A stretch of DNA of 64,000 nt. Origin: Monocercomonoides exilis PA203 (Eukaryota; Protista; Preaxostyla). Below are positions 1 to 64,000 of this stretch, piece after piece (the first letter of the stretch is position 1; the number at the start of each line of letters is the position of its first letter). Below the pieces are notes generated by a model, which worked only from the letters and a program-made list of their open reading frames with translations, had not been told where the DNA came from and did no database searches. Both the position numbers and the translations under genes were made by a program. The stretch lies in the NCBI GenBank assembly GCA_001643675.2, contig LSRY02000008.1, positions 868,001-932,000 on the forward strand. Reading direction: 5' to 3'.

Positions 1-149
1 TGATGATTTTTTGATTTTTGAAATCTATTGTTTTCACATATTGATGGGATTTTTTATCATTGAAAAATTATAAATTTCATGGAAGAAGTGTCTGATTCAG
101 ACTATTCACTTGATATTCCATGAAAACCTCCAAATAGTTTATTTTGATT

Positions 150-960
150 GTTTCTCCATTTGGAAAAATCTGAAAAATGGATATTTAAGAATATCATCAA
201 AAACATGCCAAAATGCAGAAGGTTCAGAACTGAAATGGATTAATGGAGTTTCTATGGAAGAATGATGTGGATTTGCTGAAAATGCAGCAATTGGTAATCA
301 GCGTACAAGATAACATCCTTTAATCGAAGAATGACACCAATAAATGTGATCTTGTTAATTATCCTATTTATTTGGAATGGTGCTAGTGAAAAACTCTGCT
401 CGGAAATGTTGGAGATTCAAAGGAACTCTGTGGCATATTCGTCATCTGTTATGAGGTGTTGCGCGATGGACATCATAAATCAGAATGAAACTATTCTTGG
501 AGGCGAAAACAATATTGTTGAGGTAGATGAATGTGTTTTGAGGAAGAAGAAAGAAACAAAGAGGAAGTAGAAAGAAACAAATGTGTGCATTCGGAGCGGT
601 TGAGCGAAAGAAAGATAAAATGGATAAAACAAGGAATTTTTTTGTCATGATTGTACCAGACCGTTCAGCTTCGACGTTAATTCCTATCATACAAAAGCAC
701 ATTCTACCGCATTCAACAATAATGTCAGATGAATAGAAAACGTAATCATCTCTTTCTCTTCTTGGATACAATCAACAAACAGAGTGCCATAAAAGAAAAT
801 TTAATGAGGAAGAAACTCACGCATACGCAAATACAATCGAAGGATTATGGAACCATATGAGAAGATTTTTTCATCCCCATGGCATTCGAGAAAAATATGA
901 AGCTGATCAACTTGCTTTTTGGATGATTTATAAGAGAAAGATTGTGAGATTTGATGAATT
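150..960 (+). pseudogene. Merlin/ISXO2 (IS1595-family) DDE transposase relic
   Basis: Across frames: ILGGENNIVEVDECVL, FGAVER, VPDRSASTLIPIIQKHILPHSTIMSDE*(TAG at the usual W), NTIEGLWNHMRRF. These are ISXO2 DDE motifs, with stops and frameshifts. The left end lies outside the window. Confidence 0.85.
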
Positions 961-1832
961 TATATCAAAAGTTGTTTTCCACAAAGAAAAACAAACAGAA
1001 GAAGTTGAAGAAGAAATATATGTCTAAGATAATTTTCTTATATCCAATAACAGCAAAACAAGTGAAAACGACAATATTGATGCATATGACGGTTTATCTG
1101 AATCTGAGTATTCAGAAAACTCATAAAGATGTTCTTCTTCATCATCATTTGATTTTTTATTTCTGACTTTTTTCATTTTTTGAAATATTTTTGATCCATT
1201 TTCATAATTTTTAAAAAATGATTAAAATGGGGCATAATTTTTCATTAATGAAAAAACCATGTGATGTTCAAAACTTATTCTGCATTCTGGTTATAATGTT
1301 TATAGTCCAATGAAACAAAAAAAGGAATAGAAAACAATTCCATAATAAATGTTAATTTTGAGTTTAAGAAACAATTCAATATAAAAAGAAATATTTGGAA
1401 AAAGAATCGAAAATGAGAGACAAAAATTATTATTAGTATTTGCAAATATGAATGATATGATTATAAACATAATCGAATTGTCCAAGTGACATTTGAAGGT
1501 TTGTATATATGAGAGATATTTTGTTCGAAAAAGTTATTTTTGAATAAAGAAAAATTAATTATTCAAACGGAAATTGAAAGTGGAAGCGACAATTTAGGAG
1601 ACACAGAATTCAATATTTTATTCAGGAAATGAAAAGAAGAAAAAGAAGAAGCTGAAAGCAGTGAAGAAAAAAAAGGTTTAAACATTGCAAAATAATGGAG
1701 ATGAAGAATCACAACATATTTGGCTTTTTGTCTTTCTTCATCTCCTTTTTTTCTCAATCTTCTTCTTTCATAAGATGCCTCACGAAAATTGTCAGAAATT
1801 GCATTAAGACAATACGAAGCCAGCATAGATTA

Positions 1833-2282
1833 CAGTCGAAACCGGACATCATCACATCGGTTTTTGCACAACTTTTTGTGACTATATCCAACTGTGATAA
1901 TATCCGATCCTGTTTTACACAGAAAAAAATAAAAATAAATATAAAAATTAAATAATTTTGGGTCAATTTTTATATTTTTGAAAATTCCATTCAAATACGC
2001 TTTTTTCACTTGCGAAATTAATTATTTTCATACATACATCTATTTTTGACTTATTTGAGCTCATTTTTGAAAAAGTGAAAAATTGATATTTTCGATCAAA
2101 AAATCGATTTTTCAATGAAAAATCCACAAATAATGAAACAAAATGTGATTATATATTTTCAACCCTGTGATTATATGCGATGAAAAATGAATGAAAAACA
2201 AGCAAAAAATGTCGGTGCATCGAAAAATGTGACAATATACGAACGTGATTATATTCGACGTGATTATATCCGGTTTTAACTG
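1833..2282. mobile_element. pogo/Tigger-type MITE (~450 bp) with TA TSD
   Basis: Left TA|CAGTCGAAACCGGACATCATCAC; right end reverse-complements to TA|CAGTTAAAACCGGATATAATCAC. Several subterminal GTGA(T/C)(T/A)ATAT motifs; no ORF. Confidence 0.8.
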
Positions 2283-4249
2283 TATATCTTTATTCAGATA
2301 ATGAAAGAAAAGATGATATTGAAGAAGACGGTAGATGAATTAACGAAAATTGTATTGAAAGAATGAAATGTGGCAAGTGTTATGGAATTTCCATTGGATA
2401 AGAATGGGCAAGCAACGCCTCGGAAAATGGATGGGTTGAAGGCAAGAGAGATGAAAGGATCATCTTCACTGGATTCGATGGTTTTTGAGATGAAAAACAG
2501 AAGCTTCTCTGATTTGCATTCGTGTTTTTCTTCGTCTATTTCGTTTGTTCGTTAATATTCTATTTCGTATTCTTCGTCATTAAGAACAGGCTTGCTGCGG
2601 AAGTCTCTTGACATGGGGGAGATGATGTAGATTCCAAAGTCAGTTACAGCATTTCCGCTCCTTCTCTTTCATCATCATCATCATCTTCAACAGTGTCATC
2701 GTCTTCATCTTCTTCTGTAGCCTCCTCCTCTTCTGACCCATCGCCCTTCTCCAATATGCCTCACTTTCTTCCACTTCCAGTTCTTTTGCTTCCGTCGAAA
2801 AGGCCATCACCTATCCAAATTGAGAAGCACCTGCTGGAGACGATCTTTTCAGAGTAGTTCAAAGTGACTCTATCAAATAAATCTTTCACGCCCACCACAC
2901 ATTGGTCTGCTCCATCGTCAGTTTCTTTGTTGTTGTTGTTTGGCAAAACAACTCATTACTCAAGCCAAAGGCTCCTTCCTCTTCCTCTTCCTCTTCATCC
3001 TATTCTTCTTCTTCTCTCGCCTTCCTGCGACGGGCCATCTTCTTCGACATCCACTCAGCAGAGGTATCGCTGAAACTCTTGAATCTCTCTTTCTTGCTCT
3101 GCTCTGCTTTTCAGATCCTGTTTCAGTTGTTGCATCGCTCAGCACTCGTCTCAATGCGCATCTCATCCTTCTTGCAAACGAAGTTGCCTCCTTATTATGT
3201 GCTGTTGAGATAATCCGCTCAGCAGACTCGCTCTATTCTCAGATCCCTGCTTTTGGCACTGAGAATAGTAATAGCAATTTTGATGGCAATAGAAATCCTT
3301 ATGCAAGTGATGATTAAAGTCAATCAAGTGATTCTGTTTATAGCAGGAAAGGCAACAACAACAACATTACAAGCAGAGGAGGAGTTACATGAGGAGGAAT
3401 GAGGGATGAACAATACAGCTTTTATTCGCAATTTTCTGTTTCTTCTTGGCAAATTAGAGCCATTTTGTGCGAGAGAACAGCAAGATTTTTGTGAGAATTG
3501 GATAATCACACAGAATAACCAGACATGAGCGACAATGAATTCTCATCGGCACGTGTGTTGAATTAGGTGGTGTGTATTTTTTTATTTATTTTGAATTGAA
3601 AGTGAATAGAATTTTGATGTTTGTCTGCTTATATTCATAATGATCCTTTCAAATATATAAAAATTTGATATACCTTTCTTATTTTATGCAATAAACATTC
3701 TTTTTTATAACTTCTCTTTCTCCAGGAATCAATCAACCCCGGCCCTTCCCTTTATAGAACGGACCCATCTTTCTTCTGCTCTCATACGCCACCTCGTCCT
3801 CTTCTTCATTGTTCACTCAATCTGATCTGCAGAAGACAAAGTTTCTGTGTTTATCTCTTTGCTCTTGTCATTCTTCGTCCGCCTCTTCAGCCTCGTCTCC
3901 ATCGTAATCACTGTACTGGACCCTCTTCTCAGTGCTTGCACTCCAACTTTCCCAACTTGCAATCCTTATAAAAATGCTTTTTACATGATTTATTAAATTA
4001 TGAATGAAATATCATTATAATTATCTTTATTGTCTTTGAATTTTTTCTTCAATTTGAAAACATTTTGTTTTATTTTTATTAATAATTGTTACACTTTTAA
4101 ATTTTCTCATAATTTTTTTTTAGAAATCAACTTCTTCTCTCTTGTGACATTGCCTTCTTTTTCTTCTCATCCTCTGCTCTATCTTATTTTCATTATGCTT
4201 CATCATTATTTTCCTTTTCTTTTTCTTTATCATCTCGCTGACATTTAAC

Positions 4250-6200
4250 TCGCAACTCCCTTCACTTCTCTGCTCCAGCATGACAATCATTATCTTCCTC
4301 ATCTTTCTCATTTGAAAGCAGCTTGTGCCCTCGTCTTAATGATTGTACAACAGATGAAAATTTTTCAATGCATGTCCATATTAATGCAATCACCACTATG
4401 TTCAATGCTGAAAAGGAATAGTTCCTGATTATACCTCTAATAACTCCATTGTGAAGTTCCTACCAATTGAAATGCCCGAAATGGTTTGGTTTATCAAACA
4501 TACAACGGGAAAAAATAAGTGCAGCCAATGCAACTATTGCCAGAGACGATGATATGAAAAATACTTCAAAAACAAAACTAAAATGCACTGCTATTCATTC
4601 AAGGAGTTCATAACAATCTATGCCTTCTTCATCTTCAACAGGCTCTCTCGTTAAGCTCTCCTCCCCGCTCACAAGAGAGGCGTGTTGTGAATAAAATTAA
4701 TGAGGAAGGTGTGTCTTTTTGACAAAGCTGAATTTTGAGGGAGGATTCTGCTATGGAACCTATGCATGCTCAACTATCTCGAAGAATTGAAAAGGTCATC
4801 CAGATTGGATGGGGATTATCCGATTTCTATCTTTTTCAATATAACAGTAAGAATGTTGGCATCCTGCAGCAGATATGTGTATTGATAGTGTCTTCATTCG
4901 AAAAAGCTTTACAGTCGTTCATTACTCCAACAACAATGCTTTAACACTTTGGTGAAGCAAAAAAAAAATAAAAAAGAAAGAAGAACAAGAGCAGGAAAGC
5001 AACAACAGAAAGGACTCTGCTTGTTCTGTAACCGCATTGAATCCAGGGAAAGGTGGAAGACGGAAACAAGATGAATGTTTGAAGAGAAGGAAAAGAGAAA
5101 AAGAAAAAGAAATAGAAAGGAGTCATGAAGTCAAAGCGCCTGGTTTCGATAAAGAAGATGCTTCAGATGAAAAAGAATGTGATCGTGATGCGAAGCATGC
5201 GGATGTTCGTGTGGCGCGCCATCATCTTCTCCGTCCGTTGTGACATATTCGACTGAACATGCATCGACTTCATCATCAAATGCACCATCTTCTGCAAACT
5301 CATCACAATTAATACCAGCTGTGTGGCGAATGTGTGGAAGGTGGTGGCAGGGTAGACGGCTTTCAACTTCACTTTTCCGCTCTTCAACTCTCACTCTGTA
5401 CTTATCTGGAATAGAGTGAGAGACAGCTTGTCTGTTGCAACTGCGGAAGGGGAAAGTTATATCAAACAACAACGATGAGATTATCTTTGAAAATGCATAC
5501 GCCCTATCTCACCAACTGACAGGCGATTGTGATATGGTGTATGCAATCATCCCTTCAAACTTGCGGCTCGTTTTCGCAGTCGGTTGGAGGAGAAACGAAC
5601 ACTGTGTCGAAAAGCCTAAGCTGCCTCTAGAGTCGAATATCCACCTTTCGTTTAACTCAGCGAAAAAGTGCATGCAGCTCAACGTCCTCATTTTTGTTTC
5701 AACTTTTGCATTGCAAAGTTCGAAGGAGGAAGTGAAAAGGGAGCAGAGAAAGTTAACACTGCACCTGATGGAAACAAAGAATGAGAAAAAGCCAAATGGC
5801 TCCTTCTCGTTCGAGGTTGTGCAGAATACAGCTTGTTATTCACAGCTTGTAATTCCTTCTTTTTCTTCCAAACAGTCTCAGTTATCGATAAATGTGTGCT
5901 CGTCCACCAAAGTCCCATAGCGCATATTCTTTTGTCCAATCATTAATGGAAGGTGAAAATGAGATGTCACAACTGAATCGAAAAGCTTTTCACCTCTTTT
6001 TGAAACAGCATCTGCTGAAGAATTGGTTGTGTTGTGGCACTTAAACAACAGCTTTGTTATAAACAGCTTTTGATCTCTTGTCAACATCTGAGGAAACATG
6101 TGAATAAGAAGAAGATGGAGGCGAGGAGAAAATGAGAAAGAATGAGATTTAACAGAAGGCAAGGAAGATGCTAGCATATTTGGAGGAAGCTGTTCAGGAA
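4250..6200 (-). pseudogene. Degenerate multi-pass membrane protein gene (possibly TmcB/PAS-type)
   Basis: Minus-strand ORF pieces (5878-6177, 5163-5387) and hydrophobic segments (…LAIVALAALIFSRC…, FSALNIVVIALIWTC) interrupted by stops and frameshifts. Family assignment is tentative. Confidence 0.3.
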
Positions 6201-7899
6201 ACAGAGAAACAACAATAGATGAGGAAAGCAGAAGACAGCAACAATGAAGACGACATTGCCTATGTATTGTTCTTTAGGAAAGGGCAATAACTTCTTCTTT
6301 CTGAAGAGAACGAGACGTATAAAAAAGGAGAGAAGGACAATGATGAACCATACAGATTTGACTTGCTCGATTTACAGAATTTATCGAAATTCCTCCCTTC
6401 GACTCATGCATCATTTTACACAGTTGCTGGCTCACTTCTTCAAACAGACAAAACTGCTTTTCATTCACATTTCGGAGTGAATTAGGATTCGTCTTCTTTA
6501 TATTCTGAGCTTTCGTCAACAATACAGCCACACGACTCATTTTTTTCATCTTCCCAGCCTTTAAAACAAGCACAGAACACGCAAAACACATTGGCACATC
6601 CTATTTTGCAACTGAAGGATAGAGTACGATGCATCACGATCTTTATCATCCAATCTTTGCGTATCTATCGATACGTGCACTTCACATTCGTTGCAGATGG
6701 TTATATCCGCTTTTGGAACGCTCTTCAGTCTCAGTTGCTAATTGACATTTGTTCTCTTCCGAAAAGAGGAGAAGGGATTATTTCTTTTGTTCGAGATTCC
6801 TGTCGAGGAATTAGACAGAAAGGTAATTTGACTCAAAAGGTGAATTTTTTTAATGGCATTGTTATAGTGTTCAAGTTGATAACTACTGCTTCTCATCAAA
6901 AAAGCTATAAGCTTAAATCAAAATTCTGTGCCTTAAATAATCCCAGAACTTTCATTTTTCTTGTTCGTTCAAATATGCCTTTCGTGTTCGCAAATGATTC
7001 ATCGTATCGAAAAGCCCTTCCTGCACATCTTCTGCTCATTCTGCCTCCGCTTCTTCTGGTTGCCTGTTCTTCAAAAGGCGATATGATGTTGTTTGAAGAA
7101 TTTGAGCTTCTTAGCAGCAACTCTTCTTTGTACCATGCACTTCAGCAATCCTGTTCTCTTTTTATCTCTTTTCCTTCCCTTTTTCTGACTCTTCTCCTTT
7201 ATCTGCCTTTCTGACTCTCAGTTTGGTAGAATTGTTGAAACTATCATATCTTTCAATAAATGGAACATCTTCTTTTTTCACGAATGCTTATCCAGCATTA
7301 TGTCTTCTTCTTCTCCGTCATTGTTATCCTTCTCTATTTCGTCTGCAGTGATTAATATGAAGCAGTAGAAGATATGTGAGAAGGGAATAGTGCCGCAAAT
7401 GATTAATTTCAACTGGAGCTTAAGCTGGAACTGGAGGATCAACGTGGCTAAAGTGAATCGTAAGAAAAGTTCGGAAAGACTGGATTGTTACGGACGGAGA
7501 AGAAAAGGAAAAGTAAAGAGCAAATTTCTGTACTTAAAAAAGATATTAATTTTTTCTCTTATAACAGTATCATTGACAGATACGAGCTTTCTTTATTGTT
7601 TTATCACTCTTTTTTGAAACCATATGCAAAAATATGGAAAACGAAATCTATTGCCATCCATATTGCACTTGTCCACGCGTTGTAAAAAGCTGTCATGCAA
7701 AAGAGATTTTTGAAAAAATTTAAAATTTATCCAGCGATGATTATGAATGGTGCTTAATGCCCTTCCTTTACCATTCCAAATTGGGAAAGCCCTTCCGCGA
7801 AGCTGTTGAAGCTGTTTCGTTTAGTTTTGTTTTTTTTTATTGTTTTTTTTCATTTCAATGATTAAATATTTGATGAAACAATTTTATCTATATATTTTT

Positions 7900-9400
7900 T
7901 TCCATATTGAAAGAGAAAACTGCAAAGATTTTAAGTAATCTTGCGGATCTTTATAAAACGCCTGGGAATTCAGATCGCGTTTCAATTCTTTCTTGTGCTT
8001 CTTCCGTTTGTTCAATGGCAGAGTTGAATGAAAACGGTTTTTCTCTTTCCCGAGGGGAATATTACTATTTTCGGGAAAAGATAAAAGAAGCCAAGGTTCT
8101 CGGAAAAAACTTTAAAGACAAAAACAGCTCCAACAACGCATGTTATTATAATTATTTAATTAATTGCAAAATATATTATATTTTTATTAATCTCCTGTTT
8201 TCTATTAAATTACATTCATTAACAACATCAGATCGAAAAATGGACACGGAAAATTGGCTGATGAGTCATAACTCATACAGCTTCCTCAATGAACGAAGAC
8301 GAAAGAAAAGTGTGTCTTGTTTTCGATATTTAATTTTTAATGTTCAATTTTTTTTTGAATATTAAAAAATCAGAAAAAAAGATTAATAAAGAAAAAAATG
8401 AAGAAAAGATGAAAATCGAAGATAGAAAATATTAAAAAGAAAAATACATAAGATCTGTGACAATAACAAATCGAAAAAAATAACTTCTTCGCAAACGTCT
8501 TCGTCATTATTTGAAATAATTGATAATGAAGAAAACACGAAAGAAAAGGTGCTCAAAAATGAAAAAGTCAATGAAAAGAAATTGAAATATTCATCATGTT
8601 TTTTAAAAAATGAAAAAAGGATTATTGAAAATACAAAAAAGAATTTATATTTTGAAATGAAGAATAAAATAGATATTATAATGGCATATTCTACTTTTTG
8701 TAAAAAAACAAAAAATCTTAAAAAAGCAAAAATAAGGACTGGTTTGTGTGATATGTGCGAGAGAGGAAAATTTTTGGATAAGAAAAATTGAATAGAAAAA
8801 TAGAAACTTGTCTTTGAGTTTTGAAGAAAAAGAAGAAAAGGAATTAATTGAAAAACATAAAAAAATGGCTCAGTGCCAGAGAAATTTTTTTATTTATCAA
8901 GAAATAGCATGAAAAAAAAATGAAGTTTATATTATTATGGACTTCAAAGAAAACTGGGCATTGCGGATAATGATGAATGAAACTGGTCGTAGCTTTTACG
9001 ACAAAAAACAAAAAACTTTTAAATGTTTTATTGTTTTTAAAGTTAATAAATTTAACACTTTGGAAAAACATTGTTTTAATTTTTTTTTCAGAAATTTTAT
9101 CTTATGATTTTTGTTTTGTTTGTGAATGCAAAACTTAATTATTGATATTTGACTTGTTCGAAAAAATAAATTATTTTCTTTTTCTTTCTTTCTTTTTTTT
9201 TTTTTTGTGATAATAACCCTCATTTCTGAAACTCTTATATCCTTCATTTATTGTTTTCAAATTCTTCTCCTTAATTTTATAATGAAAAATGTTCTTTATC
9301 TATTTTTGCTGAGCACCATGGAAAAAATGATTGCGACAGCGAATTTTGTCATTTGACTAATTGATAAAATAATAATTTAAATATAACTGTTTTTAATATT
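7900..9400 (+). pseudogene. Degenerate DNA transposase, Sola2-like
   Basis: Ordered motifs GLCDMCERG (~8740), IIMDFKENW (~8930), PHF*N (~9220), FAEHHGKNDCDSEF (~9305) resemble the DFxEN…HGKxxCD signature of Sola2-type transposases. Heavily frameshifted; no TIRs found. Confidence 0.5.
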
Positions 9401-10382
9401 TTAGAAGATTTAATTTCTCTTTTTAATTCAAATTATAATCACAATAAACTTTTTGAAAATAATTATAATTTTTCTCTCTCTAATTTATCTTCTTTTAATA
9501 ATGATTTTTTTCAAAATTTAGAAATTAATAAAGATTCGGCTGGAATGGAATTGGAAACTTTGCAAATGAACAAAGAGAGCGAAAGTATTTTTAATACAAA
9601 ACATTACATTTTAAAGTGTGATGTTTTCTTTTCATATTTTTTTTGAATTGTTAATTTCATCATCGTAATTATTATTATACACGAAACATCGTTAGAAGCA
9701 AATCGGGGCCTGCTAGTAATATTTGGGAGGAAAAATATTTGTATTTGGAAAAAATAATAAGGGAATTACATGCTTCTCCGATAAGCTCAGAAAAATTTGA
9801 ATATTAGAAAAAAATAAAATACTCTGAAAAATTAATAAAAAATGAAAAAATAAGAAAAACATTCGAAAGAAAAAATGAAATAGACAAAGAAACAGAAGGA
9901 AATAATAAAGTTGGAAAAACAGTGAAAAAAAATATAAAAGAAAGATTATTTATGATCGATTCTGTATTTTCAAACAGATCTGAGAATTTTTCTTCTTTAT
10001 CAAGAAATGATTTTTTATATTGAGGAACGGCAGATATGGAGCGACCAAAAGAAGATATGAAAGGTATGTTAGAAAAAGTTCTTTTTCCTATTTTTGATAA
10101 TTCAAATAATTCTCAAAATAACAATTCATTATAATTTCCCTTTTGTAATTCTTATTCTGATTTTTCTAATTCTTTTTCAAATGAAGAAAGTGGAACAGGT
10201 ATGTCATTTAATTTTAATAATTCACTAAATATTGATTTGCATAACAACAGAACGGAAATTGATTTTTAAACATCTTAAAACAAAAAATACAAAGAAATTA
10301 TTTTTTATTCTTACTTATCTGATGATAACAAATAAAATTTGTTTGAGGACGTGTCTGAATCCTTCCTGTTTTTGTTTTATTT

Positions 10383-12375
10383 AGGGTTATTATATTATCT
10401 TGACCATTTTTCTTTATTTTTTCCCAAAAAAAATGAAGTGATAAAAGTACAAAAAAATAACATAATTATTAGAAAAAAAAAATCAGAATTAATTCTTCTG
10501 ATAACTTCCCTTTTTCCTTCACCTCGATTAAATTTATTATCTTTCTTTTCTTCATCAGTATCATAGTTTTTAACATTGAAATATTTTCTGTTTCTTTTTT
10601 TTCTTTTCATCATCAACAGTATTCACTTCATTTTTATCTTATTTTTCCATTTAATTTTTCTTTTCAATATTCATTTTTTTAAATTATTTTCCCATTTCTC
10701 TAAAAGATTTTCATCGGTTATCACTTTTTTTAAAAAGTTGAATCTATTTCTTCGGGATGGAAGAGGATAAATTGAAGATTCGGGCAGTTTCAAAAGAACT
10801 GGCCCAGAAGAATTGTGAAGAACACCAGCGCAGACGAAAGCTTTTTGAATTACAGAAGGAGATAATGCAGTGTGGATGGCTTGAGGCAGAACGTCGGAAA
10901 TTGCAGCTCGTTTGGAGGAAGAAGAGGAAGATAGAGCCTCAAATCTGTTTGTCATTTCAGATTTGAACACAGCAAACACTCCTCTGTCCAGTGGTTGACA
11001 GGGGTGTGTGTTGCGTGGTACGAAGGTTTAAACGTCGACTTGTTGTTTTTGGAATTCTCGCTAGATCGATGGATCTGCGCGAGATGCATGCAAGTCAAGG
11101 AGAAGAATGTGTTCGTTTTCAAGTGAAATGCGCTTTCTTCTTTCGATGATGGAAGGTAGAAGAACGGTGAGAGCATACCTTTGAAAGCACTCGTTGTCCA
11201 TCCAGTTACTTCCATTTGCCCAAATATCCAGCGTTGGGGATAAAAGGCTTTTCAGCTCCTCTGGAAGGCTGACACTTGGCCACAAAATGCCTGAAGGAAA
11301 GGCATATCCGTCCGCTGCAACAGCTTCCACAAATGTAGAATTAATCATTCTTGGGGGTTCTTTCGTAAAACCTGCTTTTGTGTCTGCAGTATGCACAACA
11401 AGCTGTTTTGAGTCTGTGGGAACGCGCATTGAAGATTCATCGATGTTTATAATTAAAGCAGGATTGTGATGGTATTTTTCATGCAGCTCGTCGAGTGTTT
11501 TATACCAGGGTTTTAAAACACTTCTGCACGAAACAGCCAATCTGTTGATGTCCAAATTCTTCTGCGTTCAAGTCTTCAGCTCCGGATGACGTTTGACAAA
11601 GCCACACATGGCAGACATTGAAACTTCGTGAAATGGTGCATCTTCTTCATCGTTGTTGTTTAAAACATTTTCCATCTGAAAAACAAATGATTGAAACAAA
11701 TGTTTAATATTAAAAACAAACCAATTCTTTTGTTTTTTTAAAGTTAAACCTGTTTTAGACTTTGCTTCAATGTGAATAATGTCTAAAACTCTTTGTTCCT
11801 TTTCGCCCACTACTGCTGCAGATCTGCCAATTTTTCCACCAGCCTTCCTTTTCTCAGCGCTCAAACTGCATTCTATATTCCTGTACGGCTGAATTCCTTG
11901 GAATTAATAGCATCCGTTATGCGAACAACTCCATCTATAACGATGTGAGCCATTCGCTCCAGCTGACTGTGATAATTCCTGTGCTTGCGCGAAGACATTG
12001 CTCTCTGTAATTTTTTCTGACCTTCTTTTAATTTTATTTCTGTTGATATTTTCATTTTAATTAAATTTTAAAGATCATCATAATTTTTTTTATTTTTTTA
12101 ATTGAAATGAAAAAAAAATATATAAATGGCATTTTAAACAAACTGAAGGTTTTATGCAACATGTAACACTCCAATTTTACACAGAAGTTCAATGAAGGGG
12201 CTAAACCCCCCATCTCCCCCCCATGCGAAATTGGGTTTGTTTAAAAATGTATTTATTTTTATCAATTGAATTCATATATATACTTAAAAATCTTCAAAAA
12301 TATGATATTGTGGGAAAAGTTAATGATTAAAAAAAAAAGTCTTGATAAAAAAGGTCAAGATAAAATTATGACCCC
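10383..12375 (-). mobile_element. pogo/Fot1-like (DDE_1) transposon relic, ~2 kb
   Basis: Imperfect TIRs: AGGGTTATTATATTATCTTGACCATTTT (10383) versus the reverse complement of ~12348-12375, GGGGTCATAATTTTATCTTGACCTTTTT. They enclose a fragmented transposase. Confidence 0.65.
10671..12055 (-). pseudogene. pogo-family transposase (HTH + DDE_1), frameshifted
   Basis: INIDESS, TFVEAVAADG, WANGSNWMDNECF, ILLLDLHASR, then the STFKPSYHATH…/EECLLCSN region and IQKAFVCAG. Upstream CENP-B-like segment (…GFVKRHPELK). Split over at least 4 ORFs. Confidence 0.85.
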
Positions 12376-13099
12376 ATTAGTCAAATTAAGACTTGCAGGC
12401 TTTGGATCCAGATTCAGCCTCCCAGGAGAAAAAAAAATAATTTCACAATTATTCACGAAAAAATAATTTATAATAAAGATTTTTTATTTGTTTTTATTCA
12501 TTTATTTTGATTTTATCTATTTTCTATATTCTATTTTTTCACCCACTATCCTCTCATACTTGTTCTATTTTATTCAAATATTTTTCCTTTGATATGATGT
12601 TTTCCTTCATTATTACAGGCATAGGATCATGGGTGGAATAAAAGGCATAGGTGTAAATTGTACCACTTTCAGTTTGAATTTTTTCAAAATTTGAATATTA
12701 TAGCTTTAATCTACATAATTTAACTAAGCGATTCAAGGAGGGAAATTTCGAAATTCGATCATAATTTTTTAGACAGAATTTTTAATTTTGGAGACCCATA
12801 ATATTTTTATTATGATCACAGCAATCTTAATATTCGATTTCTTAACTCCTAAAAGTTCAAATGAATTTATCGATTCAATGAAACAAGAAATAATATAGTT
12901 TTTATTGTTTGACATGGTGAAATTTCGTCAATTTTGTTATATTTGTTGTTATTCATTTCTAATTCAATGTTTCGACTAAACACAAGCGTACGCGCAATAG
13001 CAGATGTTACAAACGATGCAGTAACAGATACAACAACATTAAGAAGTATCTATATTTTTAATTTTTAATTGTTATCGATATTAATAAGATAATCGTAAA

Positions 13100-14050
13100 A
13101 ATATTTTCTATCTTACCTTTCTACAATGATGAATCTCAGATGCATCTGAAAGATTTATAAAACGCAAGCTTTGAAAAAGAAAAATTTTTTTAGAGAAAGA
13201 AGAGAGCGTGCACCGAAAATACATTTATGGAGAGAACATGAAGAAGCTGAATGATATGAATTCATTGGAGTTTGATGAGAAAAATGGATTGATCAGAAAG
13301 GACAAAAGAATGAGAGGCGAAGATTTAGTTGAAGAAATTATTTGTTTGAGGAAAACTTTGAAGAAACCTTCACATTAGATGAAAGGTTGAAAAGCTGTTT
13401 GACTGAGGTTGGGATATGCAGTGGAGCTAGAGCTTACGGAAGGAATGAGAAGGTGCAGAGCATTAAATAAAGTCATCAAAGAACGCTAGAACTTCATTAT
13501 CGAGCAAGGTTTTGCTGAAACGTTGGAGGAAAAAGAAAAAGAAGAAAGAAAGAAACGAATTGGCATGAAAAAGAAAAGATTTTACTATGTGCAAATTAAA
13601 TGGATTGCTTCATATTTGTGAGAGATATATCTACGTTCAGCCATATTAGTAGCATCATCTTTATGTTCATTTTGAAGGTGATGGTTGTAAGGTTGTGATT
13701 TTCCGAGCAGCAACAGCAAAAAATGCAAATAGAAGTTAAGAAAGAGAAAGACGAGATGAAAGTAAGAAGGGAGTGAAATTGAAGCAGGGATGAGATTATT
13801 CAATACAAGTGATATAAGAAGAGGATATGATGGAAAAGCTCATTTAATATGGAGCAGCTGCTGAAGTTGACAGAGAGTTCAAGTTGAGATGGGGAAAGTT
13901 GGCTGTTGGAAAAAAGAGATAAAGAAAACAAATGTGAACGTTGAGGGTTACGGAGATTATCGAGTGAAAGAACGAGAAGAAGGAAGAGAAGAGTGTGGCG
14001 AAACAAAGAGACTAATTAAAAATGCGATGTTGGGGATGGAAAGGGACATC
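13100..14050 (+). pseudogene. Degenerate host-gene fragment inside the Pack element
   Basis: Purine-rich, coding-like + strand sequence with short ORFs (13889-14137) and many stops; convergent with the beta-helix fragment. Confidence 0.35.
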
Positions 14051-14599
14051 TTTGAATGTTATTTTCTAAAAATCTTAACTTTTTGCAAAGGTATTTCAAA
14101 CATAGTCTTTCCATTTTTCATTTTTTTTTCTCATTGACATTGTTGATTTCTTTTTCATTTCATCTTTTTTTTCGTTTGTTTCTGTTTATGGTTTATTGTT
14201 GTTGTGCAAAATTATTTTTTTCCTGTTTTTTAACAAAGTATCCACAACAAGCTCGATCATAACAATTCACACATGCTATATTTTGGTTTTTCAAAGCTGC
14301 TAACGCTGGCCTACACACTTATAAAAGAAATGAGTGCGAATTAGTTAAAGCTTGAACGAATTAAAAACAATTAATTCAATTATTCATCATTTTTGAAGTA
14401 TTTAAAAATAAAAGATAAAATTATAGCAATGTGCAAATAGCGCATTCTAATAATTGAAAATAATTACTAAGCCGGCTCAAAAAATTGTTTCTGCATGGAT
14501 CAGGAATGAAGTTCTGCTCTATCTTCAGTGCGCGATTCGATATTTGTGGTGCAGCGGAAGAATCAACTTTTTTTCAATAGCTATTATTGGAAACTGTGG

Positions 14600-16063
14600 C
14601 GGAGTGGGTGCAAATGACAAATACAATATTGAATTCTCCTTCAGACTTGGGATTGACTCTTATCTTTGCAAGCTAAAATATCATAACTTTAGCAGGCATC
14701 ACAAACACGCTTGGCAATAGATTTCTTGCGAATTGTGATCGATCCCTACATGCCACACCTCCAACTGCCCTCTTGTCACACTGAACAGCTCTCCAGTTGA
14801 TGATGGAAAAGAAAGTACTCCTGTTCCAATCGAAGTCTAATCTTTACCCGTTCCAATGACTGAAATCTTCTTTGTCTCAATATCAATTGTTGCTGTCTCG
14901 CTTGTGTGATTCCCGTCCATCAGTGTAACTGACAGGCTCACTTGAATCACGCTCTTTTCAACTGCAACACCAATGGTTCGGCATGCACTTGACTCGTTCA
15001 ATCCACACAACTCTTATTCACAGCCGCCACTCACAGCCACAAATCGATTGTGAATCCCTCTCTTCAGCCATTCCTTCTTTTCTGTGTGCTGAAATGTCCA
15101 ACCCGTTGAACTCGAATAATCATGTCCATAACACACTCTCTTCTCGTCTGTGTTTGTGGTGTAGCATTCATAGAACGGATTTCCTGAACCCAAATAGAGA
15201 TTGTATCTGTCCTCGTAATGGATGTCATCTCCATATGATGGATCACTTAAACAACTACAGTCATGAAAGAAAAGGAAAAAGAAATACAGTTTGTCACTTA
15301 GCAACACTTCTTTCCATGGAGAAAAGAACAATCCGCCTCCTTTTGTTGATGCTGTACACGAAGGAAACTGAATACTCCTCATTTTGAATTGCGTTGCATG
15401 AACAGTTTTGCAAAACATACCTCCACCATTAGCATTTTCAACAAAGCACAAAGTGAAATTGCAGTCAAACACACACGAGCTCCTTCCTTCTCCGTCTTCT
15501 TCACCAATGCATCTAGATCCTGAAACCTGAAAATTCACCAATCTCAACCCTCCTCCATCGTGGTGTGCCTTACAATTCTGGAAGTCACATCCGCTGACAA
15601 GGGCACATGAACGAATTTCGCAAGCATACACCCCTCCCCCGCCATAGTTTTGTGCTGTGCACGAATTGAACACGTTGCTCACCATTTTGATCGTCTTGAT
15701 TGCATGGCACATGACTGCTCCCCCATGGTAGTATGCAGCGCAGCCATTGAATGAACAATGAGAAACAGAAAGTTCTCCAGAATTGAGATTGTACATGCAG
15801 ATGGCACCTCCACTCGACATTCCATCCGACCATGAGCCACTTTCTCCTGTTGTCCTCGATCCACTCCACTCGCACCAAGTGAATGTATTCGCTCCATTAT
15901 CCGTTGTATTCTGTCTCCCTGGAGTCATCTTTCTATCTGCAGTTCCAGTGCATTCAACATCTCTTGTTCTGCAACATCCAATGAATGAGGTGTTTGAGGC
16001 AGTTAAAGAGGCCAAGGGGTTGTTGAGAATGAACAATCCCGCCATCATATGCATCACAAACAA
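14600..16063 (-). pseudogene. Fragment of pectin-lyase-like/PMP-type beta-helix surface protein
   Basis: 349-aa ORF with repeated GGA(I/V)/GGG…C.F..C.A motifs. The frame continues past the 15014 stop as ELCGLNESSACRTIGVAV…, with further stops. Confidence 0.75.
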
Positions 16064-19000
16064 ACCAAATTGAACAACTATTCATCAGATATGAGGTTTA
16101 AGAAAATGTTGTTGTTGAAGGTGAATAATCTGTAGATGATGTTGAAATGTTGAAAAATGATAATTTGGAGAGGGATACAGGGGGAATGGAAGACGATGAG
16201 AAAAATCGGTAAATAGAGGAGAAATGTGATTCAATAACTGAAATTCTTCCTTTCCCTTCACTTATTTGCCACATGATTCTTTGTGCTATATCGTAAAATA
16301 TCCCATTGAGCTTGAGTTCCCCTTATTCTGCCTCTTCTTCTGCTGCTGCTTCCGAAAAGATTTTTGTTAAAAAAAAATTCCACAAAAATTTCTTTCCCCA
16401 TTCTCTTCAGTTTTTTCCGCCGGGATCATTCTTCCAAACACTCTTCGGTTGCTGATTTCTCCCAATTTCTTCCAGGAATGCTCATAAAAAAAGCAGTGTT
16501 TCCACATCCCATATTTCATGCTCCCCCGGCGCTTCTGACAACACCTGATCGCATCACACATCAATGAAATCAAAAATAAAAAAATAAAAATCAAAAATGA
16601 CATATAAAGAAAATGAACAAACAAGAACAAAATACCTCCAGAAATTTTCATTTCCCTTCACTCCCTTCATCGCCTGTTTGCTTCTCTCCAAATAACTCTC
16701 ACCCCTACTTCATCGACTTCAAGCACCACGTCACGCTTTATCCTTACAAATTCAATTCGATCCAAAATATTGCAACTGGACCCGATTTTCATTTCGTCAC
16801 TTACCTTTAAAAAGCAGTCCAATCAAAAAGAGTGAGAAAAGTGCATTAAAAGAAGTTGATAAAAAATTGCAAGCAATTTACAAACAATGCATATGTTTCA
16901 TTCAATTTTTGCATAGGAGTTGTTTTAAAAGAATTATCATTTTAGCTTTCTAATAAAAGAGCATTGCGTATTTTTTGAATCTTTCAGAATTAGCAACATA
17001 AAAAATAAACTTGACGAAAAATCACCGCAGCAAACATAAAACACTATAATTCTTCTAGTTTCATTGAATCGAAAAATTCATTCAAACAATGCAAAGCTAG
17101 AAATAAATATTTTAATAAAATGTGATCAAAATTAAAATATAATGGGTTGCATAAAATCAAATTTTTTGGATAATTTTCATGATCGAATTTCAAAATTTCC
17201 CTCCTTGAATCACTTTGCTTTATTATGTAGATTAACGAAATAATATTTAAATAATGAAAAAATGTAAACTGAAAGTGGTACGATTTACACCTATGCCGAA
17301 TAAAAGTCCAAAGGAAATATATTTTGTCCCAAATTTTATTTTAACGAACTTCAGCATGTTTTTGATAACTCAAAACTATAACTTTGTTACAAGGAAATTT
17401 TTGGAAACCTATGTCAGTCGAAAGGATCAACCAGTGTCGAGTTTTTTTTTGGATTCAATTCAATATCACATAATTTCATAAAAATGATAATTAATTTTTA
17501 ATGATTTTTTAGCAAAAAATATTTTTTGACTTTATGTTTTAATTTAATTTTTATTTTCATGAAGGAGAAATAAAGTATAGACATTTTGAGAATTTTATTC
17601 TTCTGAAGCGTCAATCACGAAAATATTAAAACAGAAATTTCAAAAAAAGAGAAAGGAACAAATATTTTTTTTTGAAGATGAAATAAAAGCACACAAAAGC
17701 CATAATTAAATATAAATAAAAAAAAATTAGATTTTAAAGGAAACTATCAATTTCATGATACCATTTTGATACAGTTCACCTTCTTTGTTAATATTGAAAA
17801 AAGAAATATTGCCGTGTTATCTGCATTCATTTCTTGCAGTCCAATCCTGTTCTTTCACATCCTGAAATGCTCTTTCTAAAACGTTGCCAATCGGCTGAAT
17901 CTAGTTGCCAACAATTGAATTGCATTAGAACATGAAAAAGATAATTGGAAGACGAGAAGCAGCTGTTGAATTAATAAAAAAGTCACGCTTTTTTCAAAGA
18001 AGATAAAGAAGGTTTTACTGCTGGATTAGCACTTGACGAAGAAAAATAAGCAGAGGCAGTTAATGGAAGAGATGGTTTCAATGAATTGAACAAGCTATTA
18101 GCGAATAAAACAAACAAAAGATGAAAATCGAAAAGAGTTCTGGGAACAGAAAGAAAAGCAAAAACAGAGCTGACCTGCCATAGCATTTAGTGCAAATCAG
18201 TATTGCTGTCCAGCAGATAAACTGCTTCAAACATAATTTGAACCTCTTTGCAACTTAAATAGCAATATGATATGGAAAAAAGATAGAACAGCAAAGGCAC
18301 AGGAAGTCTTATCTTTCATAATGAAACGGCTGTCGACGTGAATGATGCGTGAACATCTGAATGAGGACGAAGACGAACATTCATCAGCTCAGTCATGTCA
18401 CTCCTGTTCCTCACGTTCCCATCACCATTTGATGTGGGTAATTATTTTTGAAATCATAACTTTTTTCGGGGTGTTGTTTTTTCAAAAGATTGTTTTCCTT
18501 TGGGAAGAAATTTCATATTCAAATGCTTCTATCACCACAACTGTTTTTGAAACAAATGTATCAACAGACTTAAAGATGAAAATGTCTTTTATTTGCCTAA
18601 CCACTTCTCACTGTTCATTTGTTAATATTCAAGAGAAATTTTTGGACCAAAAATTTTGAATGAATACATATGATTTCAAAAATAATCACCCATGTATCTT
18701 CGCAGTGGCCAACGTGTGCACTGTTAAGAAGATGTTTATGATGAACGATGAAAAATCTCCCATCGAAGACTGAAGGATAAAGAAGATTCTCAAAAGCCCG
18801 ATGCTCTCGTTCGGGAGACAGTGGTCTAGTAACATTCGGTTCAATTAGTTTCAGTCACATTTCAGTCAGAAGATAATTAATGGACCGCAAAGAAGAAGGA
18901 TAAAAACGAGAATGAAAGGATTGCGGTGGATGTGATAATGATGAAGATAAAGTGAAAAGTGAAACCTGGGAAGGAAAAGAAAACAGGAGTGGATACTGCA

Positions 19001-21346
19001 TTGAAACTGTTATCGAAAGCTGATTGCTTTGATACGAAGGGTTGTGATAAACCAAGCGGTTTTCTCTAACTTGAACATTATTTCTTTTATCTCTTCTTCT
19101 TCCTCTCCCTCTTTCAAATGCATTCTCTCCATAATTTTCATCTCTTGAGTGATTCTCCTCTCCATCTCTCTCTCTCTCTTCTCTCTCTGAATCGCCCTCT
19201 TTTATCTCTCCACTTCTGTCTCCACATAGCCAGGTGGGGTGTAACAGCGAGACAGCGCAAACATGTGGAAGGAGAAGAAATGCCTTCTCGGAATCTCCAC
19301 CAGATGAGAAGATGAAAGTTCATCTAAAACCAACGGAGTATCACTCAATTCATTCACAAAGGATGTCATTTCTACTGTTCAAGTTAGCTGCACAGGCTTT
19401 TGTGTTACTCTTGCGCTGTCAAAATGCTTCTCAATGTCTTTTCACTTAACCATTTCTGAGAGAAATATGTGAAGGTAATTTCTCCGCAAATGTAATCTTC
19501 TGGGTTGTCGGTTCTGGTGCTTTTGAGAAAAACTTTGGAAGGTGGGGCGATGTGAACAAGGAGAAGCTGCGAGAAAAGAAAAGAGGCGATGCAGACCGAA
19601 CCATTGGATACGAACAGCTGGATCTTGAATGATGAAAGGAATAAAAATAAAAAGGAAATAAATAATATTTAAAGGCAAAAAAGTTATAAAAAAAGAATCC
19701 AAACTTGAAAGATTATACTTTTCTTAAAAACCACTATCATCCGAATGGACTGCTTTTGCTTCTGAAAAAGCGGAACAAGCGCGCCATCTTCCTCCCGGCT
19801 TTCTGTTTCTGACTGTTCTACAGCTTTTGTTTTTTTCGTTGCTCTTCTCACAAACAGAAAGGGAGTCTTCATCCAAACAGGAAGAAGAAGAAACTGGCTT
19901 TCCGGCAGCACCAGTTGGAAGGAGACGAGTGTTTGGAAGAATTGAGCGGAAGATTTTGGCTCAGGTATTTCGATGGGAGTGGGGTAGTCATATTCAGGTG
20001 GGAGAGGGTCAGGAGGAGGTGGGTCGTCTTCTTTCATGAAGAGTGCAGTGGAGGGAGTTAACACAGAAAAGGGGAAGATGGCTTCATCAGCTGTGAATGG
20101 GACGGGAGAAGACAAAGCAGTTTTTGAAGGGTTTGTCGAATTCTCGGCATTTGGGTCGTATTCTTTGAGAGACAGCCATGGAATGTCTGAACTTGTCAAA
20201 AGCAGTTTTGTAGAAGAAGAAGTCGAAGCATTCAAACTCTCCTTTTTCGGCTCGATTATCTTCGGAGGAGGAGTTTGAATGCCACATTTGGAGGCGCCGT
20301 GGGTGGGATCGAAGACAAATTGGTGGGGAATACCTGAGGAGAAAAGAAGTGAATGTTTGGAAAGAAAAATAAAAGTCTAACAGAATAAACAGAAAATTTC
20401 TTGAGGTAAATAGAATAATCAGATAGTTTATAATATTTTAAAGGAATGAGCGATATCAATCAGAAAAAATAACAGCATTCCATCAAAATGATATATAAGA
20501 ATTGGCTTTGTGTCTAATGAAAGTTTGACTTTTTTCTTCTTCCAATTCCATTGCTTTTGAGCAGATGGAACATTAACTTAATCTTCTTCATCATTTTCTT
20601 CTTCTTCTTCACTTTCGCATTTATCATTTCTTCTTTCTCTTATCTTTTCTTTAAAACCAGATACTGATTCAAATAATGGTGAAAAAAATGAATGAGATGT
20701 TGGATCATAATCGACAGGCGGATTGAGAAGAGGGTATTTCTAAAAAATCTTTGATTGCAATTGTTTCATTCTCTTATCTGTTGAAGCACTTGAAATAATG
20801 TGCTGCTTGAAGATAAAGATGAAGAGGAAGAGAAAGAGAAGAAGAAAGACAGCTGATAGACAATTTCCAATTGAATTTTTTTTTCTTCAGTTTACAGCTC
20901 CAGCTCTTCTTTCTTTTTCTTAATCCTTTGTAGCTTCTTTCTCTTTCTCTTATTTCCTGTTTTATAATTGAACACTGCGTATCTCGGTGGTATCGCTTCT
21001 TCTTTCAATTTCTGCTCGGATGAGGAATTATTCTTTTTGTTGCTCCAATAGCTAAGTTTTGATTATCACAAATTATTTTCATTCTTTATCGTTATCAGAA
21101 TCTATTCCATTTCGTAACTTTTCCTGTAAATCGTACATTAATATTACAACAAAGATATTTATCACACCTTTTTTTGTCTTCCTCGTCCATAATCATGAAT
21201 ATCATGTTTGTTCGCAAAATTCAAAGCATGTTATTACTATAGAACACTTAAAAATAAACTTTATACAAATATTTGCATTCTTTTCGGTGATTCAAAAACA
21301 GATGAAATATATAACAAAAATAGGTTTGGAGTAATTATGATATAAT

Positions 21347-23988
21347 AGACCTATTTTAGTTAGAATCAATAAATTCAAATATGTTAACTCAATTTCAATT
21401 ACCTTCAACTTATCCAAATTTGCTTAATCTAATTCGAATTCCCTTAAACTTTTTTTTGGTTAAAAGGGCAATTTTATGATCAACACAAAATGATCGCAAG
21501 TTTTTGTTTTTGAGCATTTTTCACTAACTTTGAATGAAAACTGAACAAAAGATTATGGCTCATCATTAAAAAGAAATGTGTGTAATCAATTATTAAAAAT
21601 TTTTGAGTTTTTTCTGTAAATTTTTCTTAAATGTGACTTTTTTTATTATTGATGTATTCTCTTTCACATACACAAGCTTTGCATATTGCTATATGTATTG
21701 GATGATCCATTTTAGCTTTTAACGAGATTCAAATTGTATTTTCTTGAATTTTTTTGCATTTTGCAATATTTTCATTTCAACTTCAATTTTTATTGGCTAT
21801 GAAATAATAAAGAATGAAAATGAAGCTTAAGTTTAAAAATTTTTTTCTTAAAAATAAAACTAAAGAAAAAATCTTATAATTCTAAAAATTCTTTTTCCTT
21901 TTTTTTAAAAAAAGAGAGAAATGAGAAAGAAAATTGGTGAAAGTTTATTAAGAAAAATTATAATGATTATAATGGCCTTCATGTGGTTATTTGAATATAG
22001 TGATTGTTATTTTGTTTGACTATGATTTTCATTGGATGAGAAAGAAGAAGATCGTGCGCAAGATAAGTTTGAATCTGAAAATGCAGAAGAATCTGATTGT
22101 TGAGAAAATAAATGATGAGTTGAAATTAATTGCAAAGACGAAATTGGAAAGTTTGACAGTGGTTGAGTAGAAATTATCGTATCATTCAGTGAAGCTTGAG
22201 AAGAATATTGTGTATTTATTAGGGGCAAGGTGGAATTCGATAAATATTGATCAGATGAAGAAGTCGGCTTCCGCAGACGAGTTGATTCCCATTGATCTTG
22301 AAGAAACCAAGAAAAAGGGCAACTTCTTGTATCGTCGTTTATTCTTTCTCTTTCTTTCAAATTTTCTTCATTTCTTTCAGATTTATTGAAATTGACAGTT
22401 TATCTTTTTTCTTTTTCTTTTTCTTTTTCTTTTTCTTTTTCTTTTTCACTTTCTTTTTCTTCAAAAGTTGAATCATCATCTATTTCTATTTCTTCTCTTT
22501 CTTCTAACTCCAATAATGAATGTTTTTGTTTTTTCTCTTGATCTGAATGCATGGAAAATCGTTTGCAGTATGGGTCGTCTGATTCTGTTGATTCTTCTAA
22601 AAATGATAAATAATGGTAATATGAAAGTGAAAAAATGTTCTTTTCATGCTCAAAAGAACAATGTGTGTGCAAAAACAAAAACAAACCAATTCTTTGGATT
22701 GACTTTGAATATTCAAAAGTTGAATTCTCATTTGAAAGATTAAGTTTTTTTCTTTGTCTTTTTAGACATTGCTCGTTCGCTTTCTTTTTCGCTTCCTTTT
22801 TTTGATAAAATTGAGTGTGAAGTTCGTAAATAATCAACTCGTTTGCTTCGCAATCTGATTTCGTTAAAGGATTGTGTAAAATGTGAAAATTGGTTAAACA
22901 AACTGAAACAATAAAAAAATCTTCAACTGTTTTAATATCCATAGGCCAATTTCTTCTGAACACAGTAAATAAAGTCTTTAATCGTCCAAAAAACTTTTCC
23001 ACAATAACCCTGTGCTTCGATAGATATGGTGTTCCATGTGGTTTTGTAACAATAGCTCCCAGTTCTGCTTTTGCTCCCATATAGGCTGAGTCTGCCATGA
23101 TTTTGGAACCTTTGAGATGTTGAGAGAAGGTTGGATAGTGATTTTTGAATATTTCGTAGTCATGAACGCTTCCTGGGTAAAAATCGCTGATTGTGCTGGC
23201 TAATCCGTTCTTTGGATTGACTCCAATTTCAACTTTAACACAGTAAGAATGATGTTTTCCACTAAAAAATTTCATTCCATCTGCCAATTTTCCACTTGGC
23301 CTGTTAATAGGCACAATTGCGCAACCCATAATTAGACCAACCTCTTGTAACTCTTTAATTCTATCTTTACGAAAAAACAAAAAAAATTCACAACTGTATC
23401 TTTTATGTTTCCAACTATGCTGTGTAACAACTGCGTTACTGAGTTATGTGATTTGTATAATGGATAAGTCAAAAGTTCTGTCATTGATGTTGAGCCCAAA
23501 TGAAGGAAATTGAGTAAAATAAAAAGTTGTTCGTCGATATTTTGAATTGCCTTTTGCTTTCCACGATGTTGAGGTAATTCGTAATCAAGAAAAAGAAGCA
23601 ACATATCAAATTCTGTTCTTGTGAAACCTGTCAAGCGGAAAAATCCGTGAATGGGATCTTCGCTTTTTTGACAAGCTTTTTCTGTTAAGGAATTTTTTTT
23701 CTCTTCTGGAGTTATTGGCGTATGCGTTGGAAGCGTTATTCTTTTTTCTGCTCGCTCAAGAACCTCCAAAAAATTCAATCGTTCCATGACAAATATTTAT
23801 TTGCAAAATTTCAATTGATCTTTCACCATTTTTTGTTCAATCAACTTTATGATCAATAAACCAGTATTTGAAGTTTTGAAATTGATTGAGTCATTATGAA
23901 AAAGAATTTGTTTTATCGTATTTTTATCAAACTTATTTCAATTTTGTTCCACTTTTTCAAATTGAAAAAATATATTTAAAATAGGTCT
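21347..23988 (-). mobile_element. PIF/Harbinger-superfamily element (Pangu-like), ~2.6 kb
   Basis: 12-bp TIR AGACCTATTTTA at both ends; AAT at 21344-21346 and 23989-23991; internal DDE_Tnp_4 transposase. Confidence 0.85.
22400..23787 (-). pseudogene. DDE_Tnp_4 (Harbinger/ISL2EU-type) transposase, one frameshift
   Basis: FFRLTGFTRTEF and EQLFILLNFLHLG (HTH region); FFSGKHHSYCVKVE, PGSVHD, IMADSAY, RVIVEKFFGRLK. Frameshift in A-runs at 23372-23386; the first catalytic position reads G (IMGC). Confidence 0.85.
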
Positions 23989-25479
23989 AATAACAAACAT
24001 GTAAAACTTGCAATTTCTATTGATTCAATAATCCTTTTATTCAAAATCAAAATTTTTTTTCGACATTGAATCGTCATAGAAATAATTTCTGTTTTGAAAA
24101 TAAGTTAAAAGAAATTGAATCACACGAGAGATTGATCTATTCTACCGACTGACCTTTCGACAGACTGATCTTTGTCATTAGACTGATCTCGACAAAGATC
24201 TGTCGATAACCCATTTTTATAGCGTTTTTGGTTATTTTTCAGAAAATTATTTTTTATCAAAAAAAGTTGTTAATTATCAAATGAAATATGAAAATTATTT
24301 TTTTCTTCAAAAAAATCAATAGAAAAAGAGATATATTGAAATATCTTTAAAAATTACAAATAAAAAAGTTTAGAATCTGTCTTGTCGGTCGACTTGTCGA
24401 GGTGCTTTGTGACAAGTCGGCTTGTCTCAAAGGCCTACTCAAAACATCACATATAACGAAAACAAACAATTAACAAACGAAATATGCAAGAATTAAAAAT
24501 TGCAGTAAAATGTGCATATTCCGGTTCTTCTATTAATTTTGAATATTAAGTTCAACACAATTGAATGATAAATTGTGTAATCATATTATTTCAACAAACC
24601 AAAAAAAAAAAAAAAACTGACAAAAATACTCTGAATTTTTCTTCCAGCTGTGATTAGCAATTAATTCTTATTTGTTTGATGATTTTTTTAAAATGAAAAA
24701 TTGCTTTTGTGAAGTGATGTCTCTTTGAAAGAATAAATATTTTTCGTAAAAAAAATTCAAAAATGATTTCATGTTTTTCATCTTCTTATTGAGTCTGTTA
24801 ATTCATGATTCATGTTAATAACAATCAAATCAATGAAATCACTGTTCAAGAATGTTATCTTTCATTGAGGTTGTTGAAGATTTTCATTTGTTGATTATTA
24901 TTGGTGTTCATCACAACAATAGATGAATTGTGAATAGAATTTTTCTATTTGAATAGATTCAACTTATTTAAATGAACTGGGTTTTTCTTAAATGAAGTCA
25001 TGTTATTTTAAATGAGTGAAGTGACACTTGAATAAAGTGCGATACACTCAAATAAAGTTTTTTTGAAAAAATGGTAAACACTAATTATAAAATTTTTACG
25101 TTTTATATTTCACTTTATCAATAAAATAAATTAAAAAATCCAAAATAATTGTGATTTTTCAATATTCTCAAACATAATTTGAGACGTGTTAAAAGAAGAT
25201 TTTATTTGATAGAAACGACGTGAAATGAAAGAAAAAATGAATTTGTTCTCGTTTTTATATCCTGTTTTTTCTCATTAACAAAATATTTGATCATCACGTA
25301 ATTAAATATCTTAAATAAAAATTTGCTTCAATGAATGTTCATGGAGCGATTTATCACTGATATTTTCCGTAGTACTGAAGCGCGAAGCTGAATACATGGG
25401 TTGATGCAGCTTTCGATATCAACTTTCTATATTTACGGCTTATGAATCAATTATTTCATCAGATTTTTATTCAAAAAGC

Positions 25480-26400
25480 CACACTTGATTCTTCTTTAAT
25501 AAATCAGTATCTGCTTTCATCCACTGAGCGTCAGAAGAAATCCTTATCGTCACCATCCCAAACTCCTTCGGATCCTTTCTGCTGTTATCATTCACAATAT
25601 CTTTCTAATCTTCGGCTTCATTTTTTTCCTTCTTCCTCAAACAGCCAAAACAACAATGACTACAAGCAGTAATACAACAACCTCAATGCAAACAATCAAC
25701 TACCAATACGATTTCCCTTCTTTTCCTCCTTCAACAATCCTTTCATCCCCATTTGTTTTCGGCTCACTTCTCTTCTTCAGAACAAATGCATCAGTTGCAG
25801 ACAACCGCTTCCCAAACAAAATCATCACAAACACCTCTGTTTCATCCAAAGCCAATGAAATATTCTCTGATGGAACTCTTCCAATCACTTCCGTTTCTGA
25901 AACAAACCCATCTTCTTTAAAATGATATGTCTCAATCAGGTCTGTATCTCCAGCTGATAAAAACAGTCGGAATGACAAATCACATGGCAGAAGAAGCGCT
26001 CCATTGAATTGAATTTCAGTTCCACCTCCATTTTCGCTGGCAGAAGCCCCTTCCAGCTTGGGAATGAAGAAGGGCAATTCCCTTTCTCCTGCCATCCCTT
26101 CCAGGCTGCATCCATCATCCAGAATCCACAACGAAGAATTATCTTTCACCCCATCTCCTACCTTCAAGCACGAAATAGTCAGCGAAGCAGAATCGAAGCA
26201 GATGATATTATTCGGAGTAAACAATATAAAAAAAATGGATTGTGGTGAAAGAATTATCCTTTCTCAATCGTCACATTTCCAGCCAAGATCGACAATTCAC
26301 AAACGAAGAATTAGAAATTGAAGCTCCTTTGTTATAATTGCTGAATTTTTTTGATGGACAAGAGAATTATTCTGCACAAACAAATCTTCTAATCTTTAAG
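25480..26400 (-). pseudogene. C-terminal fragment of a large single-pass surface protein (cargo)
   Basis: 174-aa ORF ending EGGKEGKSYW*, followed in frame by LIVCIEVVVLLLVVIVVFGCLRKKEKNEAED*KDIVNDNSRKDPKEF: a TM segment plus cytoplasmic tail, with premature stops. Confidence 0.65.
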
Positions 26401-27801
26401 CTTCATCTTGAAAATGAGAAGTGAAGAAACAAAAGCTTCCAGCAAACAGATTTGTTCACACTCCAGCGAAAGAGCAGAACAGCATCAACAAAGCTATTTT
26501 TCTTTTGGTGTATCAACTACAACCTGAGAATGAGCAGTTATTCAAAAAAATCGATGTATTTAGAGAAATCAGCCATTCTCTCTAAGGAGAATTCGAATGA
26601 ACAGAAATGCAGCTGCACAAAATTACTGACAGCTTCATCTCTCTTCTCATTTTATTGTCAGCTCACATCCTTCTTCTCATCATATCTTCTCCGACAAAAC
26701 TTTTCAAAGTTCTGATCTCCAAAAACGGAACCTCATGAATCACACATCATTTTGAGGCCTATGAGAAATTGAAGCAAATTATGCCACAATTTCACATGAT
26801 CTGCCTTGAACATTTTCGCTGATCCGAATTCATCGACTTTTTCCAACAATAAGTTGATTCTTGAAATGGAATTTTGGAACTTCGTTATTACACCTTCTCC
26901 TTTGCAGCACATGAAGATGACCAGGAGCCTGTGAAAATAACCATTTTTTATGGAAAAAAGGACACAAGGGGAAAAAGAATGTGAAAAAACAATATAATTT
27001 CGAATGAGCTTCTGAAAATTTTGAAACAATTGAATAGACCTTAACTCACAAGGAAAACAATCTATGTATTTCACATTTGAGTATTGCTTTATTCGTAAAA
27101 CTGATATACGTTACGAATAATTAGAAAATTCGTTCAACGTGTTTTTAACAATTTTGAGCATTCGATATTCTGGATGCACCTCAATATTAATTTACTAATT
27201 TGTCTTTATTTTCAATTTGTCAGAAATGAATGAGTCTGGTGAGCTAAACTCAATCAACTTTACAAAAGCAATATGTGTTGAACTTTTATTTGACTTTTTG
27301 TTAAACTGATCATGTTTTTTTGGAGATTCTCTCAATATGATATCTTTTCAAGAAGATTTTAACAAATACTAATGATGTATCTCGATTTAAATGTTCTCTG
27401 GGAAAGTTGGAATCATTGTTCAGTGCTGATGTTTCATTTTCCCCATAATTTTGTAAGAATTTTATCTATTTCGAATAATGTCGTTATTGTCTGGCACAAG
27501 CTCAATTGCTTTCTTTGGAATTCCTAGAGATGATGAAGTTTCACACATTGGAAGGTTTTCATTTTGAATTTTTCGTATTGTTGACATTTGTACAAAAATA
27601 TGCAGGGAAAAGAATGTGGAATGTCCATCGTTTGATCAAAACGTTTTTAAATTTAATGCACACTAGAAAAATAAATCCTGTGAAAGTCTTTCCCAAAATG
27701 AAGATAATTCATCTCATCAACAAACTGTTTCATCAACATCAAATGTTCTGAATGTTGCTAATCATACAACACCATTTGTTAACAACGAAACAAGAGAACA
27801 T

Positions 27802-29386
27802 TTGAATTCAAAAATTCAAAAAACTTCAGATAGTCCTTCTATTAAAGAGTCGCCTTCAAAATATACTCTGAATTCAACAAAAATCAAAGAGAAAAGATAC
27901 AAAAAAATGAAGCAATCTGTTAATCTGCGGAATGAAAAGCCGAAGCGGAAACAGCCGGATTTTGACGAAATGCAGGATAGGAAAACAAAACAATTGGAAA
28001 AAATAGAAAAGATTGATATTAATGAAGATAAAGAGAAAAAAATAGAATCACTAGGATTTATCACTGATCATTATCTTCGTTTCACCTATGATGAGCATTT
28101 ACGTTTACCGAAAACAACAATTGTTGAACTTGTAAATTTGATAAAATCCATTTTGAATAGCGCACCGAAAAAAGGGCCTCCATCAACACTTTCACCACAT
28201 GATAAGCTTATAGTGTATCTTGAGTGGCTGTCCAGCAGGACGACCTTGGAGAGGATTTCCTCTTTAATGGGTATATCTCAATCAATGGCAAGCAATTGTT
28301 TGACTGATATACGTCCCGCATTGCTTTCTGCGTTGAATGAAATTTTTTCCACTCCACCTAGGCCTCCAACAATTCCCAACGAAGAATTTCCTAATGTTGC
28401 TTTGTTAGTCGATGCAACGACAATCAAAGTGCCATATCCCATTTCTACCACATTCACCGAAGGGAAAAAACTGTTTGATGCACATCATTCAGTTTACTGC
28501 ATCAAAAACGAAGTGGCGGTTTCATCTTGGAAACCTCACAAAGCCTTATTCGTTTCTGACGCGATTGAAGGAGGAAAACATGATGTTTTTCTGTTTCGAA
28601 AAGGAATGAAAAGATATGAGGAATATATGAAAAAAACCGATGAAGAAAGAATAAGGAATTATCATGATTTAAGGAATGATAGCTGGGTGATCATGGGAGA
28701 CAAAGGATATCAAGGACATTTCCCAAACATTCGATTGATCACTCCCATCAAAAAATGTTTTATCCAAGAATTGACTTCCGTAAAATTTTCATCAGAAATA
28801 GCCAAGCTTCCTTCTCCTCCTCGTTCTCCTTCTCCTCCTTCCTCTCCTCCTTCCTCTCCTTCTTTTACTTCTCCACAACAACTCCCTTCACTCCCTGCAC
28901 CTCCTCCGCTTCCTCTTATTCCTCAAACTGAATCGTATTCCACTTTCCCTGAATGCTCCCAAGCTTTCACCCAACTTCCTTCTGATTGTTTTCCTGAAAC
29001 AATGAAATCAACATCACAAGCCTTGTCACAACTTTCATTCATTGATTCTTCCATTTCATCATTAACAAAAAGCGCATCATCATCATCAACGACTGAATCC
29101 TCTAGCTCCATATTCGACCAACTCACCGAACAAGAATTGGATTCTCTGAGTATTGATGAATTCAACAAGAGCATTGCAAGATGCCGTATTCCTGTTGAAT
29201 GGTTTTTTCGGCCGGATGAAAAAGCTTTGGCTCAGACTTTCTGATACCTACTCAGGAGGCAGAGAAAACGTTGGAACAGATGCAAAAATAGCAAGTTGGT
29301 TGACTAATTTGGTTATTGACTATCACAGATTGGAAGATGATGATGGTAAATTTTATAAGAAAACAGAAGTGTTTGAGTGTTATTAA
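27802..29386 (+). CDS. DDE_Tnp_4 transposase with HTH; single frameshift near the C-terminus
   Basis: LSPHDKLIVYLEWL…ISSLMGISQS (HTH), LLVDATT, HHSVYCIKNE, GGKHD, IMGDKGY, RIPVEWFF/GRMKKLW. One extra T in the T6 run at 29203-29208. Confidence 0.85.
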
Positions 29387-30137
29387 GAAAATGAAAGAAA
29401 GAAAATAAGAGATATTAATACACATGCAAACACCGAAAGAAAAGCAATTCGAAAAACTTCATTTATGTAACAATTTTTTATCATTGGCTTTTGAAATATT
29501 TCGAAAACAAACGAAAATACAGGAGCACGATTTCCAACTCATATTTTTATGTACGACAATTGCATTTTTGTGTCAAATTGAACAAAGGAATGGAAATTTC
29601 ATTTATTTCTTGATGAGATTCATTTTTCTGTTGTTCTATTTCTATACCTCAAAAGATTAAGATAAAAAACATTCTTGTTTTCTTCGAATGATTTATTTTA
29701 ATTTCAAAGACACAAATGCTTCACTAATTTTATCATATTGCACAAAAGAAAAGAAAAGTCAAGAAAAGAAATAAACAATTTTAATTAATTGTTGAAGAAA
29801 TGAACAAATGATTTTTTATTATTCGCAAAAAGTTATTTGGCATCGAAAAATGAGATCTTGATTTTTATTTACAAAATAAATTATTTGACGAAAATAACAA
29901 AAATAATTTCCAAAACAATATTTTCAATATATAAATAATATTTGAATGATTTTGCAATCAACTAATTTTGTAATTTATTTGTTTATTTTTTCCAAAATTT
30001 CTCGAAGCTCAAATGAACTCAGTCTAACTCAAATGAACTCGGTTTATTCAAACAAACTCGATCTATTCGAACAAACATGAGTTCATTTGAATAAACCTAG
30101 TTTATTTGAATAAAAAAAATCTATTCAAAATTCATCT

Positions 30138-33100
30138 AATGAAAGATTTCTCATTGCACAAAATATTGATTCCATGATAAATCACTGTACCGATAAAAAC
30201 AATTCATTCTATGATGGAAAAAGAAGATAAACTTGTTGTTCACTTGATGAATGTGCTCCATAATAAAATAATGCCGAGGATGATTTGCCTGTTTTTCGCT
30301 TTGCTGGGGGCGCTGAGGGCTGCGGAGCGTGGGCAGGGGCAGGGGCAGCGGAACTACCTGCAACTGCGCGATGGGGAGCTGCCTCGTATGTGTGCGTTTT
30401 GGTTGGCGTCTTGCCGCGAAGTGGCGATGAAATGACTTTTGATGTTTTGTGTGATTTGTGTGATTTTTTTGGGTTGGGTGGGAAGAGTGGTACAACGTGA
30501 CGGTGCAGCAGGACAAGGGGCGGGAGTGCCTGGAGAGGGCGTTTTCGGGGTATGACTGCGGGAAGATGACGCTGCAGGAGAAGCTTCGGCTGACCATCAA
30601 GCTGCTGAACTGCTATGGGGACGAGATGGGTTTGGCTTTTCTGTTTTTTCTATTTCTTGGGGGTTTTTGGGATTTGGGGTGGGAATGATTGGGCGATTGC
30701 TGGCGGGGCTGTGATTTGCAGGGCTGAAGCCGTACCGGTGCGCAGACAGCTGGGACATTTCGGTGTGCATGAAGAAGCTGAACGACGAAGAGAAGTCGTC
30801 GATCCGGGACAAATCGCTGACGATAGGTTTGGGTCATCTTTGTGTTCTGTGCTGTAATTGTTTTGTTTTATTTGACTTTGTGACTTGTGGTTCATTGTGT
30901 GTTGGAGGCAGACAGTGTTTGCTATTCGTTCAAAAACGAGACGGTGATGCAGCGGATAAGCATGCTGGTGGATCGGGTGGTGGCGGGGAGCGAGGAGACG
31001 CTGGAGCAGCTGTACAGCCTTGTGGAGACGTCGCAGTCGGTTTTTGAAGCGACGAAGGAGTCGGTGGAGATGCAGGCGCAGCTTGCTGTGCAGCAGGAAG
31101 GGATGAAGGCGGAGATGAAGGGGATTGAGGAGGAGCACCAGAAGCAGAGGGAGCTGATCCAGAAGGGGTTTGGGGAGATTGGGGATGCGACTGGTTTGGT
31201 TCACAGCTGTATTTGATTGAAGAAAGTGAAATCAATGAAATTTATCTCTCTCTCTCTTTTTTTTGTTTTTTTCAATTTTCATTGTGAAAGAGGGGATTAA
31301 GGAGAAGATAAGTGAGTCGGTGAGGGAGACGAAGGAGCTGGGGGCGGTGCAGAGGGAGGTGTGTGAGGAGCAGAGGAGGTGGGCGGCGGGGATGAAGGAG
31401 CAGCTGTCGGGGGTGGCGGAGTCGGCGGGGGAGGTTGCGGAGTGGATGAAGGCGGCGGCGGCGGGGCAGGCGAAGATGGAGGCGGCGGCAGCAGCGATTG
31501 GGGCAGGGATAGGGGCGGTGGGGCAGATGCAGCGGGAGGCGGAGGAGGCGCTGGGGCGGATAGGGAGGGAGCAGGAGGGGATGAAAGGGGTGCAGGCAGA
31601 GACGCGGGAGGAGCAGAAGAGGATGAGGGCAGAGATGGAGATGGTTTGGGAGAGCTCATCAAATTCATTTTATTATCCTTTTTTATTCCTCTTTTATTTA
31701 TTTTTTGACAGTCGTTTGACAGCATAGCGCACCAGCACAGGAGCCTGCAGAGGCAGATGGAGGAGTCGGTGGAGCACTCGGAGCAGATCTTGGAGCAGCA
31801 GAGGCGGGCGGTGGCAGAGATGGAGGGGGTGATGGCTGTGCAGGGGAAGGCGTTTGAGGAGACGGTGAGGCAGCTGGTGGACATCCGGAGCGACACAACG
31901 GTGTGGGTGGTGAGGGTGGTGAGGATGGTGAGGATGGTGAGGGTGGGAATGCTATTATTTTTCTTCTATTTCTTTTTTTGTGGGAGAGAGAGAAAAAAAA
32001 CATAAAGAGTGAAAATGCTTTGTTTTCTTTGTCATTTTATTTCTCTTTTTCTCTTTTTTCTTTTTTCTTTTTCATTTCTTTTTGTTTTTGTTTTTGTGGG
32101 GGGAATGGAACATGGGAAGATGGTGACGGAGAGGCTGAGGCAGCAGAATGAATATCTTCGGACAGAGTTTTCGTCAGTGCGGGTGTGGATGCAGCGGATT
32201 CTGAGTGGGCAGTCATCGATTTTTGGTTTGAGGCAAAAGGAAAAGAAAAGAAAATTCAAAAATATTTTATTTATTTTATTTTTGTATGTTTTGATGATTT
32301 GTGCATTCGCAGCTGACTTGAGTGGGCTGCACAGCATTGCGTTTTATGTGGCTTGTCTGCTGTTCTTCCAGCTGGTGACGTCGCTTCCGCACACAAAAGA
32401 GGCACGAATATGGATATTTTATTGTTTGCCTGTGAAGAAATGAGAGGAAAGAGAGAGAAAGAGAGAGAAAGAGAGAGGAAGAGACTGCTTTCCATTCATG
32501 TTCATTTTTATTGTATTTTTCTGTTCTTCTTCTTCTCATTCGATTTCGTTCTTCTTCTCTTTTGTGATTCATCTTAAACAATGACGAAATATGGAATGGA
32601 GTGTGGGTGGTGTTTTTTGTGGGGGAGCGAGGGATTTTGTGGGTTGTTGGCAGGAGCGGGGCAGCGGCAGAGGAGATGAGGCGGTTTGCAGGCAGCTGGC
32701 ACATGCTGTTTGTTTGTTTGTGTGTGTGTGCTGTGGGGCATGCGGTGTGGACATACAAAGACTACGAGGCGCTGAACAACACCCTTCTGAAAGAGAACTG
32801 GAAGAAAGCGAGAGAACTGACGAATGCGGTTGGTGATGCTTGGAATATATTTCATCTTCTTCAATAATGTCTTCATCTTCATCTTCATCTTTCTTTTTTC
32901 TTTTTTATTTGTTTTTGTTTGTATTCAGTTCCGATTCTATGCAGATGAAGTGAGCCGGCTGAAGAGGCAGGAAGAGGATGGGCAGCGAAGAGGAAATGGG
33001 CAGTGTGGGGGAAAGAGAAGGAAGAAAGGGGAGAAAGAAGGGAGTGTGTGGATTGGGAGGAGTTTTGATTCATTTGGGTTTCCATCAGCAAAAGAGAAGA

Positions 33101-33729
33101 GAACAACATTTGATGAACACACATCATCATCATCATCATCTTCTTCTTCTTCTTCTCCTTCTCCTTCTCCTCCTCTTCCCCCTCATCCCTATCTGCATTT
33201 TTATCCACTTCGCTCTTCTTCTCACTTCAGCCAATTCGACGAGGATTCATTTGCTTTTGAGAGAAACACGAGGAGAGCTGCTTCTGTTTGAGAAAGAGAA
33301 AGAGAAAGACAAACAATTTATTTATTTCAATTTAATAGAAATGGAAATGGAAATAAACATTCAATGAAATATCAGGAGAGAAAGAAAAAGAAAAAAATGA
33401 AGAAATCAGATAATTTTGCCTGTTTGCAGTTTTTGTGTTGTTTTTATGTTTGCTGCTTGGACAAACGCATTCAAACCTCATTTCATCCATTCTCAAATGT
33501 TTATTGCTTGTTTTGTTAATTTTTGCATTTTTGGAAGAGAAAGTTGCATTGTTTTGTTTTTGAAGGATTGCAGCAATTATAAAAAAGATGAAACAAACGA
33601 TTTCGAACAGAACATTCCACAAACAAGAAGAAGCTGTTTGTTTTTGAATGAGAAGAAATTGTTTGCTGTTTGGGGTTGTTCAAATGAAGTGTTTTATTCT
33701 TGTTGCATTTTCTTGTTCATGAAATGATT
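30138..33729 (+). repeat. Left arm of large inverted duplication (plus displaced outer part ~24725-24920)
   Basis: Reverse complement of 39075-42660; the ORF track is mirror-symmetric. Confidence 0.97.
30271..33291 (+). CDS. GEX1: GEX1/KAR5/Brambleberry-family nuclear membrane fusion protein, copy 1 (multi-exon)
   Basis: Signal peptide MPRMICLFFALLGALRA. Spliced exons (30271-30385, 30486-30629, 30722-30826, 30912-…) give the Cys-rich domain CLERAFSGYDCGKMTLQEKLRLTIKLLNCY…PYRCADSWDISVCMKKL…IDSVCYSFKNE. This is followed by a long coiled coil, TM segments (SIAFYVACLLFFQLVTSLPHTKEARIWIFY; LFVCLCVCAVGHAVWTYKDY) and a cytoplasmic tail. Confidence 0.88.
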
Positions 33730-33959
33730 GAGATGCAAAAAAACTGAAATGTTCAAAAAAAAAATTACTATTTTATTTATTTGATAAAAAAAGAAAAGAA
33801 AAATAGAATGCCAATAAATGCACAACTAACATCCCCTGAACGAAATCTTCTTTTCTTCTGTTTCAGAAAGAAAAGAAAAGAAAAGGTAATAAAAAATGAA
33901 TATTTTCTTTTAAATTGAATAAATGCAAAAAGGGTAATTCCTCCTCCTCTTTTTTCTTT

Positions 33960-36900
33960 CTATTCTTCTTTTTCTTTTTCTTTTTCTTTTTCTTTTTCTT
34001 TTTCTTTTTCTTTTTCTTTCTCTTTCTCCTCTCCATTCCCAAACAACAAACGCAGTTGTTGTTTTCTCCAATCAAGTTCTTCTTCTTCCTCCTCTTCCTC
34101 TCCTCTTCCTCCTCCTCTTCCTTCTGTATTCACATAACTTCCATCTTCACCACTGCTACTGCTGCTACTACTGCTTCTTCCATCGTTATTTCCTCCTTCT
34201 TCTCCTTCCTCTTTTTCTCCATCTTCAATATCTTCTCCTTCTTCTCCTCTCTCCTCTCCCATTCCCCTCCTCCTCCTCCCTCTCCCCTTCTTCCCATTCG
34301 CCCTGTTCTTCATCCCAAACACACACAGAACAAACCCCAATCCAAATGGAATGAAATAGTTCTCAGAAACACTCCGGACAAACGAAAGCGCCAAAAACGG
34401 CTCAAAAAAGACACGAACACGCTGCCTCGCTTCTTCACAGCTGCACTTCAGCACAAACACGAAGTACTTCGCATAATAATATGGCTTGTTTTCGGGTGTA
34501 TAACAGCCTGCCAGCTCGAGCAGCCTGAGAATTGCCTCTTTCTTCTTGTAGCGCACGACTTCCGGTGAACGAGGAGAATGAGAAGAAGAAGAGGAAGAAG
34601 AAGAGGAAGAAGAAACAGAAGGATGATTAGAACTCAACCGATGAGGAACGAGAACAGTCAGAAATTCGCCGAGCACCTCGCGTGTTGTGTTCTCGTTCAC
34701 CAATTCTTTCGACTCGTCTTCGATTTTCTCTGCCAATTTCCCTTCAAAATGCTCTCTTCTGATCACATCCTGCCCAAACACCACGTCGGCCTCTCCATCT
34801 GCCACCATCTCAACCAGCCGCAGCAGACTCAGGCTCCTCACAAGCTTCTCTGCTTTCTCTGCTTCCCCATTTTCCTTCATGACAATTGAGAAGACAGAAA
34901 GAAGGCGCATTCTTCTGCCCCTTCTGAACGGATTGAAATGGCAGAAGAATCGCTTAATCTTTGAAGTGAATGAATTTGAAGAAGAAGAAGATGAAGAAGA
35001 TGCAAATGATGAAGTGATTTTACCAGAATTATCAGCATCAACAGAACAAGCTCCCAAACCCAACTGAACTGCCTTCAATTCCTTCTGATCTTCTTCTTCT
35101 TCTTCTTCTTCTTCTTCTTCTCTTCTTCCTCCTCTTCTCCCTCCTTCTCTTCCACCATCTCCAAACACATCCCACACCATCCTCAGCACCTCGTCGTCGA
35201 TTCCCTCTGGCCAGCTCTTCCACGGCTGCAGTCCTTTCCCTATCTTCTCCCACAAACTCTTCGGCTTCTCAAACATTCTGTACACCTGCACCACTTCCTC
35301 CTCCAGCGGCCTCACTTCTCCAAAACTGAACTCTTCTGCCACATCTGCGTTGGAGTAGAACGGATGGTACGAAAAGGAACGGAGCTCTGGCGAATGGTGA
35401 AGATGCCGCTTTGAGTGGGGGCTGGGAAAGAGAATGTGCTTGGGAGAAGAAGAAGAGGAGGAGGAGAAGGAAGAAGAGGAAGAAGAGTGAGAAGAAGAAG
35501 AAGAAGAAGATGTTGTTGTTGAAGATGAAGATGAAGTTACATTTGTTTTTTCTGTAGTTGAATTCGTTTTCTTCACTTTGTTGCTATCTTCCCTTCTCCC
35601 TTCTTCCTCAGTGCTGTTTGTGGAAACTTGAACAAAAATCGATTTGACTTCGTCTCCAAACAGAAACTGTCTTTGCAGCTGTGTCTTCACATTGGGATGA
35701 GAAGAGCTTGCAATCTCATACAGCTGCAGCGCATCAGAAACATACGAATCAATCAAAATTTTCATTTTTCTCATCTTCTCTTCTTCTTCCCTTCTCTTTT
35801 TTGCTTCCATTCTCAACTCATTTATTGAATTATCCTTCAACTTCTTCTCTTCTTTCTCTTTCTCCATCTCTTTCTCCATCTCTTCCATCTCCTTCCTCAT
35901 CTCCCTTGCTTCTCTCCTCATCTCATCTGCCAACAATACCATCGCCACTCGATGTCCCTCACACGCCGCTTGCAGAAGCAGCTGCCCCGCAGACAACGAC
36001 CCCACACACGGAAACCCCAACGGTGAATCCAATGGGAAGAGAGAAGAAGAAGAAGAAGAAGAAGAAGATAGCGATGAAGAAGAAGTTGAAGAAGTTGAAG
36101 AGAAAGAGATAGAGTCTGAAGAATGAAATGGGCTTTCATTTTCGTTCTGATTTTTGTTTCCATTCAAATTTTGATGTTCACTTTGTTTCCCCTCAACTCC
36201 ATTCATTGTCATTTCCCTCTTCTCCTCTTTCTCCCTCAAATCTCTTTCTTCTCCTTCTCTTTCTCTTTCTCTTTCTCCTTCCCCTTCTCCTCCCCCTTCT
36301 GTTAGTAACATCTGCTTCAGCAGTTGTCTGTCTGTGTTGAGTCTGCTGTTGAGTGAAGACAGGCAAATGTCTCCAGCAAGTGCCATCGCATCAGCCATGC
36401 CAATGTCAGCGAGTGAGAGCAGAGAGAAGAACGAGGTCCATTCTTTGGCCTGTTGGAGGGTGTATTGCTTGTGGAGGATGGAAGAAGAGGAAGAAGAGAA
36501 AGAAGAAGAAGAAGAAGAAGAAGAAGAAGAAGAAGAAGAAGAAGAAGAAGAACTTGTAGAAGAAGAGTCATAAGAATCCCTCACTGAATCAGCCTCCCCC
36601 ATCTCTTTCTGATTTCTCTCTCTTTCAAATGCCTCAATATACTCCTTCTGTGCGAGGATGTGGTCAACAACCATCCCATCAGCCACAATGGATGATGCAG
36701 CATTAACCGATTCACACAGAAGAGCGTGATAAGCAGGCGACATCTTCAGCAGGCTCATCAGCTGTGCCATCGCCTGTGAATAAAGCACACTCGACTGAAG
36801 AGACTCAGAAAGAGTGCAGTATGGATGGCTCCTCAGTGCTTCCTGCACAGAAAAGGAGGAAGAAGAAGAGGAAGATAAGTTATTTCTTCCATTTTTATTG

Positions 36901-38126
36901 ATTCTGCCTTCTTCTTTTTCTTCTTCTTCTTTTCCTTCTCTCTTGCTTCCCCTTTGCCACACAGCTGCTCCTTCCTCTCTGAGCGACAGGCGCATCTGCT
37001 CCTCAAACAGCTGCTTCGTCACAAACACATTCGCCAGCCAGTATTTCGACCAGACAGAGCCAAAATAGTTGAATGCATTCTCTTCAATGTACTCACACGC
37101 CAGCTGAAGTGCGGCCTGCAGCAGCTCCACATCTGAAAGCTCTGTGTCTTCTGTGGTTGGGCCTTTGAAGTCTTCTTTGTTTTCTTCTTTGCTTTCTTCT
37201 TTCTCTTTCTTTTTCTCTTTCTCTTTACCTTTCTTCTCTTTGACATTATTTGTCTGTTCATTTGCTTGTCTCTGCTCCTTTGTCACATGCTGTGTAACAG
37301 AGTTGAAAGTGGTTGTTCTGTTTTCCTTTCCCTCTGCCGTGTCAAAAAGGCTGCTGTTCTCCTTCAACAAGGAGGGATAGCAGTATAAAAGCACTCCCAG
37401 CATAAAGTTCTTCTTCGCCGGAAAAAGCGTCTCTGTCTGCAGCATCGCAAACACTCGCTTCACAGCCGGCGGTGGCGCCTCGTCCAAAATGCTTCCGTCT
37501 TCCCACTTCGCAAAGAACACCGCTGCCCCGTCAGGCACCAGCCACCCGAAGCCTTCTCTCCACAGCTCTGCCAGCGCAATCATGTCCTGCTTCGGAAAGT
37601 CATCTTCTGTGCCCTCTTTCGCAAAGTGCGCGGTGGCTCGCCCGAAGTCGATGCGGTCGCTGCCGATGCCGTAGAGATGGTACATTCCGAAGAACCGGTT
37701 GCGTTTCATGCTGCCCAAATAGTCTTTCTCTTCGGTTGCTCGAGAGAATGAAGGTTCCACTCCAGCTGTCTGTATCGCAGTGAAAAATGCATCTGCACCG
37801 CTTTTCTTCTCACTGTCATAAAATTTGTAGTATGCTTGCTTGTTCTTTTTCAAAGCCGATCGAAATTTGGCAGACTTGTTCGCGATAAGTTGAAAATCAA
37901 TGCAACTGTCAACTTCCATGGATTGATCAGCATCACAAGGTGGAATAACTCCCAGCCAGGAATAAAATGATGTGTATGTTGGAACAAAGGCCATGTTCAA
38001 AAGTGTAGAACGCGCCAAGTTCCTCATATATAAAAATGAAAATAAAAGATCATGATCATTATTTCTAATCAAAAAGGGATTATGCAAAAGATGAGAGGCA
38101 AAAGAAAAAGAAGCTTCAGCGTTCAT
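33960..38126 (-). CDS. Large membrane protein with divergent SEL1-like repeats (HRD3/SEL1L-like?); probable extra 5' exons up to ~38450
   Basis: 1388-aa open frame with motifs GMYHLYGIGSDRIDFGRATAHF, DMIALAELWREGFG, ADIGMADAMALAGD, AACEGHRVAMVLLAD. It has a C-terminal hydrophobic segment (YFIPFGLGFVLCVFGM) and poly-Ser/Glu inserts. Confidence 0.55.
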   Translation of the reverse strand: MNAEASFSFASHLLHNPFLIRNNDHDLLFSFLYMRNLARSTLLNMAFVPTYTSFYSWLGVIPPCDADQSMEVDSCIDFQLIANKSAKFRSALKKNKQAYYKFYDSEKKSGADAFFTAIQTAGVEPSFSRATEEKDYLGSMKRNRFFGMYHLYGIGSDRIDFGRATAHFAKEGTEDDFPKQDMIALAELWREGFGWLVPDGAAVFFAKWEDGSILDEAPPPAVKRVFAMLQTETLFPAKKNFMLGVLLYCYPSLLKENSSLFDTAEGKENRTTTFNSVTQHVTKEQRQANEQTNNVKEKKGKEKEKKKEKEESKEENKEDFKGPTTEDTELSDVELLQAALQLACEYIEENAFNYFGSVWSKYWLANVFVTKQLFEEQMRLSLREEGAAVWQRGSKREGKEEEEKEEGRINKNGRNNLSSSSSSSFSVQEALRSHPYCTLSESLQSSVLYSQAMAQLMSLLKMSPAYHALLCESVNAASSIVADGMVVDHILAQKEYIEAFERERNQKEMGEADSVRDSYDSSSTSSSSSSSSSSSSSSSSSSFSSSSSSILHKQYTLQQAKEWTSFFSLLSLADIGMADAMALAGDICLSSLNSRLNTDRQLLKQMLLTEGGGEGEGEREREREGEERDLREKEEKREMTMNGVEGKQSEHQNLNGNKNQNENESPFHSSDSISFSSTSSTSSSSLSSSSSSSSSLFPLDSPLGFPCVGSLSAGQLLLQAACEGHRVAMVLLADEMRREAREMRKEMEEMEKEMEKEKEEKKLKDNSINELRMEAKKRREEEEKMRKMKILIDSYVSDALQLYEIASSSHPNVKTQLQRQFLFGDEVKSIFVQVSTNSTEEEGRREDSNKVKKTNSTTEKTNVTSSSSSTTTSSSSSSSHSSSSSSFSSSSSSSPKHILFPSPHSKRHLHHSPELRSFSYHPFYSNADVAEEFSFGEVRPLEEEVVQVYRMFEKPKSLWEKIGKGLQPWKSWPEGIDDEVLRMVWDVFGDGGREGGRRGGRREEEEEEEEEEDQKELKAVQLGLGACSVDADNSGKITSSFASSSSSSSSNSFTSKIKRFFCHFNPFRRGRRMRLLSVFSIVMKENGEAEKAEKLVRSLSLLRLVEMVADGEADVVFGQDVIRREHFEGKLAEKIEDESKELVNENTTREVLGEFLTVLVPHRLSSNHPSVSSSSSSSSSSSHSPRSPEVVRYKKKEAILRLLELAGCYTPENKPYYYAKYFVFVLKCSCEEARQRVRVFFEPFLALSFVRSVSENYFIPFGLGFVLCVFGMKNRANGKKGRGRRRRGMGEERGEEGEDIEDGEKEEGEEGGNNDGRSSSSSSSSGEDGSYVNTEGRGGGRGEEEEEEEELDWRKQQLRLLFGNGEEKEKEKEKEKEKEKEKEKEKEE

Positions 38127-39074
38127 TGAAGAAGCAAATACATTAAATCCTAGTGCCTTTAATATATATAAAAAAAGATGATTTTTAAATAGTTAGAAAA
38201 TTTCATTCAATTTATGTTTTTTGAAAATATTGAAATTTTAACAAACATTCATGGGATTATAAGTATAATGCCTCTGTGAAAATGGTAGTATTCTATCATG
38301 TTCAATTCCATGCAAAAATGCCAATGCTCCAAATTGCTCAGAATATCCTTTATCCAACTTTTTATTTAGAACTTTCAAAACATTTAATTGATTGGAAATT
38401 GGGGTCAACTTTACGTCATTTTATAAATAAAAGCACAGAGGAGCAAATTGTATAATGATTTATATCACAAAATACAATTATTAAAATATTCTTAAAACAA
38501 AGCAAACGATGAAAGGAAAATGTCGAAATTGAAAATCAAATTTCGAGGATTTTCCAACTAAAAGTGTCTCCGATTCTATTTTTTGAAAAAAGAAAAAAAC
38601 AATAAAAGCGGAGAAAAACATGATTCAGAAAGATTATTATTATTTATTTTGATAAATAATGATCATGCTATAATGGTTGCAAGTTTATTCAAGTATGAAA
38701 ACAGTTTAATTGAAATGCATATTTTTGTTTATGAAAGGGCTTGAATCAAATGAAATTATTTGCAAAATAGATATATCATCATTGGATTGAAACTTTGTTT
38801 TTCAAAGAACTTTAATCAAGCGAATAATTTTTATTAGGGAATTTTAAAAATGTTCACGCAAAATTTGAAAATAGAGTCAAACAAGAATCATTCAACTTCA
38901 ATCATTATGTTTCAATCAAAATTTGCAAATAAATATTGTGACTTTAATGTTTATCTTCATTTCTAAGTCACAACGCATGTTCAGATCGTGAGCACATTTC
39001 TTTTCCACACAAAACAAAGAGTTTATTTTTCATGTTGAACCCTCTTTTTGTGATTTATTTATTATTTTTTGATT

Positions 39075-42000
39075 AATCATTTCATGACAAGAAAATGCAA
39101 CAAGAATAAATCACTTCATTTGAACAACCCCAAACAGCAAACAATTTCTTCTCATTCAAAAACAAACAGCTTCTTCTTGTTTGTGGAATGTTCTGTTCGA
39201 AATCGTTTGTTTCATCTTTTTTATAATTGCTGCAATCCTTCAAAAACAAAACAATGCAACTTTCTCTTCCAAAAATGCAAAAATTAACAAAACAAGCAAT
39301 AAACATTTGAGAATGGATGAAATGAGGTTTGAATGCGTTTGTCCAAGCAGCAAACATAAAAACAACACAAAAACTGCAAACAGGCAAAATTATCTGATTT
39401 CTTCATTTTTTTCTTTTTCTTTCTCTCCTGATATTTCATTGAATGTTTATTTCCATTTCCATTTCTATTAAATTGAAATAAATAAATTGTTTGTCTTTCT
39501 CTTTCTCTTTCTCAAACAGAAGCAGCTCTCCTCGTGTTTCTCTCAAAAGCAAATGAATCCTCGTCGAATTGGCTGAAGTGAGAAGAAGAGCGAAGTGGAT
39601 AAAAATGCAGATAGGGATGAGGGGGAAGAGGAGGAGAAGGAGAAGGAGAAGAAGAAGAAGAAGATGATGATGATGATGATGTGTGTTCATCAAATGTTGT
39701 TCTCTTCTCTTTTGCTGATGGAAACCCAAATGAATCAAAACTCCTCCCAATCCACACACTCCCTTCTTTCTCCCCTTTCTTCCTTCTCTTTCCCCCACAC
39801 TGCCCATTTCCTCTTCGCTGCCCATCCTCTTCCTGCCTCTTCAGCCGGCTCACTTCATCTGCATAGAATCGGAACTGAATACAAACAAAAACAAATAAAA
39901 AAGAAAAAAGAAAGATGAAGATGAAGATGAAGACATTATTGAAGAAGATGAAATATATTCCAAGCATCACCAACCGCATTCGTCAGTTCTCTCGCTTTCT
40001 TCCAGTTCTCTTTCAGAAGGGTGTTGTTCAGCGCCTCGTAGTCTTTGTATGTCCACACCGCATGCCCCACAGCACACACACACAAACAAACAAACAGCAT
40101 GTGCCAGCTGCCTGCAAACCGCCTCATCTCCTCTGCCGCTGCCCCGCTCCTGCCAACAACCCACAAAATCCCTCGCTCCCCCACAAAAAACACCACCCAC
40201 ACTCCATTCCATATTTCGTCATTGTTTAAGATGAATCACAAAAGAGAAGAAGAACGAAATCGAATGAGAAGAAGAAGAACAGAAAAATACAATAAAAATG
40301 AACATGAATGGAAAGCAGTCTCTTCCTCTCTCTTTCTCTCTCTTTCTCTCTCTTTCCTCTCATTTCTTCACAGGCAAACAATAAAATATCCATATTCGTG
40401 CCTCTTTTGTGTGCGGAAGCGACGTCACCAGCTGGAAGAACAGCAGACAAGCCACATAAAACGCAATGCTGTGCAGCCCACTCAAGTCAGCTGCGAATGC
40501 ACAAATCATCAAAACATACAAAAATAAAATAAATAAAATATTTTTGAATTTTCTTTTCTTTTCCTTTTGCCTCAAACCAAAAATCGATGACTGCCCACTC
40601 AGAATCCGCTGCATCCACACCCGCACTGACGAAAACTCTGTCCGAAGATATTCATTCTGCTGCCTCAGCCTCTCCGTCACCATCTTCCCATGTTCCATTC
40701 CCCCCACAAAAACAAAAACAAAAAGAAATGAAAAAGAAAAAGAAAAAGAGAAAAAGAGAAATAAAATGACAAAGAAAACAAAGCATTTTCACTCTTTATG
40801 TTTTTTTTCTCTCTCTCCCACAAAAAAAGAAATAGAAGAAAAATAATAGCATTCCCACCCTCACCATCCTCACCATCCTCACCACCCTCACCACCCACAC
40901 CGTTGTGTCGCTCCGGATGTCCACCAGCTGCCTCACCGTCTCCTCAAACGCCTTCCCCTGCACAGCCATCACCCCCTCCATCTCTGCCACCGCCCGCCTC
41001 TGCTGCTCCAAGATCTGCTCCGAGTGCTCCACCGACTCCTCCATCTGCCTCTGCAGGCTCCTGTGCTGGTGCGCTATGCTGTCAAACGACTGTCAAAAAA
41101 TAAATAAAAGAGGAATAAAAAAGGATAATAAAATGAATTTGATGAGCTCTCCCAAACCATCTCCATCTCTGCCCGCATCCTCTTCTGCTCCTCCCGCGTC
41201 TCTGCCTGCACCCCTTTCATCCCCTCCTGCTCCCTCCCTATCCGCCCCAGCGCCTCCTCCGCCTCCCGCTGCATCTGCCCCACTGCCCCTATCCCCGCCC
41301 CAATCGCTGCTGCTGCTGCCTCCATCTTCGCCTGCCCCGCCGCCGCCGCCTTCATCCACTCCGCAACCTCCCCCGCCGACTCCGCCACCCCCGACAGCTG
41401 CTCCTTCATCCCCGCCGCCCACCTCCTCTGCTCCTCACACACCTCCCTCTGCACCGCCCCCAGCTCCTTCGTCTCCCTCACCGACTCACTTATCTTCTCC
41501 TTAATCCCCTCTTTCACAATGAAAATTGAAAAAAACAAAAAAAAGAGAGAGAGAGATAAATTTCATTGATTTCACTTTCTTCAATCAAATACAGCTGTGA
41601 ACCAAACCAGTCGCATCCCCAATCTCCCCAAACCCCTTCTGGATCAGCTCCCTCTGCTTCTGGTGCTCCTCCTCAATCCCCTTCATCTCCGCCTTCATCC
41701 CTTCCTGCTGCACAGCAAGCTGCGCCTGCATCTCCACCGACTCCTTCGTCGCTTCAAAAACCGACTGCGACGTCTCCACAAGGCTGTACAGCTGCTCCAG
41801 CGTCTCCTCGCTCCCCGCCACCACCCGATCCACCAGCATGCTTATCCGCTGCATCACCGTCTCGTTTTTGAACGAATAGCAAACACTGTCTGCCTCCAAC
41901 ACACAATGAACCACAAGTCACAAAGTCAAATAAAACAAAACAATTACAGCACAGAACACAAAGATGACCCAAACCTATCGTCAGCGATTTGTCTCGGATC

Positions 42001-42855
42001 GACGACTTCTCTTCGTCATTCAGCTTCTTCATGCACACCGAAATGTCCCAGCTGTCTGCGCACCGGTACGGCTTCAGCCCTGCAAATCACGACCCCACCA
42101 ACAATCGCCCAATCATTCCCACCCCAAATCCCAAAAACCCCCAAGAAATGGAAAAAAGAAAAGCCAAACCCATCTCGTCCCCATAGCAGTTCAGCAGCTT
42201 GATGGTCAGCCGAAGCTTCTCCTGCAGCGTCATCTTCCCGCAGTCATACCCCGAAAACGCCCTCTCCAGGCACTCCCGCCCCTTGTCCTGCTGCACCGTC
42301 ACGTTGTACCACTCTTCCCACCCAACCCAAAAAAATCACACAAATCACACAAAACATCAAAAGTCATTTCATCGCCACTTCGCGGCAAGACGCCAACCAA
42401 AACGCACACATACGAGGCAGCTCCCCATCGCGCAGTTGCAGGTAGTTCCGCTGCCCCTGCCCCTGCCCACGCTCCGCAGCCCTCAGCGCCCCCAGCAAAG
42501 CGAAAAACAAGCAAATCATTCTCGGCATTATTTTATTATGGAGCACATTCATCAAGTGAACAACAAGTTTATCTTCTTTTTCCATCATAGAATGAATTGT
42601 TTTTATCGGTACAGTGGTTCATCGTGAAATCAATATTTTGTGCAACGTGAAATCTTTCATGGCTGTGATGAAAACCAAAAATAATTAAAAAAAGAAAAAC
42701 TTCATCAACCTCAATGAAAGATAATATTCTTGAACAATGATTTCATTAACTTGATAGTTATGAACATGAATCATGAATTAACAGACTCAATAAGAAGATT
42801 GAAAAACTTGAAATGATTTTTGATTTTTTTATTAAAAGTTTGAAAATTTCTTCAA
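39075..42855 (-). repeat. Right arm of large inverted duplication
   Basis: 39075-42660 mirrors 30138-33729; 42660-~42855 mirrors ~24725-24920 with more mismatches. Confidence 0.95.
39512..42528 (-). CDS. GEX1: GEX1/KAR5-family protein, copy 2 (multi-exon)
   Basis: Mirror copy of 30271-33291; exon-spanning ORF translations are identical (e.g. 41074-41538 vs 31263-31727). Confidence 0.88.
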
Positions 42856-43003
42856 AAAAATACACCAAAAATTATTCTAATTCGGAAAAAAATTATTCAA
42901 TTAAGTTATTTTTTAATTCTATCAAGATAATAAATAATTCAAATTCGAAATGATACATATATTGCATTTAACAGCTAACATCGCACAAAATACATTTCAT
43001 CAT

Positions 43004-43303
43004 TGTTTTCTCAATAACTGCTTAAAAGAGAAAATCTGAATATTTTCCTCTAAATATTCACTTACAAAACTGACTCATTTGGCATAACATACTTTCATTT
43101 TCGTGCAGACTGAATATTCAAAAAATAATTTTAGAAGTCTTGGAGAAACTCAAAATCTTATTTCTCCGAGATTGCAAACATTAATATTTTCTGAGCACAA
43201 ATGAGGCTATTTTAAAAGTCTTATTAGCCAAAAAGTTGGAATTGTAAAGATACATTAAAATGAATATTTAGAGATTTTCTCTTTGAGTGGTTATTGAGAA
43301 AAC
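43004..43303. repeat. Degenerate foldback/MITE-like inverted repeat
   Basis: GTTTTCTCAATAACTGCTTAAAAGAGAAAATCT (~43004) versus the reverse complement of ~43270-43303, GTTTTCTCAATAACCACTCAAAGAGAAAATCT. Confidence 0.6.
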
Positions 43304-43345
43304 GATCTTGTCCGGTATTATGTATTATGTCCTATATTTTATGCA

Positions 43346-43592
43346 ATATGTCAAAATTTTTTTGAAAAGTTCATTTTGTTTAATTTTCAAATAAAACAAA
43401 TATTTCAAATTTCAATCAAATTTCTGTTCCCACTCACGAAACTTTTCTCGAATGGAAACAATAACATTGTCATTATTTTGTTTTCATAACATCGAAATTA
43501 GGTGAGTGGAAACATAAATTTGATTGAAATTAGAAATTTTTGTTTTATTTGCAAACAAAACAAAAGGAACTTTTCATAAAAATTTAGACATG
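43346..43592. repeat. Foldback/MITE-like inverted repeat (~90-bp arms)
   Basis: …CAAATAAAACAAATATTTCAAATTTCAATCAAATTTCTGTTCCCACTCAC pairs with GTGAGTGGAAACATAAATTTGATTGAAATTAGAAATTTTTGTTTTATTTG…. Confidence 0.75.
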
Positions 43593-44101
43593 TGGATTAA
43601 AATTTTAAATCAATTTGTGAGAAAGATACTAACACATGTGTGATTTTTTTTGATATCATAAAAAAAGATCAAAAATTGAAAAAATAAATCTATAGTGGTA
43701 TTTATTGATCAAAGAGTTAATTTGTTTTTTTGCAAGTATTTAGCTTTTATTTCTGTCACATATATTTGTAAAATTTATAAGAACAAAAAAACATACCTTT
43801 TTTTCATTAAAAAGAGTTTTTTGATCAAGTTTCAAAAAAAAAAAGAAAAATCAATCTTTAAAAGGAAAATAGATATTTCTAAACTGAAAAAACAAAACAT
43901 TGAAAAGAAAAAATTTAAAATAAGAACGAAAAAACGATAAGAAAACAAAATTATTGAAACCAATTTACAAATAATAGTTATTTCTCTTTTTTCTTTTCGT
44001 CTTTGAACAGCTAACAAATTTCCTTTCCTTTAATTCGGTTCAATTGCTTCATCAACCGTTCAACGAAATCGTGGATAATAAGAAAAGCTGAGTTCAATAG
44101 C

Positions 44102-44330
44102 TTGCTCCCCCTCATCGACCAGAATAAAGTCGTTGCAAATGGTGGAAGTTATGTCGATGCTGATACTTGTGGCAGACCCCAACAGACCCCATGCGCATCC
44201 ATCGAGTTTGCCCTCAACGGCTTCATTCCCTCCTCCAAGACGCCTCTCTCACCCTCCTTTCCTCAACATTTGTTCCAACTCAACCTCTCACTTTCAGCGC
44301 AGTTGACACCATAATCACTGGAAATGATAA
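44102..44330 (+). pseudogene. Short fragment of beta-helix surface-protein family
   Basis: VVANGGSYVDADTCGRPQQTPCASIEFAL (CG…PC.sI..A motif), then a frameshift into LSSTFVPTQPLTF. Confidence 0.45.
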
Positions 44331-45399
44331 ACTTTTTCTTATTTCTTTATTATTCCTTCCATTTTCCAATTTTCGCCATTTTCCATGTCATAGAAAAATA
44401 CATGAGACTTCATCGCTTCTTCAACTGAAGAACATATCACTTAATTTTACCAAAATACTTAACGTCAGCTCAAATATAAATATTTCTTCGATATTTCCTC
44501 TTCTATTTTCTCCTTTTCATCAAATGCAAATTCCACTTGTTTCCTAAGGAATCACTATTTTTTCTCTTCAACATGCATTTCTTCAAGCATATCAACAAGC
44601 TCTTCAAAAATATCTGTTTCTTTTGTTTCACTGATTCCAACTTGCCTGTTGGCTTTCGAAGCTCTCATCTCATAGAATTATCCTTCAAATATGCCTTTTC
44701 TTCAAAATTGCTTTCTTTCTCTGTTTCATCTTCAATTGCTCACTGAAGGTGCATGTTATAATGCGATCTCTCGAAGATCATCCATATAATCATTAATTCC
44801 AAATATTGTCTTCTGCCTTGATCTTTCTGTTTTCTGAGAATTCTTTCAACTTCCAAATGAAAAATGTCAGATTCGATCTTTAAAGATTGTGCACCCAATG
44901 ATCGGCTATTCTTGGTTTGATATTGAATCACTTCCATTGACATATAATTTATACAGATATTTCGTTATAGAATATATAATCCTTTTGCGTTTCGGAAAAG
45001 AAAATAAAAGATGAGGCCTGATGATGAATTTGACGGGAGCTGAATGAAAGAGAAGGAGACGAAAATAGAGCAGGACGTGAGAGTAGAGAAAGAGAGCCAG
45101 GATCAGCAAGACTAGTAGAAGATGGAAGTTTAGCTTGGAACTGCAGTGAAGGAGATAAAGATGTTCTGAGAGAAGGAGAAGATTGAAGTTGGATGTTCAT
45201 TAAAAAGGATGAATCGACAAGTGAAGAGGCGCAATGAGAAAGAGGATGAAGAGCAATGTTTGTATTTACAGCAAGATCAGCAGCTGAATCAAAAGGCGCA
45301 ACCAAATTGAGGGCAGGTTATTTCTGCATCAGATCCATCGCAGTTGAATTCTGCCAAGCGGAGAAAGATACCAATTTTGAGAACGACAGCGCATCTCTT

Positions 45400-48300
45400 C
45401 TCCCAGGCACGCTGTTCTGACTGAGTGTTCTTATCCCTTTCTCCTTCTGAAACAGTTGCGATTATCCTTTCCCTGTTCCTTTTCTTTCCTTTCTGTGTGT
45501 AATTTCTGTTTCCTCTTTGTATGGCCATAAGCCCCTCCACTTCATCCCCCTTCCTCTTCTCAACTCCGCCCGGCTCTGCCTCTGCCCGCTCTTCAGCGCA
45601 CTCATCAGATCCAACCAAGCCATCGTTTGCCTCGCATCAACTGCTGCATACACAGGCACTTTTCGCATCTTCCACACAAATTGCCCGTTTTCCTCGCTTT
45701 TGATGCAAACATAGCGGTAAGGAACATCCAGTTCATCGCTCAAATCGTCAAAGTCAGAACTATCTAAATCATTCAGCATGCAGTCCAATTTCCGCTCTCC
45801 TGTTAAAAAATGGCGTTTGGCTTTCTTTCGCCTCTTGTGGCGCCTCGCTGGCCATTTTGTTCTCCTTCTGGTTGTTCGGAGTGCCTGTCTTAAGGTGTGA
45901 TTGTAGTATTCCTTGGAAGCTGCCAAACAGATTCTTGTCTTTTTCCTCTATCTTCTTCGCCATTTTCTCCATTTTCCTGTGCTCCCGCTCTTCCTTCTCT
46001 TTCTTCTTCTGTATTTCCTGTTGTTTCATTAGCCAAAGCAGGTTTTCTCTCTGATCATCAGATTCCAATGAATTAAACGTGATTTTCGCTTCTTCATCGT
46101 CCACTTTCACTTTCTCATTCTGAAACTCATCTTGCATCGCCCTTGTCACTTCTTTGTTCAAATCCTTCATTCCCATCACACTCAACGTCACCCCTCCTCC
46201 TCCTCCAACAGCAGGTTACAGTGGTGTTGTAGGTGTACCAACAGCTCCTCTTCCCATCTCCATCTCTTGGCTGTACGCAATCAAAGCTCTCCCTCCGAAT
46301 CCTCTTCATCCACCGTCCATTCGCTTCCCTCGCGTAAAGTGTATTGTTCCAAAGGCGCCTCGTTCTGAAGAGGATTGTATAGGTTGAGGAGAAGGAGAAG
46401 GTGAAGGTTGGGGAAATTGTTGTTATGTTCTGTTGCTGCTGTTTTTGCTGAGCTAGCGATGAAAGAGGCTCTGGTTTTGGCTCATCATTGTTTGTTTCGC
46501 CTTTTTTGCCGTTTTGAATTGATTCTTTGGTGTTTGTATTCTTTTCTGCTTCTGTTTGTTCGAATCATCATCATCATTTTCTTCATTCTCATCTTTCGTG
46601 TTATCTTCATCGCTTTTTTCTTCTTCCTTACTTCTATTTTCATTCACAGAATTATTCCCTTCTTTCTCTTCTTTCTCACTTTCTTTATCATCTTCCTCAC
46701 TTTTTGAAGCACTCACATTAATTCTTGGTCTTTTAATCGACTCGTCAATCGGGGCAGGTGAAAGCAGCAGGTTTGGCCTGACCATCAAAAGCACTTCATT
46801 CACAACAGAATCACGTTGAAGCTCAAGCACCTGGTAATACCTTCGCATCAACCTCTGTTTCTCTCTCTGTTTGTGTCTCTTCTCTCTTCGCTCTTCTTCA
46901 TCACTGATGATGGAGCTGTCGGAAAAGCATTCACTTTCTTCATTTTTCTTGGTTTCCTTCAAAGAATCTCTTCTAATCAATGATAAATTCTCATTTTCTT
47001 CTGCTTTCACTTTATTTTCTTTTTCATCATCATTGTTATTTTCATCATTTGTAGATTTCAATGCCTTCCTCATCTTAATCAGTTCTCTAATTATTCTCTC
47101 CTCTCTTCTCTCGTTCCTTGCTCCTCTCTTTCTTTCCTTCGCTCTCTCTCTCTTTCTCTTTCTCTCATCCTTTTCTCCAGATTCTCCGAATACCGCTCCA
47201 CCATCCGAAACTCTGCAAACAGCTGCAGCGCTTCAAACACATCTTGTGCGAGAAAAAAGTGTTGCCTTTTCCTTCCACTTCCGAACGATTGCTTCATCCT
47301 CCTAATCTGCTGCTCTTTGCCTGTCGGAAATCTGTTTCTAGAAAAGCGCAGCAACGAAGAAGAATAAGAAGAAAAAGAGGAAGAAAAAGAGGAAGAAAAA
47401 GAGGAAGAAAAAGAAGAGGAGGTGGTGGTGGAAGAAAAAGAAGAGGAAGAAGAAGAGGAAGAAGAAGAGGAAGAAGATGATGATGATGATGATGAAGGAG
47501 AGGGAGAAGGAGATGGCTGACAAAGAGAAATAAAAGATTCATTGGGCAATGAAGAAGGAGATGTTTCTGTTCCTGTGCCAATGCCAGCAATTAAATAGTA
47601 AAAAATGTTTGTGTTGAATTTTGATTGCTTTTTCACAGTCTTTGTCTTCGAGGCACATAAGACGGATTCTGAAGAGTTGCTTCTTGTGGCGGAAGGATCA
47701 CAGGAAGCGGCAGACGCGGCGCATGTTTTCTTTTGAAGTCTTCGATGATTTTATCAATTTCTGCTTTTTCTGCTCTTTCTTGTGATGAATTCACTTCTGA
47801 CTGTTCGGATGAAGAGGAAGATGAAGAAAAATGTGATGATGATGATGATTTCTGTATTGATGTCAATGATAATGATTATTTCTATGACCATGCCTGTTCT
47901 GTTTCATTTGTCTGTTTCTATCTCATAAACATTCGCACACCGGAAACACACATTCTTCTGTCAAATCGTCTGTCATTGGAATAATCTGCAACCAAACGCC
48001 GAAGGCTCTCGTGTTTGCTGATTGGAGCAGAGAAGTGGTGGATGCTATGGATTGATGTGAGAGCAGCTTCAGAACAGAATTTGGTGTAGAAGAAGAGGCT
48101 GAAGAAGAAAGTGTTGATATTTCATCTGCATAGCTCCGCAGATATCTCTTTATCTTCATCTTCAGTCTTTTCAATTTCTCTTCCTTCTTTTTCACTTTTT
48201 CTCTCTCCTTCTCTCTTCCTCCTTCTTTCTCTAAATAACCACCATATCATTAATGAATTTCTCATTTGGGAACAATAATTTCTTCAACTCATCATCCGAC

Positions 48301-50334
48301 GCTGCTGTTAGCTAAATAAAATAAATGATGCAAAAGACTCCATTTTTCTGTCTATTGTTTTTTTGTTAATAAATACCTGTGCTTGAAATACCCAGCAGCT
48401 GTGGCACAAATTGAGTAAAAAGGAAGAAAGAGACGACTTTTTTGATTGGGGAGCTGGCTGCAGATGCGAAAGTGGTTGAATGTTGTAAATGAAACAAAGA
48501 AATCTGCCTAATGATGTCCTTTTGGTGGAAGGAGGTTCTTGCAAAAGAAGAAGAACGTTGGAATGAGTTGGAAGATGTTGAAGATCTGCAAGAATCCACA
48601 TATTGATGGCTCGTGGCAGCTCTGGTTGTGCTTGTGATGTTACACAAAAAAGATGTTCTATCTGTCGAGGATATTTGAGGAAAGAGAGCATTTGATGGAA
48701 GCTGAAATCATTTATTGAGGCAAAGTAAGAAAGAAGAGAGGAGGAGAAGGAGATCTGTGGTGTTTGAATGGAGTGTCATTCACAGAAGATAAGGAGTGAC
48801 ATTGAAAGAGGAGAACTTTTATTGGAAAGAGAAGATAATTCCTGCTTTTTGAGAAGCGCACATGACTTACTCGAACATGGAAACTACAAAGCGGTTTGTG
48901 GATGACTGATTTGAGAAGGAAGAAGAAGAAGAAGAAGTTGACGACGAAGAGAAGAAATGTTTAGTGGTCTGTGAGAAGAGGAAGTCTCGTTTCATGTGGA
49001 ATGAACAGTCAGCTGCAACACAGTGACAATAGAGGAAGCCAAATGCGCAGAAGAGGGTTCCCGGTTCAGTCTTTTTCATCAGCTCTGACTCCAATGATGA
49101 CACAAACGGTGGTAGGTGATCGTGGAGGAGACACATTGCCCACTCTAAAAAGAAGAAACTGAATGAAATTATAACAAAAAAAGAGATGGTTCATATGTTT
49201 ACGTATCAATTAATTGTAAAAATTAAAATGAGGGTTTGAAAAGTTAAAAAAAATAAAAACAAGAAATATGATAAAAACAATGAAAACAAAAAGATGAAAA
49301 TATGACAAACATTATCAAGTCAGGAATAGCGCCTTCATCACATCTTGTACAGAGCTTATTAGCAATTGTTTGAATGAGTCCAATCTGACTGGAAAGATTG
49401 AATGAATCGGTGATTTTTATGCAGAGGGGGCCCAAACAAAAAATTCGATGAAGATTGTAAATAAACACATCATATAATGACCGATTCGGCCAACTCACAA
49501 GAAAAAGATGAAGTTCATAATAAATGATGGAAAAAAGTTCAGAAAATTTCAAAAATTCAAAAATACATTAAAAAATAAACAAACAAAAATTTTTTGTTAT
49601 TATTAAAAGAAAAATTCAACTCACACCACATCGCTTCAAATCTTCGTCATTGCCAAAGTCGATCTGTTTGGAATTTTTTTCCTTTCTTTAATCAAGCTCA
49701 AAATATTTTGCTTTCTTCTTTTCTGCTTTCCTGACCTCCCTCTCCTTCGAAAATCCAGGCAATCTTGAAAGAAAAAAACTAAAATTTACCGAAAATAGCT
49801 GTATTCACTTGCTGGTCCACAAAGTTTGCTGCTCTGGGCGCATCAAGCTTCGCCTCTTCAAATACCTCCTCTTCAAGTGACATGCACTGCGTCTGCTCCA
49901 CAATCACAATCTCATTCGGCCGGATGATCTTCTCCTTCTCCAGCGCATCTGCCACACACGATGTCAATTTGAACATGTCCAAAGTTGTCATGTTAAGCCC
50001 TTGGATGAAACCATTGCATCCTCTTTTTCCACTGCTAACACCACACTAATCTGAATCAGCAATGTGTTACATCCAAAATATGACCCCATAAAGCTGCCAC
50101 ACTCTCTCCCATTGTATGTGTACAGACTGTCCGGTAAGTGGAACTTGCGAGCGAATTACACAGAGGGGTTTGCATCCGAAAAAGCGTGTCGTTCGTCTCT
50201 CGCTTTTCATACACTAATATTCGGTTTATATTCGCTTCAGAGTTAGCGTTCGATGCATAGAAAAGATTGCAATATGTGCCTTGTGCTGCATACGAAATGA
50301 ACAGCAAGCATTTGATGTTTACGAGTTGAATCAC
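45400..50334 (-). pseudogene. Long multi-exon gene of unknown function, apparently degenerate
   Basis: Chain of minus-strand ORFs (50056-50334, 49779-49991, 49244-49552, 47923-48195, 47633-47866, 46453-47073, 45769-46191, 45462-45926) separated by AT-rich intron-like gaps, frameshifts and stops. Confidence 0.45.
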
Positions 50335-50479
50335 AAAAAAATACTCATAAAAAAAAGAATCGCTTTCAGATAAATTTCTGAATGTGGATTTTTTATTTTT
50401 TCATTTTCTTTCATATTCCATTCGCGGGCTGACACATTTTTGATGTAAATTATCGCACTGGTTGTGATTATTTTCGTGT

Positions 50480-51090
50480 TTTTAATTGAAATAAAATGTG
50501 AATATGGTTTTTCATTTCATAAAATGCATTTTTATTTAATCATAAAAAAATATTGAATATATACATATATATTTTTGAGACTCAATAAAATACAAAAACC
50601 AAAAAAAAGTCACCATTTCATGAAAATATGTCAAATTGAAAATCTCGATCACAAAAGTGGTCACTAATTTTTCTTCAGATTTTGCAATAAACAGACATAA
50701 AAAGATGTGGGGAAGCGGTTTGTGCGGAAATCTGAGAAAAAATTAGTGACCACTTTTGTGATCGCCAGTCATTTTGAAAAACACTTTTATTAAGGTTCTC
50801 ATCAGATTTGATCCGTTGAACGATCGGAACTATTATAAAACTGAAACTTGAAATGACTGGCGATCACAAAAGTGGTCACTAATTTTTTCTCAGATTTCCG
50901 TACAAACCGCTTCCCTGTCTTTTGTTGCAAAATCTGAAGAAAATTAAATTTGACAGACTTTTTTGGTTTTTGTATTTTATTGAGTCTCAAAAATATATAT
51001 GTATATATTCAATATTTTTTTTATGATTAAATAAAAATGCATTTTATGAAATGAAAAACCATATTCACATTATTTATTTCAACATTAAAA
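50480..51090. mobile_element. Near-perfect foldback element (~600 bp)
   Basis: ~115-bp near-identical outer IR (50495-50611 / 50955-51071) plus inner IR ~50710-50774 / 50851-50915; the unit GATCACAAAAGTGGTCACTAATTTT occurs three times in alternating orientation. Confidence 0.8.
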
Positions 51091-52779
51091 TGTTTTGAAA
51101 AATATAAACGTGCTTGAGAAATTTTTGAAGAAGACTCATAAAAATGCTAAAAGTCCACCAGCGCGACAAGAAATAGAAACAATTCACCTTTAAGAAATGT
51201 ATCTTAAACTGCATCTTCATCGAATTTTTATTTCATTTATTCGTTATCATTCTTATATCGTTTATAATTTGTTTTTATGTTTTAAAAACTTTTTTGAAGT
51301 TCACATATTTTCCAATTTTCATTTCTTTTTCATTTTTTGATAACATGAACATTTCATCACTTTTTGTTATTTGTTAAATAATCAATTCATCTGACAATTG
51401 AACAAAATCTATCATGCTTTTGAAACAATACAAGCAATTTATTAGAATACAACAGACACTGTTGAAAGAGAAAAAGAATAAACATAAGTTACGTTGAAAG
51501 ATGAAAATAACATTTTTCAGAAAAATTAAGATACTTGGAGAAAGCACTGTTTAATTGAAGAATTGCTTCATTTTTGTTGAATGAAGAAGAAGATGGTGAA
51601 GAAGAATAAGAAGAAGAAATGAAGTAAAAGAGAAATGTGCAATCAATCGAATGATATTTCTGAAGATGATGAAAAGGCTTCATGTGATGCTGTTATTGAG
51701 ATAAAATATTGTATTTGATAAGAGAATTTCATATTGAAAAAAAACATAATCACAAAAAATTCAACAAACAGATTGATGCATACCAATTGAATTGGATGTC
51801 CACTGTTCATTGACTGCTATTGAGCGGTCGCCTCCTCTTTCCCCTCAGAAACTGAAAATGCAAATTTTTTTCAAATTCCTCTTCTTCATCTTCTTTCAAT
51901 CACACCCATCAGAATCCGTTCATTCTCTCCCTTCTCTCATCCTCTCATCATATTCTCTTCTCCAATACACATGCGTTCCCACCTCTTTCACTTCTTTTGA
52001 ATCTTCTCTTCCAAAACCCAGCTCATTTACTCTAACTTCCTCCATCTCTGCGCTTCATCAAACACTTCATCAATTTCTCCAAAACTCATCCATTTACAAG
52101 TCCCCTCAAATCGTGCTGCAACTGATTGCACTTGAAGCTTCCTGTTTCTTCCTTCAAATATCACTCGTTGTCTGTTTCCTATTCAATATATATACATTTC
52201 AAAAAAAAAATAAAAAATTGAAAAAAAAAATAAGACACACTTGAACGTTGTGTGAAAATGATTCAAGCCGAGCAAACTCATTTCAACTTCTTTTTGAGTC
52301 TCCTCCCTTTCCTTCTTTCTCCAACACACCTTTCAGCAGGCAAGCCACACAAATCAACAGCAATTCCACTGAAAGGCCTTCATTCAGAATTACGTTCCAT
52401 TGCAAACATTCCCACAGGAGCATTTCATCCTTTTATTTTTCGTTTTTCTTCTCTTCATCAGAATTCTTCCTTTCAAATCTTTTCCTTTTCAAAGAAAAAC
52501 AAGCCACCGTCCCGTTTAACCTTTGGCCCTTCAAAACATCTCCCGATACTCCAACGCCAAAATCCCAACCCCAACCCCGATCCCTTTCCATCCACAATTT
52601 TCTCGATTACCTTTTCAACAACCCACTCCACAAATCGCACCCGTCTCTTCAAATCTCACATCTTCCCGTATTTCATCCATTTCTTCGCTTTTCTCTTTTT
52701 GCTCCAGGTCCCTCAAATCGTTCAATCGCCCAAGCCCCTTTCAAAAGTCAATAAAAAATTTATTTATTTCATAATAATA

Positions 52780-54879
52780 AAAAAATGACAGATAAAATCG
52801 CATAAGCAGTGATTCAGTAATGCCCCATGCACACCATAAAACATTTGTTACTGGTCCTGCTGCCTTCGGAAAAATCAAGATGAAGCAACATATTGGTTCA
52901 TTTTCTGAATGTTGGAGGAACATCTACTTCAAAAGAGTCACAAATATCGATTAAAATACCTGAAGATGCACATTCATAAACTTTTTCCTCTGCATCATTT
53001 TCATTCTTTTACCTCAAAACAGGCAAGACGAAGGGCAACAAAACATTCATTTATTGTTTGGTTATTTAATAAGGGTCTGCAACCTATAATTTTATTAGTG
53101 AAGATTTTTGATAAATTATTTGCAGCAGCCTGAGCATATTTGAGCTACTATTGAGCGCAAACACAGATGCACCTATGCGAGTTATAGCATTTCAGAAGAA
53201 CAGGGATTTTGCTTGCAGATGGAGGAGAGAGTGGCTGTTTGCATCGATTGCTTGCGAAAAGTGAATAAGTGTGGGAAGTTGCATGAAGTTTGAATCAAGT
53301 TATATGTTGCAAAATACATGATGCAACATCGGCTGTGATATTTTGAATGAAAAATGAATAAAGCAAGATACAAAAAAAGCGATTAAAATGTTAGAAAAGT
53401 TGAAATGAACAGCTTGTTCATTTCGAGCGAAATGTTGTGTACTTGGTATATCTTATGCTCAGGACTTATTTTGCGTGATTTTTTATTTGGGAGAAGATTT
53501 TCTTTGTGGAAAAGGAAAGGGAGTTGAAGCATAGGACAATGGAGGAAGCGAACAGAGCGAAACACTCAGCTGGTCTTAACGACAAACGCATTGCCATTTA
53601 CGCGAAACCCGTTGGAAAGCTATCAGCAAAGAAATGGCGTTAAATAAGTCTTTGAAAAAGAGTTGATTTCTTGTTTATTTAAAAATTATGTGTTTTAATC
53701 TGATATTACAGCTCGTTTCACAATGGATTCTGTGCTTTCAATGACTTTCTATTCCAGCCATTTATTGTCCAGTTGTCTGAATTTTTTGTGGCAAGAGGCA
53801 ATTTTATGTTGCAAGAAAGCCAGCTGGGCTGATCATTTCGAGTGAGTTGGAGATAGGAAAATATTTCAAGAAAAAAAAATGGTTTGATTTTCTTTTATTT
53901 CATTCATTTTTCTTTTAAGGTGTTCTTTTAGTGAATGCAAATTGATCAAGTACAGGAATACCACAAAGAGAGGGAAGCCCTGAAATCCTTTGCAAAAGAT
54001 CCAGAAGTTTTGAGATGATTCTTGTTTGGATTGCATTCAACGAAGTCATTCGTTTCTTACCATCTGTTTTGCATGCTGCATAGCCTGACAATGCTTAACA
54101 TGAGTTTGCAAGAAAGAGAAAAGCAGTTTATTTGGCATTTTTGTTCGGAATGTTTTGCAGTTGCGACTCTTTTATCTGGGCTGATAAGCTGGATGGTCAT
54201 TCACATTCAGAACACATTCAGTTTTTTCTATCGCCCAACGTGACTTGAAAAACCTGACATCTTCTATTTTTCTTCACCTTCGCTATCATTCTCAACAGTC
54301 TCACTTCAATAAAAGATGCTCATTGCCAGAACCGACACATCAATCACATAATCATAAAATTCGTCATTTTCTTCTTATTTCATTTGAAATTTTTGCAATT
54401 GAAGTCAACTTCATCAATTGTCAACGCCTTCTTCGATTTCGAATTATTCTCTGCCAATATCCTCATCAAACATGAAGTTCATTTGAATTGTTGACATCAT
54501 TGGACAAAGATAATTTTCTTTTTCTGAGGGAAAAGCAGTTCAACCACACAAAGGCAGTCAACGATTTGTGGACTTCCTTCTTCATCTGTTTGCATCTCTT
54601 TGCCTTTCACATGTTTTGTGATGAAGGTTGTTTATTTCATCTGAAATCAACTCATCAAATGATTTATTTTTATCTATCGACATTCCTCAAGTAATCATCA
54701 ACATCTTTAAAAAAGGATTAAATTCGTTTCACAATTCTCAATTGCTCCACCTTCATAGCTTTCATCATCATCATCATCTTCTTCTTCTTCTCCTCCTCCT
54801 CCTCCTCCTCCTCCTCCTCTTTCTTCTTCTTCTTCTTCTTTTTCTTCTTCTTCTTCTTCTTCTTCTTCTTCTTCTTCTT

Positions 54880-54910
<31 letters not shown>

Positions 54911-57282
54911 TTTTTCTTCTTCTTCTTCTTCTTATTTTTCTTCTTCTTCCTCTTCGTCATCCTCTTCATCCACCACCACCATCATCACCTCCTCCTCCAC
55001 CTCCAAACAGCCCATCCACACCTGCCAGATCCAAAGCAACGACTCTCTCGCCACCTCTTCCCATTTCCTGCCTTCTTCTCTCCTCTCTCCAGACATCGTA
55101 GAGATCTGCGGCAGCGACGGCGATGGCACAAAATGGACCTTCACTCAGCTTCTGCTCTTCCTGCGCTTCGTCCTCAAAGTGGATGTGGTGTGTCTGAGCA
55201 CCGCATCTTCGACACCCTCATCAAAGCCATCCTGTCTACCCTGAGAAGCCTCTCTGACACATCCTCTCTGCTCCACTGCTTCCCCAGCATGGGATTTGAG
55301 CTGTATGGAGTGGATATCCTGTTGGACGACACACTGAGGCCGTGGATGATTGAGGTGAACATATCTCACTCGCTGCAGTCGTCTTCGTTGTTGGACAACA
55401 GAGTGAAGAAGGCAATGCTGGTTGACTTGTTCAATTTGGTCGGATTAACACCAAGTTCGGAGGAGGGAGAGGTGCTTGTACTGACAATGACGATGAAGAC
55501 GAAGGAGATCAATGATGGAGAGGGAGAAGGAGAAGGAGGAGAAGGGAAAAATGAGAAGGAGAAGGAGAAAGGAAAGGAAGAAGAAAGAAAAGGAGGAATT
55601 AGAGTGGACCAGTTTGATCACATTCTGACAGGGCAGATTGAAGCGAATGAGAATGGAGAAACAGACATGAAGCAAAAACTGATGCAAAGGAGCATGTTGC
55701 AAGCAGGGAAGAAGAAGAAGAAAAAGAAGAAGTCAGCAGGACAAGGCAAAAGCGGAGGAGGAGGAGATAACGATGATGATGACCCTGTTTCAGAAGACAT
55801 TGATTTCGGGGATGATCAGTTTGGGTGTGAATCTCCCTTTTCGAAGATGCCTGTGTGTCAGCCATCGTCTCTGGTGCAACTGAGTGTGAAGGCAGTTAAA
55901 ATGACGGTGGTGACAGCAGACAGAACACAACTGAACAGCCTTTCAGAAACATTCGAGTTTGCAACATTGAATCATTCACTGGAAGGAAAGAAAGGAAGAA
56001 AGGAAGAAGATGTTGAAATGAAAGATGATGCAAATCAGAATGATTTGGGTGATGAGAAGAATGCAGAAATGACTGACAAAACAGCGTCTGGCCTGCCAAT
56101 TTTCTCGCAGAACAAAATTTATGCTGTCAAAAGGGGAACAAACAAAGACGGATGCAACAGTTTATTCCAAACATCTCCTGCAAATTCACCTGCTCTCAAT
56201 GCAACAGATGAACAACAATCAAATATTTCCTTTTCTTATCCATCTTCTTCTTCTTCTTCTTCTCACTTTTTTTCTTCTTCAACAGAACAAACATAAATTT
56301 CTTCAAAGAATATCTAATTCACTCCAGCATCAATATCTCAATCAATCAAGCTTGTGGAGTGAAGTTGGGCAGAGAAATGAACATCTTTTTTGAGTAGATG
56401 GAGGATTTGATCTCAGAAAGAGTGAAGCTGGTTGACAGAGAACAAAGATAAAACTGCAAAGACCAACATTCAATGGAAGAACAAGAATTGACAGAAAATT
56501 CATCTCCTCGTTCTTCGCTGGTGTGCCATTCTTCTGTTTCTGCATCGTCTTTTGGGGGAGAAGGAAGGCTCAACGAACTGAGCTATGATGTTTCAGGCAC
56601 TCGATACGACATTTTGGACTTGGATGACTTTGAAGAAGAAAGGGCAGAAGAAGAGCGGGAGAGGAAAGAGAGAGGAGGAATGATCGTCCCCACAATCGCT
56701 ATTCATCCGTATTTCCACAAAAACAAACAGATTTATCAAGCAGCAAATGCTCAAACAACAACATTTGAAATGACTTTAAATGCATCTTCTTTCTTTTCAT
56801 CATCATCAAGTTCTGCTTCTGTTTTTGCAAACTCAACAGTAACATCTTTATCGACTTCTTCAGCTGCCTCTGTGAAAACTTCCTTTGACGCCAGTGAGCC
56901 ATGCCTCAGTTCAATCACACAAACAATTCCTTATCCTCTCTCTTCTTCCTCTCTGCTTTCCATCTCTCGACTCCACCCTTGTCTTTGCTGCCTCTTTCTC
57001 AACTCCCTCACTCATCAAAACGCGCGCCTTCTTTTCATAACACACCCACACACTCACCCATTCACTCTGATGTGTTCTTCTCCTTCGTTAACACTGCTTT
57101 TCCATCCATCGTTCTTCTGTTATGCGGATGCCCTTTTGTTTGAGGTGGAGTTCTTCAGGCAGATGCTGGGAAGAAAAGAAAAAGAGGTCAATAGGAAGAA
57201 AATGAAGAATATGAACGAGAATGAACAAATGAATGAAAGAGGAAGAGAAAGAGGGAAAAGAATTGAACATGAGAAATATTAA
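52780..57282 (+). pseudogene. Tubulin polyglutamylase TTLL4-like gene, degenerate
   Basis: FELYGVDILLDDTLRPWMIEVNISHSLQSSSLLDNRVKKAMLVDLFNLVG is the TTL-domain C-terminal signature (usual EVNxSPSL has P>H here). The upstream part has no continuous frame; the 5' limit is approximate. Confidence 0.7.
54763..54950. repeat. Compound microsatellite (CAT)n(CTT)n(CCT)n(CTT)n
   Basis: Directly visible. Confidence 0.95.
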
Positions 57283-60200
57283 AAGATAGAGAAAGATGGA
57301 ATTTCAAATAGAAAAGTTGATAGAATGATCCAATTGGAGTCATTTGATGGAAGCAGAACATCATTTAGAGTTTTATACTTCGAAGAATAACAATTGTCTG
57401 GAAAAGTCGTTTCAGAGAAAGAGTTTTAATGTTCAATTGTCAAAAAGCAGGAAGCAGATGCAGCAGGGGAGAATGCAATGAGGAAAAATATTAGAGGAAA
57501 GGGGCAATTTATTGTCGAAGACAAAGAGGAAGAAGAGAGAAGGAAAAGCGAGCAGAGTGTTTTGAACGGAAGTGAGTCTGAAGTGTCGAAATCAGCTTCG
57601 TTTAAAGATAGGCATGCTCGTGACACATATTCAGTGATTTCATCATCATTTTCTTCTTATTCACAGCGCTTCAAAACGTTTTTCAGTGATCCAAAGGAAA
57701 AGACAAAAAAACATGGCAGGTTGAAGGATGAAATGCAGCAAAAATAACATGGTTCTGCTTCAAGAAGAAGATGATGATTTCTTTATGTCAAAAAATACAA
57801 CTGCTAACAAAGCTTTGACCCCATCTGTTTCTCAATCATCATCCTCTGCTTTGTCTATCCCTCAGATTTCTTTATTGATCCCTCCACAAAGTTCCAACAA
57901 ATACGCAAAGGATCCACGAAGCGGCATTCATGCTTCATTGGAAGGGATGAAGAGGAGGAAAGAGGAGAAAAAGAATACAGATTTTCTTTCGCTGTATTCG
58001 TCGCTGACACCTGAAAGGATACTGACTCTGATGTCAGCTGGTGATATTGCGCGTGCAGATGACAAGTTGTTTGAGGAGGAAATGAAAGATGTGGATGTGG
58101 TGAAAGGAGCAATGAATGAAGGTGAGACAGAAATTTGATGAAAGATTGAGGTGAATAAAAGAAAGGAAGCTGAGAGAAGAAAGAGAAAGAGAAGCAGAAA
58201 GAATGATAAGCTTGCCTTTTAACCAACAAAATGCTGTTAACACAATGTCAATTGGACCGAATCAGACTCTTCAATCAATTCCTCAGCCAACTACATCAGC
58301 ATCATTCTCTTCTTCTCCTTCCTCCTCTTCTTTATCATCATCATAACCTTCTTCTCTATCCTCACAAATTCCATCTGATAGCAATCAGATTGAAAATACT
58401 TTACCTCCTTCAACACCATCACTTTCACCTCCTTTTTCAAAGTTATCTATATCTCCTTTTTCCACAAATACCCCAACTTTCACCAATCAAATTTAGCATC
58501 CCGTTTCTTCTTCGTCATTGTGCTTTCCTGAACCTATATAGTCGGCTATTCCAAGCCGCATCGAACGAACTTAGTTGGAGAAAGCGATGCAGCCGAAGAT
58601 GGAGAAGATGGAGAAGGAAAAAGCAGAGAGAGGAGCTGCTGGAGGAAGAGAAGGAGAACTCAGAGAAAGAGCGGGAAAAGCTCGAAGACGAGCAGAGGAA
58701 AGCGCTGGAGAAGGCTGAGAAGAAGAGAAATGCGTTTGTCTCGTATCTGAAGAAGAAGAAAATTCAGAAAAGCGAATCGAACTTCAAAAGCGAAGTGAAC
58801 AAGAGGAAGGTGTTAATGAAATAGCATTTCGAATCGCCTTCAGTTGTTTGGATAATGAAAGCGCTTTCGATTCGAAAAGATCAATAATTTTTTCTGGCAA
58901 GCTGTTCAATATGGAAGCTTTGCAGATGTCATTCAGAATAAAATCACATTTCTGTCTATAGAAAAAGGAGAAGATAATATTTCAGAAAACATGTCTCCTT
59001 CAAAAGAACATCAAAAGAAGAATAAAAAGAAAAGCAAAATGAAAATTATGTTCCAAAAAAAACAAAAACATTCGGAGCCAAAGCGAAGTGAAAATGCGAA
59101 TGCGTTTTAAGATGTTCGATTTCAAAACTTATTATTTTTCTTCTTCTGATCCTTATAAGAAAAACTCACTATTTGTAAGTTTTCTTTGTATTTCACAAGA
59201 TAATCGTCAAACGCAGCAAAAAAAGCATGAAAGAAGCTTCTTCTTCTCCTCCTCCTTCGGATTCTTCTGCTTAGAGAAGTGAAGTTGAAGTTCCACATCC
59301 TTCTCTGTCATCTCCAAACACTTTTGCTTCTTCTTCCTCCTCTTCTTTGCATTTTTTGCAAACTCATTCCTCAAAGTCATCTCATTCAAAACCCAGATCA
59401 TCAGTATCGGCCATATCTCTTCATTCAAAAGCAATTACAGCTACATCATCATCATTTATTTTTTCTTCATCTTCTGGTTTATCTTCCTTATCATTCTCTC
59501 AAAATGCATCTGTTTTCAAACAATTTCTTCATTGCCGCCAACCACTCACACACAATCAAAAAAGAAAAATAAATAAATAAAAATAAAAAACACAGCAGCA
59601 ACACACTCAAACCGATCTCTATAACATATCCATTCTCTACTCTCACGCAAAATGCAGCTGAAATCAAAAAACAGAAAAGGAAGCCAGCATCAAGTTAGAA
59701 GCGGAACTCGTCTCTATCACCATCTTCTTTGATGTCAACTTCTTCCACTGCTTTTTCCTATCCATCTTCATCTTCATTGTCCTCTTCTCCATTTTCATCA
59801 ATCCTGCTCTCCCATTCTATTTCTTCAAAAAAGAAATCTGAGAAAGGAAATGAAAATGAAAAAAAAGCGAAATTGAAGCCAAAATAGCAGAAACTCACAC
59901 CTCTTTAACAATAACTTACGATGAAAACGAAGATGATGCAGAGGATCAGCCAAATGGTATTATTACTTCTCATCAAAATGCCTCTTCAAAACCAGGCAGA
60001 AAAGTATTTCCATCTTCTTCAGTATAGATTCGACTGACTAATTCGACATCGTCTCCACATTCAGACTCAGTTATATATTCTTCTTCTTCTTCGTTTTCTT
60101 CATCTTCCTCTTCTTCTTCTGTTCTTCAAGGTATACAGTGCTCGCTCCATTTCATACTTCCTTCTCTTCTCCACCACTGGTTCGGCTGTGCTGAGACTTG

Positions 60201-62434
60201 CGGGCAGAGAAGCACGATGGAAGACGGCGTGTTGCTGCTGCCTGTTGATGGATGGTGCATTGAGAAGCTTGTGTGCAATAAAGAAGTGGGGATTTTGTAT
60301 CGAAAACAGAAATATCCTCAGTAGCTGAGGTTAACTGAGAAAGGAATGAAAGCACTGGAAATCAGAGAGGATGAGATCTGGGCAAGGAGGATGAGAGGGA
60401 AGGAGAGAAGGAAGAAGGAAAGGATGGAAAGAAAGAGAAAAGAGGAGGGATGCGAAGGGAGAAATAGAGTGAGGAATAACTTTAAGGATGATACAGCCAT
60501 TGAGAAATGCATCTGTAGCCAACTGATAATGTTTAAAAGAACAAGAATAAGACTCTACTGTACGAACTCGGATCGGATGTTTGCAAGGGAGGTCGGGGCG
60601 TCGAAGAAGGAGGAGCATCAGATCCAGAGGATGTTGCCGATGGAAGGGGAGATGTGGTGGACGACTGTGGAGAGAGAAGCGCGGAGGAAAGCGGGGAGCC
60701 GCACTGATGGAAAGAGAAGCCAGTGTGCTGGTTAACGAATATCTGGTGAGCGCGGTGAAAGGTGACGCAGGCAGAGTCCAAAGCGAAGACTTTTCTGGAT
60801 CCTGGAGCAGGCAGCCCAAAATCATCGGAGTCAGCCAGAACAAACGGGCAGATGGACACAACGTCAACTCCAGCGAGCAAAGAGAAAATGAACGGAGGGA
60901 TGCGAGTTCCGCGGAAGGGGATGCAGAAGCGATATGGAGAAATGGGCTCTACAAGGATACTAGAACAATGGTTCAGCGCTTTATATTCATGCACCATTTT
61001 GTTGTTCATATCCTTTCATGTGAAACTGGTTATTAACCAATCTATTCTCAAAACGAACAGGCGGACAAAAACAGAGCATCTAAGGAGGCAGATAACTGGA
61101 TGACATATTATTGATGAGAAGGAGATAGAGAGAATCAGAGGAGAAACAAAGAGAGGAAGATAAAATGAAGATGTTCGTGCGATAGAAGCTTTTTTTGTGG
61201 AAAAAGCAAAAATTGACGAGTTTCTTTTCATTTTTTAATATTTTCTTTATTTATCTTATACTTTGTTTGATATTTAGATAATAATTAAATATTTCTAAGA
61301 TTACTTGTTTACAAACAAATTTATCAACAAACAGTTAATTACTTGATGAGTGTCTTATGTTACTATTATATTTTTGCGTAAGTGTTAATGTGAATTGATA
61401 AAATTTAACAAATGTTTTATGATCTTTAAAATTAATTTAAATATTTCTTTGCAATAACATCATAAAATTAATTTTTATATAAAAAATTGATTGATTGTGT
61501 ATTGTCATTATTGTTTTTATGTTTTATAAACCAGTTAACTTTTGTTTTATTAGGTTTATCGAATTTTCGATTTTTTTTTGAAATTATTTTTATTTCTCGA
61601 TATTTGAAATAAAAACGATTGGAAACAAATTAAAACCAACAAATAATTAATAATTATAATATGTCGATCAATATTTTCATGCAATTTCAAATAAAATTAA
61701 TCTTTTCAACCTCACCCTTTATGAAAATTTTTTATGATCAAACTTCGTTATTTTTTATGATTTCAAAAAAAATCACCCACATTGTGGTTATTTATTAGTC
61801 ATATTCAAATGGATTGAAAATGAAATATGCAAATATAGTTATACATAATTGATTGATATAACTAATGTTTCATTATTTCACATAGTTTTAACCAAATGCA
61901 AGCAACGTGTAAGTATTTTTCTTTTCATGCGCATCACTGTAAATATTAAATAAACATTTTATCGATAAGAATTTTTTGTTTTTCTATTTTTTTTTTGATG
62001 AAAAAGATGAAATGTGAAAAACTCGTAAAAAATTGTTCAAAACAAATAATAATTATAATGATAAAACTTCAACTCATATGTTTTTTGGACTAATTGTTAA
62101 AAACAAACAAAAAAGGAAAGACATTCCAAAAGGGTCAAAACTAAATATTGAAACATCTTGACTAGTCAAAAGTTCAAACAAAAAAAAATACACAGTGAAT
62201 TTAAAATTCTGAAATTACAAAAAAAAAAAAAAAGTTAAAATACAACTTCTTCAAAGGCATATTTTTTTTAGCCGACATGCATCGCTTCATCTTTCCTTGT
62301 CGCAAAGGTTTATTATCGATTTTGAACAATTACATTTTAATGAAACCGAATAAATAGTTTGTTTGATCGAATGCATAATAATTATCAATCTGAACATTTT
62401 TAAGAATTATTATTTGTACGACTTGAACAGCGTT

Positions 62435-63619
62435 ATGAGCTCCAATAGCGATGCTATTAACAATAAAACTAAAAATGAAACAGCTCTTTCAGAAAAAATA
62501 GACGAACATTCTTTGAAGGACGAAAACGGAAGGAGTTCAGCAATGCAATTTACTGTTGCGAAGAAAACAGAACCACAAGAATGGATGAAAATAGAGGATG
62601 AAAATGGAGAAAAGAATGGATTGAAAAGTTCCAACGAATCAACAACAAACATTAAAGCAAAATTATCAAAGGGAAAGTGTCTGGTCATCATTCTGTGTAT
62701 CATACTTGTATGTGCAATTGCATTGATATGGATAGCAAATTATAAAATTGGCCCATTGAAATGGACGAGGCATTTCAATGAACTTGCAGACAATGGTGGA
62801 AGAACAATGGCTATGAAATGGATTGAATATTTGAAGACAGAACCACCAAAATGGATGAGGCATAGAAGTTCGTTTCCTGATAAAGACGGTAAAACAATGG
62901 CCATGCTGTGGATCGAACTCGTGAAAGCAAATCCACCAGAGTGGATGAGACATGACATAACACTAAATGATAACTTTGGATGGACAATGGCGATGCTATG
63001 GATTAGATATGTTGGAACTGATCCTCCAGAATGGATGAAACACGAGATTACTCTTACTGACAAGAATGGAAGAACAATGGCAATGTTGTGGATTTATTTT
63101 GTTCAAACAGAACCACCAGAATGGATGAGGCATGATATTAAACTTGTGGATAACAATGGATGGACAATGGCAATGAAATGGATTCAAGACATTAACACAG
63201 AACCACCAGAGTGGATGAGGCATGATGCCTTGCTTGCTGATAAAGAAGGGAGGACAATGGAAATGCTATGGATAGGATATAATGGAACAGAACCACCAGA
63301 GTGGATGAGACATGATTATTTATATGCAGACAAAAATGGATGGACAATGGCGATGCTATGGATAAGTTATTTTGGAACTAATCCACCAGAATGGATGAGG
63401 CATAAAAATGAATTTAAAGATAAGGAGGGGAAAACGATGATTGATTATTGGGAAAGATATGTGAGAAGAGAGATACCGGAATGGATGAAATACAATGAAT
63501 TTGTTGTTGCTGCTGATGATAATGGAGCGACAGATGCAATTTGTTGGTTCAAGGAAATGTTACAAAAGCATCAGAACCGAAGTGGAAAGAAAATACACTT
63601 GAAGTTGAAGATAGAATAG
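62435..63619 (+). CDS. Intronless single-pass membrane protein with ~8.5 tandem 30-aa W-rich ankyrin-like repeats
   Basis: TM segment LVIILCIILVCAIALIWIA, then repeats DxxGxTMAMxWIxxxxTxPPEWMRHDxxLx (90-bp DNA unit, ~62788-63550). First in-frame ATG is at 62435. Confidence 0.85.
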   Translation: MSSNSDAINNKTKNETALSEKIDEHSLKDENGRSSAMQFTVAKKTEPQEWMKIEDENGEKNGLKSSNESTTNIKAKLSKGKCLVIILCIILVCAIALIWIANYKIGPLKWTRHFNELADNGGRTMAMKWIEYLKTEPPKWMRHRSSFPDKDGKTMAMLWIELVKANPPEWMRHDITLNDNFGWTMAMLWIRYVGTDPPEWMKHEITLTDKNGRTMAMLWIYFVQTEPPEWMRHDIKLVDNNGWTMAMKWIQDINTEPPEWMRHDALLADKEGRTMEMLWIGYNGTEPPEWMRHDYLYADKNGWTMAMLWISYFGTNPPEWMRHKNEFKDKEGKTMIDYWERYVRREIPEWMKYNEFVVAADDNGATDAICWFKEMLQKHQNRSGKKIHLKLKIE

Positions 63620-64000
63620 AGAGGGGAATAATATGGATCTATTTATTCAAAAAAGTGCCCTTGCCATCACGAATGAAACAATGCATTGCAGTTGGAGATG
63701 AAAGCGTGAGGGCAAGCATAGAATTAGAAGCACCAGAAATGGAAGATGACTGAAAATTCCACACGAGTGATTGAATCATTTCCATTGAGGATATTATTTC
63801 TGAAGCATTGAACAAACAGGCTAACAGATTTGCATGTGTGTAAATAAAGGCTATTTAGCAACATTTCGGAATTCATGACTTTTCTTTCTTTCTTTTATTT
63901 CTTTCTTTTCTTTCTTTCTTTCTCTCGATTCTTTGAATGCACTTTTTCTGTTTCAATAAATACTTGGACATGCTTCAAAGATATCTCATTTTGATCTCCT

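Follow-up and report, generated by a model that had tools for sequence, protein, structure and literature searches.

Our analysis of a 64-kb window of the gut protist Monocercomonoides exilis (the window being the whole stretch of DNA that was analysed) identifies a real non-autonomous transposon with terminal inverted repeats (TIRs) and an 8-bp target-site duplication (TSD) in a protist. The element spans 4,654 bp (12644–17297) and carries one captured gene fragment, not two. The best explanation, to which we give somewhat better than even credence, is a non-autonomous cut-and-paste transposon that carries a broken piece of a beta-helix gene of the host, with a Merlin (IS1595-type) transposase, acting in trans, as its probable mobiliser. 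The initial annotation, made from the letters alone, had proposed a non-autonomous TIR element with captured host gene fragments, and its TIRs, its TSD and one of its two fragments are upheld (Table 1).

Ends, duplication and copies of the element

The TIR arms align over 310 columns at 76.8% identity (blastn, E 1e-56), and a global alignment gives 238/310 identical positions, with 37/40 at the tip, bearing out the earlier claim of long TIRs as imperfect arms of ~310 bp that are 77% identical. The first ~120 bp of the left TIR are best conserved, and weak similarity possibly runs on to ~12985. Both TIRs start with GGCATAGG, that is, with the terminal 5'-GG-3' of Merlin elements, and the exact 8-bp direct repeat GAATAAAA stands at both flanks, as had been read before. 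A chance match of eight bases at fixed positions has a probability of ~1e-4, as estimated from local composition. In a window-wide scan for inverted repeats, this was the sole pair with a flanking direct repeat longer than 3 bp (1 of the 58 rows listed, many of which are redundant sub-pairs). A 9-bp duplication, GAATAAAAG, is also compatible with the letters if the ends are offset by one base; among the other copies the symmetric end at 12644 is the better supported, with loose ends there in five X2 and six X1 contigs, as compared with three X1 contigs at 12645. The TSD, known from one copy, thus has one of the two lengths recorded for Merlin, 8 or 9 bp, and the TIR length lies inside the Merlin range of 24–462 bp. 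Pack-TYPE elements are recognised by TIR pairs 0.3–15 kb apart with a TSD (PMC8903248), and here such a pair lies 4,654 bp apart. A second GGCATAGG at 12618 was considered as the end of a host element and rejected, as it is without a partner end in the window.

Table 1. Features of the element and its flanks (positions in the window)
Feature	Position	Strand	Basis
Left TSD GAATAAAA, 8 bp	12636–12643	+	sequence
Left TIR, begins GGCATAGG	12644–12951	+	blastn, global alignment, sharp outer end in multicopy family
Interior segment A	12952–14695		contig pieces; no homologue, no significant coding signal
Broken fragment of large M. exilis gene family, predicted right-handed beta-helix	14696–16367	-	protein homology, model
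DNA upstream of recognisable cargo	16368–16990	-	depth bins, contig pieces
Right TIR, terminates CCTATGCC	16991–17297	-	blastn, global alignment
Right TSD GAATAAAA, 8 bp	17298–17305	+	sequence

In agreement with the earlier claim that the element lacks a transposase, tblastn gave no significant match inside it to the five transposase pieces of the window (best E 0.044), Pfam found no family in the cargo open reading frame (ORF), and three plus-strand read-throughs of 13001–14202 gave one sub-threshold HEAT match (E 0.074); this absence refers to Pfam for the main frames and to the window's own transposases. Rfam gave 0 matches over 12000–18000.

The TIR belongs to a multicopy family with a sharp end at 12644 and differing flanks. 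Summed contig depth in DNA run X2 is ~8,150 at 12677, compared with 92–105 for single exact-match contigs, and drops to 618 in the bin directly outside the TIR end; because contig depth is not a copy number, we read these values as tens of ends. The contigs that leave the sequence at 12644 in X2 and X1 have flank agreement of only 0.56 and 0.55, respectively, and within the TIR the outer ~120 bp are far commoner than the inner stretch. The same TIR is present in two published M. exilis contigs, of which the one with a visible outer end has another flank and the second another interior; in LSRY01001541.1, ~100 of 109 TIR bases are alike by eye. The TIR pattern had 0 matches among metagenome contigs, and among the X1 and X2 contigs listed no contig spans a second complete copy. 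The joint of an empty paralogous site (12643 to 17306) is not among the 15 of 64 joints listed, nor is a loose end of such kind among the 12 of 80 listed. All DNA runs come from one sample, which is possibly the source of the window itself.

Cargo and interior segment A

The cargo is confirmed as a pseudogene fragment, cut short, that derives from a large gene family of the host. Of 39 protein matches among longer proteins, 38 are from M. exilis (50–63% identical), and a host coding sequence is matched inside the element by tblastn at E < 1e-100 over ~430 residues, as in Pack-TYPE elements. The reading frame is interrupted by stops at 15014–15016, which has single-copy depth support in X1 and X2, and at 14837–14839, and by frameshifts near 16026 and 14725. 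Homology stops near 14696–14726, where the relatives continue (18 of the 19 inspected run past the break). Parts of the cargo are covered in RNA run X5, with 0 differences and a depth of 3.9 at 15341–15497; such contigs cannot show transcription. Among the X contigs no parent gene came to light; the nearest DNA pieces are 85–92% identical. The depth of the family is 40–280 times single-copy, and its similar copies number in the tens to hundreds.

The fold of the cargo is predicted to be a right-handed parallel beta-helix. The structure model (pLDDT 83.8) matched beta-helix proteins at up to Z 19.1 (rmsd 4.3, 267 residues aligned), and the 50 structural matches listed consist mainly of tailspikes, lyases and adhesins; a Foldseek search had no hit at E 0.001. 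The earlier description of a minus-strand beta-helix surface-protein fragment thus stands for the beta-helix fragment, by homology and model, and not for the surface protein, a putative label drawn from the relatives. A kinase domain ends 2 of the 9 long relatives scanned (PF07714, C-terminus), and in the other 7 Pfam finds no kinase; the link of the cargo family to kinases is therefore partial.

Upstream of the cargo, the sequence from 16368 is multicopy to ~16820 and nearly unique at 16824–16990, and 16368–16990 has no protein match; the multicopy part is likely to be the 5' part of the cargo gene in decayed form, or its 5' flank. Within the right interior, an X2 contig matches 16611–17136 with 0 differences, depth is 191 at 16824–17024, and one relative at 16607–16869 is 88% identical.

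The 1.7-kb segment A has about four diverged relatives (85–90%), at least one of which is contiguous with the TIR, and diverged contigs span the segment from the TIR (12852–13024, 20 differences) to 14690. One variant-bearing X1 contig extends 48 bases on each side of 14690, over the cargo break. The window base at, for example, 13237, 14682 and 14690 is in none of the X1 and X2 contigs listed, and the self contig may have been filtered out or the window may contain errors; the junction-crossing contig could therefore be the present copy itself.

The initial annotation had placed a second, plus-strand gene fragment in a purine-rich stretch (66%) at 13120–14080 of segment A, convergent with the beta-helix fragment. 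Only the latter is substantiated. For this stretch the coding signal falls short of significance (z 1.2, p 0.115), as does the open-frame test (p 0.053), two read-through frames found 0 homologues among 1328 and 131 candidates, one such frame gave 0 phmmer hits against 1.84 billion representatives, and a profile of the cargo family did not match the plus-strand segment. Because homology searches are weak for a frameshifted relic, a second fragment is unproven rather than excluded. By eye, one frame of the purine-rich segment resembles what we take to be another large M. exilis family. Segment A was also considered as a decayed Merlin transposase and rejected, as it does not match the Merlin relic of the window.

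Mobilisation and origin of the composite

Merlin elements have GG termini, an 8–9-bp TSD and TIRs of 24–462 bp, and those of M. exilis, present in >100 copies, form seven families, all with an 8-bp TSD (PMC8101967). By eye, six of the seven have an end beginning GGCA, the closest ends being those of F3 (GGCATAAAGG, right end) and F4 (GGCATATTGTAAAT), and none of the published F1–F7 ends equals GGCATAGGTGTAAATTG. A published contig chosen for its Merlin hit carries GGCATAGGTGTAA, with 13/13 bases the same as in the element terminus (first ~400 bases compared). An autonomous element sharing these TIRs did not turn up in the sequences compared. The GGCATA end and 8-bp TSD match those of published M. 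exilis Merlin families, though the element is none of F1–F7, and Merlin is the best-fitting candidate mobiliser, as had been suggested from the GG termini and TSD. The long TIRs, taken at the time as a hint of Mutator, do not call for it, since recorded Merlin TIRs reach 462 bp. A Merlin relic is indeed present in the window at ~400–1020 (PF12762, E 7e-18); it is not evidence of the partnership formerly read into it, because no copy of the element terminus lies nearby.

We suggest that a Merlin transposase of an undescribed M. exilis family would recognise the GGCATAGG ends and make the 8-bp duplication. The host fragment may have entered one element of a small subfamily (TIR plus segment A) as a copy made by template switching during break repair inside that element; the composite would afterwards have transposed in one piece at least once and its cargo would have decayed, so that the present copy would be a dead passenger, not a working gene. 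In favour of movement as a unit, contigs related to segment A extend as far as 14690, and an X1 contig passes over the cargo break; a single fill-in event in an element already in place would fit the nearly unique right interior as well.

That the mobiliser belonged to another superfamily, either Mutator (Pack-MULE) or an 8-bp family of hAT/P type, is unlikely. Mutator elements have long TIRs and 9–11-bp TSDs, and the ends of hAT and P elements begin CAG/TAG and CA. The arms are far longer than the 23–29 bp of published M. exilis Merlins, the one-base offset permits a 9-bp TSD, and three X1 contigs do end at 12645. Most contigs, however, like the published one with a visible outer end, stop symmetrically with GG at 12644, the terminus closely matches the GGCA(T) ends known from Merlin families in M. 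exilis, and the recorded range of Merlin TIRs takes in such lengths, all of which points back to Merlin. The same Merlin-type element might instead have received the fragment after landing, by transposition-independent gap filling or nested duplication, the composite never having moved; we hold this to be possible though not favoured. Animal Pack-TIRs are mostly single-copy and formed in this way (PMC8277862), the right interior is nearly unique as compared with about four copies of the left, and the many similar copies of the cargo family make a stray piece within any 4.6-kb stretch no rarity. Against this, one of the segment A relatives that reach 14690 seems to cross the cargo break, and the cargo lies about as far from its nearest relatives as segment A does from its own. 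Macro-transposition, in which two short neighbouring elements act as one and take the DNA between them, has been proposed for plant Pack-TYPE elements (PMC8903248) and would fit the greater abundance of the outer ~120 bp of the TIR; here it is highly improbable, as there are no inner TIR ends or inner TSDs and the 20-bp terminus, allowing ≤4 mismatches, occurs only twice in the window.

Known systems and wider meaning

Merlin F1–F7 (Lopes et al. 2021, PMC8101967) share with the present element the species, GG termini, mostly GGCA(T), and the 8-bp TSD; they are ~1.4–1.5 kb long, encode a DDE_Tnp_IS1595 transposase and have 23–29-bp TIRs, whereas the present element is 4.65 kb long, with ~310-bp TIRs, host cargo and no transposase, and its terminus is unlike any of the seven beyond 10–13 bases. 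Gene-fragment capture by TIR transposons is on record in plants and animals (PMC8903248, PMC8277862). Animal Pack-TIRs (Tan et al. 2021, PMC8277862) similarly hold host sequence between TIR ends, an outer TSD and fragmentary cargo, but the 370 cases are mostly hAT and Tc/Mariner, have a median captured size of 224 bp and an identified parent copy, and include no protists; "Merlin" is absent from their list (Supplementary Data 1). Plant Pack-MULE and Pack-TYPE elements (CACTA, hAT, PIF, Mariner; Gisby and Catoni 2022, PMC8903248) are likewise non-autonomous, with long TIRs, a TSD and a coding-sequence match but no transposase match inside. They belong to other superfamilies (Merlin is absent from the main text) and another host lineage, and the present element differs in having one identifiable gene fragment only, a repeated TIR plus segment A and a nearly unique right interior. 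The expanded tyrosine-kinase-like family of M. exilis (PMC6759080, PMC8767320) resembles the cargo in that the latter is 50–63% identical to M. exilis proteins, two with a C-terminal PF07714; the cargo covers the N-terminal beta-helix region only, and is broken.

The M. exilis genome paper reports 28.9 Mb of unclassified repeats that overlap protein tyrosine kinases and leaves their cause open. It is tempting to speculate, though we consider it rather doubtful, that in M. exilis cut-and-paste transposons from two or more superfamilies (Merlin, with a new long-TIR family, and a Harbinger-like one) routinely capture and move pieces of a giant beta-helix/kinase-like receptor family, and that this Pack activity drives family expansion and domain shuffling and partly explains why 35% of the genome consists of unclassified kinase-overlapping repeats. 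One decayed copy alone is a modest finding. Our literature search found no report of gene-fragment capture for Merlin elements or oxymonads; should the other members of the TIR family bear out the reading given here, it would be the first Pack-Merlin on record and would place a Pack element among the metamonads. Capture would then be known from a further group of transposons and a further eukaryotic branch, and would be a candidate route for the spread of the largest M. exilis gene family.

Finally, we note that a second TIR element lies in the window, 7.6 kb away, with a 3-bp TSD, a Harbinger-like ORF and another piece of the cargo gene family.

The element and its terminal repeat family

The stretch at 12644-17297 is a real non-autonomous transposon with terminal inverted repeats (TIRs), 4,654 bp long, that carries one decayed host gene fragment. 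The TIRs, placed here by the initial annotation at a length of about 290 bp, lie at 12644-12951 and 16991-17297 and align over 310 columns at 76.8% identity (E 1e-56); identity is highest at the tip (37 of the first 40 bases) and drops inward, and the ends read GGCATAGG on both sides. The annotated target-site duplication (TSD), GAATAAAA, is present on both flanks, a fixed-position match with a chance probability of about 1e-4, and among the matches listed in a window-wide scan no other inverted-repeat pair has a flanking repeat exceeding 3 bp. A 9-bp TSD with the ends shifted by one base is also compatible with the letters. Five contigs from X2 and six from X1, both public sequencing runs, depart from the window sequence at 12644 with dissimilar flanks (flank agreement 0.56 and 0.55, respectively), and three X1 contigs depart at 12645. 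This pattern favors an 8-bp duplication with GG ends placed symmetrically. As had been claimed, no transposase is detectable within the element.

Copies of the TIR family were examined via Logan contigs from public runs, five of which contain the stretch, and all four DNA runs represent one sample. Contigs were aligned to the window from four runs in one comparison and from two in another. Exact-match contigs in X2 have a depth of 92-105, summed contig depth reaches about 8,150 at 12677, and the bin directly outside the element end has 618; by the method's own caveat summed depth is no copy number, and we therefore take TIR abundance as tens of ends. Toward the interior, depth declines across the TIR and is about 300-430 beside it, where four contigs are 85-90% identical and one spans the inner edge of the TIR (12852-13024). 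Thus, interiors differ in most family members and about four have segment A (12952-14695) in common. In the PMC8101967 supplement, the same TIR is found in two Monocercomonoides contigs, and one published copy has, by eye, yet another interior. The window base at 13237, 13658, 13846, 13876, 14682, and 14690 is in no X1 or X2 contig among the matches listed and X3, a third run, has it at three of the six positions; its absence could reflect strain variation, the filtering of contigs, or an error in the assembly.

The left flank (12168-12635) is a high-copy repeat with an X2 depth of up to 4,800, and it contains CAGGC-T-GGATC twice, at 12396 and 12616. An extra GGCATAGG begins 26 bp before the element, at 12618; possibly a Merlin-like end was used as target here.

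Cargo and the adjoining segment

Of the two convergent captured gene fragments proposed initially, the one on the minus strand is borne out as broken and decayed (the cargo), with homology to a host family running from 16367 to about 14700. The cargo is 50-63% identical to proteins of this family, and named M. exilis proteins make up 38 of the 39 matches to its ORF (proteins of 623-2000 residues only). Its reading frame is interrupted by two stops (15014-15016 and 14837-14839) and shifted near 16026 and near 14725; contigs of X1 and X2 carry the first stop at the depth of a single copy, which is therefore not an assembly slip. Eighteen of 19 relatives inspected run beyond the cargo break, many by hundreds of residues, and of nine long relatives that were scanned, two have a PF07714 kinase domain at the C-terminus. 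The predicted cargo model (29-sequence alignment, pLDDT 83.8) is almost entirely strand and in structure comparison resembles beta-helix tailspikes, lyases, and adhesins (Z up to 19.1); Foldseek returned no match for it at E 0.001. We infer a receptor-like source protein, with the cargo taken from its outer part. Tyrosine kinases are the largest family of the M. exilis genome, according to PMC6759080, and PMC8767320 reports 28.9 Mb of unclassified repeats that frequently overlap them.

The second gene fragment is unsupported. The plus-strand stretch at 13120-14080 is 66% purine and lacks a significant coding score (z 1.2; the cargo scores 6.5 and the Merlin relic 3.3); its open-frame test gave p 0.053. 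Searches with two read-through frames found no homologue, and Pfam gave a single sub-threshold match. Variant contigs differ by many single-base gaps, and the stretch may be an old relic.

Probable Merlin affiliation and proposed origin of the composite

Merlin elements are characterized by GG termini, TSDs of 8-9 bp, and TIRs of 24-462 bp, and those of M. exilis comprise more than 100 copies in seven families with 8-bp TSDs throughout, as described in PMC8101967. There, by eye, six of the seven families start with GGCA at an end, and F3 and F4 have the ends nearest to GGCATAGGTGTAAAT of our element, although none of the seven is identical. LSRY01001580.1, extracted for a Merlin hit in supplement file 4 of that study and not among the seven families, has GGCATAGGTGTAA at about base 365, with 13 bases identical to the element end and divergence thereafter (first ~400 bases compared); it may represent a related autonomous family, possibly an eighth, and a candidate partner type. 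Mobilization by Merlin had been proposed from a relic in the window; the relic is present, but it is not established as the partner because the 20-bp terminus of the element has no further occurrence in the window. Merlin is the best assignment, with the transposase link inferred, and the element is probably a member of a new long-TIR Merlin family; a mobilizer from another superfamily seems improbable to us.

As regards Pack elements, which carry captured gene fragments, the element has the features set out for Pack-TYPE transposons in PMC8903248 other than repetition of the whole element, for which the picture is mixed: the TIR and segment A are repeated and the right interior is almost unique. 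Merlin is absent from the main text of that account and from the Pack-TIR list of PMC8277862, as far as accessible, and the accessible text of PMC6431247 mentions gene capture neither by Merlin nor in oxymonads. A literature search covering few subscription papers, without Repbase, turned up no published case of a gene captured by a Merlin element or in an oxymonad.

With modest confidence in the joint reading, we suggest that Merlin transposase would act in trans on the element, that a break inside an element of TIRs and segment A would be repaired with template switching capturing the host fragment, and that element and cargo would then have moved as a composite at least once. In favor of a composite move, variant-bearing contigs extend to 14690, one X1 contig covers 48 bases on each side of the break between cargo and segment A, and both parts are about equally diverged from their respective relatives. 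Since no X1 or X2 contig among the matches listed has the window base at several positions, 14690 included, the break-crossing contig could be this copy. The near-uniqueness of the right interior in contigs counts against a composite move, as does the finding that animal Pack-TIRs are mostly single-copy fill-ins (PMC8277862). Filling-in of the host fragment after the element had landed is less likely in our judgment, and macro-transposition is highly improbable.

Other features of the window

Features of the window outside the element
Feature	Position	Strand	Details
Broken Merlin transposase	~100-1030	+	PF12762, E 7e-18
Broken ORF	10671-11903	-	No Pfam match for piece tested; motifs presumably of pogo/Fot1-type DDE transposases
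Transposase split over two frames	22400-23796	-	DDE_Tnp_4, E 7e-21; presumably Harbinger-like
Large inverted repeat	24750-33729 / 39075-42830		Inner 3.6-kb arms 30139-33729 / 39075-42660, 99.2% identical
Second TIR element, 5,217 bp	24921-30137		Short imperfect TIRs; ends AGATGAATT...AATTCATCT; 3-bp duplication AAT
C-terminal piece of the cargo's host family (beta-helix/kinase), in second TIR element	25616-26212	-	iE 2.4e-32
DDE_Tnp_4-like ORF in second TIR element	27667-29244	+	E 6e-05, below Pfam cut-off; presumably Harbinger-like
Two palindromic MITE-like segments	50480-51090, 43336-43603		Arms 75-80% complementary
Tubulin-tyrosine ligase family domain	54722-56296	+	PF03133, E 4.5e-13
421-codon ORF	62354-63619	+	Tandem repeat with a W- and M-rich unit of 30 residues (PPEWMRH); not clearly assigned to any Pfam family

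The occurrence of one gene family in two unlike TIR elements within 64 kb leads to the speculative idea that transposons might spread this family, but the family is abundant. In the large inverted repeat, the arm opposite the second TIR element still has the empty site, and a 1,410-codon ORF between the arms has no Pfam match. Beyond the inserted element, the arms (24750-24915 / 42664-42830) are only 90% identical, and the higher identity of the inner arms therefore suggests that the inner part was homogenized.

Follow-up and report, generated by a model that had tools for sequence, protein, structure and literature searches.

Probable patchy concerted evolution of an inverted pair of GEX1-family genes in Monocercomonoides exilis

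Introduction

Palindromic gene pairs under ectopic gene conversion have been reported in Drosophila for Hsp70Aa/Ab, Hsp70Ba/Bb and Amy-p/Amy-d, where the conversion was proposed to follow double-strand breaks (PMC3924832). A pair of similar shape, two copies of a GEX1-family gene, was found in a stretch of 64,000 nucleotides from Monocercomonoides exilis PA203 (the window; all positions are counted from its first letter). As in the Drosophila Hsp70 and Amy pairs, the paralogues are linked mirror images with diverged flanks, apparently homogenised by conversion, but the Drosophila case rests on orthologues and shared polymorphism (PMC3924832) and the GEX1 case on one haplotype. Homogenisation of Amy was confined to the coding sequence, whereas in the GEX1 pair it also takes in the introns and 400 bp of 3' flank (PMC3924832).

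The palindromes of the mammalian Y and X chromosomes are comparable in their inverted arms, unique spacer, "pseudo-diploid" single-copy DNA and a gene tied to reproduction (PMC8600007). Their arms are longer than 10 kb and more than 99.9% identical, while the GEX1 arms measure 3.8 kb and are 99.25% identical with islands of 10% divergence (PMC8600007); in addition, no sex chromosome is known in M. exilis, and one of its two arms is broken by a transposon. The GEX1 arms work like a sex-chromosome palindrome without being a member of that class, for which arms of more than 10 kb and more than 99% identity are required. The mosaic paralogues GOT1p1/GOT1p2 of Tigriopus also keep islands of divergence among converted tracts, but those islands can change the protein, whereas the exon differences of the GEX1 pair are all silent (PMC3728101). 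In parthenogenetic animals, few palindromes were reported, with no clear genome-wide role (PMC7953838).

The GEX1/Kar5/Brambleberry family is defined by an N-terminal signal peptide, a six-cysteine N-terminal domain, one or two coiled-coil regions and hydrophobic segments near the C-terminus, together with a location in the nuclear envelope and a role in nuclear fusion; from Brambleberry it was reported that action of the family extends beyond gamete fusion (PMC4291462). Gex1 has been reported in metamonads, in which sex was not directly observed (PMC8516963). No mention of a GEX1 duplication in Monocercomonoides was found, the term being absent from the main texts of PMC10703272 and PMC6759080 and from the supplements of PMC8767320; the supplement of PMC6759080 or other papers may mention it.

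Arms, spacer and transposons

Comparison of the window with itself gave one large inverted repeat, in which 30139-33729 was matched to the reverse complement of 42660-39075 (99.25% over 3591 columns), and an outer piece, in which 24750-24915 was matched to 42830-42664 (89.8%). Thus the 24750-33729 arm (arm A) was cut in two by a 5.2-kb transposon and the 39075-42830 arm (arm B) was intact, each arm being 3.8 kb long, and the two were arranged tail to tail about a unique spacer of 5345 bp (Table 1). Eroded homology outside the arm ends was considered and rejected, as none above shuffles was seen in three of three comparisons: the 200 bp past the outer end matched no better than shuffles (fraction 0.118), and the same was true of the 200 bp past the inner end (fraction 0.894). 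The original prediction had the arms reaching 24725 and 42855, which was not supported, since the sequence beyond 24750 was at shuffle level.

Table 1. Positions of the arms, genes, transposon and tracts at the GEX1 locus in the window
Feature	Position	Strand	Remarks
Arm A, outer piece	24750..24920	+	About 11% diverged from 42830-42659; separated from the core by the transposon
DNA transposon, 5217 bp, arm A only, PHIS/Pangu-like	24921..30137	+	Ends AGATGAATT...AATTCATCT
Transposase ORF of the element	27667..29244	+	DDE_Tnp_4, E 6e-5, 23.2 bits, below the cut-off of 24.8
Arm A, core	30141..33729	+	25 differences from arm B: 21 substitutions, 4 indels
Diverged island adjoining the transposon end	30141..30185		6 substitutions in 45 bp; 13% at neutral sites
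GEX1-family gene, copy A	30211..33291	+	10 exons, 9 GT-AG introns
Diverged island, intron 2 and exon 3	30642..30807		8 events on 98 neutral sites; 7% at neutral sites
Identical tract, 676 bp, with introns 3 and 4	30808..31483		0 on 286 neutral sites
Diverged island, exon 5	31484..31626		5 synonymous substitutions on 35 neutral sites; 14%
Longest homogenised tract, 2065 bp	31627..33691		0 substitutions on 1277 neutral sites
Unique spacer, 5345 bp	33730..39074		From self-comparison
Spacer ORF, 1410 codons stop to stop, low-complexity	33960..38192	-	Weak Sel1-repeat lead
Arm B, unbroken	39075..42830	-	From self-comparison
GEX1-family gene, copy B	39512..42588	-	Protein equal to that of copy A; shorter start at 42528

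The ORF of the spacer looked intronless, with runs of Ser and Glu and a hydrophobic segment close to the C-terminus. Its Atlas lead to Sel1 repeats scored 0.85 only, no Pfam family was matched at cut-off, and neither a homologue nor an annotated form of itself was found by word-based protein search.

The two ends of the transposon in arm A formed a 9-bp inverted match, AAT was present on both sides (24918-24920 and 30138-30140), and the empty site was preserved in arm B. The Pangu group of PHIS transposons was reported to have ANT target-site duplications and terminal inverted repeats beginning with AG or GG (PMC4482050), and with AAT on both sides, the end AGATGAATT and the empty site, the element is probably Pangu-like, its features matching those of this group. 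The C-terminal motif of its transposase went on in another frame, with the change near 29205 at a T run, which could be either decay or a long-read homopolymer error. The transposon lies 70-130 bp upstream of the start codons of copy A, and may alter or silence this copy.

Further transposon-related and repeat-bearing sequences were also present in the window. A second DDE_Tnp_4 transposase (22400-23796, minus strand, E 7e-21) was divided between two ORFs that overlap, at a distance of 1 kb from the arm end. At 12644-17297, a 4.65-kb element was bounded by terminal inverted repeats of about 310 bp (77% identical) and flanked by an 8-bp direct repeat; it is likely another cut-and-paste transposon, and its ORF of 355 codons (15017-16081) gave no Pfam match. 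An ORF of 421 codons at 62354-63616 (plus strand) carried internal tandem repeats with periods of about 45 and 90 bp, and no Pfam family was matched at cut-off.

GEX1-family gene

Copy A encoded a protein of 684 aa from the ATG at 30211, or of 664 aa from the ATG at 30271, and after splicing of the 10 exons in each arm the proteins of the two copies were identical. The 664-aa form equalled residues 21-684 of a public M. exilis protein named putative GEX1 and located on a 1.96-Mb contig. As this protein has two accession pairs, annotations of both copies already exist. The public records also included a 50-aa fragment that carried the locus tag of the full-length form, which suggests that an older annotation held just a partial model of the gene.

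Cysteines C73, C83, C101 and C145 were invariant among the aligned homologues, and C113 and C122 were conserved in at least nine of ten. A single-sequence structure model of low confidence (mean pLDDT 49.5) predicted unbroken helices at 169-293 and 300-411, and coiled-coil Pfam matches were weak only. In the 664-aa model, hydropathy rose above 1.6 in three peaks, which began at about residues 430-440, 466 and 499-502. At the N-terminus, where a signal peptide would be expected, a short hydrophobic stretch followed the second ATG, with no 19-residue window there above 1.6.

An Atlas feature score of 0.95 was obtained to GEX1 and Tht1-like clusters. By phmmer, 182 matches were found at E <=0.001, with oxymonad and Paratrimastix proteins at the top, including a Paratrimastix protein that UniRef names GAMETE EXPRESSED 1 (E 2e-27); the nearest GEX1 orthologue was 27% identical. 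Word-based protein searches with the GEX1 protein returned the self-match only. The fungal Tht1/Kar5 family PF04163 was not among the eight Pfam families listed at E up to 10, so the gene is not filed under that narrower family. Assignment to the GEX1/Kar5/Brambleberry family holds on the conserved cysteines, predicted helices, hydrophobic segments and sequence relationship. The six-cysteine N-terminal domain, the long helical middle and the three C-terminal hydrophobic segments are shared with the described members (PMC4291462); what differs here is that two copies with identical protein exist and that the Pfam Tht1 family is not matched. A putative role in nuclear fusion (karyogamy) is likely.

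For the orthologues of Blattamonas, Streblomastix and Paratrimastix, one NCBI accession each was listed, against two pairs in M. exilis. With single accessions in the three nearest orthologues, the duplication may be specific to the lineage, but the sign is weak, as clustering would hide a copy of 50-90% identity. A related locus was also sought in metagenome contigs, with 55 pattern matches and none confirmed. Sampled words of arm A were present to 29-36% in four metatranscriptome runs, where 45-55% would be possible for a spliced transcript, and this result was excluded from the evidence.

Differences between the arms

Divergence was expressed on neutral sites, which comprised introns, flanks and the synonymous fraction. 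The outer arm ends were rich in mismatches, as originally predicted: 19 differences in 169 bp (18 substitutions and one indel) were counted in the outer piece, once a 20th entry, the gap where the element joins, had been set aside as an alignment-end effect, and the 45 bp next to the transposon were similarly affected (Table 1). From 30186 to 30641 the divergence at neutral sites was 0.8%, and 15 differences between the arms were present in 30186-31626, where they were clustered in islands and not scattered as had been described for the 5' half. The near-identity of the 3' core, introns included, was confirmed, since the arms were fully identical over 32062-33691 (1630 bp) and the only differences in 31627-33691 were two 1-bp T indels in intron 6. 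There were 14 substitutions on the 676 neutral sites of 30186-31626 against one on the 1315 beyond (binomial p=2.8e-6). Coding constraint could not explain the longest tract, because the identity takes in introns and 400 bp of 3' flank.

The longest difference-free run on neutral sites exceeded what independent evolution of the arms would give (p=5e-5, 25 events, 20000 simulations), and still did so when events within 35 bp were counted once (p=0.015-0.022). A two-state hidden Markov model with rates of 9.6% and 0 per neutral site reached an AIC of 368.6, compared with 387.7 for a gradient and 442.5 for uniform divergence; in three of three subsets it was ahead of the exponential gradient by 17-19 AIC units and of the uniform model by 30-74. 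When it was fitted to the core alone, the same island rate of 9.6% was returned, close to the value of about 11% in the outer piece. The differences between the arms are therefore a patchwork, in which tracts with zero substitutions alternate with islands that have diverged to the same degree as the outer ends. A smooth gradient was rejected on the better fit of the two-state model, and the gradient along the arms claimed in the original prediction was not borne out, since the divergence of islands within the gene equals that of the ends; uniform divergence, which would have spoken against that prediction, was not found either.

In the core, 18 of 21 substitutions were transitions, and 9 of 21 lay at a CpG in one arm, the CpG observed/expected ratio of the window being 0.69; in the outer piece, 12 of 18 substitutions were transversions. 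GC content was 25% in the outer piece, against 29-48% elsewhere. Cytosine methylation or base composition may lie behind this contrast in spectrum.

A very unlikely explanation of the patchwork is a young duplication that never underwent conversion and in which mutations arose in clusters, through error-prone repair, slippage, CpG decay or multi-base events. The excess of transitions and the CpG contacts just described would suit it, as would some closely spaced pairs (30709/30710, 31484/31487, 32054/32061), but after events within 7 bp were merged 12 were left, and the model without conversion produced the pattern in 0 of 3000 simulations. Moreover, the 11% of the outer piece would need an explanation of its own, and a burst of four to five changes in exon 5 would rarely be synonymous throughout (0.22-0.32 per change).

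Selection on the two copies

All nine exon differences were synonymous (dS 9/456, dN 0/1536). The silence of the visible exon differences had been predicted from five codon pairs, all of which were present, and neither nonsynonymous nor disabling differences, which would have contradicted the prediction, were found. By chance, nine of nine synonymous changes would occur with a probability of 1e-6 to 4e-5, varying with the transition bias, and of 1e-4 to 1.6e-3 if one copy were neutral. In the islands dS was about 0.13 and dN was 0 on 242 nonsynonymous sites, and for this reason the best-supported reading is that both copies were under purifying selection, as had been proposed. Since this evidence comes from the islands, it applies to the past, and the upstream transposon may have silenced copy A since.

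Check of the assembly with DNA contigs

The published long-read assembly of M. exilis was reported to be made with Canu correction at very high output coverage, Nanopolish and ten rounds of Pilon (PMC8767320), and thus collapse of the identical tract had to be tested. Contigs of four DNA runs (X1 to X4) from one sample were compared with 33190-33785, which covers 502 of the 1630 identical bases (33190-33691); these runs may be the source of the assembly, contigs can drop variants, and depth is a rough measure. In run X1, a single contig (depth 203.9) was free of differences to 33691 and forked into the flanks of arm A (81.9) and arm B (89.4), the fork of both flanks being at 33692. Run X3 followed the A flank, X4 the B flank, and X2 both. 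No other letters were seen over 33190-33691 in the substitution table and listed pieces of any of the four runs, where 8.7 hidden differences would be expected at the rate of the 5' half (chance of none about 5e-4). The depth of the shared contig was 2.1-2.4 times that of the flank contigs, and popped bubbles would give about 1.5. Minor contigs of run X2 carried seven deletions of one or two bases inside the checked stretch, which were absent from the other three runs.

Because a single contig path forks into both flanks with no hidden substitution, collapse of the identical tract is unlikely, and the collapse check called for by the original prediction was passed over the 502 bases covered. 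That correction and polishing erased differences in the 3' half, or that two alleles were joined into a false inverted repeat, is extremely improbable. The Canu and Pilon treatment (PMC8767320) and the 1128 identical bases beyond the check would leave room for it, but the absence of other letters, the depth ratio and the fork at 33692 speak against it, as do the extension of the identity to the unique spacer, where reads are anchored, the persistence of differences in the middle of the arms, and the reported monoploidy of the species (PMC6759080).

History of the locus

The patchwork is probably explained by an old inverted duplication, both copies of which were selected, followed by recent and patchy arm-to-arm conversion, which is deduced from one haplotype with the other arm as the presumed donor. 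Neutral sites of the duplication would have diverged by about 10%, with both GEX1 proteins kept intact by selection, and recent gene conversion between the arms would then have overwritten most of the arm sequence in patches. Tracts would stop short of heterology and so miss the ends of the arms, the edge of the transposon and some of the islands within; this fits the divergence that is still present beside the transposon and at both ends. Zero substitutions on 1277 sites would date the most recent copying of the long tract to about the last 2-3% of the time since the duplication (95% bound). The copies are linked inverted paralogues, as is characteristic of palindromic pairs under ectopic conversion. 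Monoploidy, a lack of NHEJ and a fairly complete HR pathway were reported for M. exilis (PMC6759080), which would make the other arm the natural template for repair.

Toy simulations could rank the models just roughly, because their statistics and thresholds were picked after seeing the data. No match to the pattern came from a young duplicate that underwent no conversion (0 of 1500 and 0 of 3000 simulations), and recent bursts of conversion matched in 1.4-8%. Conversion at a constant rate was rejected, with at most one match in 1500 in 12 settings and one in 2000 in five settings (<=0.07%). For mismatch-sensitive ongoing conversion, seven settings led to full divergence (0 of 300 each) and ten further settings matched in 0-0.5%, below recent bursts (1.4-3%); ongoing conversion blocked by mismatch clusters may be a less likely alternative to recent events. 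A single recent event or a small number of them, with mismatch repair acting in patches, would fit better than a constant rate. Two parts of the original prediction stand as the best-supported reading, namely an old duplication (about 11% at the outer ends, 9.6% per neutral site in the islands) and homogenisation of the core by arm-to-arm conversion, but a steady rate for the latter was disfavoured by the simulations.

Against a single shared history of outer piece and core, the share of transitions was 6 of 18 in the outer piece and 10 of 12 in the non-coding core (Fisher p=0.011), and the outer piece was more AT-rich. This contrast would allow separate histories. In a rival explanation the duplication is young and one of its arms received the islands from a diverged allele through outcrossing, by allelic conversion or introgression. 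Such import would yield the same two-state pattern with all-synonymous islands, since a functional allele also differs silently. It is nevertheless unlikely, because the allele would have to differ by about 10% at neutral sites and to have been imported at least four separate times, on both sides of the transposon among others and at arm ends, where leftovers are predicted by arm-to-arm conversion. The agreement between island divergence (9.6%, core only) and outer divergence (about 11%) also argues against it, and the culture was reported as clonal and as monoploid, its SNP density being about 0.04 per kb (PMC6759080). If import were true, the patchwork would be a footprint of sex instead of arm-to-arm exchange.

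Implications

Patchy concerted evolution of the inverted GEX1 pair is real and statistically solid. Gene conversion of inverted pairs is textbook knowledge, and what is new is the case in a GEX1-family gene and in this organism. Its weight lies not in the mechanism but in a likely karyogamy factor in a lineage without observed sex. The locus is also a compact case in which a haploid cell without NHEJ may repair from a nearby inverted copy, and the transposon edge marks where conversion tracts would stop.

In the flip-flop mating-type systems of the yeasts Ogataea and Komagataella, inversion takes place between inverted repeats. The GEX1 locus resembles them in its kilobase inverted repeats, a gene-bearing spacer, the highest identity beside the spacer and a sex-related gene. 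However, no mating-type transcription factor was recognised in the spacer ORF (no Pfam family at cut-off), and a flip would swap identical GEX1 halves and take along the spacer gene's own upstream region. On anatomy as its sole support, it is a decidedly improbable proposal that the arms are both a self-repair safeguard and a flip switch for the 5.3-kb spacer gene as a mating-type-like cassette of hidden sex. The mirror copy would then serve to repair a rarely used karyogamy gene where no homologue exists, and the 5.3-kb orphan gene would be flipped between two orientations by crossing over within the 2 kb of identity beside the spacer.

The presence of the gene alone would be weak evidence for sex. 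The islands (dS about 0.13, dN 0) provide a within-genome test, by which the protein was under purifying selection in the lineage. Purifying selection on the GEX1 pair supports a retained, putative role in nuclear fusion, giving a hint that M. exilis still maintains a likely sex gene in intact form.

Follow-up and report, generated by a model that had tools for sequence, protein, structure and literature searches.

The 64,000-nucleotide stretch of DNA from the gut protist Monocercomonoides exilis PA203 analysed here (contig LSRY02000008.1; hereafter the window) holds an inverted duplication whose two arms each carry a gene for the same protein, named putative GEX1 in one source. GEX1 copy 1 (30271..33291, forward strand) has ten exons, with intron 3 spliced in RNA, and encodes 664 aa, or 684 aa if translation starts at the in-frame ATG at 30211 chosen in the public model P0006. 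Copy 2 lies at 39512..42528 on the reverse strand. The left arm (30183..33742, forward strand) is ~99.5% identical to the right arm inside, and its first 88 bases are those of the right arm. Between the arms, the spacer holds a single frame of 1388 aa (33960..38126, reverse strand), which matches no Pfam family and gives a weak Sel1 hint; an Atlas search with this protein returned only scores under 0.9 with low recognition, which we treat as a lead only. Upstream of copy 1 lies a DNA transposon of 5217 bp (24921..30137, forward strand), which we describe as PHIS, Pangu-like and likely non-autonomous.

Results

The element is flanked by AAT on both sides (24918..24920 and 30138..30140). Its terminal inverted repeats, the left one (24921..24950, forward strand) starting with AG and the right one occupying 30108-30137, agree at 17 of 18 letters and at 26 of 30 over a longer stretch, and the right repeat closes a run of subterminal repeats with a unit of ~19 bp (30011..30137, forward strand). 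In a scan for inverted repeats paired with a 3-bp duplication, these ends were the single best pair of the window (18/20 letters), against a chance level of 0.03 pairs per window in 30 block-shuffled windows. Once the element and one AAT are removed, the joined flanks run gap-free across the site in alignment with the reverse-complemented right arm. The right arm there reads CAT (42659..42661, reverse strand) rather than AAT, so the empty site is off by one of the three target letters. The initial annotation had described filled and empty insertion sites within one window, and this pair is confirmed, with AAT on both sides and 24920 and 30141 joining collinearly with the right arm. Its placement of the insertion end ~130 bp before the GEX1 ATG, with a transposase pointing toward the gene, was also correct: 130 bases separate the second AAT from the ATG at 30271 (70 from the ATG at 30211), and the transposase is on the forward strand. 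Two other readings of the ends, a 2-bp AT duplication and a 1-bp duplication with longer repeats, were rejected, as they made the ends unsymmetrical or gave a target of no known type. In each arm a short upstream frame starts at the target site and is closed by a stop.

The right junction is bridged by an X3 DNA contig that covers 30103-31230 with no other letters and reaches 35 letters into the element. An X1 contig over 30115-30212 has only 23 letters within the element, under the bar of 31. The two arms are present at about 1:1 in the DNA reads, with depths at 30172-30182 of 53.8 for the left type and 46 for the right type, and 98.2 where the arms are identical. One X1 contig mixes right-type intron letters with left-type exon letters; it may be a merged bubble, and we did not count it as a recombinant.

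The transposase is a 445-aa frame (27907..29244, forward strand) that matches DDE_Tnp_4, the IS5-like transposase of PHIS elements, at E 4.4e-5 (23.6 bits, below the curated cut-off of 24.8). A frame break near 29205, just after the third catalytic acid, ends it early, and the C-terminal part follows in another frame (29204..29461, forward strand) and meets a stop at 29384-29386, a point at which its relatives stay open. Paralogous transposases occur on other contigs at 89-93% identity; the paralogs P0001, P0003 and P0009 pass the DDE_Tnp_4 cut-off and match an IS5 model weakly. A profile search of solved structures gave three weak matches, with no transposase among them. No intact second frame was found in the element, which holds decayed frames at ~27230-27660 and a kinase cargo. 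The latter (25536..26392, reverse strand) is interrupted by a stop and frame changes, and tblastn recovers it as pieces in three frames; its 41 matches all come from M. exilis, the best at 80% identity and most with PF07714. These matches mark it as a broken fragment from the receptor-like protein kinase genes, a family expanded in the host.

Several marks bear on the class of the element. Inverted repeats with a short AT-rich target are as expected of PHIS. The target is AAT here and at a second element, rather than the TWA of strict PIF/Harbinger, and the loose ends of other family copies continue with AAT or ATT, such that the ANT of Pangu fits 6 of 6 right-end rows among the 16 of 41 rows listed; the empty CAT is one letter off ANT. 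Repeats of 18-30 bp starting with AG fall within the 11-40 bp and AG or GG start of Pangu. Like Pangu, the transposase has no other domain beyond a sub-threshold HTH_Tnp_4 (E 0.036), and in 29 of 29 relatives scanned nothing but DDE_Tnp_4, alone or together with DDE_Tnp_1, was seen. The relatives that turned up were either unnamed proteins or proteins of protists. A scan of 12 of 29 listed frames, with E values allowed up to 0.5, gave no Myb/SANT match, and such a frame may have been lost from this decayed element. With respect to ISL2EU, THAP is absent from the 525-aa stop-to-stop frame, three paralogs and 29/29 relatives, and YqaJ had no match in the 12 frames scanned. ISL2EU was also rejected by its 2-bp AT duplication within an A|AT|T target and its GG-start repeats, since the right end here is followed by AAT and then G, and the ends start with AG. 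The element is thus likely a non-autonomous PHIS transposon with Pangu-type marks, not PIF/Harbinger proper. The earlier label of a Harbinger-group element stands in the sense of Harbinger-related (PHIS) and falls in the strict sense, where AAT fails the TWA test and the Pangu description fits better. Many Pangu families bear 'Harbinger' names in Repbase (PMC4482050, in excerpt), so the loose label fits.

The element probably belongs to a multi-copy family. The right subterminal and terminal repeats are common to many other copies in the DNA runs, and the summed depth of the right terminal repeat reaches 8625 against ~50 for single-copy sequence, a figure that reflects many related ends and not copy number. 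The right end of this element carries 2 private substitutions in 119 bases (1.7%, 95% interval 0.2-5.9%). Our search of the open literature for Harbinger transposons in Monocercomonoides found only a paper on Merlin elements.

The GEX1 protein has six cysteines near its N-terminus (C53, C63, C81, C93, C102 and C125 in the 664-aa model), matched to the definition excerpted from PMC4291462 by position rather than by alignment to known members. Hydropathy peaks in windows starting at ~430-440, 466 and 499-502 agree with the two or three membrane segments expected toward the C-terminus of GEX1/KAR5 proteins, the N-terminus is hydrophobic by eye, and there are weak matches to coiled-coil families. 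The predicted proteins of the two copies are identical, and all nine of the nine coding differences are synonymous. If changes fell at random this would have a chance of 1e-6 to 2e-5, and under neutrality the left copy should show 3.8 to 15.7 amino-acid changes; the synonymous differences cluster, so that they do not count as independent events, and they may be older than the insertion.

Divergence between the arms is concentrated upstream. The distal segment cut off by the insertion (24741..24920, forward strand) differs at 19 of 178 sites from the uninterrupted right-arm segment (42662..42840, reverse strand), and the 42-bp edge between the insertion and the homogenised tract (30141..30182, forward strand) has 6 differences, such that divergence is alike on either side of the site. 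Together these make 25 of 220 aligned upstream sites, versus 17 events in 3501 interior bases, or ~89% identity on both sides of the insertion versus 99.5% in the interior. Intron differences between the copies number just 5 in 1022 sites, so the identity of the arms is not explained by selection alone. The comparison of interior and flanks points to gene conversion with an edge near the insertion. The suggestion that recombination between the arms would exchange coding sequence is supported as to past exchange, but because every coding difference is synonymous, such exchange alters no protein.

Spliced GEX1 contigs carrying both copies' variants were found in 2 of 2 RNA runs. In each run, the contigs that cross the splice joint of intron 3 fall into two forms, with 0 versus 2 other letters, corresponding to the left and right copies. 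Left and right depths were 19.3 and 11.2 in X5 and 9.5 and 15.6 in X6 (pooled ratio 1.07), so that the bias reverses between runs; these figures come from a single SNP pair in two samples from the same study, expression is poorly measured by contig depth, and the presence of the insertion in the sampled cultures is assumed. The RNA contigs lack the element end, the 5' region and exons 1-2, a gap that says nothing about read-through or start sites. Between the transposase and GEX1 lie several AATAAA/AAATAA motifs, of a type named as poly(A) signals in the excerpted text of PMC8767320. The same source, in excerpt, gives a mean 5' UTR of 62 bp for M. exilis, over 700 of the 5279 annotated ones being longer than 100 bp.

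Discussion

We consider it quite probable that a PHIS-type transposon with a broken transposase sits at an AAT site 130 bases upstream of one of two inverted GEX1 copies, most likely inserted after the duplication, and without switching that copy off. The element would have arrived by cut-and-paste, as a member of a multi-copy family choosing ANT targets. An earlier insertion followed by clean excision from the right arm would leave the same sequence. Promoter and start site likely lie within the 130 bases that were kept, the two copies being identical over the 88 closest to the gene, while arm-to-arm gene conversion probably holds the two genes nearly identical as the upstream 220 bases drift; on both grounds the insertion is probably near neutral for expression. 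Should translation truly begin at the ATG at 30211, only 70 bases were kept and the promoter could reach into the element. Because both copies' variants occur in spliced RNA and their predicted proteins are identical, the element is likely a tolerated passenger rather than an on/off switch.

A second reading, compatible with this one rather than exclusive of it, is that the insertion mainly affects recombination, its 5.2-kb gap halting arm-to-arm conversion so that the upstream regions drift apart. The 50 bases beside the insertion hold 6 differences (P 2e-7 at the interior rate of 17/3501) and the last 51 bases at the other end of the arm hold 5 (P 6e-6 at that rate), so the insertion side looks like the edge of a converted unit, and divergence is similar to the left and the right of the site (19/178 and 6/42), as this reading would have it. 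However, the element's right end is 1.7% private, as against an upstream divergence of 11% (7.5-16%), or ~5.7% for each lineage; the divergence may be older than the element, and edge and site could coincide by chance. We hold this reading as tentative, at somewhat short of even chances, and add to the preferred explanation only that the insertion may have helped set where conversion stops.

It is unlikely that the insertion alters the level or start of copy 1 modestly, or only in an unseen sexual stage, whether by read-through, by a promoter that the element end supplies, or by silencing that spreads from the transposon cluster. The element ends 70-130 bases from the candidate start codons, its transposase is oriented toward GEX1, and just past it come a second element and another transposon-like end; GEX1 functions in karyogamy, and there is no direct observation of sex in metamonads (PMC8516963, in excerpt). 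Against such an effect, both variants appear in spliced RNA without consistent bias in 2/2 runs, the nearest 88 bases are identical, and the AATAAA/AAATAA motifs intervene between the transposase and GEX1. The differing upstream contexts that had been proposed for the copies are real distally and vanish in those nearest bases; differential expression finds no consistent bias in the copy-specific RNA, which would still allow a modest or stage-specific difference.

We regard as highly improbable that the palindrome is an invertible sex cassette, in which crossover between the arms flips the 5.3-kb spacer and its 1388-aa gene between transposon-packed and plain sides, with the copies regulated differently only in a sexual stage unseen in oxymonads. 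Such a cassette would resemble the flip/flop mating-type switching of methylotrophic yeasts. Very little credence can be given to a true on/off pair, as the initial annotation proposed; in this reading the insertion would silence copy 1, and only conversion from copy 2 would preserve it. The insertion is close by and conversion is indicated, but left-type spliced contigs occur in both runs, deeper than right-type ones in one of them, and no amino-acid change is found among nine coding differences; this contradiction holds unless the RNA cultures lack the insertion or variants were swapped between arms. Least credible of all is an assembly artefact in which the arms are alleles or a misjoin and filled and empty sites do not share one genome: short contigs cannot phase across 3.6-kb arms and the read evidence covers the right junction only, but that junction is bridged, depths of 53.8 and 46 merge to 98.2, the same protein is publicly annotated under two accession pairs on one contig, coding differences are synonymous only, and the arms have unrelated flanks on both their 3' and 5' sides.

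The insertion, a likely passenger beside copy 1, is real but ordinary. The locus offers an oxymonad example of a clean filled/empty pair for a PHIS family of Pangu-like type, and its nine silent variants are usable copy markers. Under the conditions that were sampled, the proposed natural on/off experiment is absent. In this lineage, where sex has not been observed, the karyogamy gene GEX1 is present in duplicate, is kept without amino-acid change and yields spliced RNA from both copies, which lends indirect support to cryptic sex. In the open literature we found nothing on GEX1 in oxymonads, and nothing specific on ploidy and oxymonad meiosis.

Comparison with known systems

Pack-type DNA transposons carry host gene fragments between their terminal repeats, as this element does, with the difference that a broken transposase is retained here and capture would be read from one copy. 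Pangu elements (Han et al. 2015, PMC4482050, in excerpt) likewise combine an ANT duplication, short AG-start repeats and a DDE_Tnp_4 transposase without a further strong domain, and 5217 bp falls within the 2-8 kb given there for coding families. Their second frame usually has no known motif, whereas this element has no intact second frame and contains a host kinase fragment instead; its transposase also has, between catalytic acids two and three, a ~115-aa Ser/Pro-rich insert. The Pangu host groups named in that excerpt include no metamonad, and the likeness is one of features. With strict PIF/Harbinger, in the same excerpted description, the element shares a DDE_Tnp_4 transposase, a 3-bp duplication and short purine-start terminal repeats, and differs in having AAT rather than TWA; Myb/SANT found no match in the 12 of 29 frames scanned, though the decayed element may have lost such a frame.

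The nuclear-envelope fusion proteins GEX1, KAR5 and Brambleberry, as excerpted from PMC4291462, share with the protein described here a hydrophobic N-terminus, six nearby cysteines, a long helical middle and three hydrophobic segments near the C-terminus; the difference is that here there are two inverted copies with identical proteins, and that Pfam Tht1 finds no match. The arrangement of the locus can be set beside the palindromes of the mammalian X/Y and willow W chromosomes, as outlined in excerpts on them. Here the arms are of 3.6 kb, the host is a protist with no sex chromosome known, and conversion is read from one genome; in both, inverted arms more than 99% identical carry a reproduction gene on either side of a unique spacer.

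Results

The 5217-bp element (24921-30137) upstream of GEX1 copy 1 is flanked by AAT on both sides (24918-24920 and 30138-30140), and its ends are inverted repeats that begin with AG, with 17/18 and 26/30 letters identical. When the whole window was searched for inverted ends accompanied by a 3-bp duplication, with 30 block shuffles as calibration, this end pair ranked first (18/20 letters), a score occurring 0.03 times per shuffled window. When the element and one AAT are removed, the flanks in the left arm of the inverted duplication align gap-free through the site with the right arm in reverse complement; there the right arm reads CAT instead of AAT. Public DNA contigs from two runs of one sample (X1 and X3), compared over 29790-31230, contain both arm types: one X3 contig spans the right junction with no mismatching letter across 1128 bases, and in X1 the left-type and right-type depths are 53.8 and 46, with 98.2 combined where the arms are identical. 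The initial annotation's view that filled and empty sites coexist in this window holds, as does its collinear join with the right arm. The left-type X1 contig is unbroken through the right junction at full single-copy depth, which speaks against an empty left allele being common; excision at low frequency would stay invisible.

The element's 445-aa frame matches DDE_Tnp_4 slightly below the curated cut-off, its paralogs score above it, and all five of its matches are M. exilis proteins. This copy is likely non-autonomous, given a frame change relative to the paralogs near 29205 and, at 29384, a stop in place of the continuous frame of two relatives. The minus strand of the left half carries a broken fragment (about 0.9 kb) from the expanded kinase gene family of the host, for which all 41 matches are M. 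exilis proteins; expanded M. exilis kinases are described as overlapping unclassified repeats (PMC8767320).

The window holds other transposon-like sequences. A second member of the PHIS superfamily (21347-23988) is 2642 bp long, has AAT at either side and perfect 12-bp ends with an AG start, and shares about 25-28% identity with the first; the scan score of 16/20 is by itself at chance level (1.9 per shuffled window), and support comes from an inner DDE_Tnp_4 transposase split over two frames (22400-23787, minus strand). At 24110-24439 there is a solitary transposon-like end with short internal repeats, placed at 24436; read on the minus strand it starts AG, with ACT following, and no partner end was found within the window. 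The element at 12644-17297 has inverted ends of about 310 bp (78% alike), a GG start, an 8-bp duplication and a Cys/Gly-rich frame (15014-16081) matched by one kinase-family protein. That two transposon types in the window carry kinase-family-like pieces hints at transposon-driven spread of this family. Farther along, an inverted repeat of about 130 bp (50480-51090; 96% alike) flanking an internally palindromic stretch is possibly a miniature element; a tubulin-tyrosine-ligase family fragment (55133-56296; E 3e-13) and a 394-aa protein with tandem Trp/Met-rich repeats (62435-63619) follow. The spacer between the arms is filled by an intronless 1388-aa frame (33960-38126) that had no match in Pfam and gave a weak Sel1-repeat lead of low recognition.

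Our GEX1 model (30271-33291) has ten exons, nine GT-AG introns and 664 residues. A single exon used as query matched just one protein, with 100% identity; this M. exilis entry is named putative GEX1 and appears under two accession pairs, both on one contig. It equals our model with a 20-residue extension at the N-terminus that starts at an ATG at 30211. The rise in GC content from 0.28 to 0.65 at 30271, together with a hydrophobic stretch downstream, favours but does not prove the ATG at 30271 as the start.

RNA contigs were drawn from two of the four RNA runs listed (X5 and X6; one study). In both runs, 85-nt contigs terminate within the opening letters of exon 4 and are thus spliced; each run has one contig with 0 differing letters, as in the left copy, and one with 2, as in the right copy (marker positions 30783 and 30807). 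Left versus right depth was 19.3 versus 11.2 in X5 and 9.5 versus 15.6 in X6, a pooled ratio of 1.07 that reflects contig depth at one marker pair, and no consistent copy bias was seen on this measure in these runs. Assuming the insertion is present in the RNA samples, the off state of copy 1 is contradicted, and the proposed on/off pair is not supported. The 88 bases before the ATG at 30271 are the same in both copies; annotated M. exilis 5' UTRs average 62 bp, with more than 700 of 5279 exceeding 100 bp (PMC8767320). We also observed that spliced RNA of this karyogamy gene (30753-31154) occurs in these two metatranscriptome runs, despite sex not having been directly observed in metamonads (PMC8516963).

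Discussion

Coding differences between the GEX1 copies are synonymous in 9 of 9 cases within 1995 bases. Synonymous sites account for only 22% of the total, and 3.8 to 15.7 replacements would be predicted for a left copy evolving neutrally; odds derived from this are overstated because the differences are clustered. The arm interior holds 17 difference events in 3501 bases, and introns differ at 5/1022 sites, compared with 25/220 in the upstream segment. Since selection cannot keep introns so close, conversion between the arms is the likely cause. Differences rise at both arm ends (6 in the 50 bases adjoining the insertion, 5 in the last 51 at the other end), which places the insertion close to the boundary of the homogenised stretch. 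It is plausible that the insertion itself acts as a barrier to conversion; however, the element's end has 2 private substitutions in 119 bases, suggesting that the upstream divergence may predate the element. Across 30279-31626, differences between the arms cluster tightly (30279/30289, 30700-30710, 30783/30807 and 31484-31517), a pattern expected of patchy conversion tracts, and divergence is higher at synonymous sites (2.0%) than in introns (0.5%).

The suggestion that recombination exchanges coding sequence between the arms is only partly upheld: past exchange is indicated, but a crossover, which would flip the spacer and exchange portions of GEX1, would leave the protein unchanged because the exchanged portions encode the same protein. 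That the palindrome serves as an invertible sex cassette strikes us as very improbable, and survives as a reading because contigs cannot phase the arms.

We consider a different history quite probable. GEX1 would first have been duplicated in inverted order; a cut-and-paste insertion would next have entered an ANT site adjoining other transposons, leaving the promoter of copy 1 intact; the element would then have decayed, while conversion and selection continued on both genes. Structure, frame breaks, identical proteins and both variants in spliced RNA are established; the order of events, conversion, promoter position and neutrality are our inferences.

Comparison with described systems places these features. 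The protein's six cysteines close to the N-terminus and three C-terminal hydrophobic segments fit the GEX1 family description of N-terminal cysteines and C-terminal hydrophobic segments (PMC4291462). The element at 12644-17297 shares GG ends and 8-bp duplications with Merlin elements, which have been reported from the M. exilis genome (PMC8101967). The Harbinger-group label given initially to the 5217-bp element stands in the broad sense, as a PHIS element with a DDE_Tnp_4 transposase, but not in the strict one: as characterised in PMC4482050, PIF/Harbinger has a TWA target and a Myb/SANT frame, and ISL2EU has an AT target, THAP and YqaJ, whereas the duplication here is AAT. All 6 loose-end rows shown for other copies at the right end (16 of 41 rows shown) go on with AAT or ATT, and all 29 relatives scanned, picked from 150 listed, have DDE domains only. 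Pangu is described there by an ANT target, ends that begin with AG or GG and a transposase with a plain DDE domain, and the element fits all three testable marks; we call it Pangu-like, a placement by descriptive marks.

Follow-up and report, generated by a model that had tools for sequence, protein, structure and literature searches.

In a 64,000-nucleotide stretch of the Monocercomonoides exilis PA203 genome (the window; contig LSRY02000008.1, positions 868,001 to 932,000), two GEX1/KAR5-like genes occupy the near-identical inverted arms of a palindrome. We consider this arrangement best explained, with a probability of roughly 0.78, as an ordinary inverted segmental duplication that was homogenized by gene conversion and that has no demonstrated role in sex or switching.

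Structure of the palindrome

A repeat search placed the inverted arms at 30139-33716 and 39087-42660, and pairwise alignment extends them inward to 33729 and 39075, leaving a unique spacer at exactly 33730-39074, as the initial annotation had given it. Over about 3.59 kb the aligned arms are about 99.3% identical, differing by 22 substitutions and three short indels; inverted repeats of such length and identity cannot have arisen by chance. Arms of more than 99% identity around a unique spacer, which is 5.3 kb long here, are a feature of ampliconic palindromes. The two ends of the spacer have no similarity to each other, and the contigs covering it are of single-copy depth. No transposable element was found in a comparison of the inner arm junctions of this palindrome. 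The earlier description of a palindrome with 3.6-kb arms, each holding a complete intron-containing gene, is thus upheld, the gene being an intact 10-exon open reading frame (ORF) in both arms.

The arms also run 170 to 183 bp farther outward than first noted, as 24747-24915 aligns with 42834-42664 at 89.5% identity over 171 columns. The right arm (39075-42834, minus strand) is uninterrupted, and the left arm consists of a main part (30139-33729, plus strand) and an outermost block (24747-24929, plus strand) that was severed by the insertion of a 5.2-kb Harbinger/PIF-type transposon (24930-30138, plus strand). This element has terminal inverted repeats (TAGATGAATT.../...AATTCATCTA) and is flanked by AAT at each end, and the corresponding site near 42660 in the right arm is empty; the transposon is an interruption of the left arm and lies outside the duplicated unit. 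It sits upstream of the left gene copy and ends 73 bp before the first ATG. A 480-amino-acid (aa) ORF within the element (27802-29244) has a weak match to DDE_Tnp_4 in Pfam (E = 4.7e-5), and the transposon ends are high-copy sequences, with contig depths of 2000 to 2900.

Two copies rather than an assembly artefact

The assembly is reported to have been built from long reads, and the paper on the ONT assembly gives SRR15678500-SRR15678502 as its archived raw DNA and RNA reads. As assemblers of long reads sometimes make false inverted duplications, a single GEX1-like gene might have been assembled as an inverted pair from two haplotypes or from a fold-back chimeric long read. We regard this as very improbable. 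Both arm versions are present in Logan DNA contigs of public runs from 2016 and from 2022, although all the DNA runs examined derive from a single sample, which may be the assembled one. The unitig of shared arm sequence ends at 33691, one base short of the first inner difference, and the assembly graph forks there (33691/33692 at k = 31). In X1 the shared arm sequence reaches 186-214x, versus 72-88x for flank and spacer contigs (k-mer depth, not copy number), and the same trend is repeated in X2 and X3; the resulting depth of about 2.4 times that of the flanks is likewise a ratio of contig k-mer depths rather than a copy number and is supportive only. The presence of both versions in contigs, the fork, and the 2.4-fold depth together speak against both the collapse of a single copy and the misassembly of haplotypes. 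Moreover, none of the four junction flanks is related to another, and the two arm versions therefore cannot be alleles; the 5.2-kb transposon is present in one arm and its site is empty in the other; and the 22 substitutions follow a synonymous-only pattern in the exons. Given the junctions, the transposon, and the depth, both the haplotype and the fold-back readings were rejected.

Gene models, expression, and selection

Each arm contains a complete ORF of 2055 nt in 10 exons, encoding 684 aa, with GT..AG introns throughout. The left copy (30211-33291, plus strand), for which we built a frame-consistent model supported by RNA contigs, comprises exons 1 to 5 at 30211-30385, 30486-30629, 30722-30826, 30912-31193, and 31291-31643 and exons 6 to 10 at 31712-31900, 32120-32225, 32313-32423, 32602-32828, and 32929-33291. 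The right copy (39512-42588, minus strand) matches this model, with exons 1 to 5 at 42588-42414, 42313-42170, 42079-41975, 41889-41608, and 41510-41158 and exons 6 to 10 at 41089-40901, 40683-40578, 40490-40380, 40201-39975, and 39874-39512. The gene lies wholly within the arm, with about 250 bp of arm sequence upstream and 440 bp downstream. The ATG at 30271 may be the true start, in which case the signal peptide would be N-terminal. The spliced 684-aa model was assembled from the window sequence and used to examine reading frames, cysteine count, hydropathy, periodicity, and the classes of difference between copies, as well as in a tblastn search against the window.

A single spliced RNA contig spans exons 6 to 10 and supports introns 6 to 9, including the joints 31900>32120 and 32423>32602, and a second RNA contig covers exon 4. 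These transcripts, which come from an ordinary RNA library (a metatranscriptome run), are spliced, and as the RNA contigs show both arm alleles at 30783 and 30807, both GEX1-like copies appear to be transcribed. The GC content of the window is 36.4%, compared with 37.4% published for M. exilis, and the introns of the gene average 114 nt, compared with 119-124 nt published; their GC content of 34.6% is higher than the published 25-27.6%.

All nine exon differences between the copies are synonymous, with no amino acid changes, and the two arms encode identical 684-aa proteins (dS of about 0.02). Such an outcome would have a probability of about 1e-6 to 5e-5 under neutrality, and the ratio of nine synonymous to zero nonsynonymous differences shows purifying selection against amino acid changes.

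Relationship to the GEX1/KAR5/Brambleberry family

The published definition of the family comprises a signal sequence (SS), a six-cysteine cysteine-rich domain (CRD), coiled coils, and three transmembrane segments (TMs), and conservation within it is essentially confined to the CRD. The cysteine, hydropathy, and periodicity profiles of the 684-aa protein agree with the CRD, coiled-coil, and TM layout of GEX1/KAR5 type that the initial annotation had recognized. A hydrophobic stretch, MPRMICLFFALLGALRAAE (residues 21-39; Kyte-Doolittle peak at residue 20), is a predicted N-terminal signal sequence. Exactly six cysteines (C73, C83, C101, C113, C122, and C145) fall within 73 residues of the N-terminal region, and their intervals of 10/18/12/9/23 compare with 12/23/14/11/25 in yeast Kar5p (C56/68/91/105/116/141), all five running in parallel (r = 0.98). 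Residues 141 to 476, approximately, are proline-free and have a strong 3.5-residue hydrophobic periodicity, predicting a coiled-coil-like helix of about 330 residues, and hydropathy peaks near residues 455-477, 484-504, and 520-538 are the three predicted TMs, three C-terminal TMs being the number in GEX1-type members. Taken together, these features predict a member of the nuclear-envelope-fusion family that is anchored by its signal sequence, faces the lumen, and has six cysteines, a coiled coil, and three membrane passes.

Sequence searches at the exon level returned no family match. When pieces of the ORF and then the single exons were compared with Pfam, the CRD being spread across three of these exons, neither Tht1 nor any other family was found, only weak helical or coiled-coil matches. 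A HMMER search of 1.84 billion representatives with exon 4 gave one spurious coiled-coil match and no self-match; exon 2 gave TPR-like noise at 0.84 in the ESM Atlas and no family match; exons 2 and 4 matched only designed helical proteins in the PDB by sequence; and exon 4 found nothing among metagenome loci. Since neither exon 4 nor the ORF in the spacer (see below) matched itself, the M. exilis proteome seems to be absent from the protein libraries. No link from the gene to the published identifiers MONOS_1395, 16183, 16630, and 16849 was found in the papers and supplements.

As an alternative, the gene might encode a secreted or membrane protein with a coiled coil that is unrelated to GEX1/KAR5 and has the same layout by chance; combinations of coiled coils and TMs are common, and the exon-level searches were without a sequence-based match. 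We nevertheless consider it unlikely, given the six cysteines with Kar5p-parallel spacing in so short an N-terminal domain, the three C-terminal TMs, the known restriction of family conservation to the CRD, and the published HMM surveys, which report four Gex1 genes in M. exilis. Thus, the protein shares with GEX1/KAR5/Brambleberry members a signal sequence, a domain of six cysteines spaced much as in Kar5p, a long coiled coil, and three C-terminal TMs, but differs from them in being encoded by an inverted gene pair, in lacking a sequence or HMM match in the exon-level searches, and in having transcripts in an ordinary RNA library from an organism without any observed sexual process.

Gene conversion and the history of the duplication

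From the outside to the inside of the arms, identity rises through 89.5, 95.0, 98.8, 99.4, 99.75, and 99.94%. The innermost 1.6 kb is 99.94% identical, whereas the transposon-isolated outer block, at 89.5%, differs sharply from the rest of the arm (Fisher P = 1e-14). Gene conversion between the arms can reasonably be inferred from this gradient, which fits such a process but does not by itself demonstrate it; the gradient could also have come from chance or from a small number of nested conversion tracts.

In our best reading, the locus is a real inverted segmental duplication: a unit of about 3.75 kb, with one complete GEX1/KAR5-family gene, is present twice, and the two copies lie convergently to the left and right of the 5.3-kb unique spacer, which bears an unrelated orphan gene. 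Recurrent conversion between the arms would then hold the genic part near-identical, with purifying selection clearing amino acid changes from both copies. In the same reading, a later Harbinger-type insertion upstream of the left copy isolated the outermost 170 bp, which then drifted to its present 89.5% identity.

The spacer gene and the question of a sex locus

The spacer carries a 1388-aa ORF (33960-38126, minus strand) with low-complexity runs of Ser and Glu, with RNA contigs at 34294-34999. Neither a family nor a recognizable mating-type-like domain was found for it in Pfam, no homologue (nor a self-match) was found in the protein libraries, and it had no match in the PDB; an AlphaFold (AF2) single-sequence model had a pLDDT of 43, too poor for a fold search. 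The spacer gene is an orphan encoding a low-complexity protein and is unrelated to the genes in the arms.

The locus had been proposed as an undescribed sex-associated locus and as a substrate for flip/flop switching, and neither proposal is supported. Four Gex1 gene models in M. exilis, along with multiple copies in several other protists, already appear in a published table, so that the presence of more than one copy is not new. As for switching, the arm proteins are identical and the spacer gene is without a mating-type-like domain; rather than two different cell-type loci that inversion could swap, the palindrome holds the same protein-coding gene twice around a single orphan gene. Since the arm genes lie whole within the arms, together with their upstream sequence, a flip of the spacer would be mirror-equivalent, leaving nothing to switch. 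Therefore, it is highly unlikely that flip/flop of the spacer alters sexual state or that the palindrome specifically protects a fertility gene, even though inverted arms of this length and about 99% identity are capable of supporting inversion, the layout of the gene places it in a karyogamy family, and the identity gradient may be counted as a sign of arm interaction. Besides the identical proteins and the lack of a recognizable domain in the spacer gene, the occurrence of multiple Gex1 copies in several protists speaks against such a role, as do the transcription of the gene in an ordinary RNA library and the symmetry of the locus, by which a flip keeps the local context of each gene unchanged within about 3.7 kb. 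A role for the palindrome in determining sex or in switching is not supported.

We find it distinctly unlikely, too, that the palindrome is a maintained device in which frequent conversion from the inner arm ends, perhaps with inversion of the spacer, preserves two working copies of a karyogamy gene in a lineage in which sex has not been seen. If that were true, transcription under ordinary culture conditions would suggest cryptic nuclear fusion, or else a nonsexual fusion of nuclear membranes such as that of Brambleberry in karyomere fusion.

Comparison with known systems and implications

Sex-chromosome ampliconic palindromes share with this locus the near-identical inverted arms, the unique spacer, the presence of an intact gene in both arms, and possible traces of conversion between the arms, accompanied by purifying selection. 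Their arms, however, measure between about 9 kb and more than 1 Mb, compared with 3.7 kb and a single gene per arm here, and identity along the M. exilis arms changes steeply instead of being uniform; further, no sex chromosome or nonrecombining region is known in this organism. The flip/flop mating-type switching of methylotrophic yeasts likewise involves inverted repeats around an invertible segment, but inversion in those yeasts swaps the positions of two different MAT loci with respect to a silencing region, whereas here the repeated genes are identical and a flip is symmetric in its local context.

With multicopy Gex1 already published, the palindrome as an ordinary duplication opens no new question. 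The transposon-isolated outer block beside a putatively homogenized inner arm would be a minor natural example of heterology restricting gene conversion. What is gained for the organism is a checked gene model for each of the two karyogamy-family copies in a protist without observed sex, and the combination of purifying selection on both copies and splicing in culture lends modest extra support to the presence of a functional nuclear-fusion toolkit in oxymonads.

Palindrome structure and the transposon in its left arm

The initial annotation described inverted arms around a unique spacer, and this arrangement was borne out by both a repeat search of the window and gapped alignment. Three abutting inverted pairs from the repeat search sum to arms at 30139-33716 and 39087-42660, and gapped alignment carries the identity to 33729 on the left (+) and 39075 on the right (-), past which both sides are unrelated; the spacer limits originally given, 33730-39074, are therefore correct. 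Over ~3.59 kb, the arms differ by 22 substitutions and three short indels (~99.3% identity). The only other inverted pairs of at least 150 nt in the 64-kb window were transposon terminal repeats and a low-complexity match. Additional outer homology (24747-24915 versus 42834-42664; 89.5% identity) makes the arms longer than first reported, so that the palindrome is confirmed and slightly extended outward.

In the left arm, the outer block is separated from the remainder by a 5.2-kb Harbinger/PIF-type element (24930-30138) with terminal inverted repeats TAGATGAATT.../...AATTCATCTA and AAT flanking either end. Its 480-aa open reading frame (ORF; 27802-29244) has a weak DDE_Tnp_4 match, and the uninterrupted site is seen in the right arm. 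The ends of this element are high copy in the DNA runs (depth, 2,000 to 2,900, versus about 80). A second, better-preserved Harbinger-type transposase ORF lies at 22400-23380 (DDE_Tnp_4, E = 6e-21), and 177-nt inverted repeats (80% identity; 12644-12820 and 17121-17297), 4.3 kb apart, form the termini of a further transposon-like element. A hairpin at 43336-43603 (126-nt arms, 81% complementary; 16-nt loop) lies outside the palindrome, ~500 bp beyond the right arm, and is similar to MITE-like fold-back elements.

Two genuine copies

Read evidence consisted of Logan contigs only, from three DNA runs of one sample (X1, X2, and X3) and one metatranscriptome run. Both arm versions are present in DNA contigs at 30279, 30642-43, 30651, 30700-30710, 30783, and 30807. 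In X1, a shared-arm contig (33189-33691; depth, 204) stops one base short of the first inner difference (33692), and the next contig (33662-33950; depth, 82) begins 30 bases ahead of that position and enters the spacer; this break is the k = 31 fork signature of a two-copy repeat meeting unique sequence. Identical arm contigs reached 186 to 214x in X1, versus 72 to 88x for the left flank and 79 to 82x for the spacer, with the trend repeated in X2 and X3, although contig depth does not equal copy number and these values are taken as supportive only. Depth aside, no two of the four junction flanks are related, and the transposon is present in one arm only; the inverted pair is therefore very unlikely to be an artefact assembled from two alleles of one locus or from a fold-back read.

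Gene models and transcription

Each arm carries one gene (left, 30211..33291, +; right, 39512..42588, -) with ten exons, frame-consistent GT..AG splicing, and a 2,055-nt ORF encoding 684 aa; in a tblastn search of the joined model against the window, the only matches were the exons of these two genes. A 704-nt RNA contig takes in the final 39 nt of exon 6, continues across exons 7 to 9, and reaches exon 10, thus spanning introns 6 to 9, with joints such as 31900>32120 and 32423>32602, both GT..AG; exon 4 is covered by a separate RNA contig. Both alleles at 30783 and 30807 occur among RNA contigs (15.6 of 25.1), which suggests that both copies are transcribed, with DNA carry-over possible for the exon containing these sites. 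The first ATG of the left gene follows the left-arm transposon at a distance of 73 bp; as left-copy alleles persist in RNA contigs, the insertion may not silence this gene. Window GC content (36.4%) and mean intron length (114 nt) agree with the values published for Monocercomonoides exilis (37.4% and 119 to 124 nt); intron GC (34.6%) fits less well, being higher than published (25 to 27.6%).

Probable GEX1/KAR5 membership

Protein features were derived from hydropathy, cysteine positions, and periodicity of the spliced model. A hydrophobic, signal-like stretch (residues 21 to 39) would lie at the N terminus were translation to begin at the 30271 ATG. It is followed by six cysteines (73, 83, 101, 113, 122, and 145), a proline-free region (~141 to 476) in which hydrophobicity recurs strongly with a 3.5-residue period, three hydrophobic segments (~455 to 477, 484 to 504, and 520 to 538), and a Ser/Pro-rich tail. 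As published, the family is defined by a signal sequence, a Cys-rich domain (CRD) with six cysteines, coiled coils, and transmembrane domains numbering two in Kar5/Bmb or three in GEX1; of these parts, only the CRD is conserved. In yeast Kar5p, six cysteines are conserved (C56, C68, C91, C105, C116, and C141), and the intervals between them, 12/23/14/11/25, parallel those of our protein, 10/18/12/9/23 (r = 0.98 over five intervals).

The GEX1 identity initially proposed thus fits in layout and cysteine spacing, but exon-level searches gave no sequence or profile match: no family member was returned by an exon-by-exon Pfam search or by single-exon queries of 1.84 billion protein representatives, the ESM Atlas, and PDB, and a single-exon query found no metagenome loci. 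The CRD coding sequence is divided among exons 2 to 4. Because neither exon 4 nor the spacer gene produced a self-hit, the Monocercomonoides exilis proteome seems to be absent from the searched protein libraries. We consider membership, on the basis of layout and cysteine spacing in lieu of a sequence match, well supported.

Purifying selection and proposed conversion between arms

All nine exon differences between the arms are synonymous, and the two proteins are therefore identical (P of about 1e-6 under neutrality, or 5e-5 with transitions only; dS of about 0.02). Arm identity climbs steadily from the outer to the inner end: 89.5% in the transposon-isolated block, 95.0% at 30139-30299, 98.8% at 30300-30899, 99.4% at 30900-31699, 99.75% at 31700-32099, and 99.94% at 32100-33729 (outer block versus remaining arm, Fisher P = 1e-14). 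We infer arm-to-arm conversion as the simplest reading of this gradient. The duplication would then predate the age implied by the 1 to 2% neutral divergence of the genic part, with repeated conversion evening out the arms, its tracts favoring the inner end over the outer, and the transposon-severed outer block having presumably evaded it. Of the 22 substitutions between the arms, 6 are crowded into the 32 bp adjoining the insertion point (30151-30182), suggesting that conversion tracts seldom extend to the edge of the interrupted homology.

Biological interpretation of the locus

The arms could physically mediate spacer inversion, as the suggested flip/flop switching would entail. However, the proteins are identical, each gene sits entirely within its own arm, upstream sequence included, and the near-identity of the arms means that flipping would leave the spacer in mirror-equivalent surroundings for at least 3.7 kb on either side. 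A flip offers no obvious switchable product or context, and switching is unsupported.

The idea of a sex-associated locus fared similarly. The spacer gene (33960-38126, -) has a 1,388-aa ORF with Ser/Glu runs and RNA contigs over it; protein-library, Pfam, and PDB searches and an AF2 model gave no homologue, recognizable domain or family, or confident fold, and we take it for an orphan protein of low complexity. Transposons and genes of low complexity populate the flanks, together with an ORF (55133-56296) whose product bears a tubulin-tyrosine ligase family domain (E = 3e-13) and which is probably a single exon from a TTL-like gene. None of these contents suggests a mating-type region.

A published survey lists four M. 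exilis Gex1 gene models (MONOS_1395, 16183, 16630, and 16849), along with five in Giardia muris and three each in Trichomonas vaginalis and Bigelowiella natans, and states that a sexual process has never been observed in metamonads; the literature gave no link between our two genes and the four M. exilis identifiers. The GEX1-like pair is a fresh instance of two known things, namely, a lineage-specific duplicate within a known family and a probably gene-converting inverted duplication.
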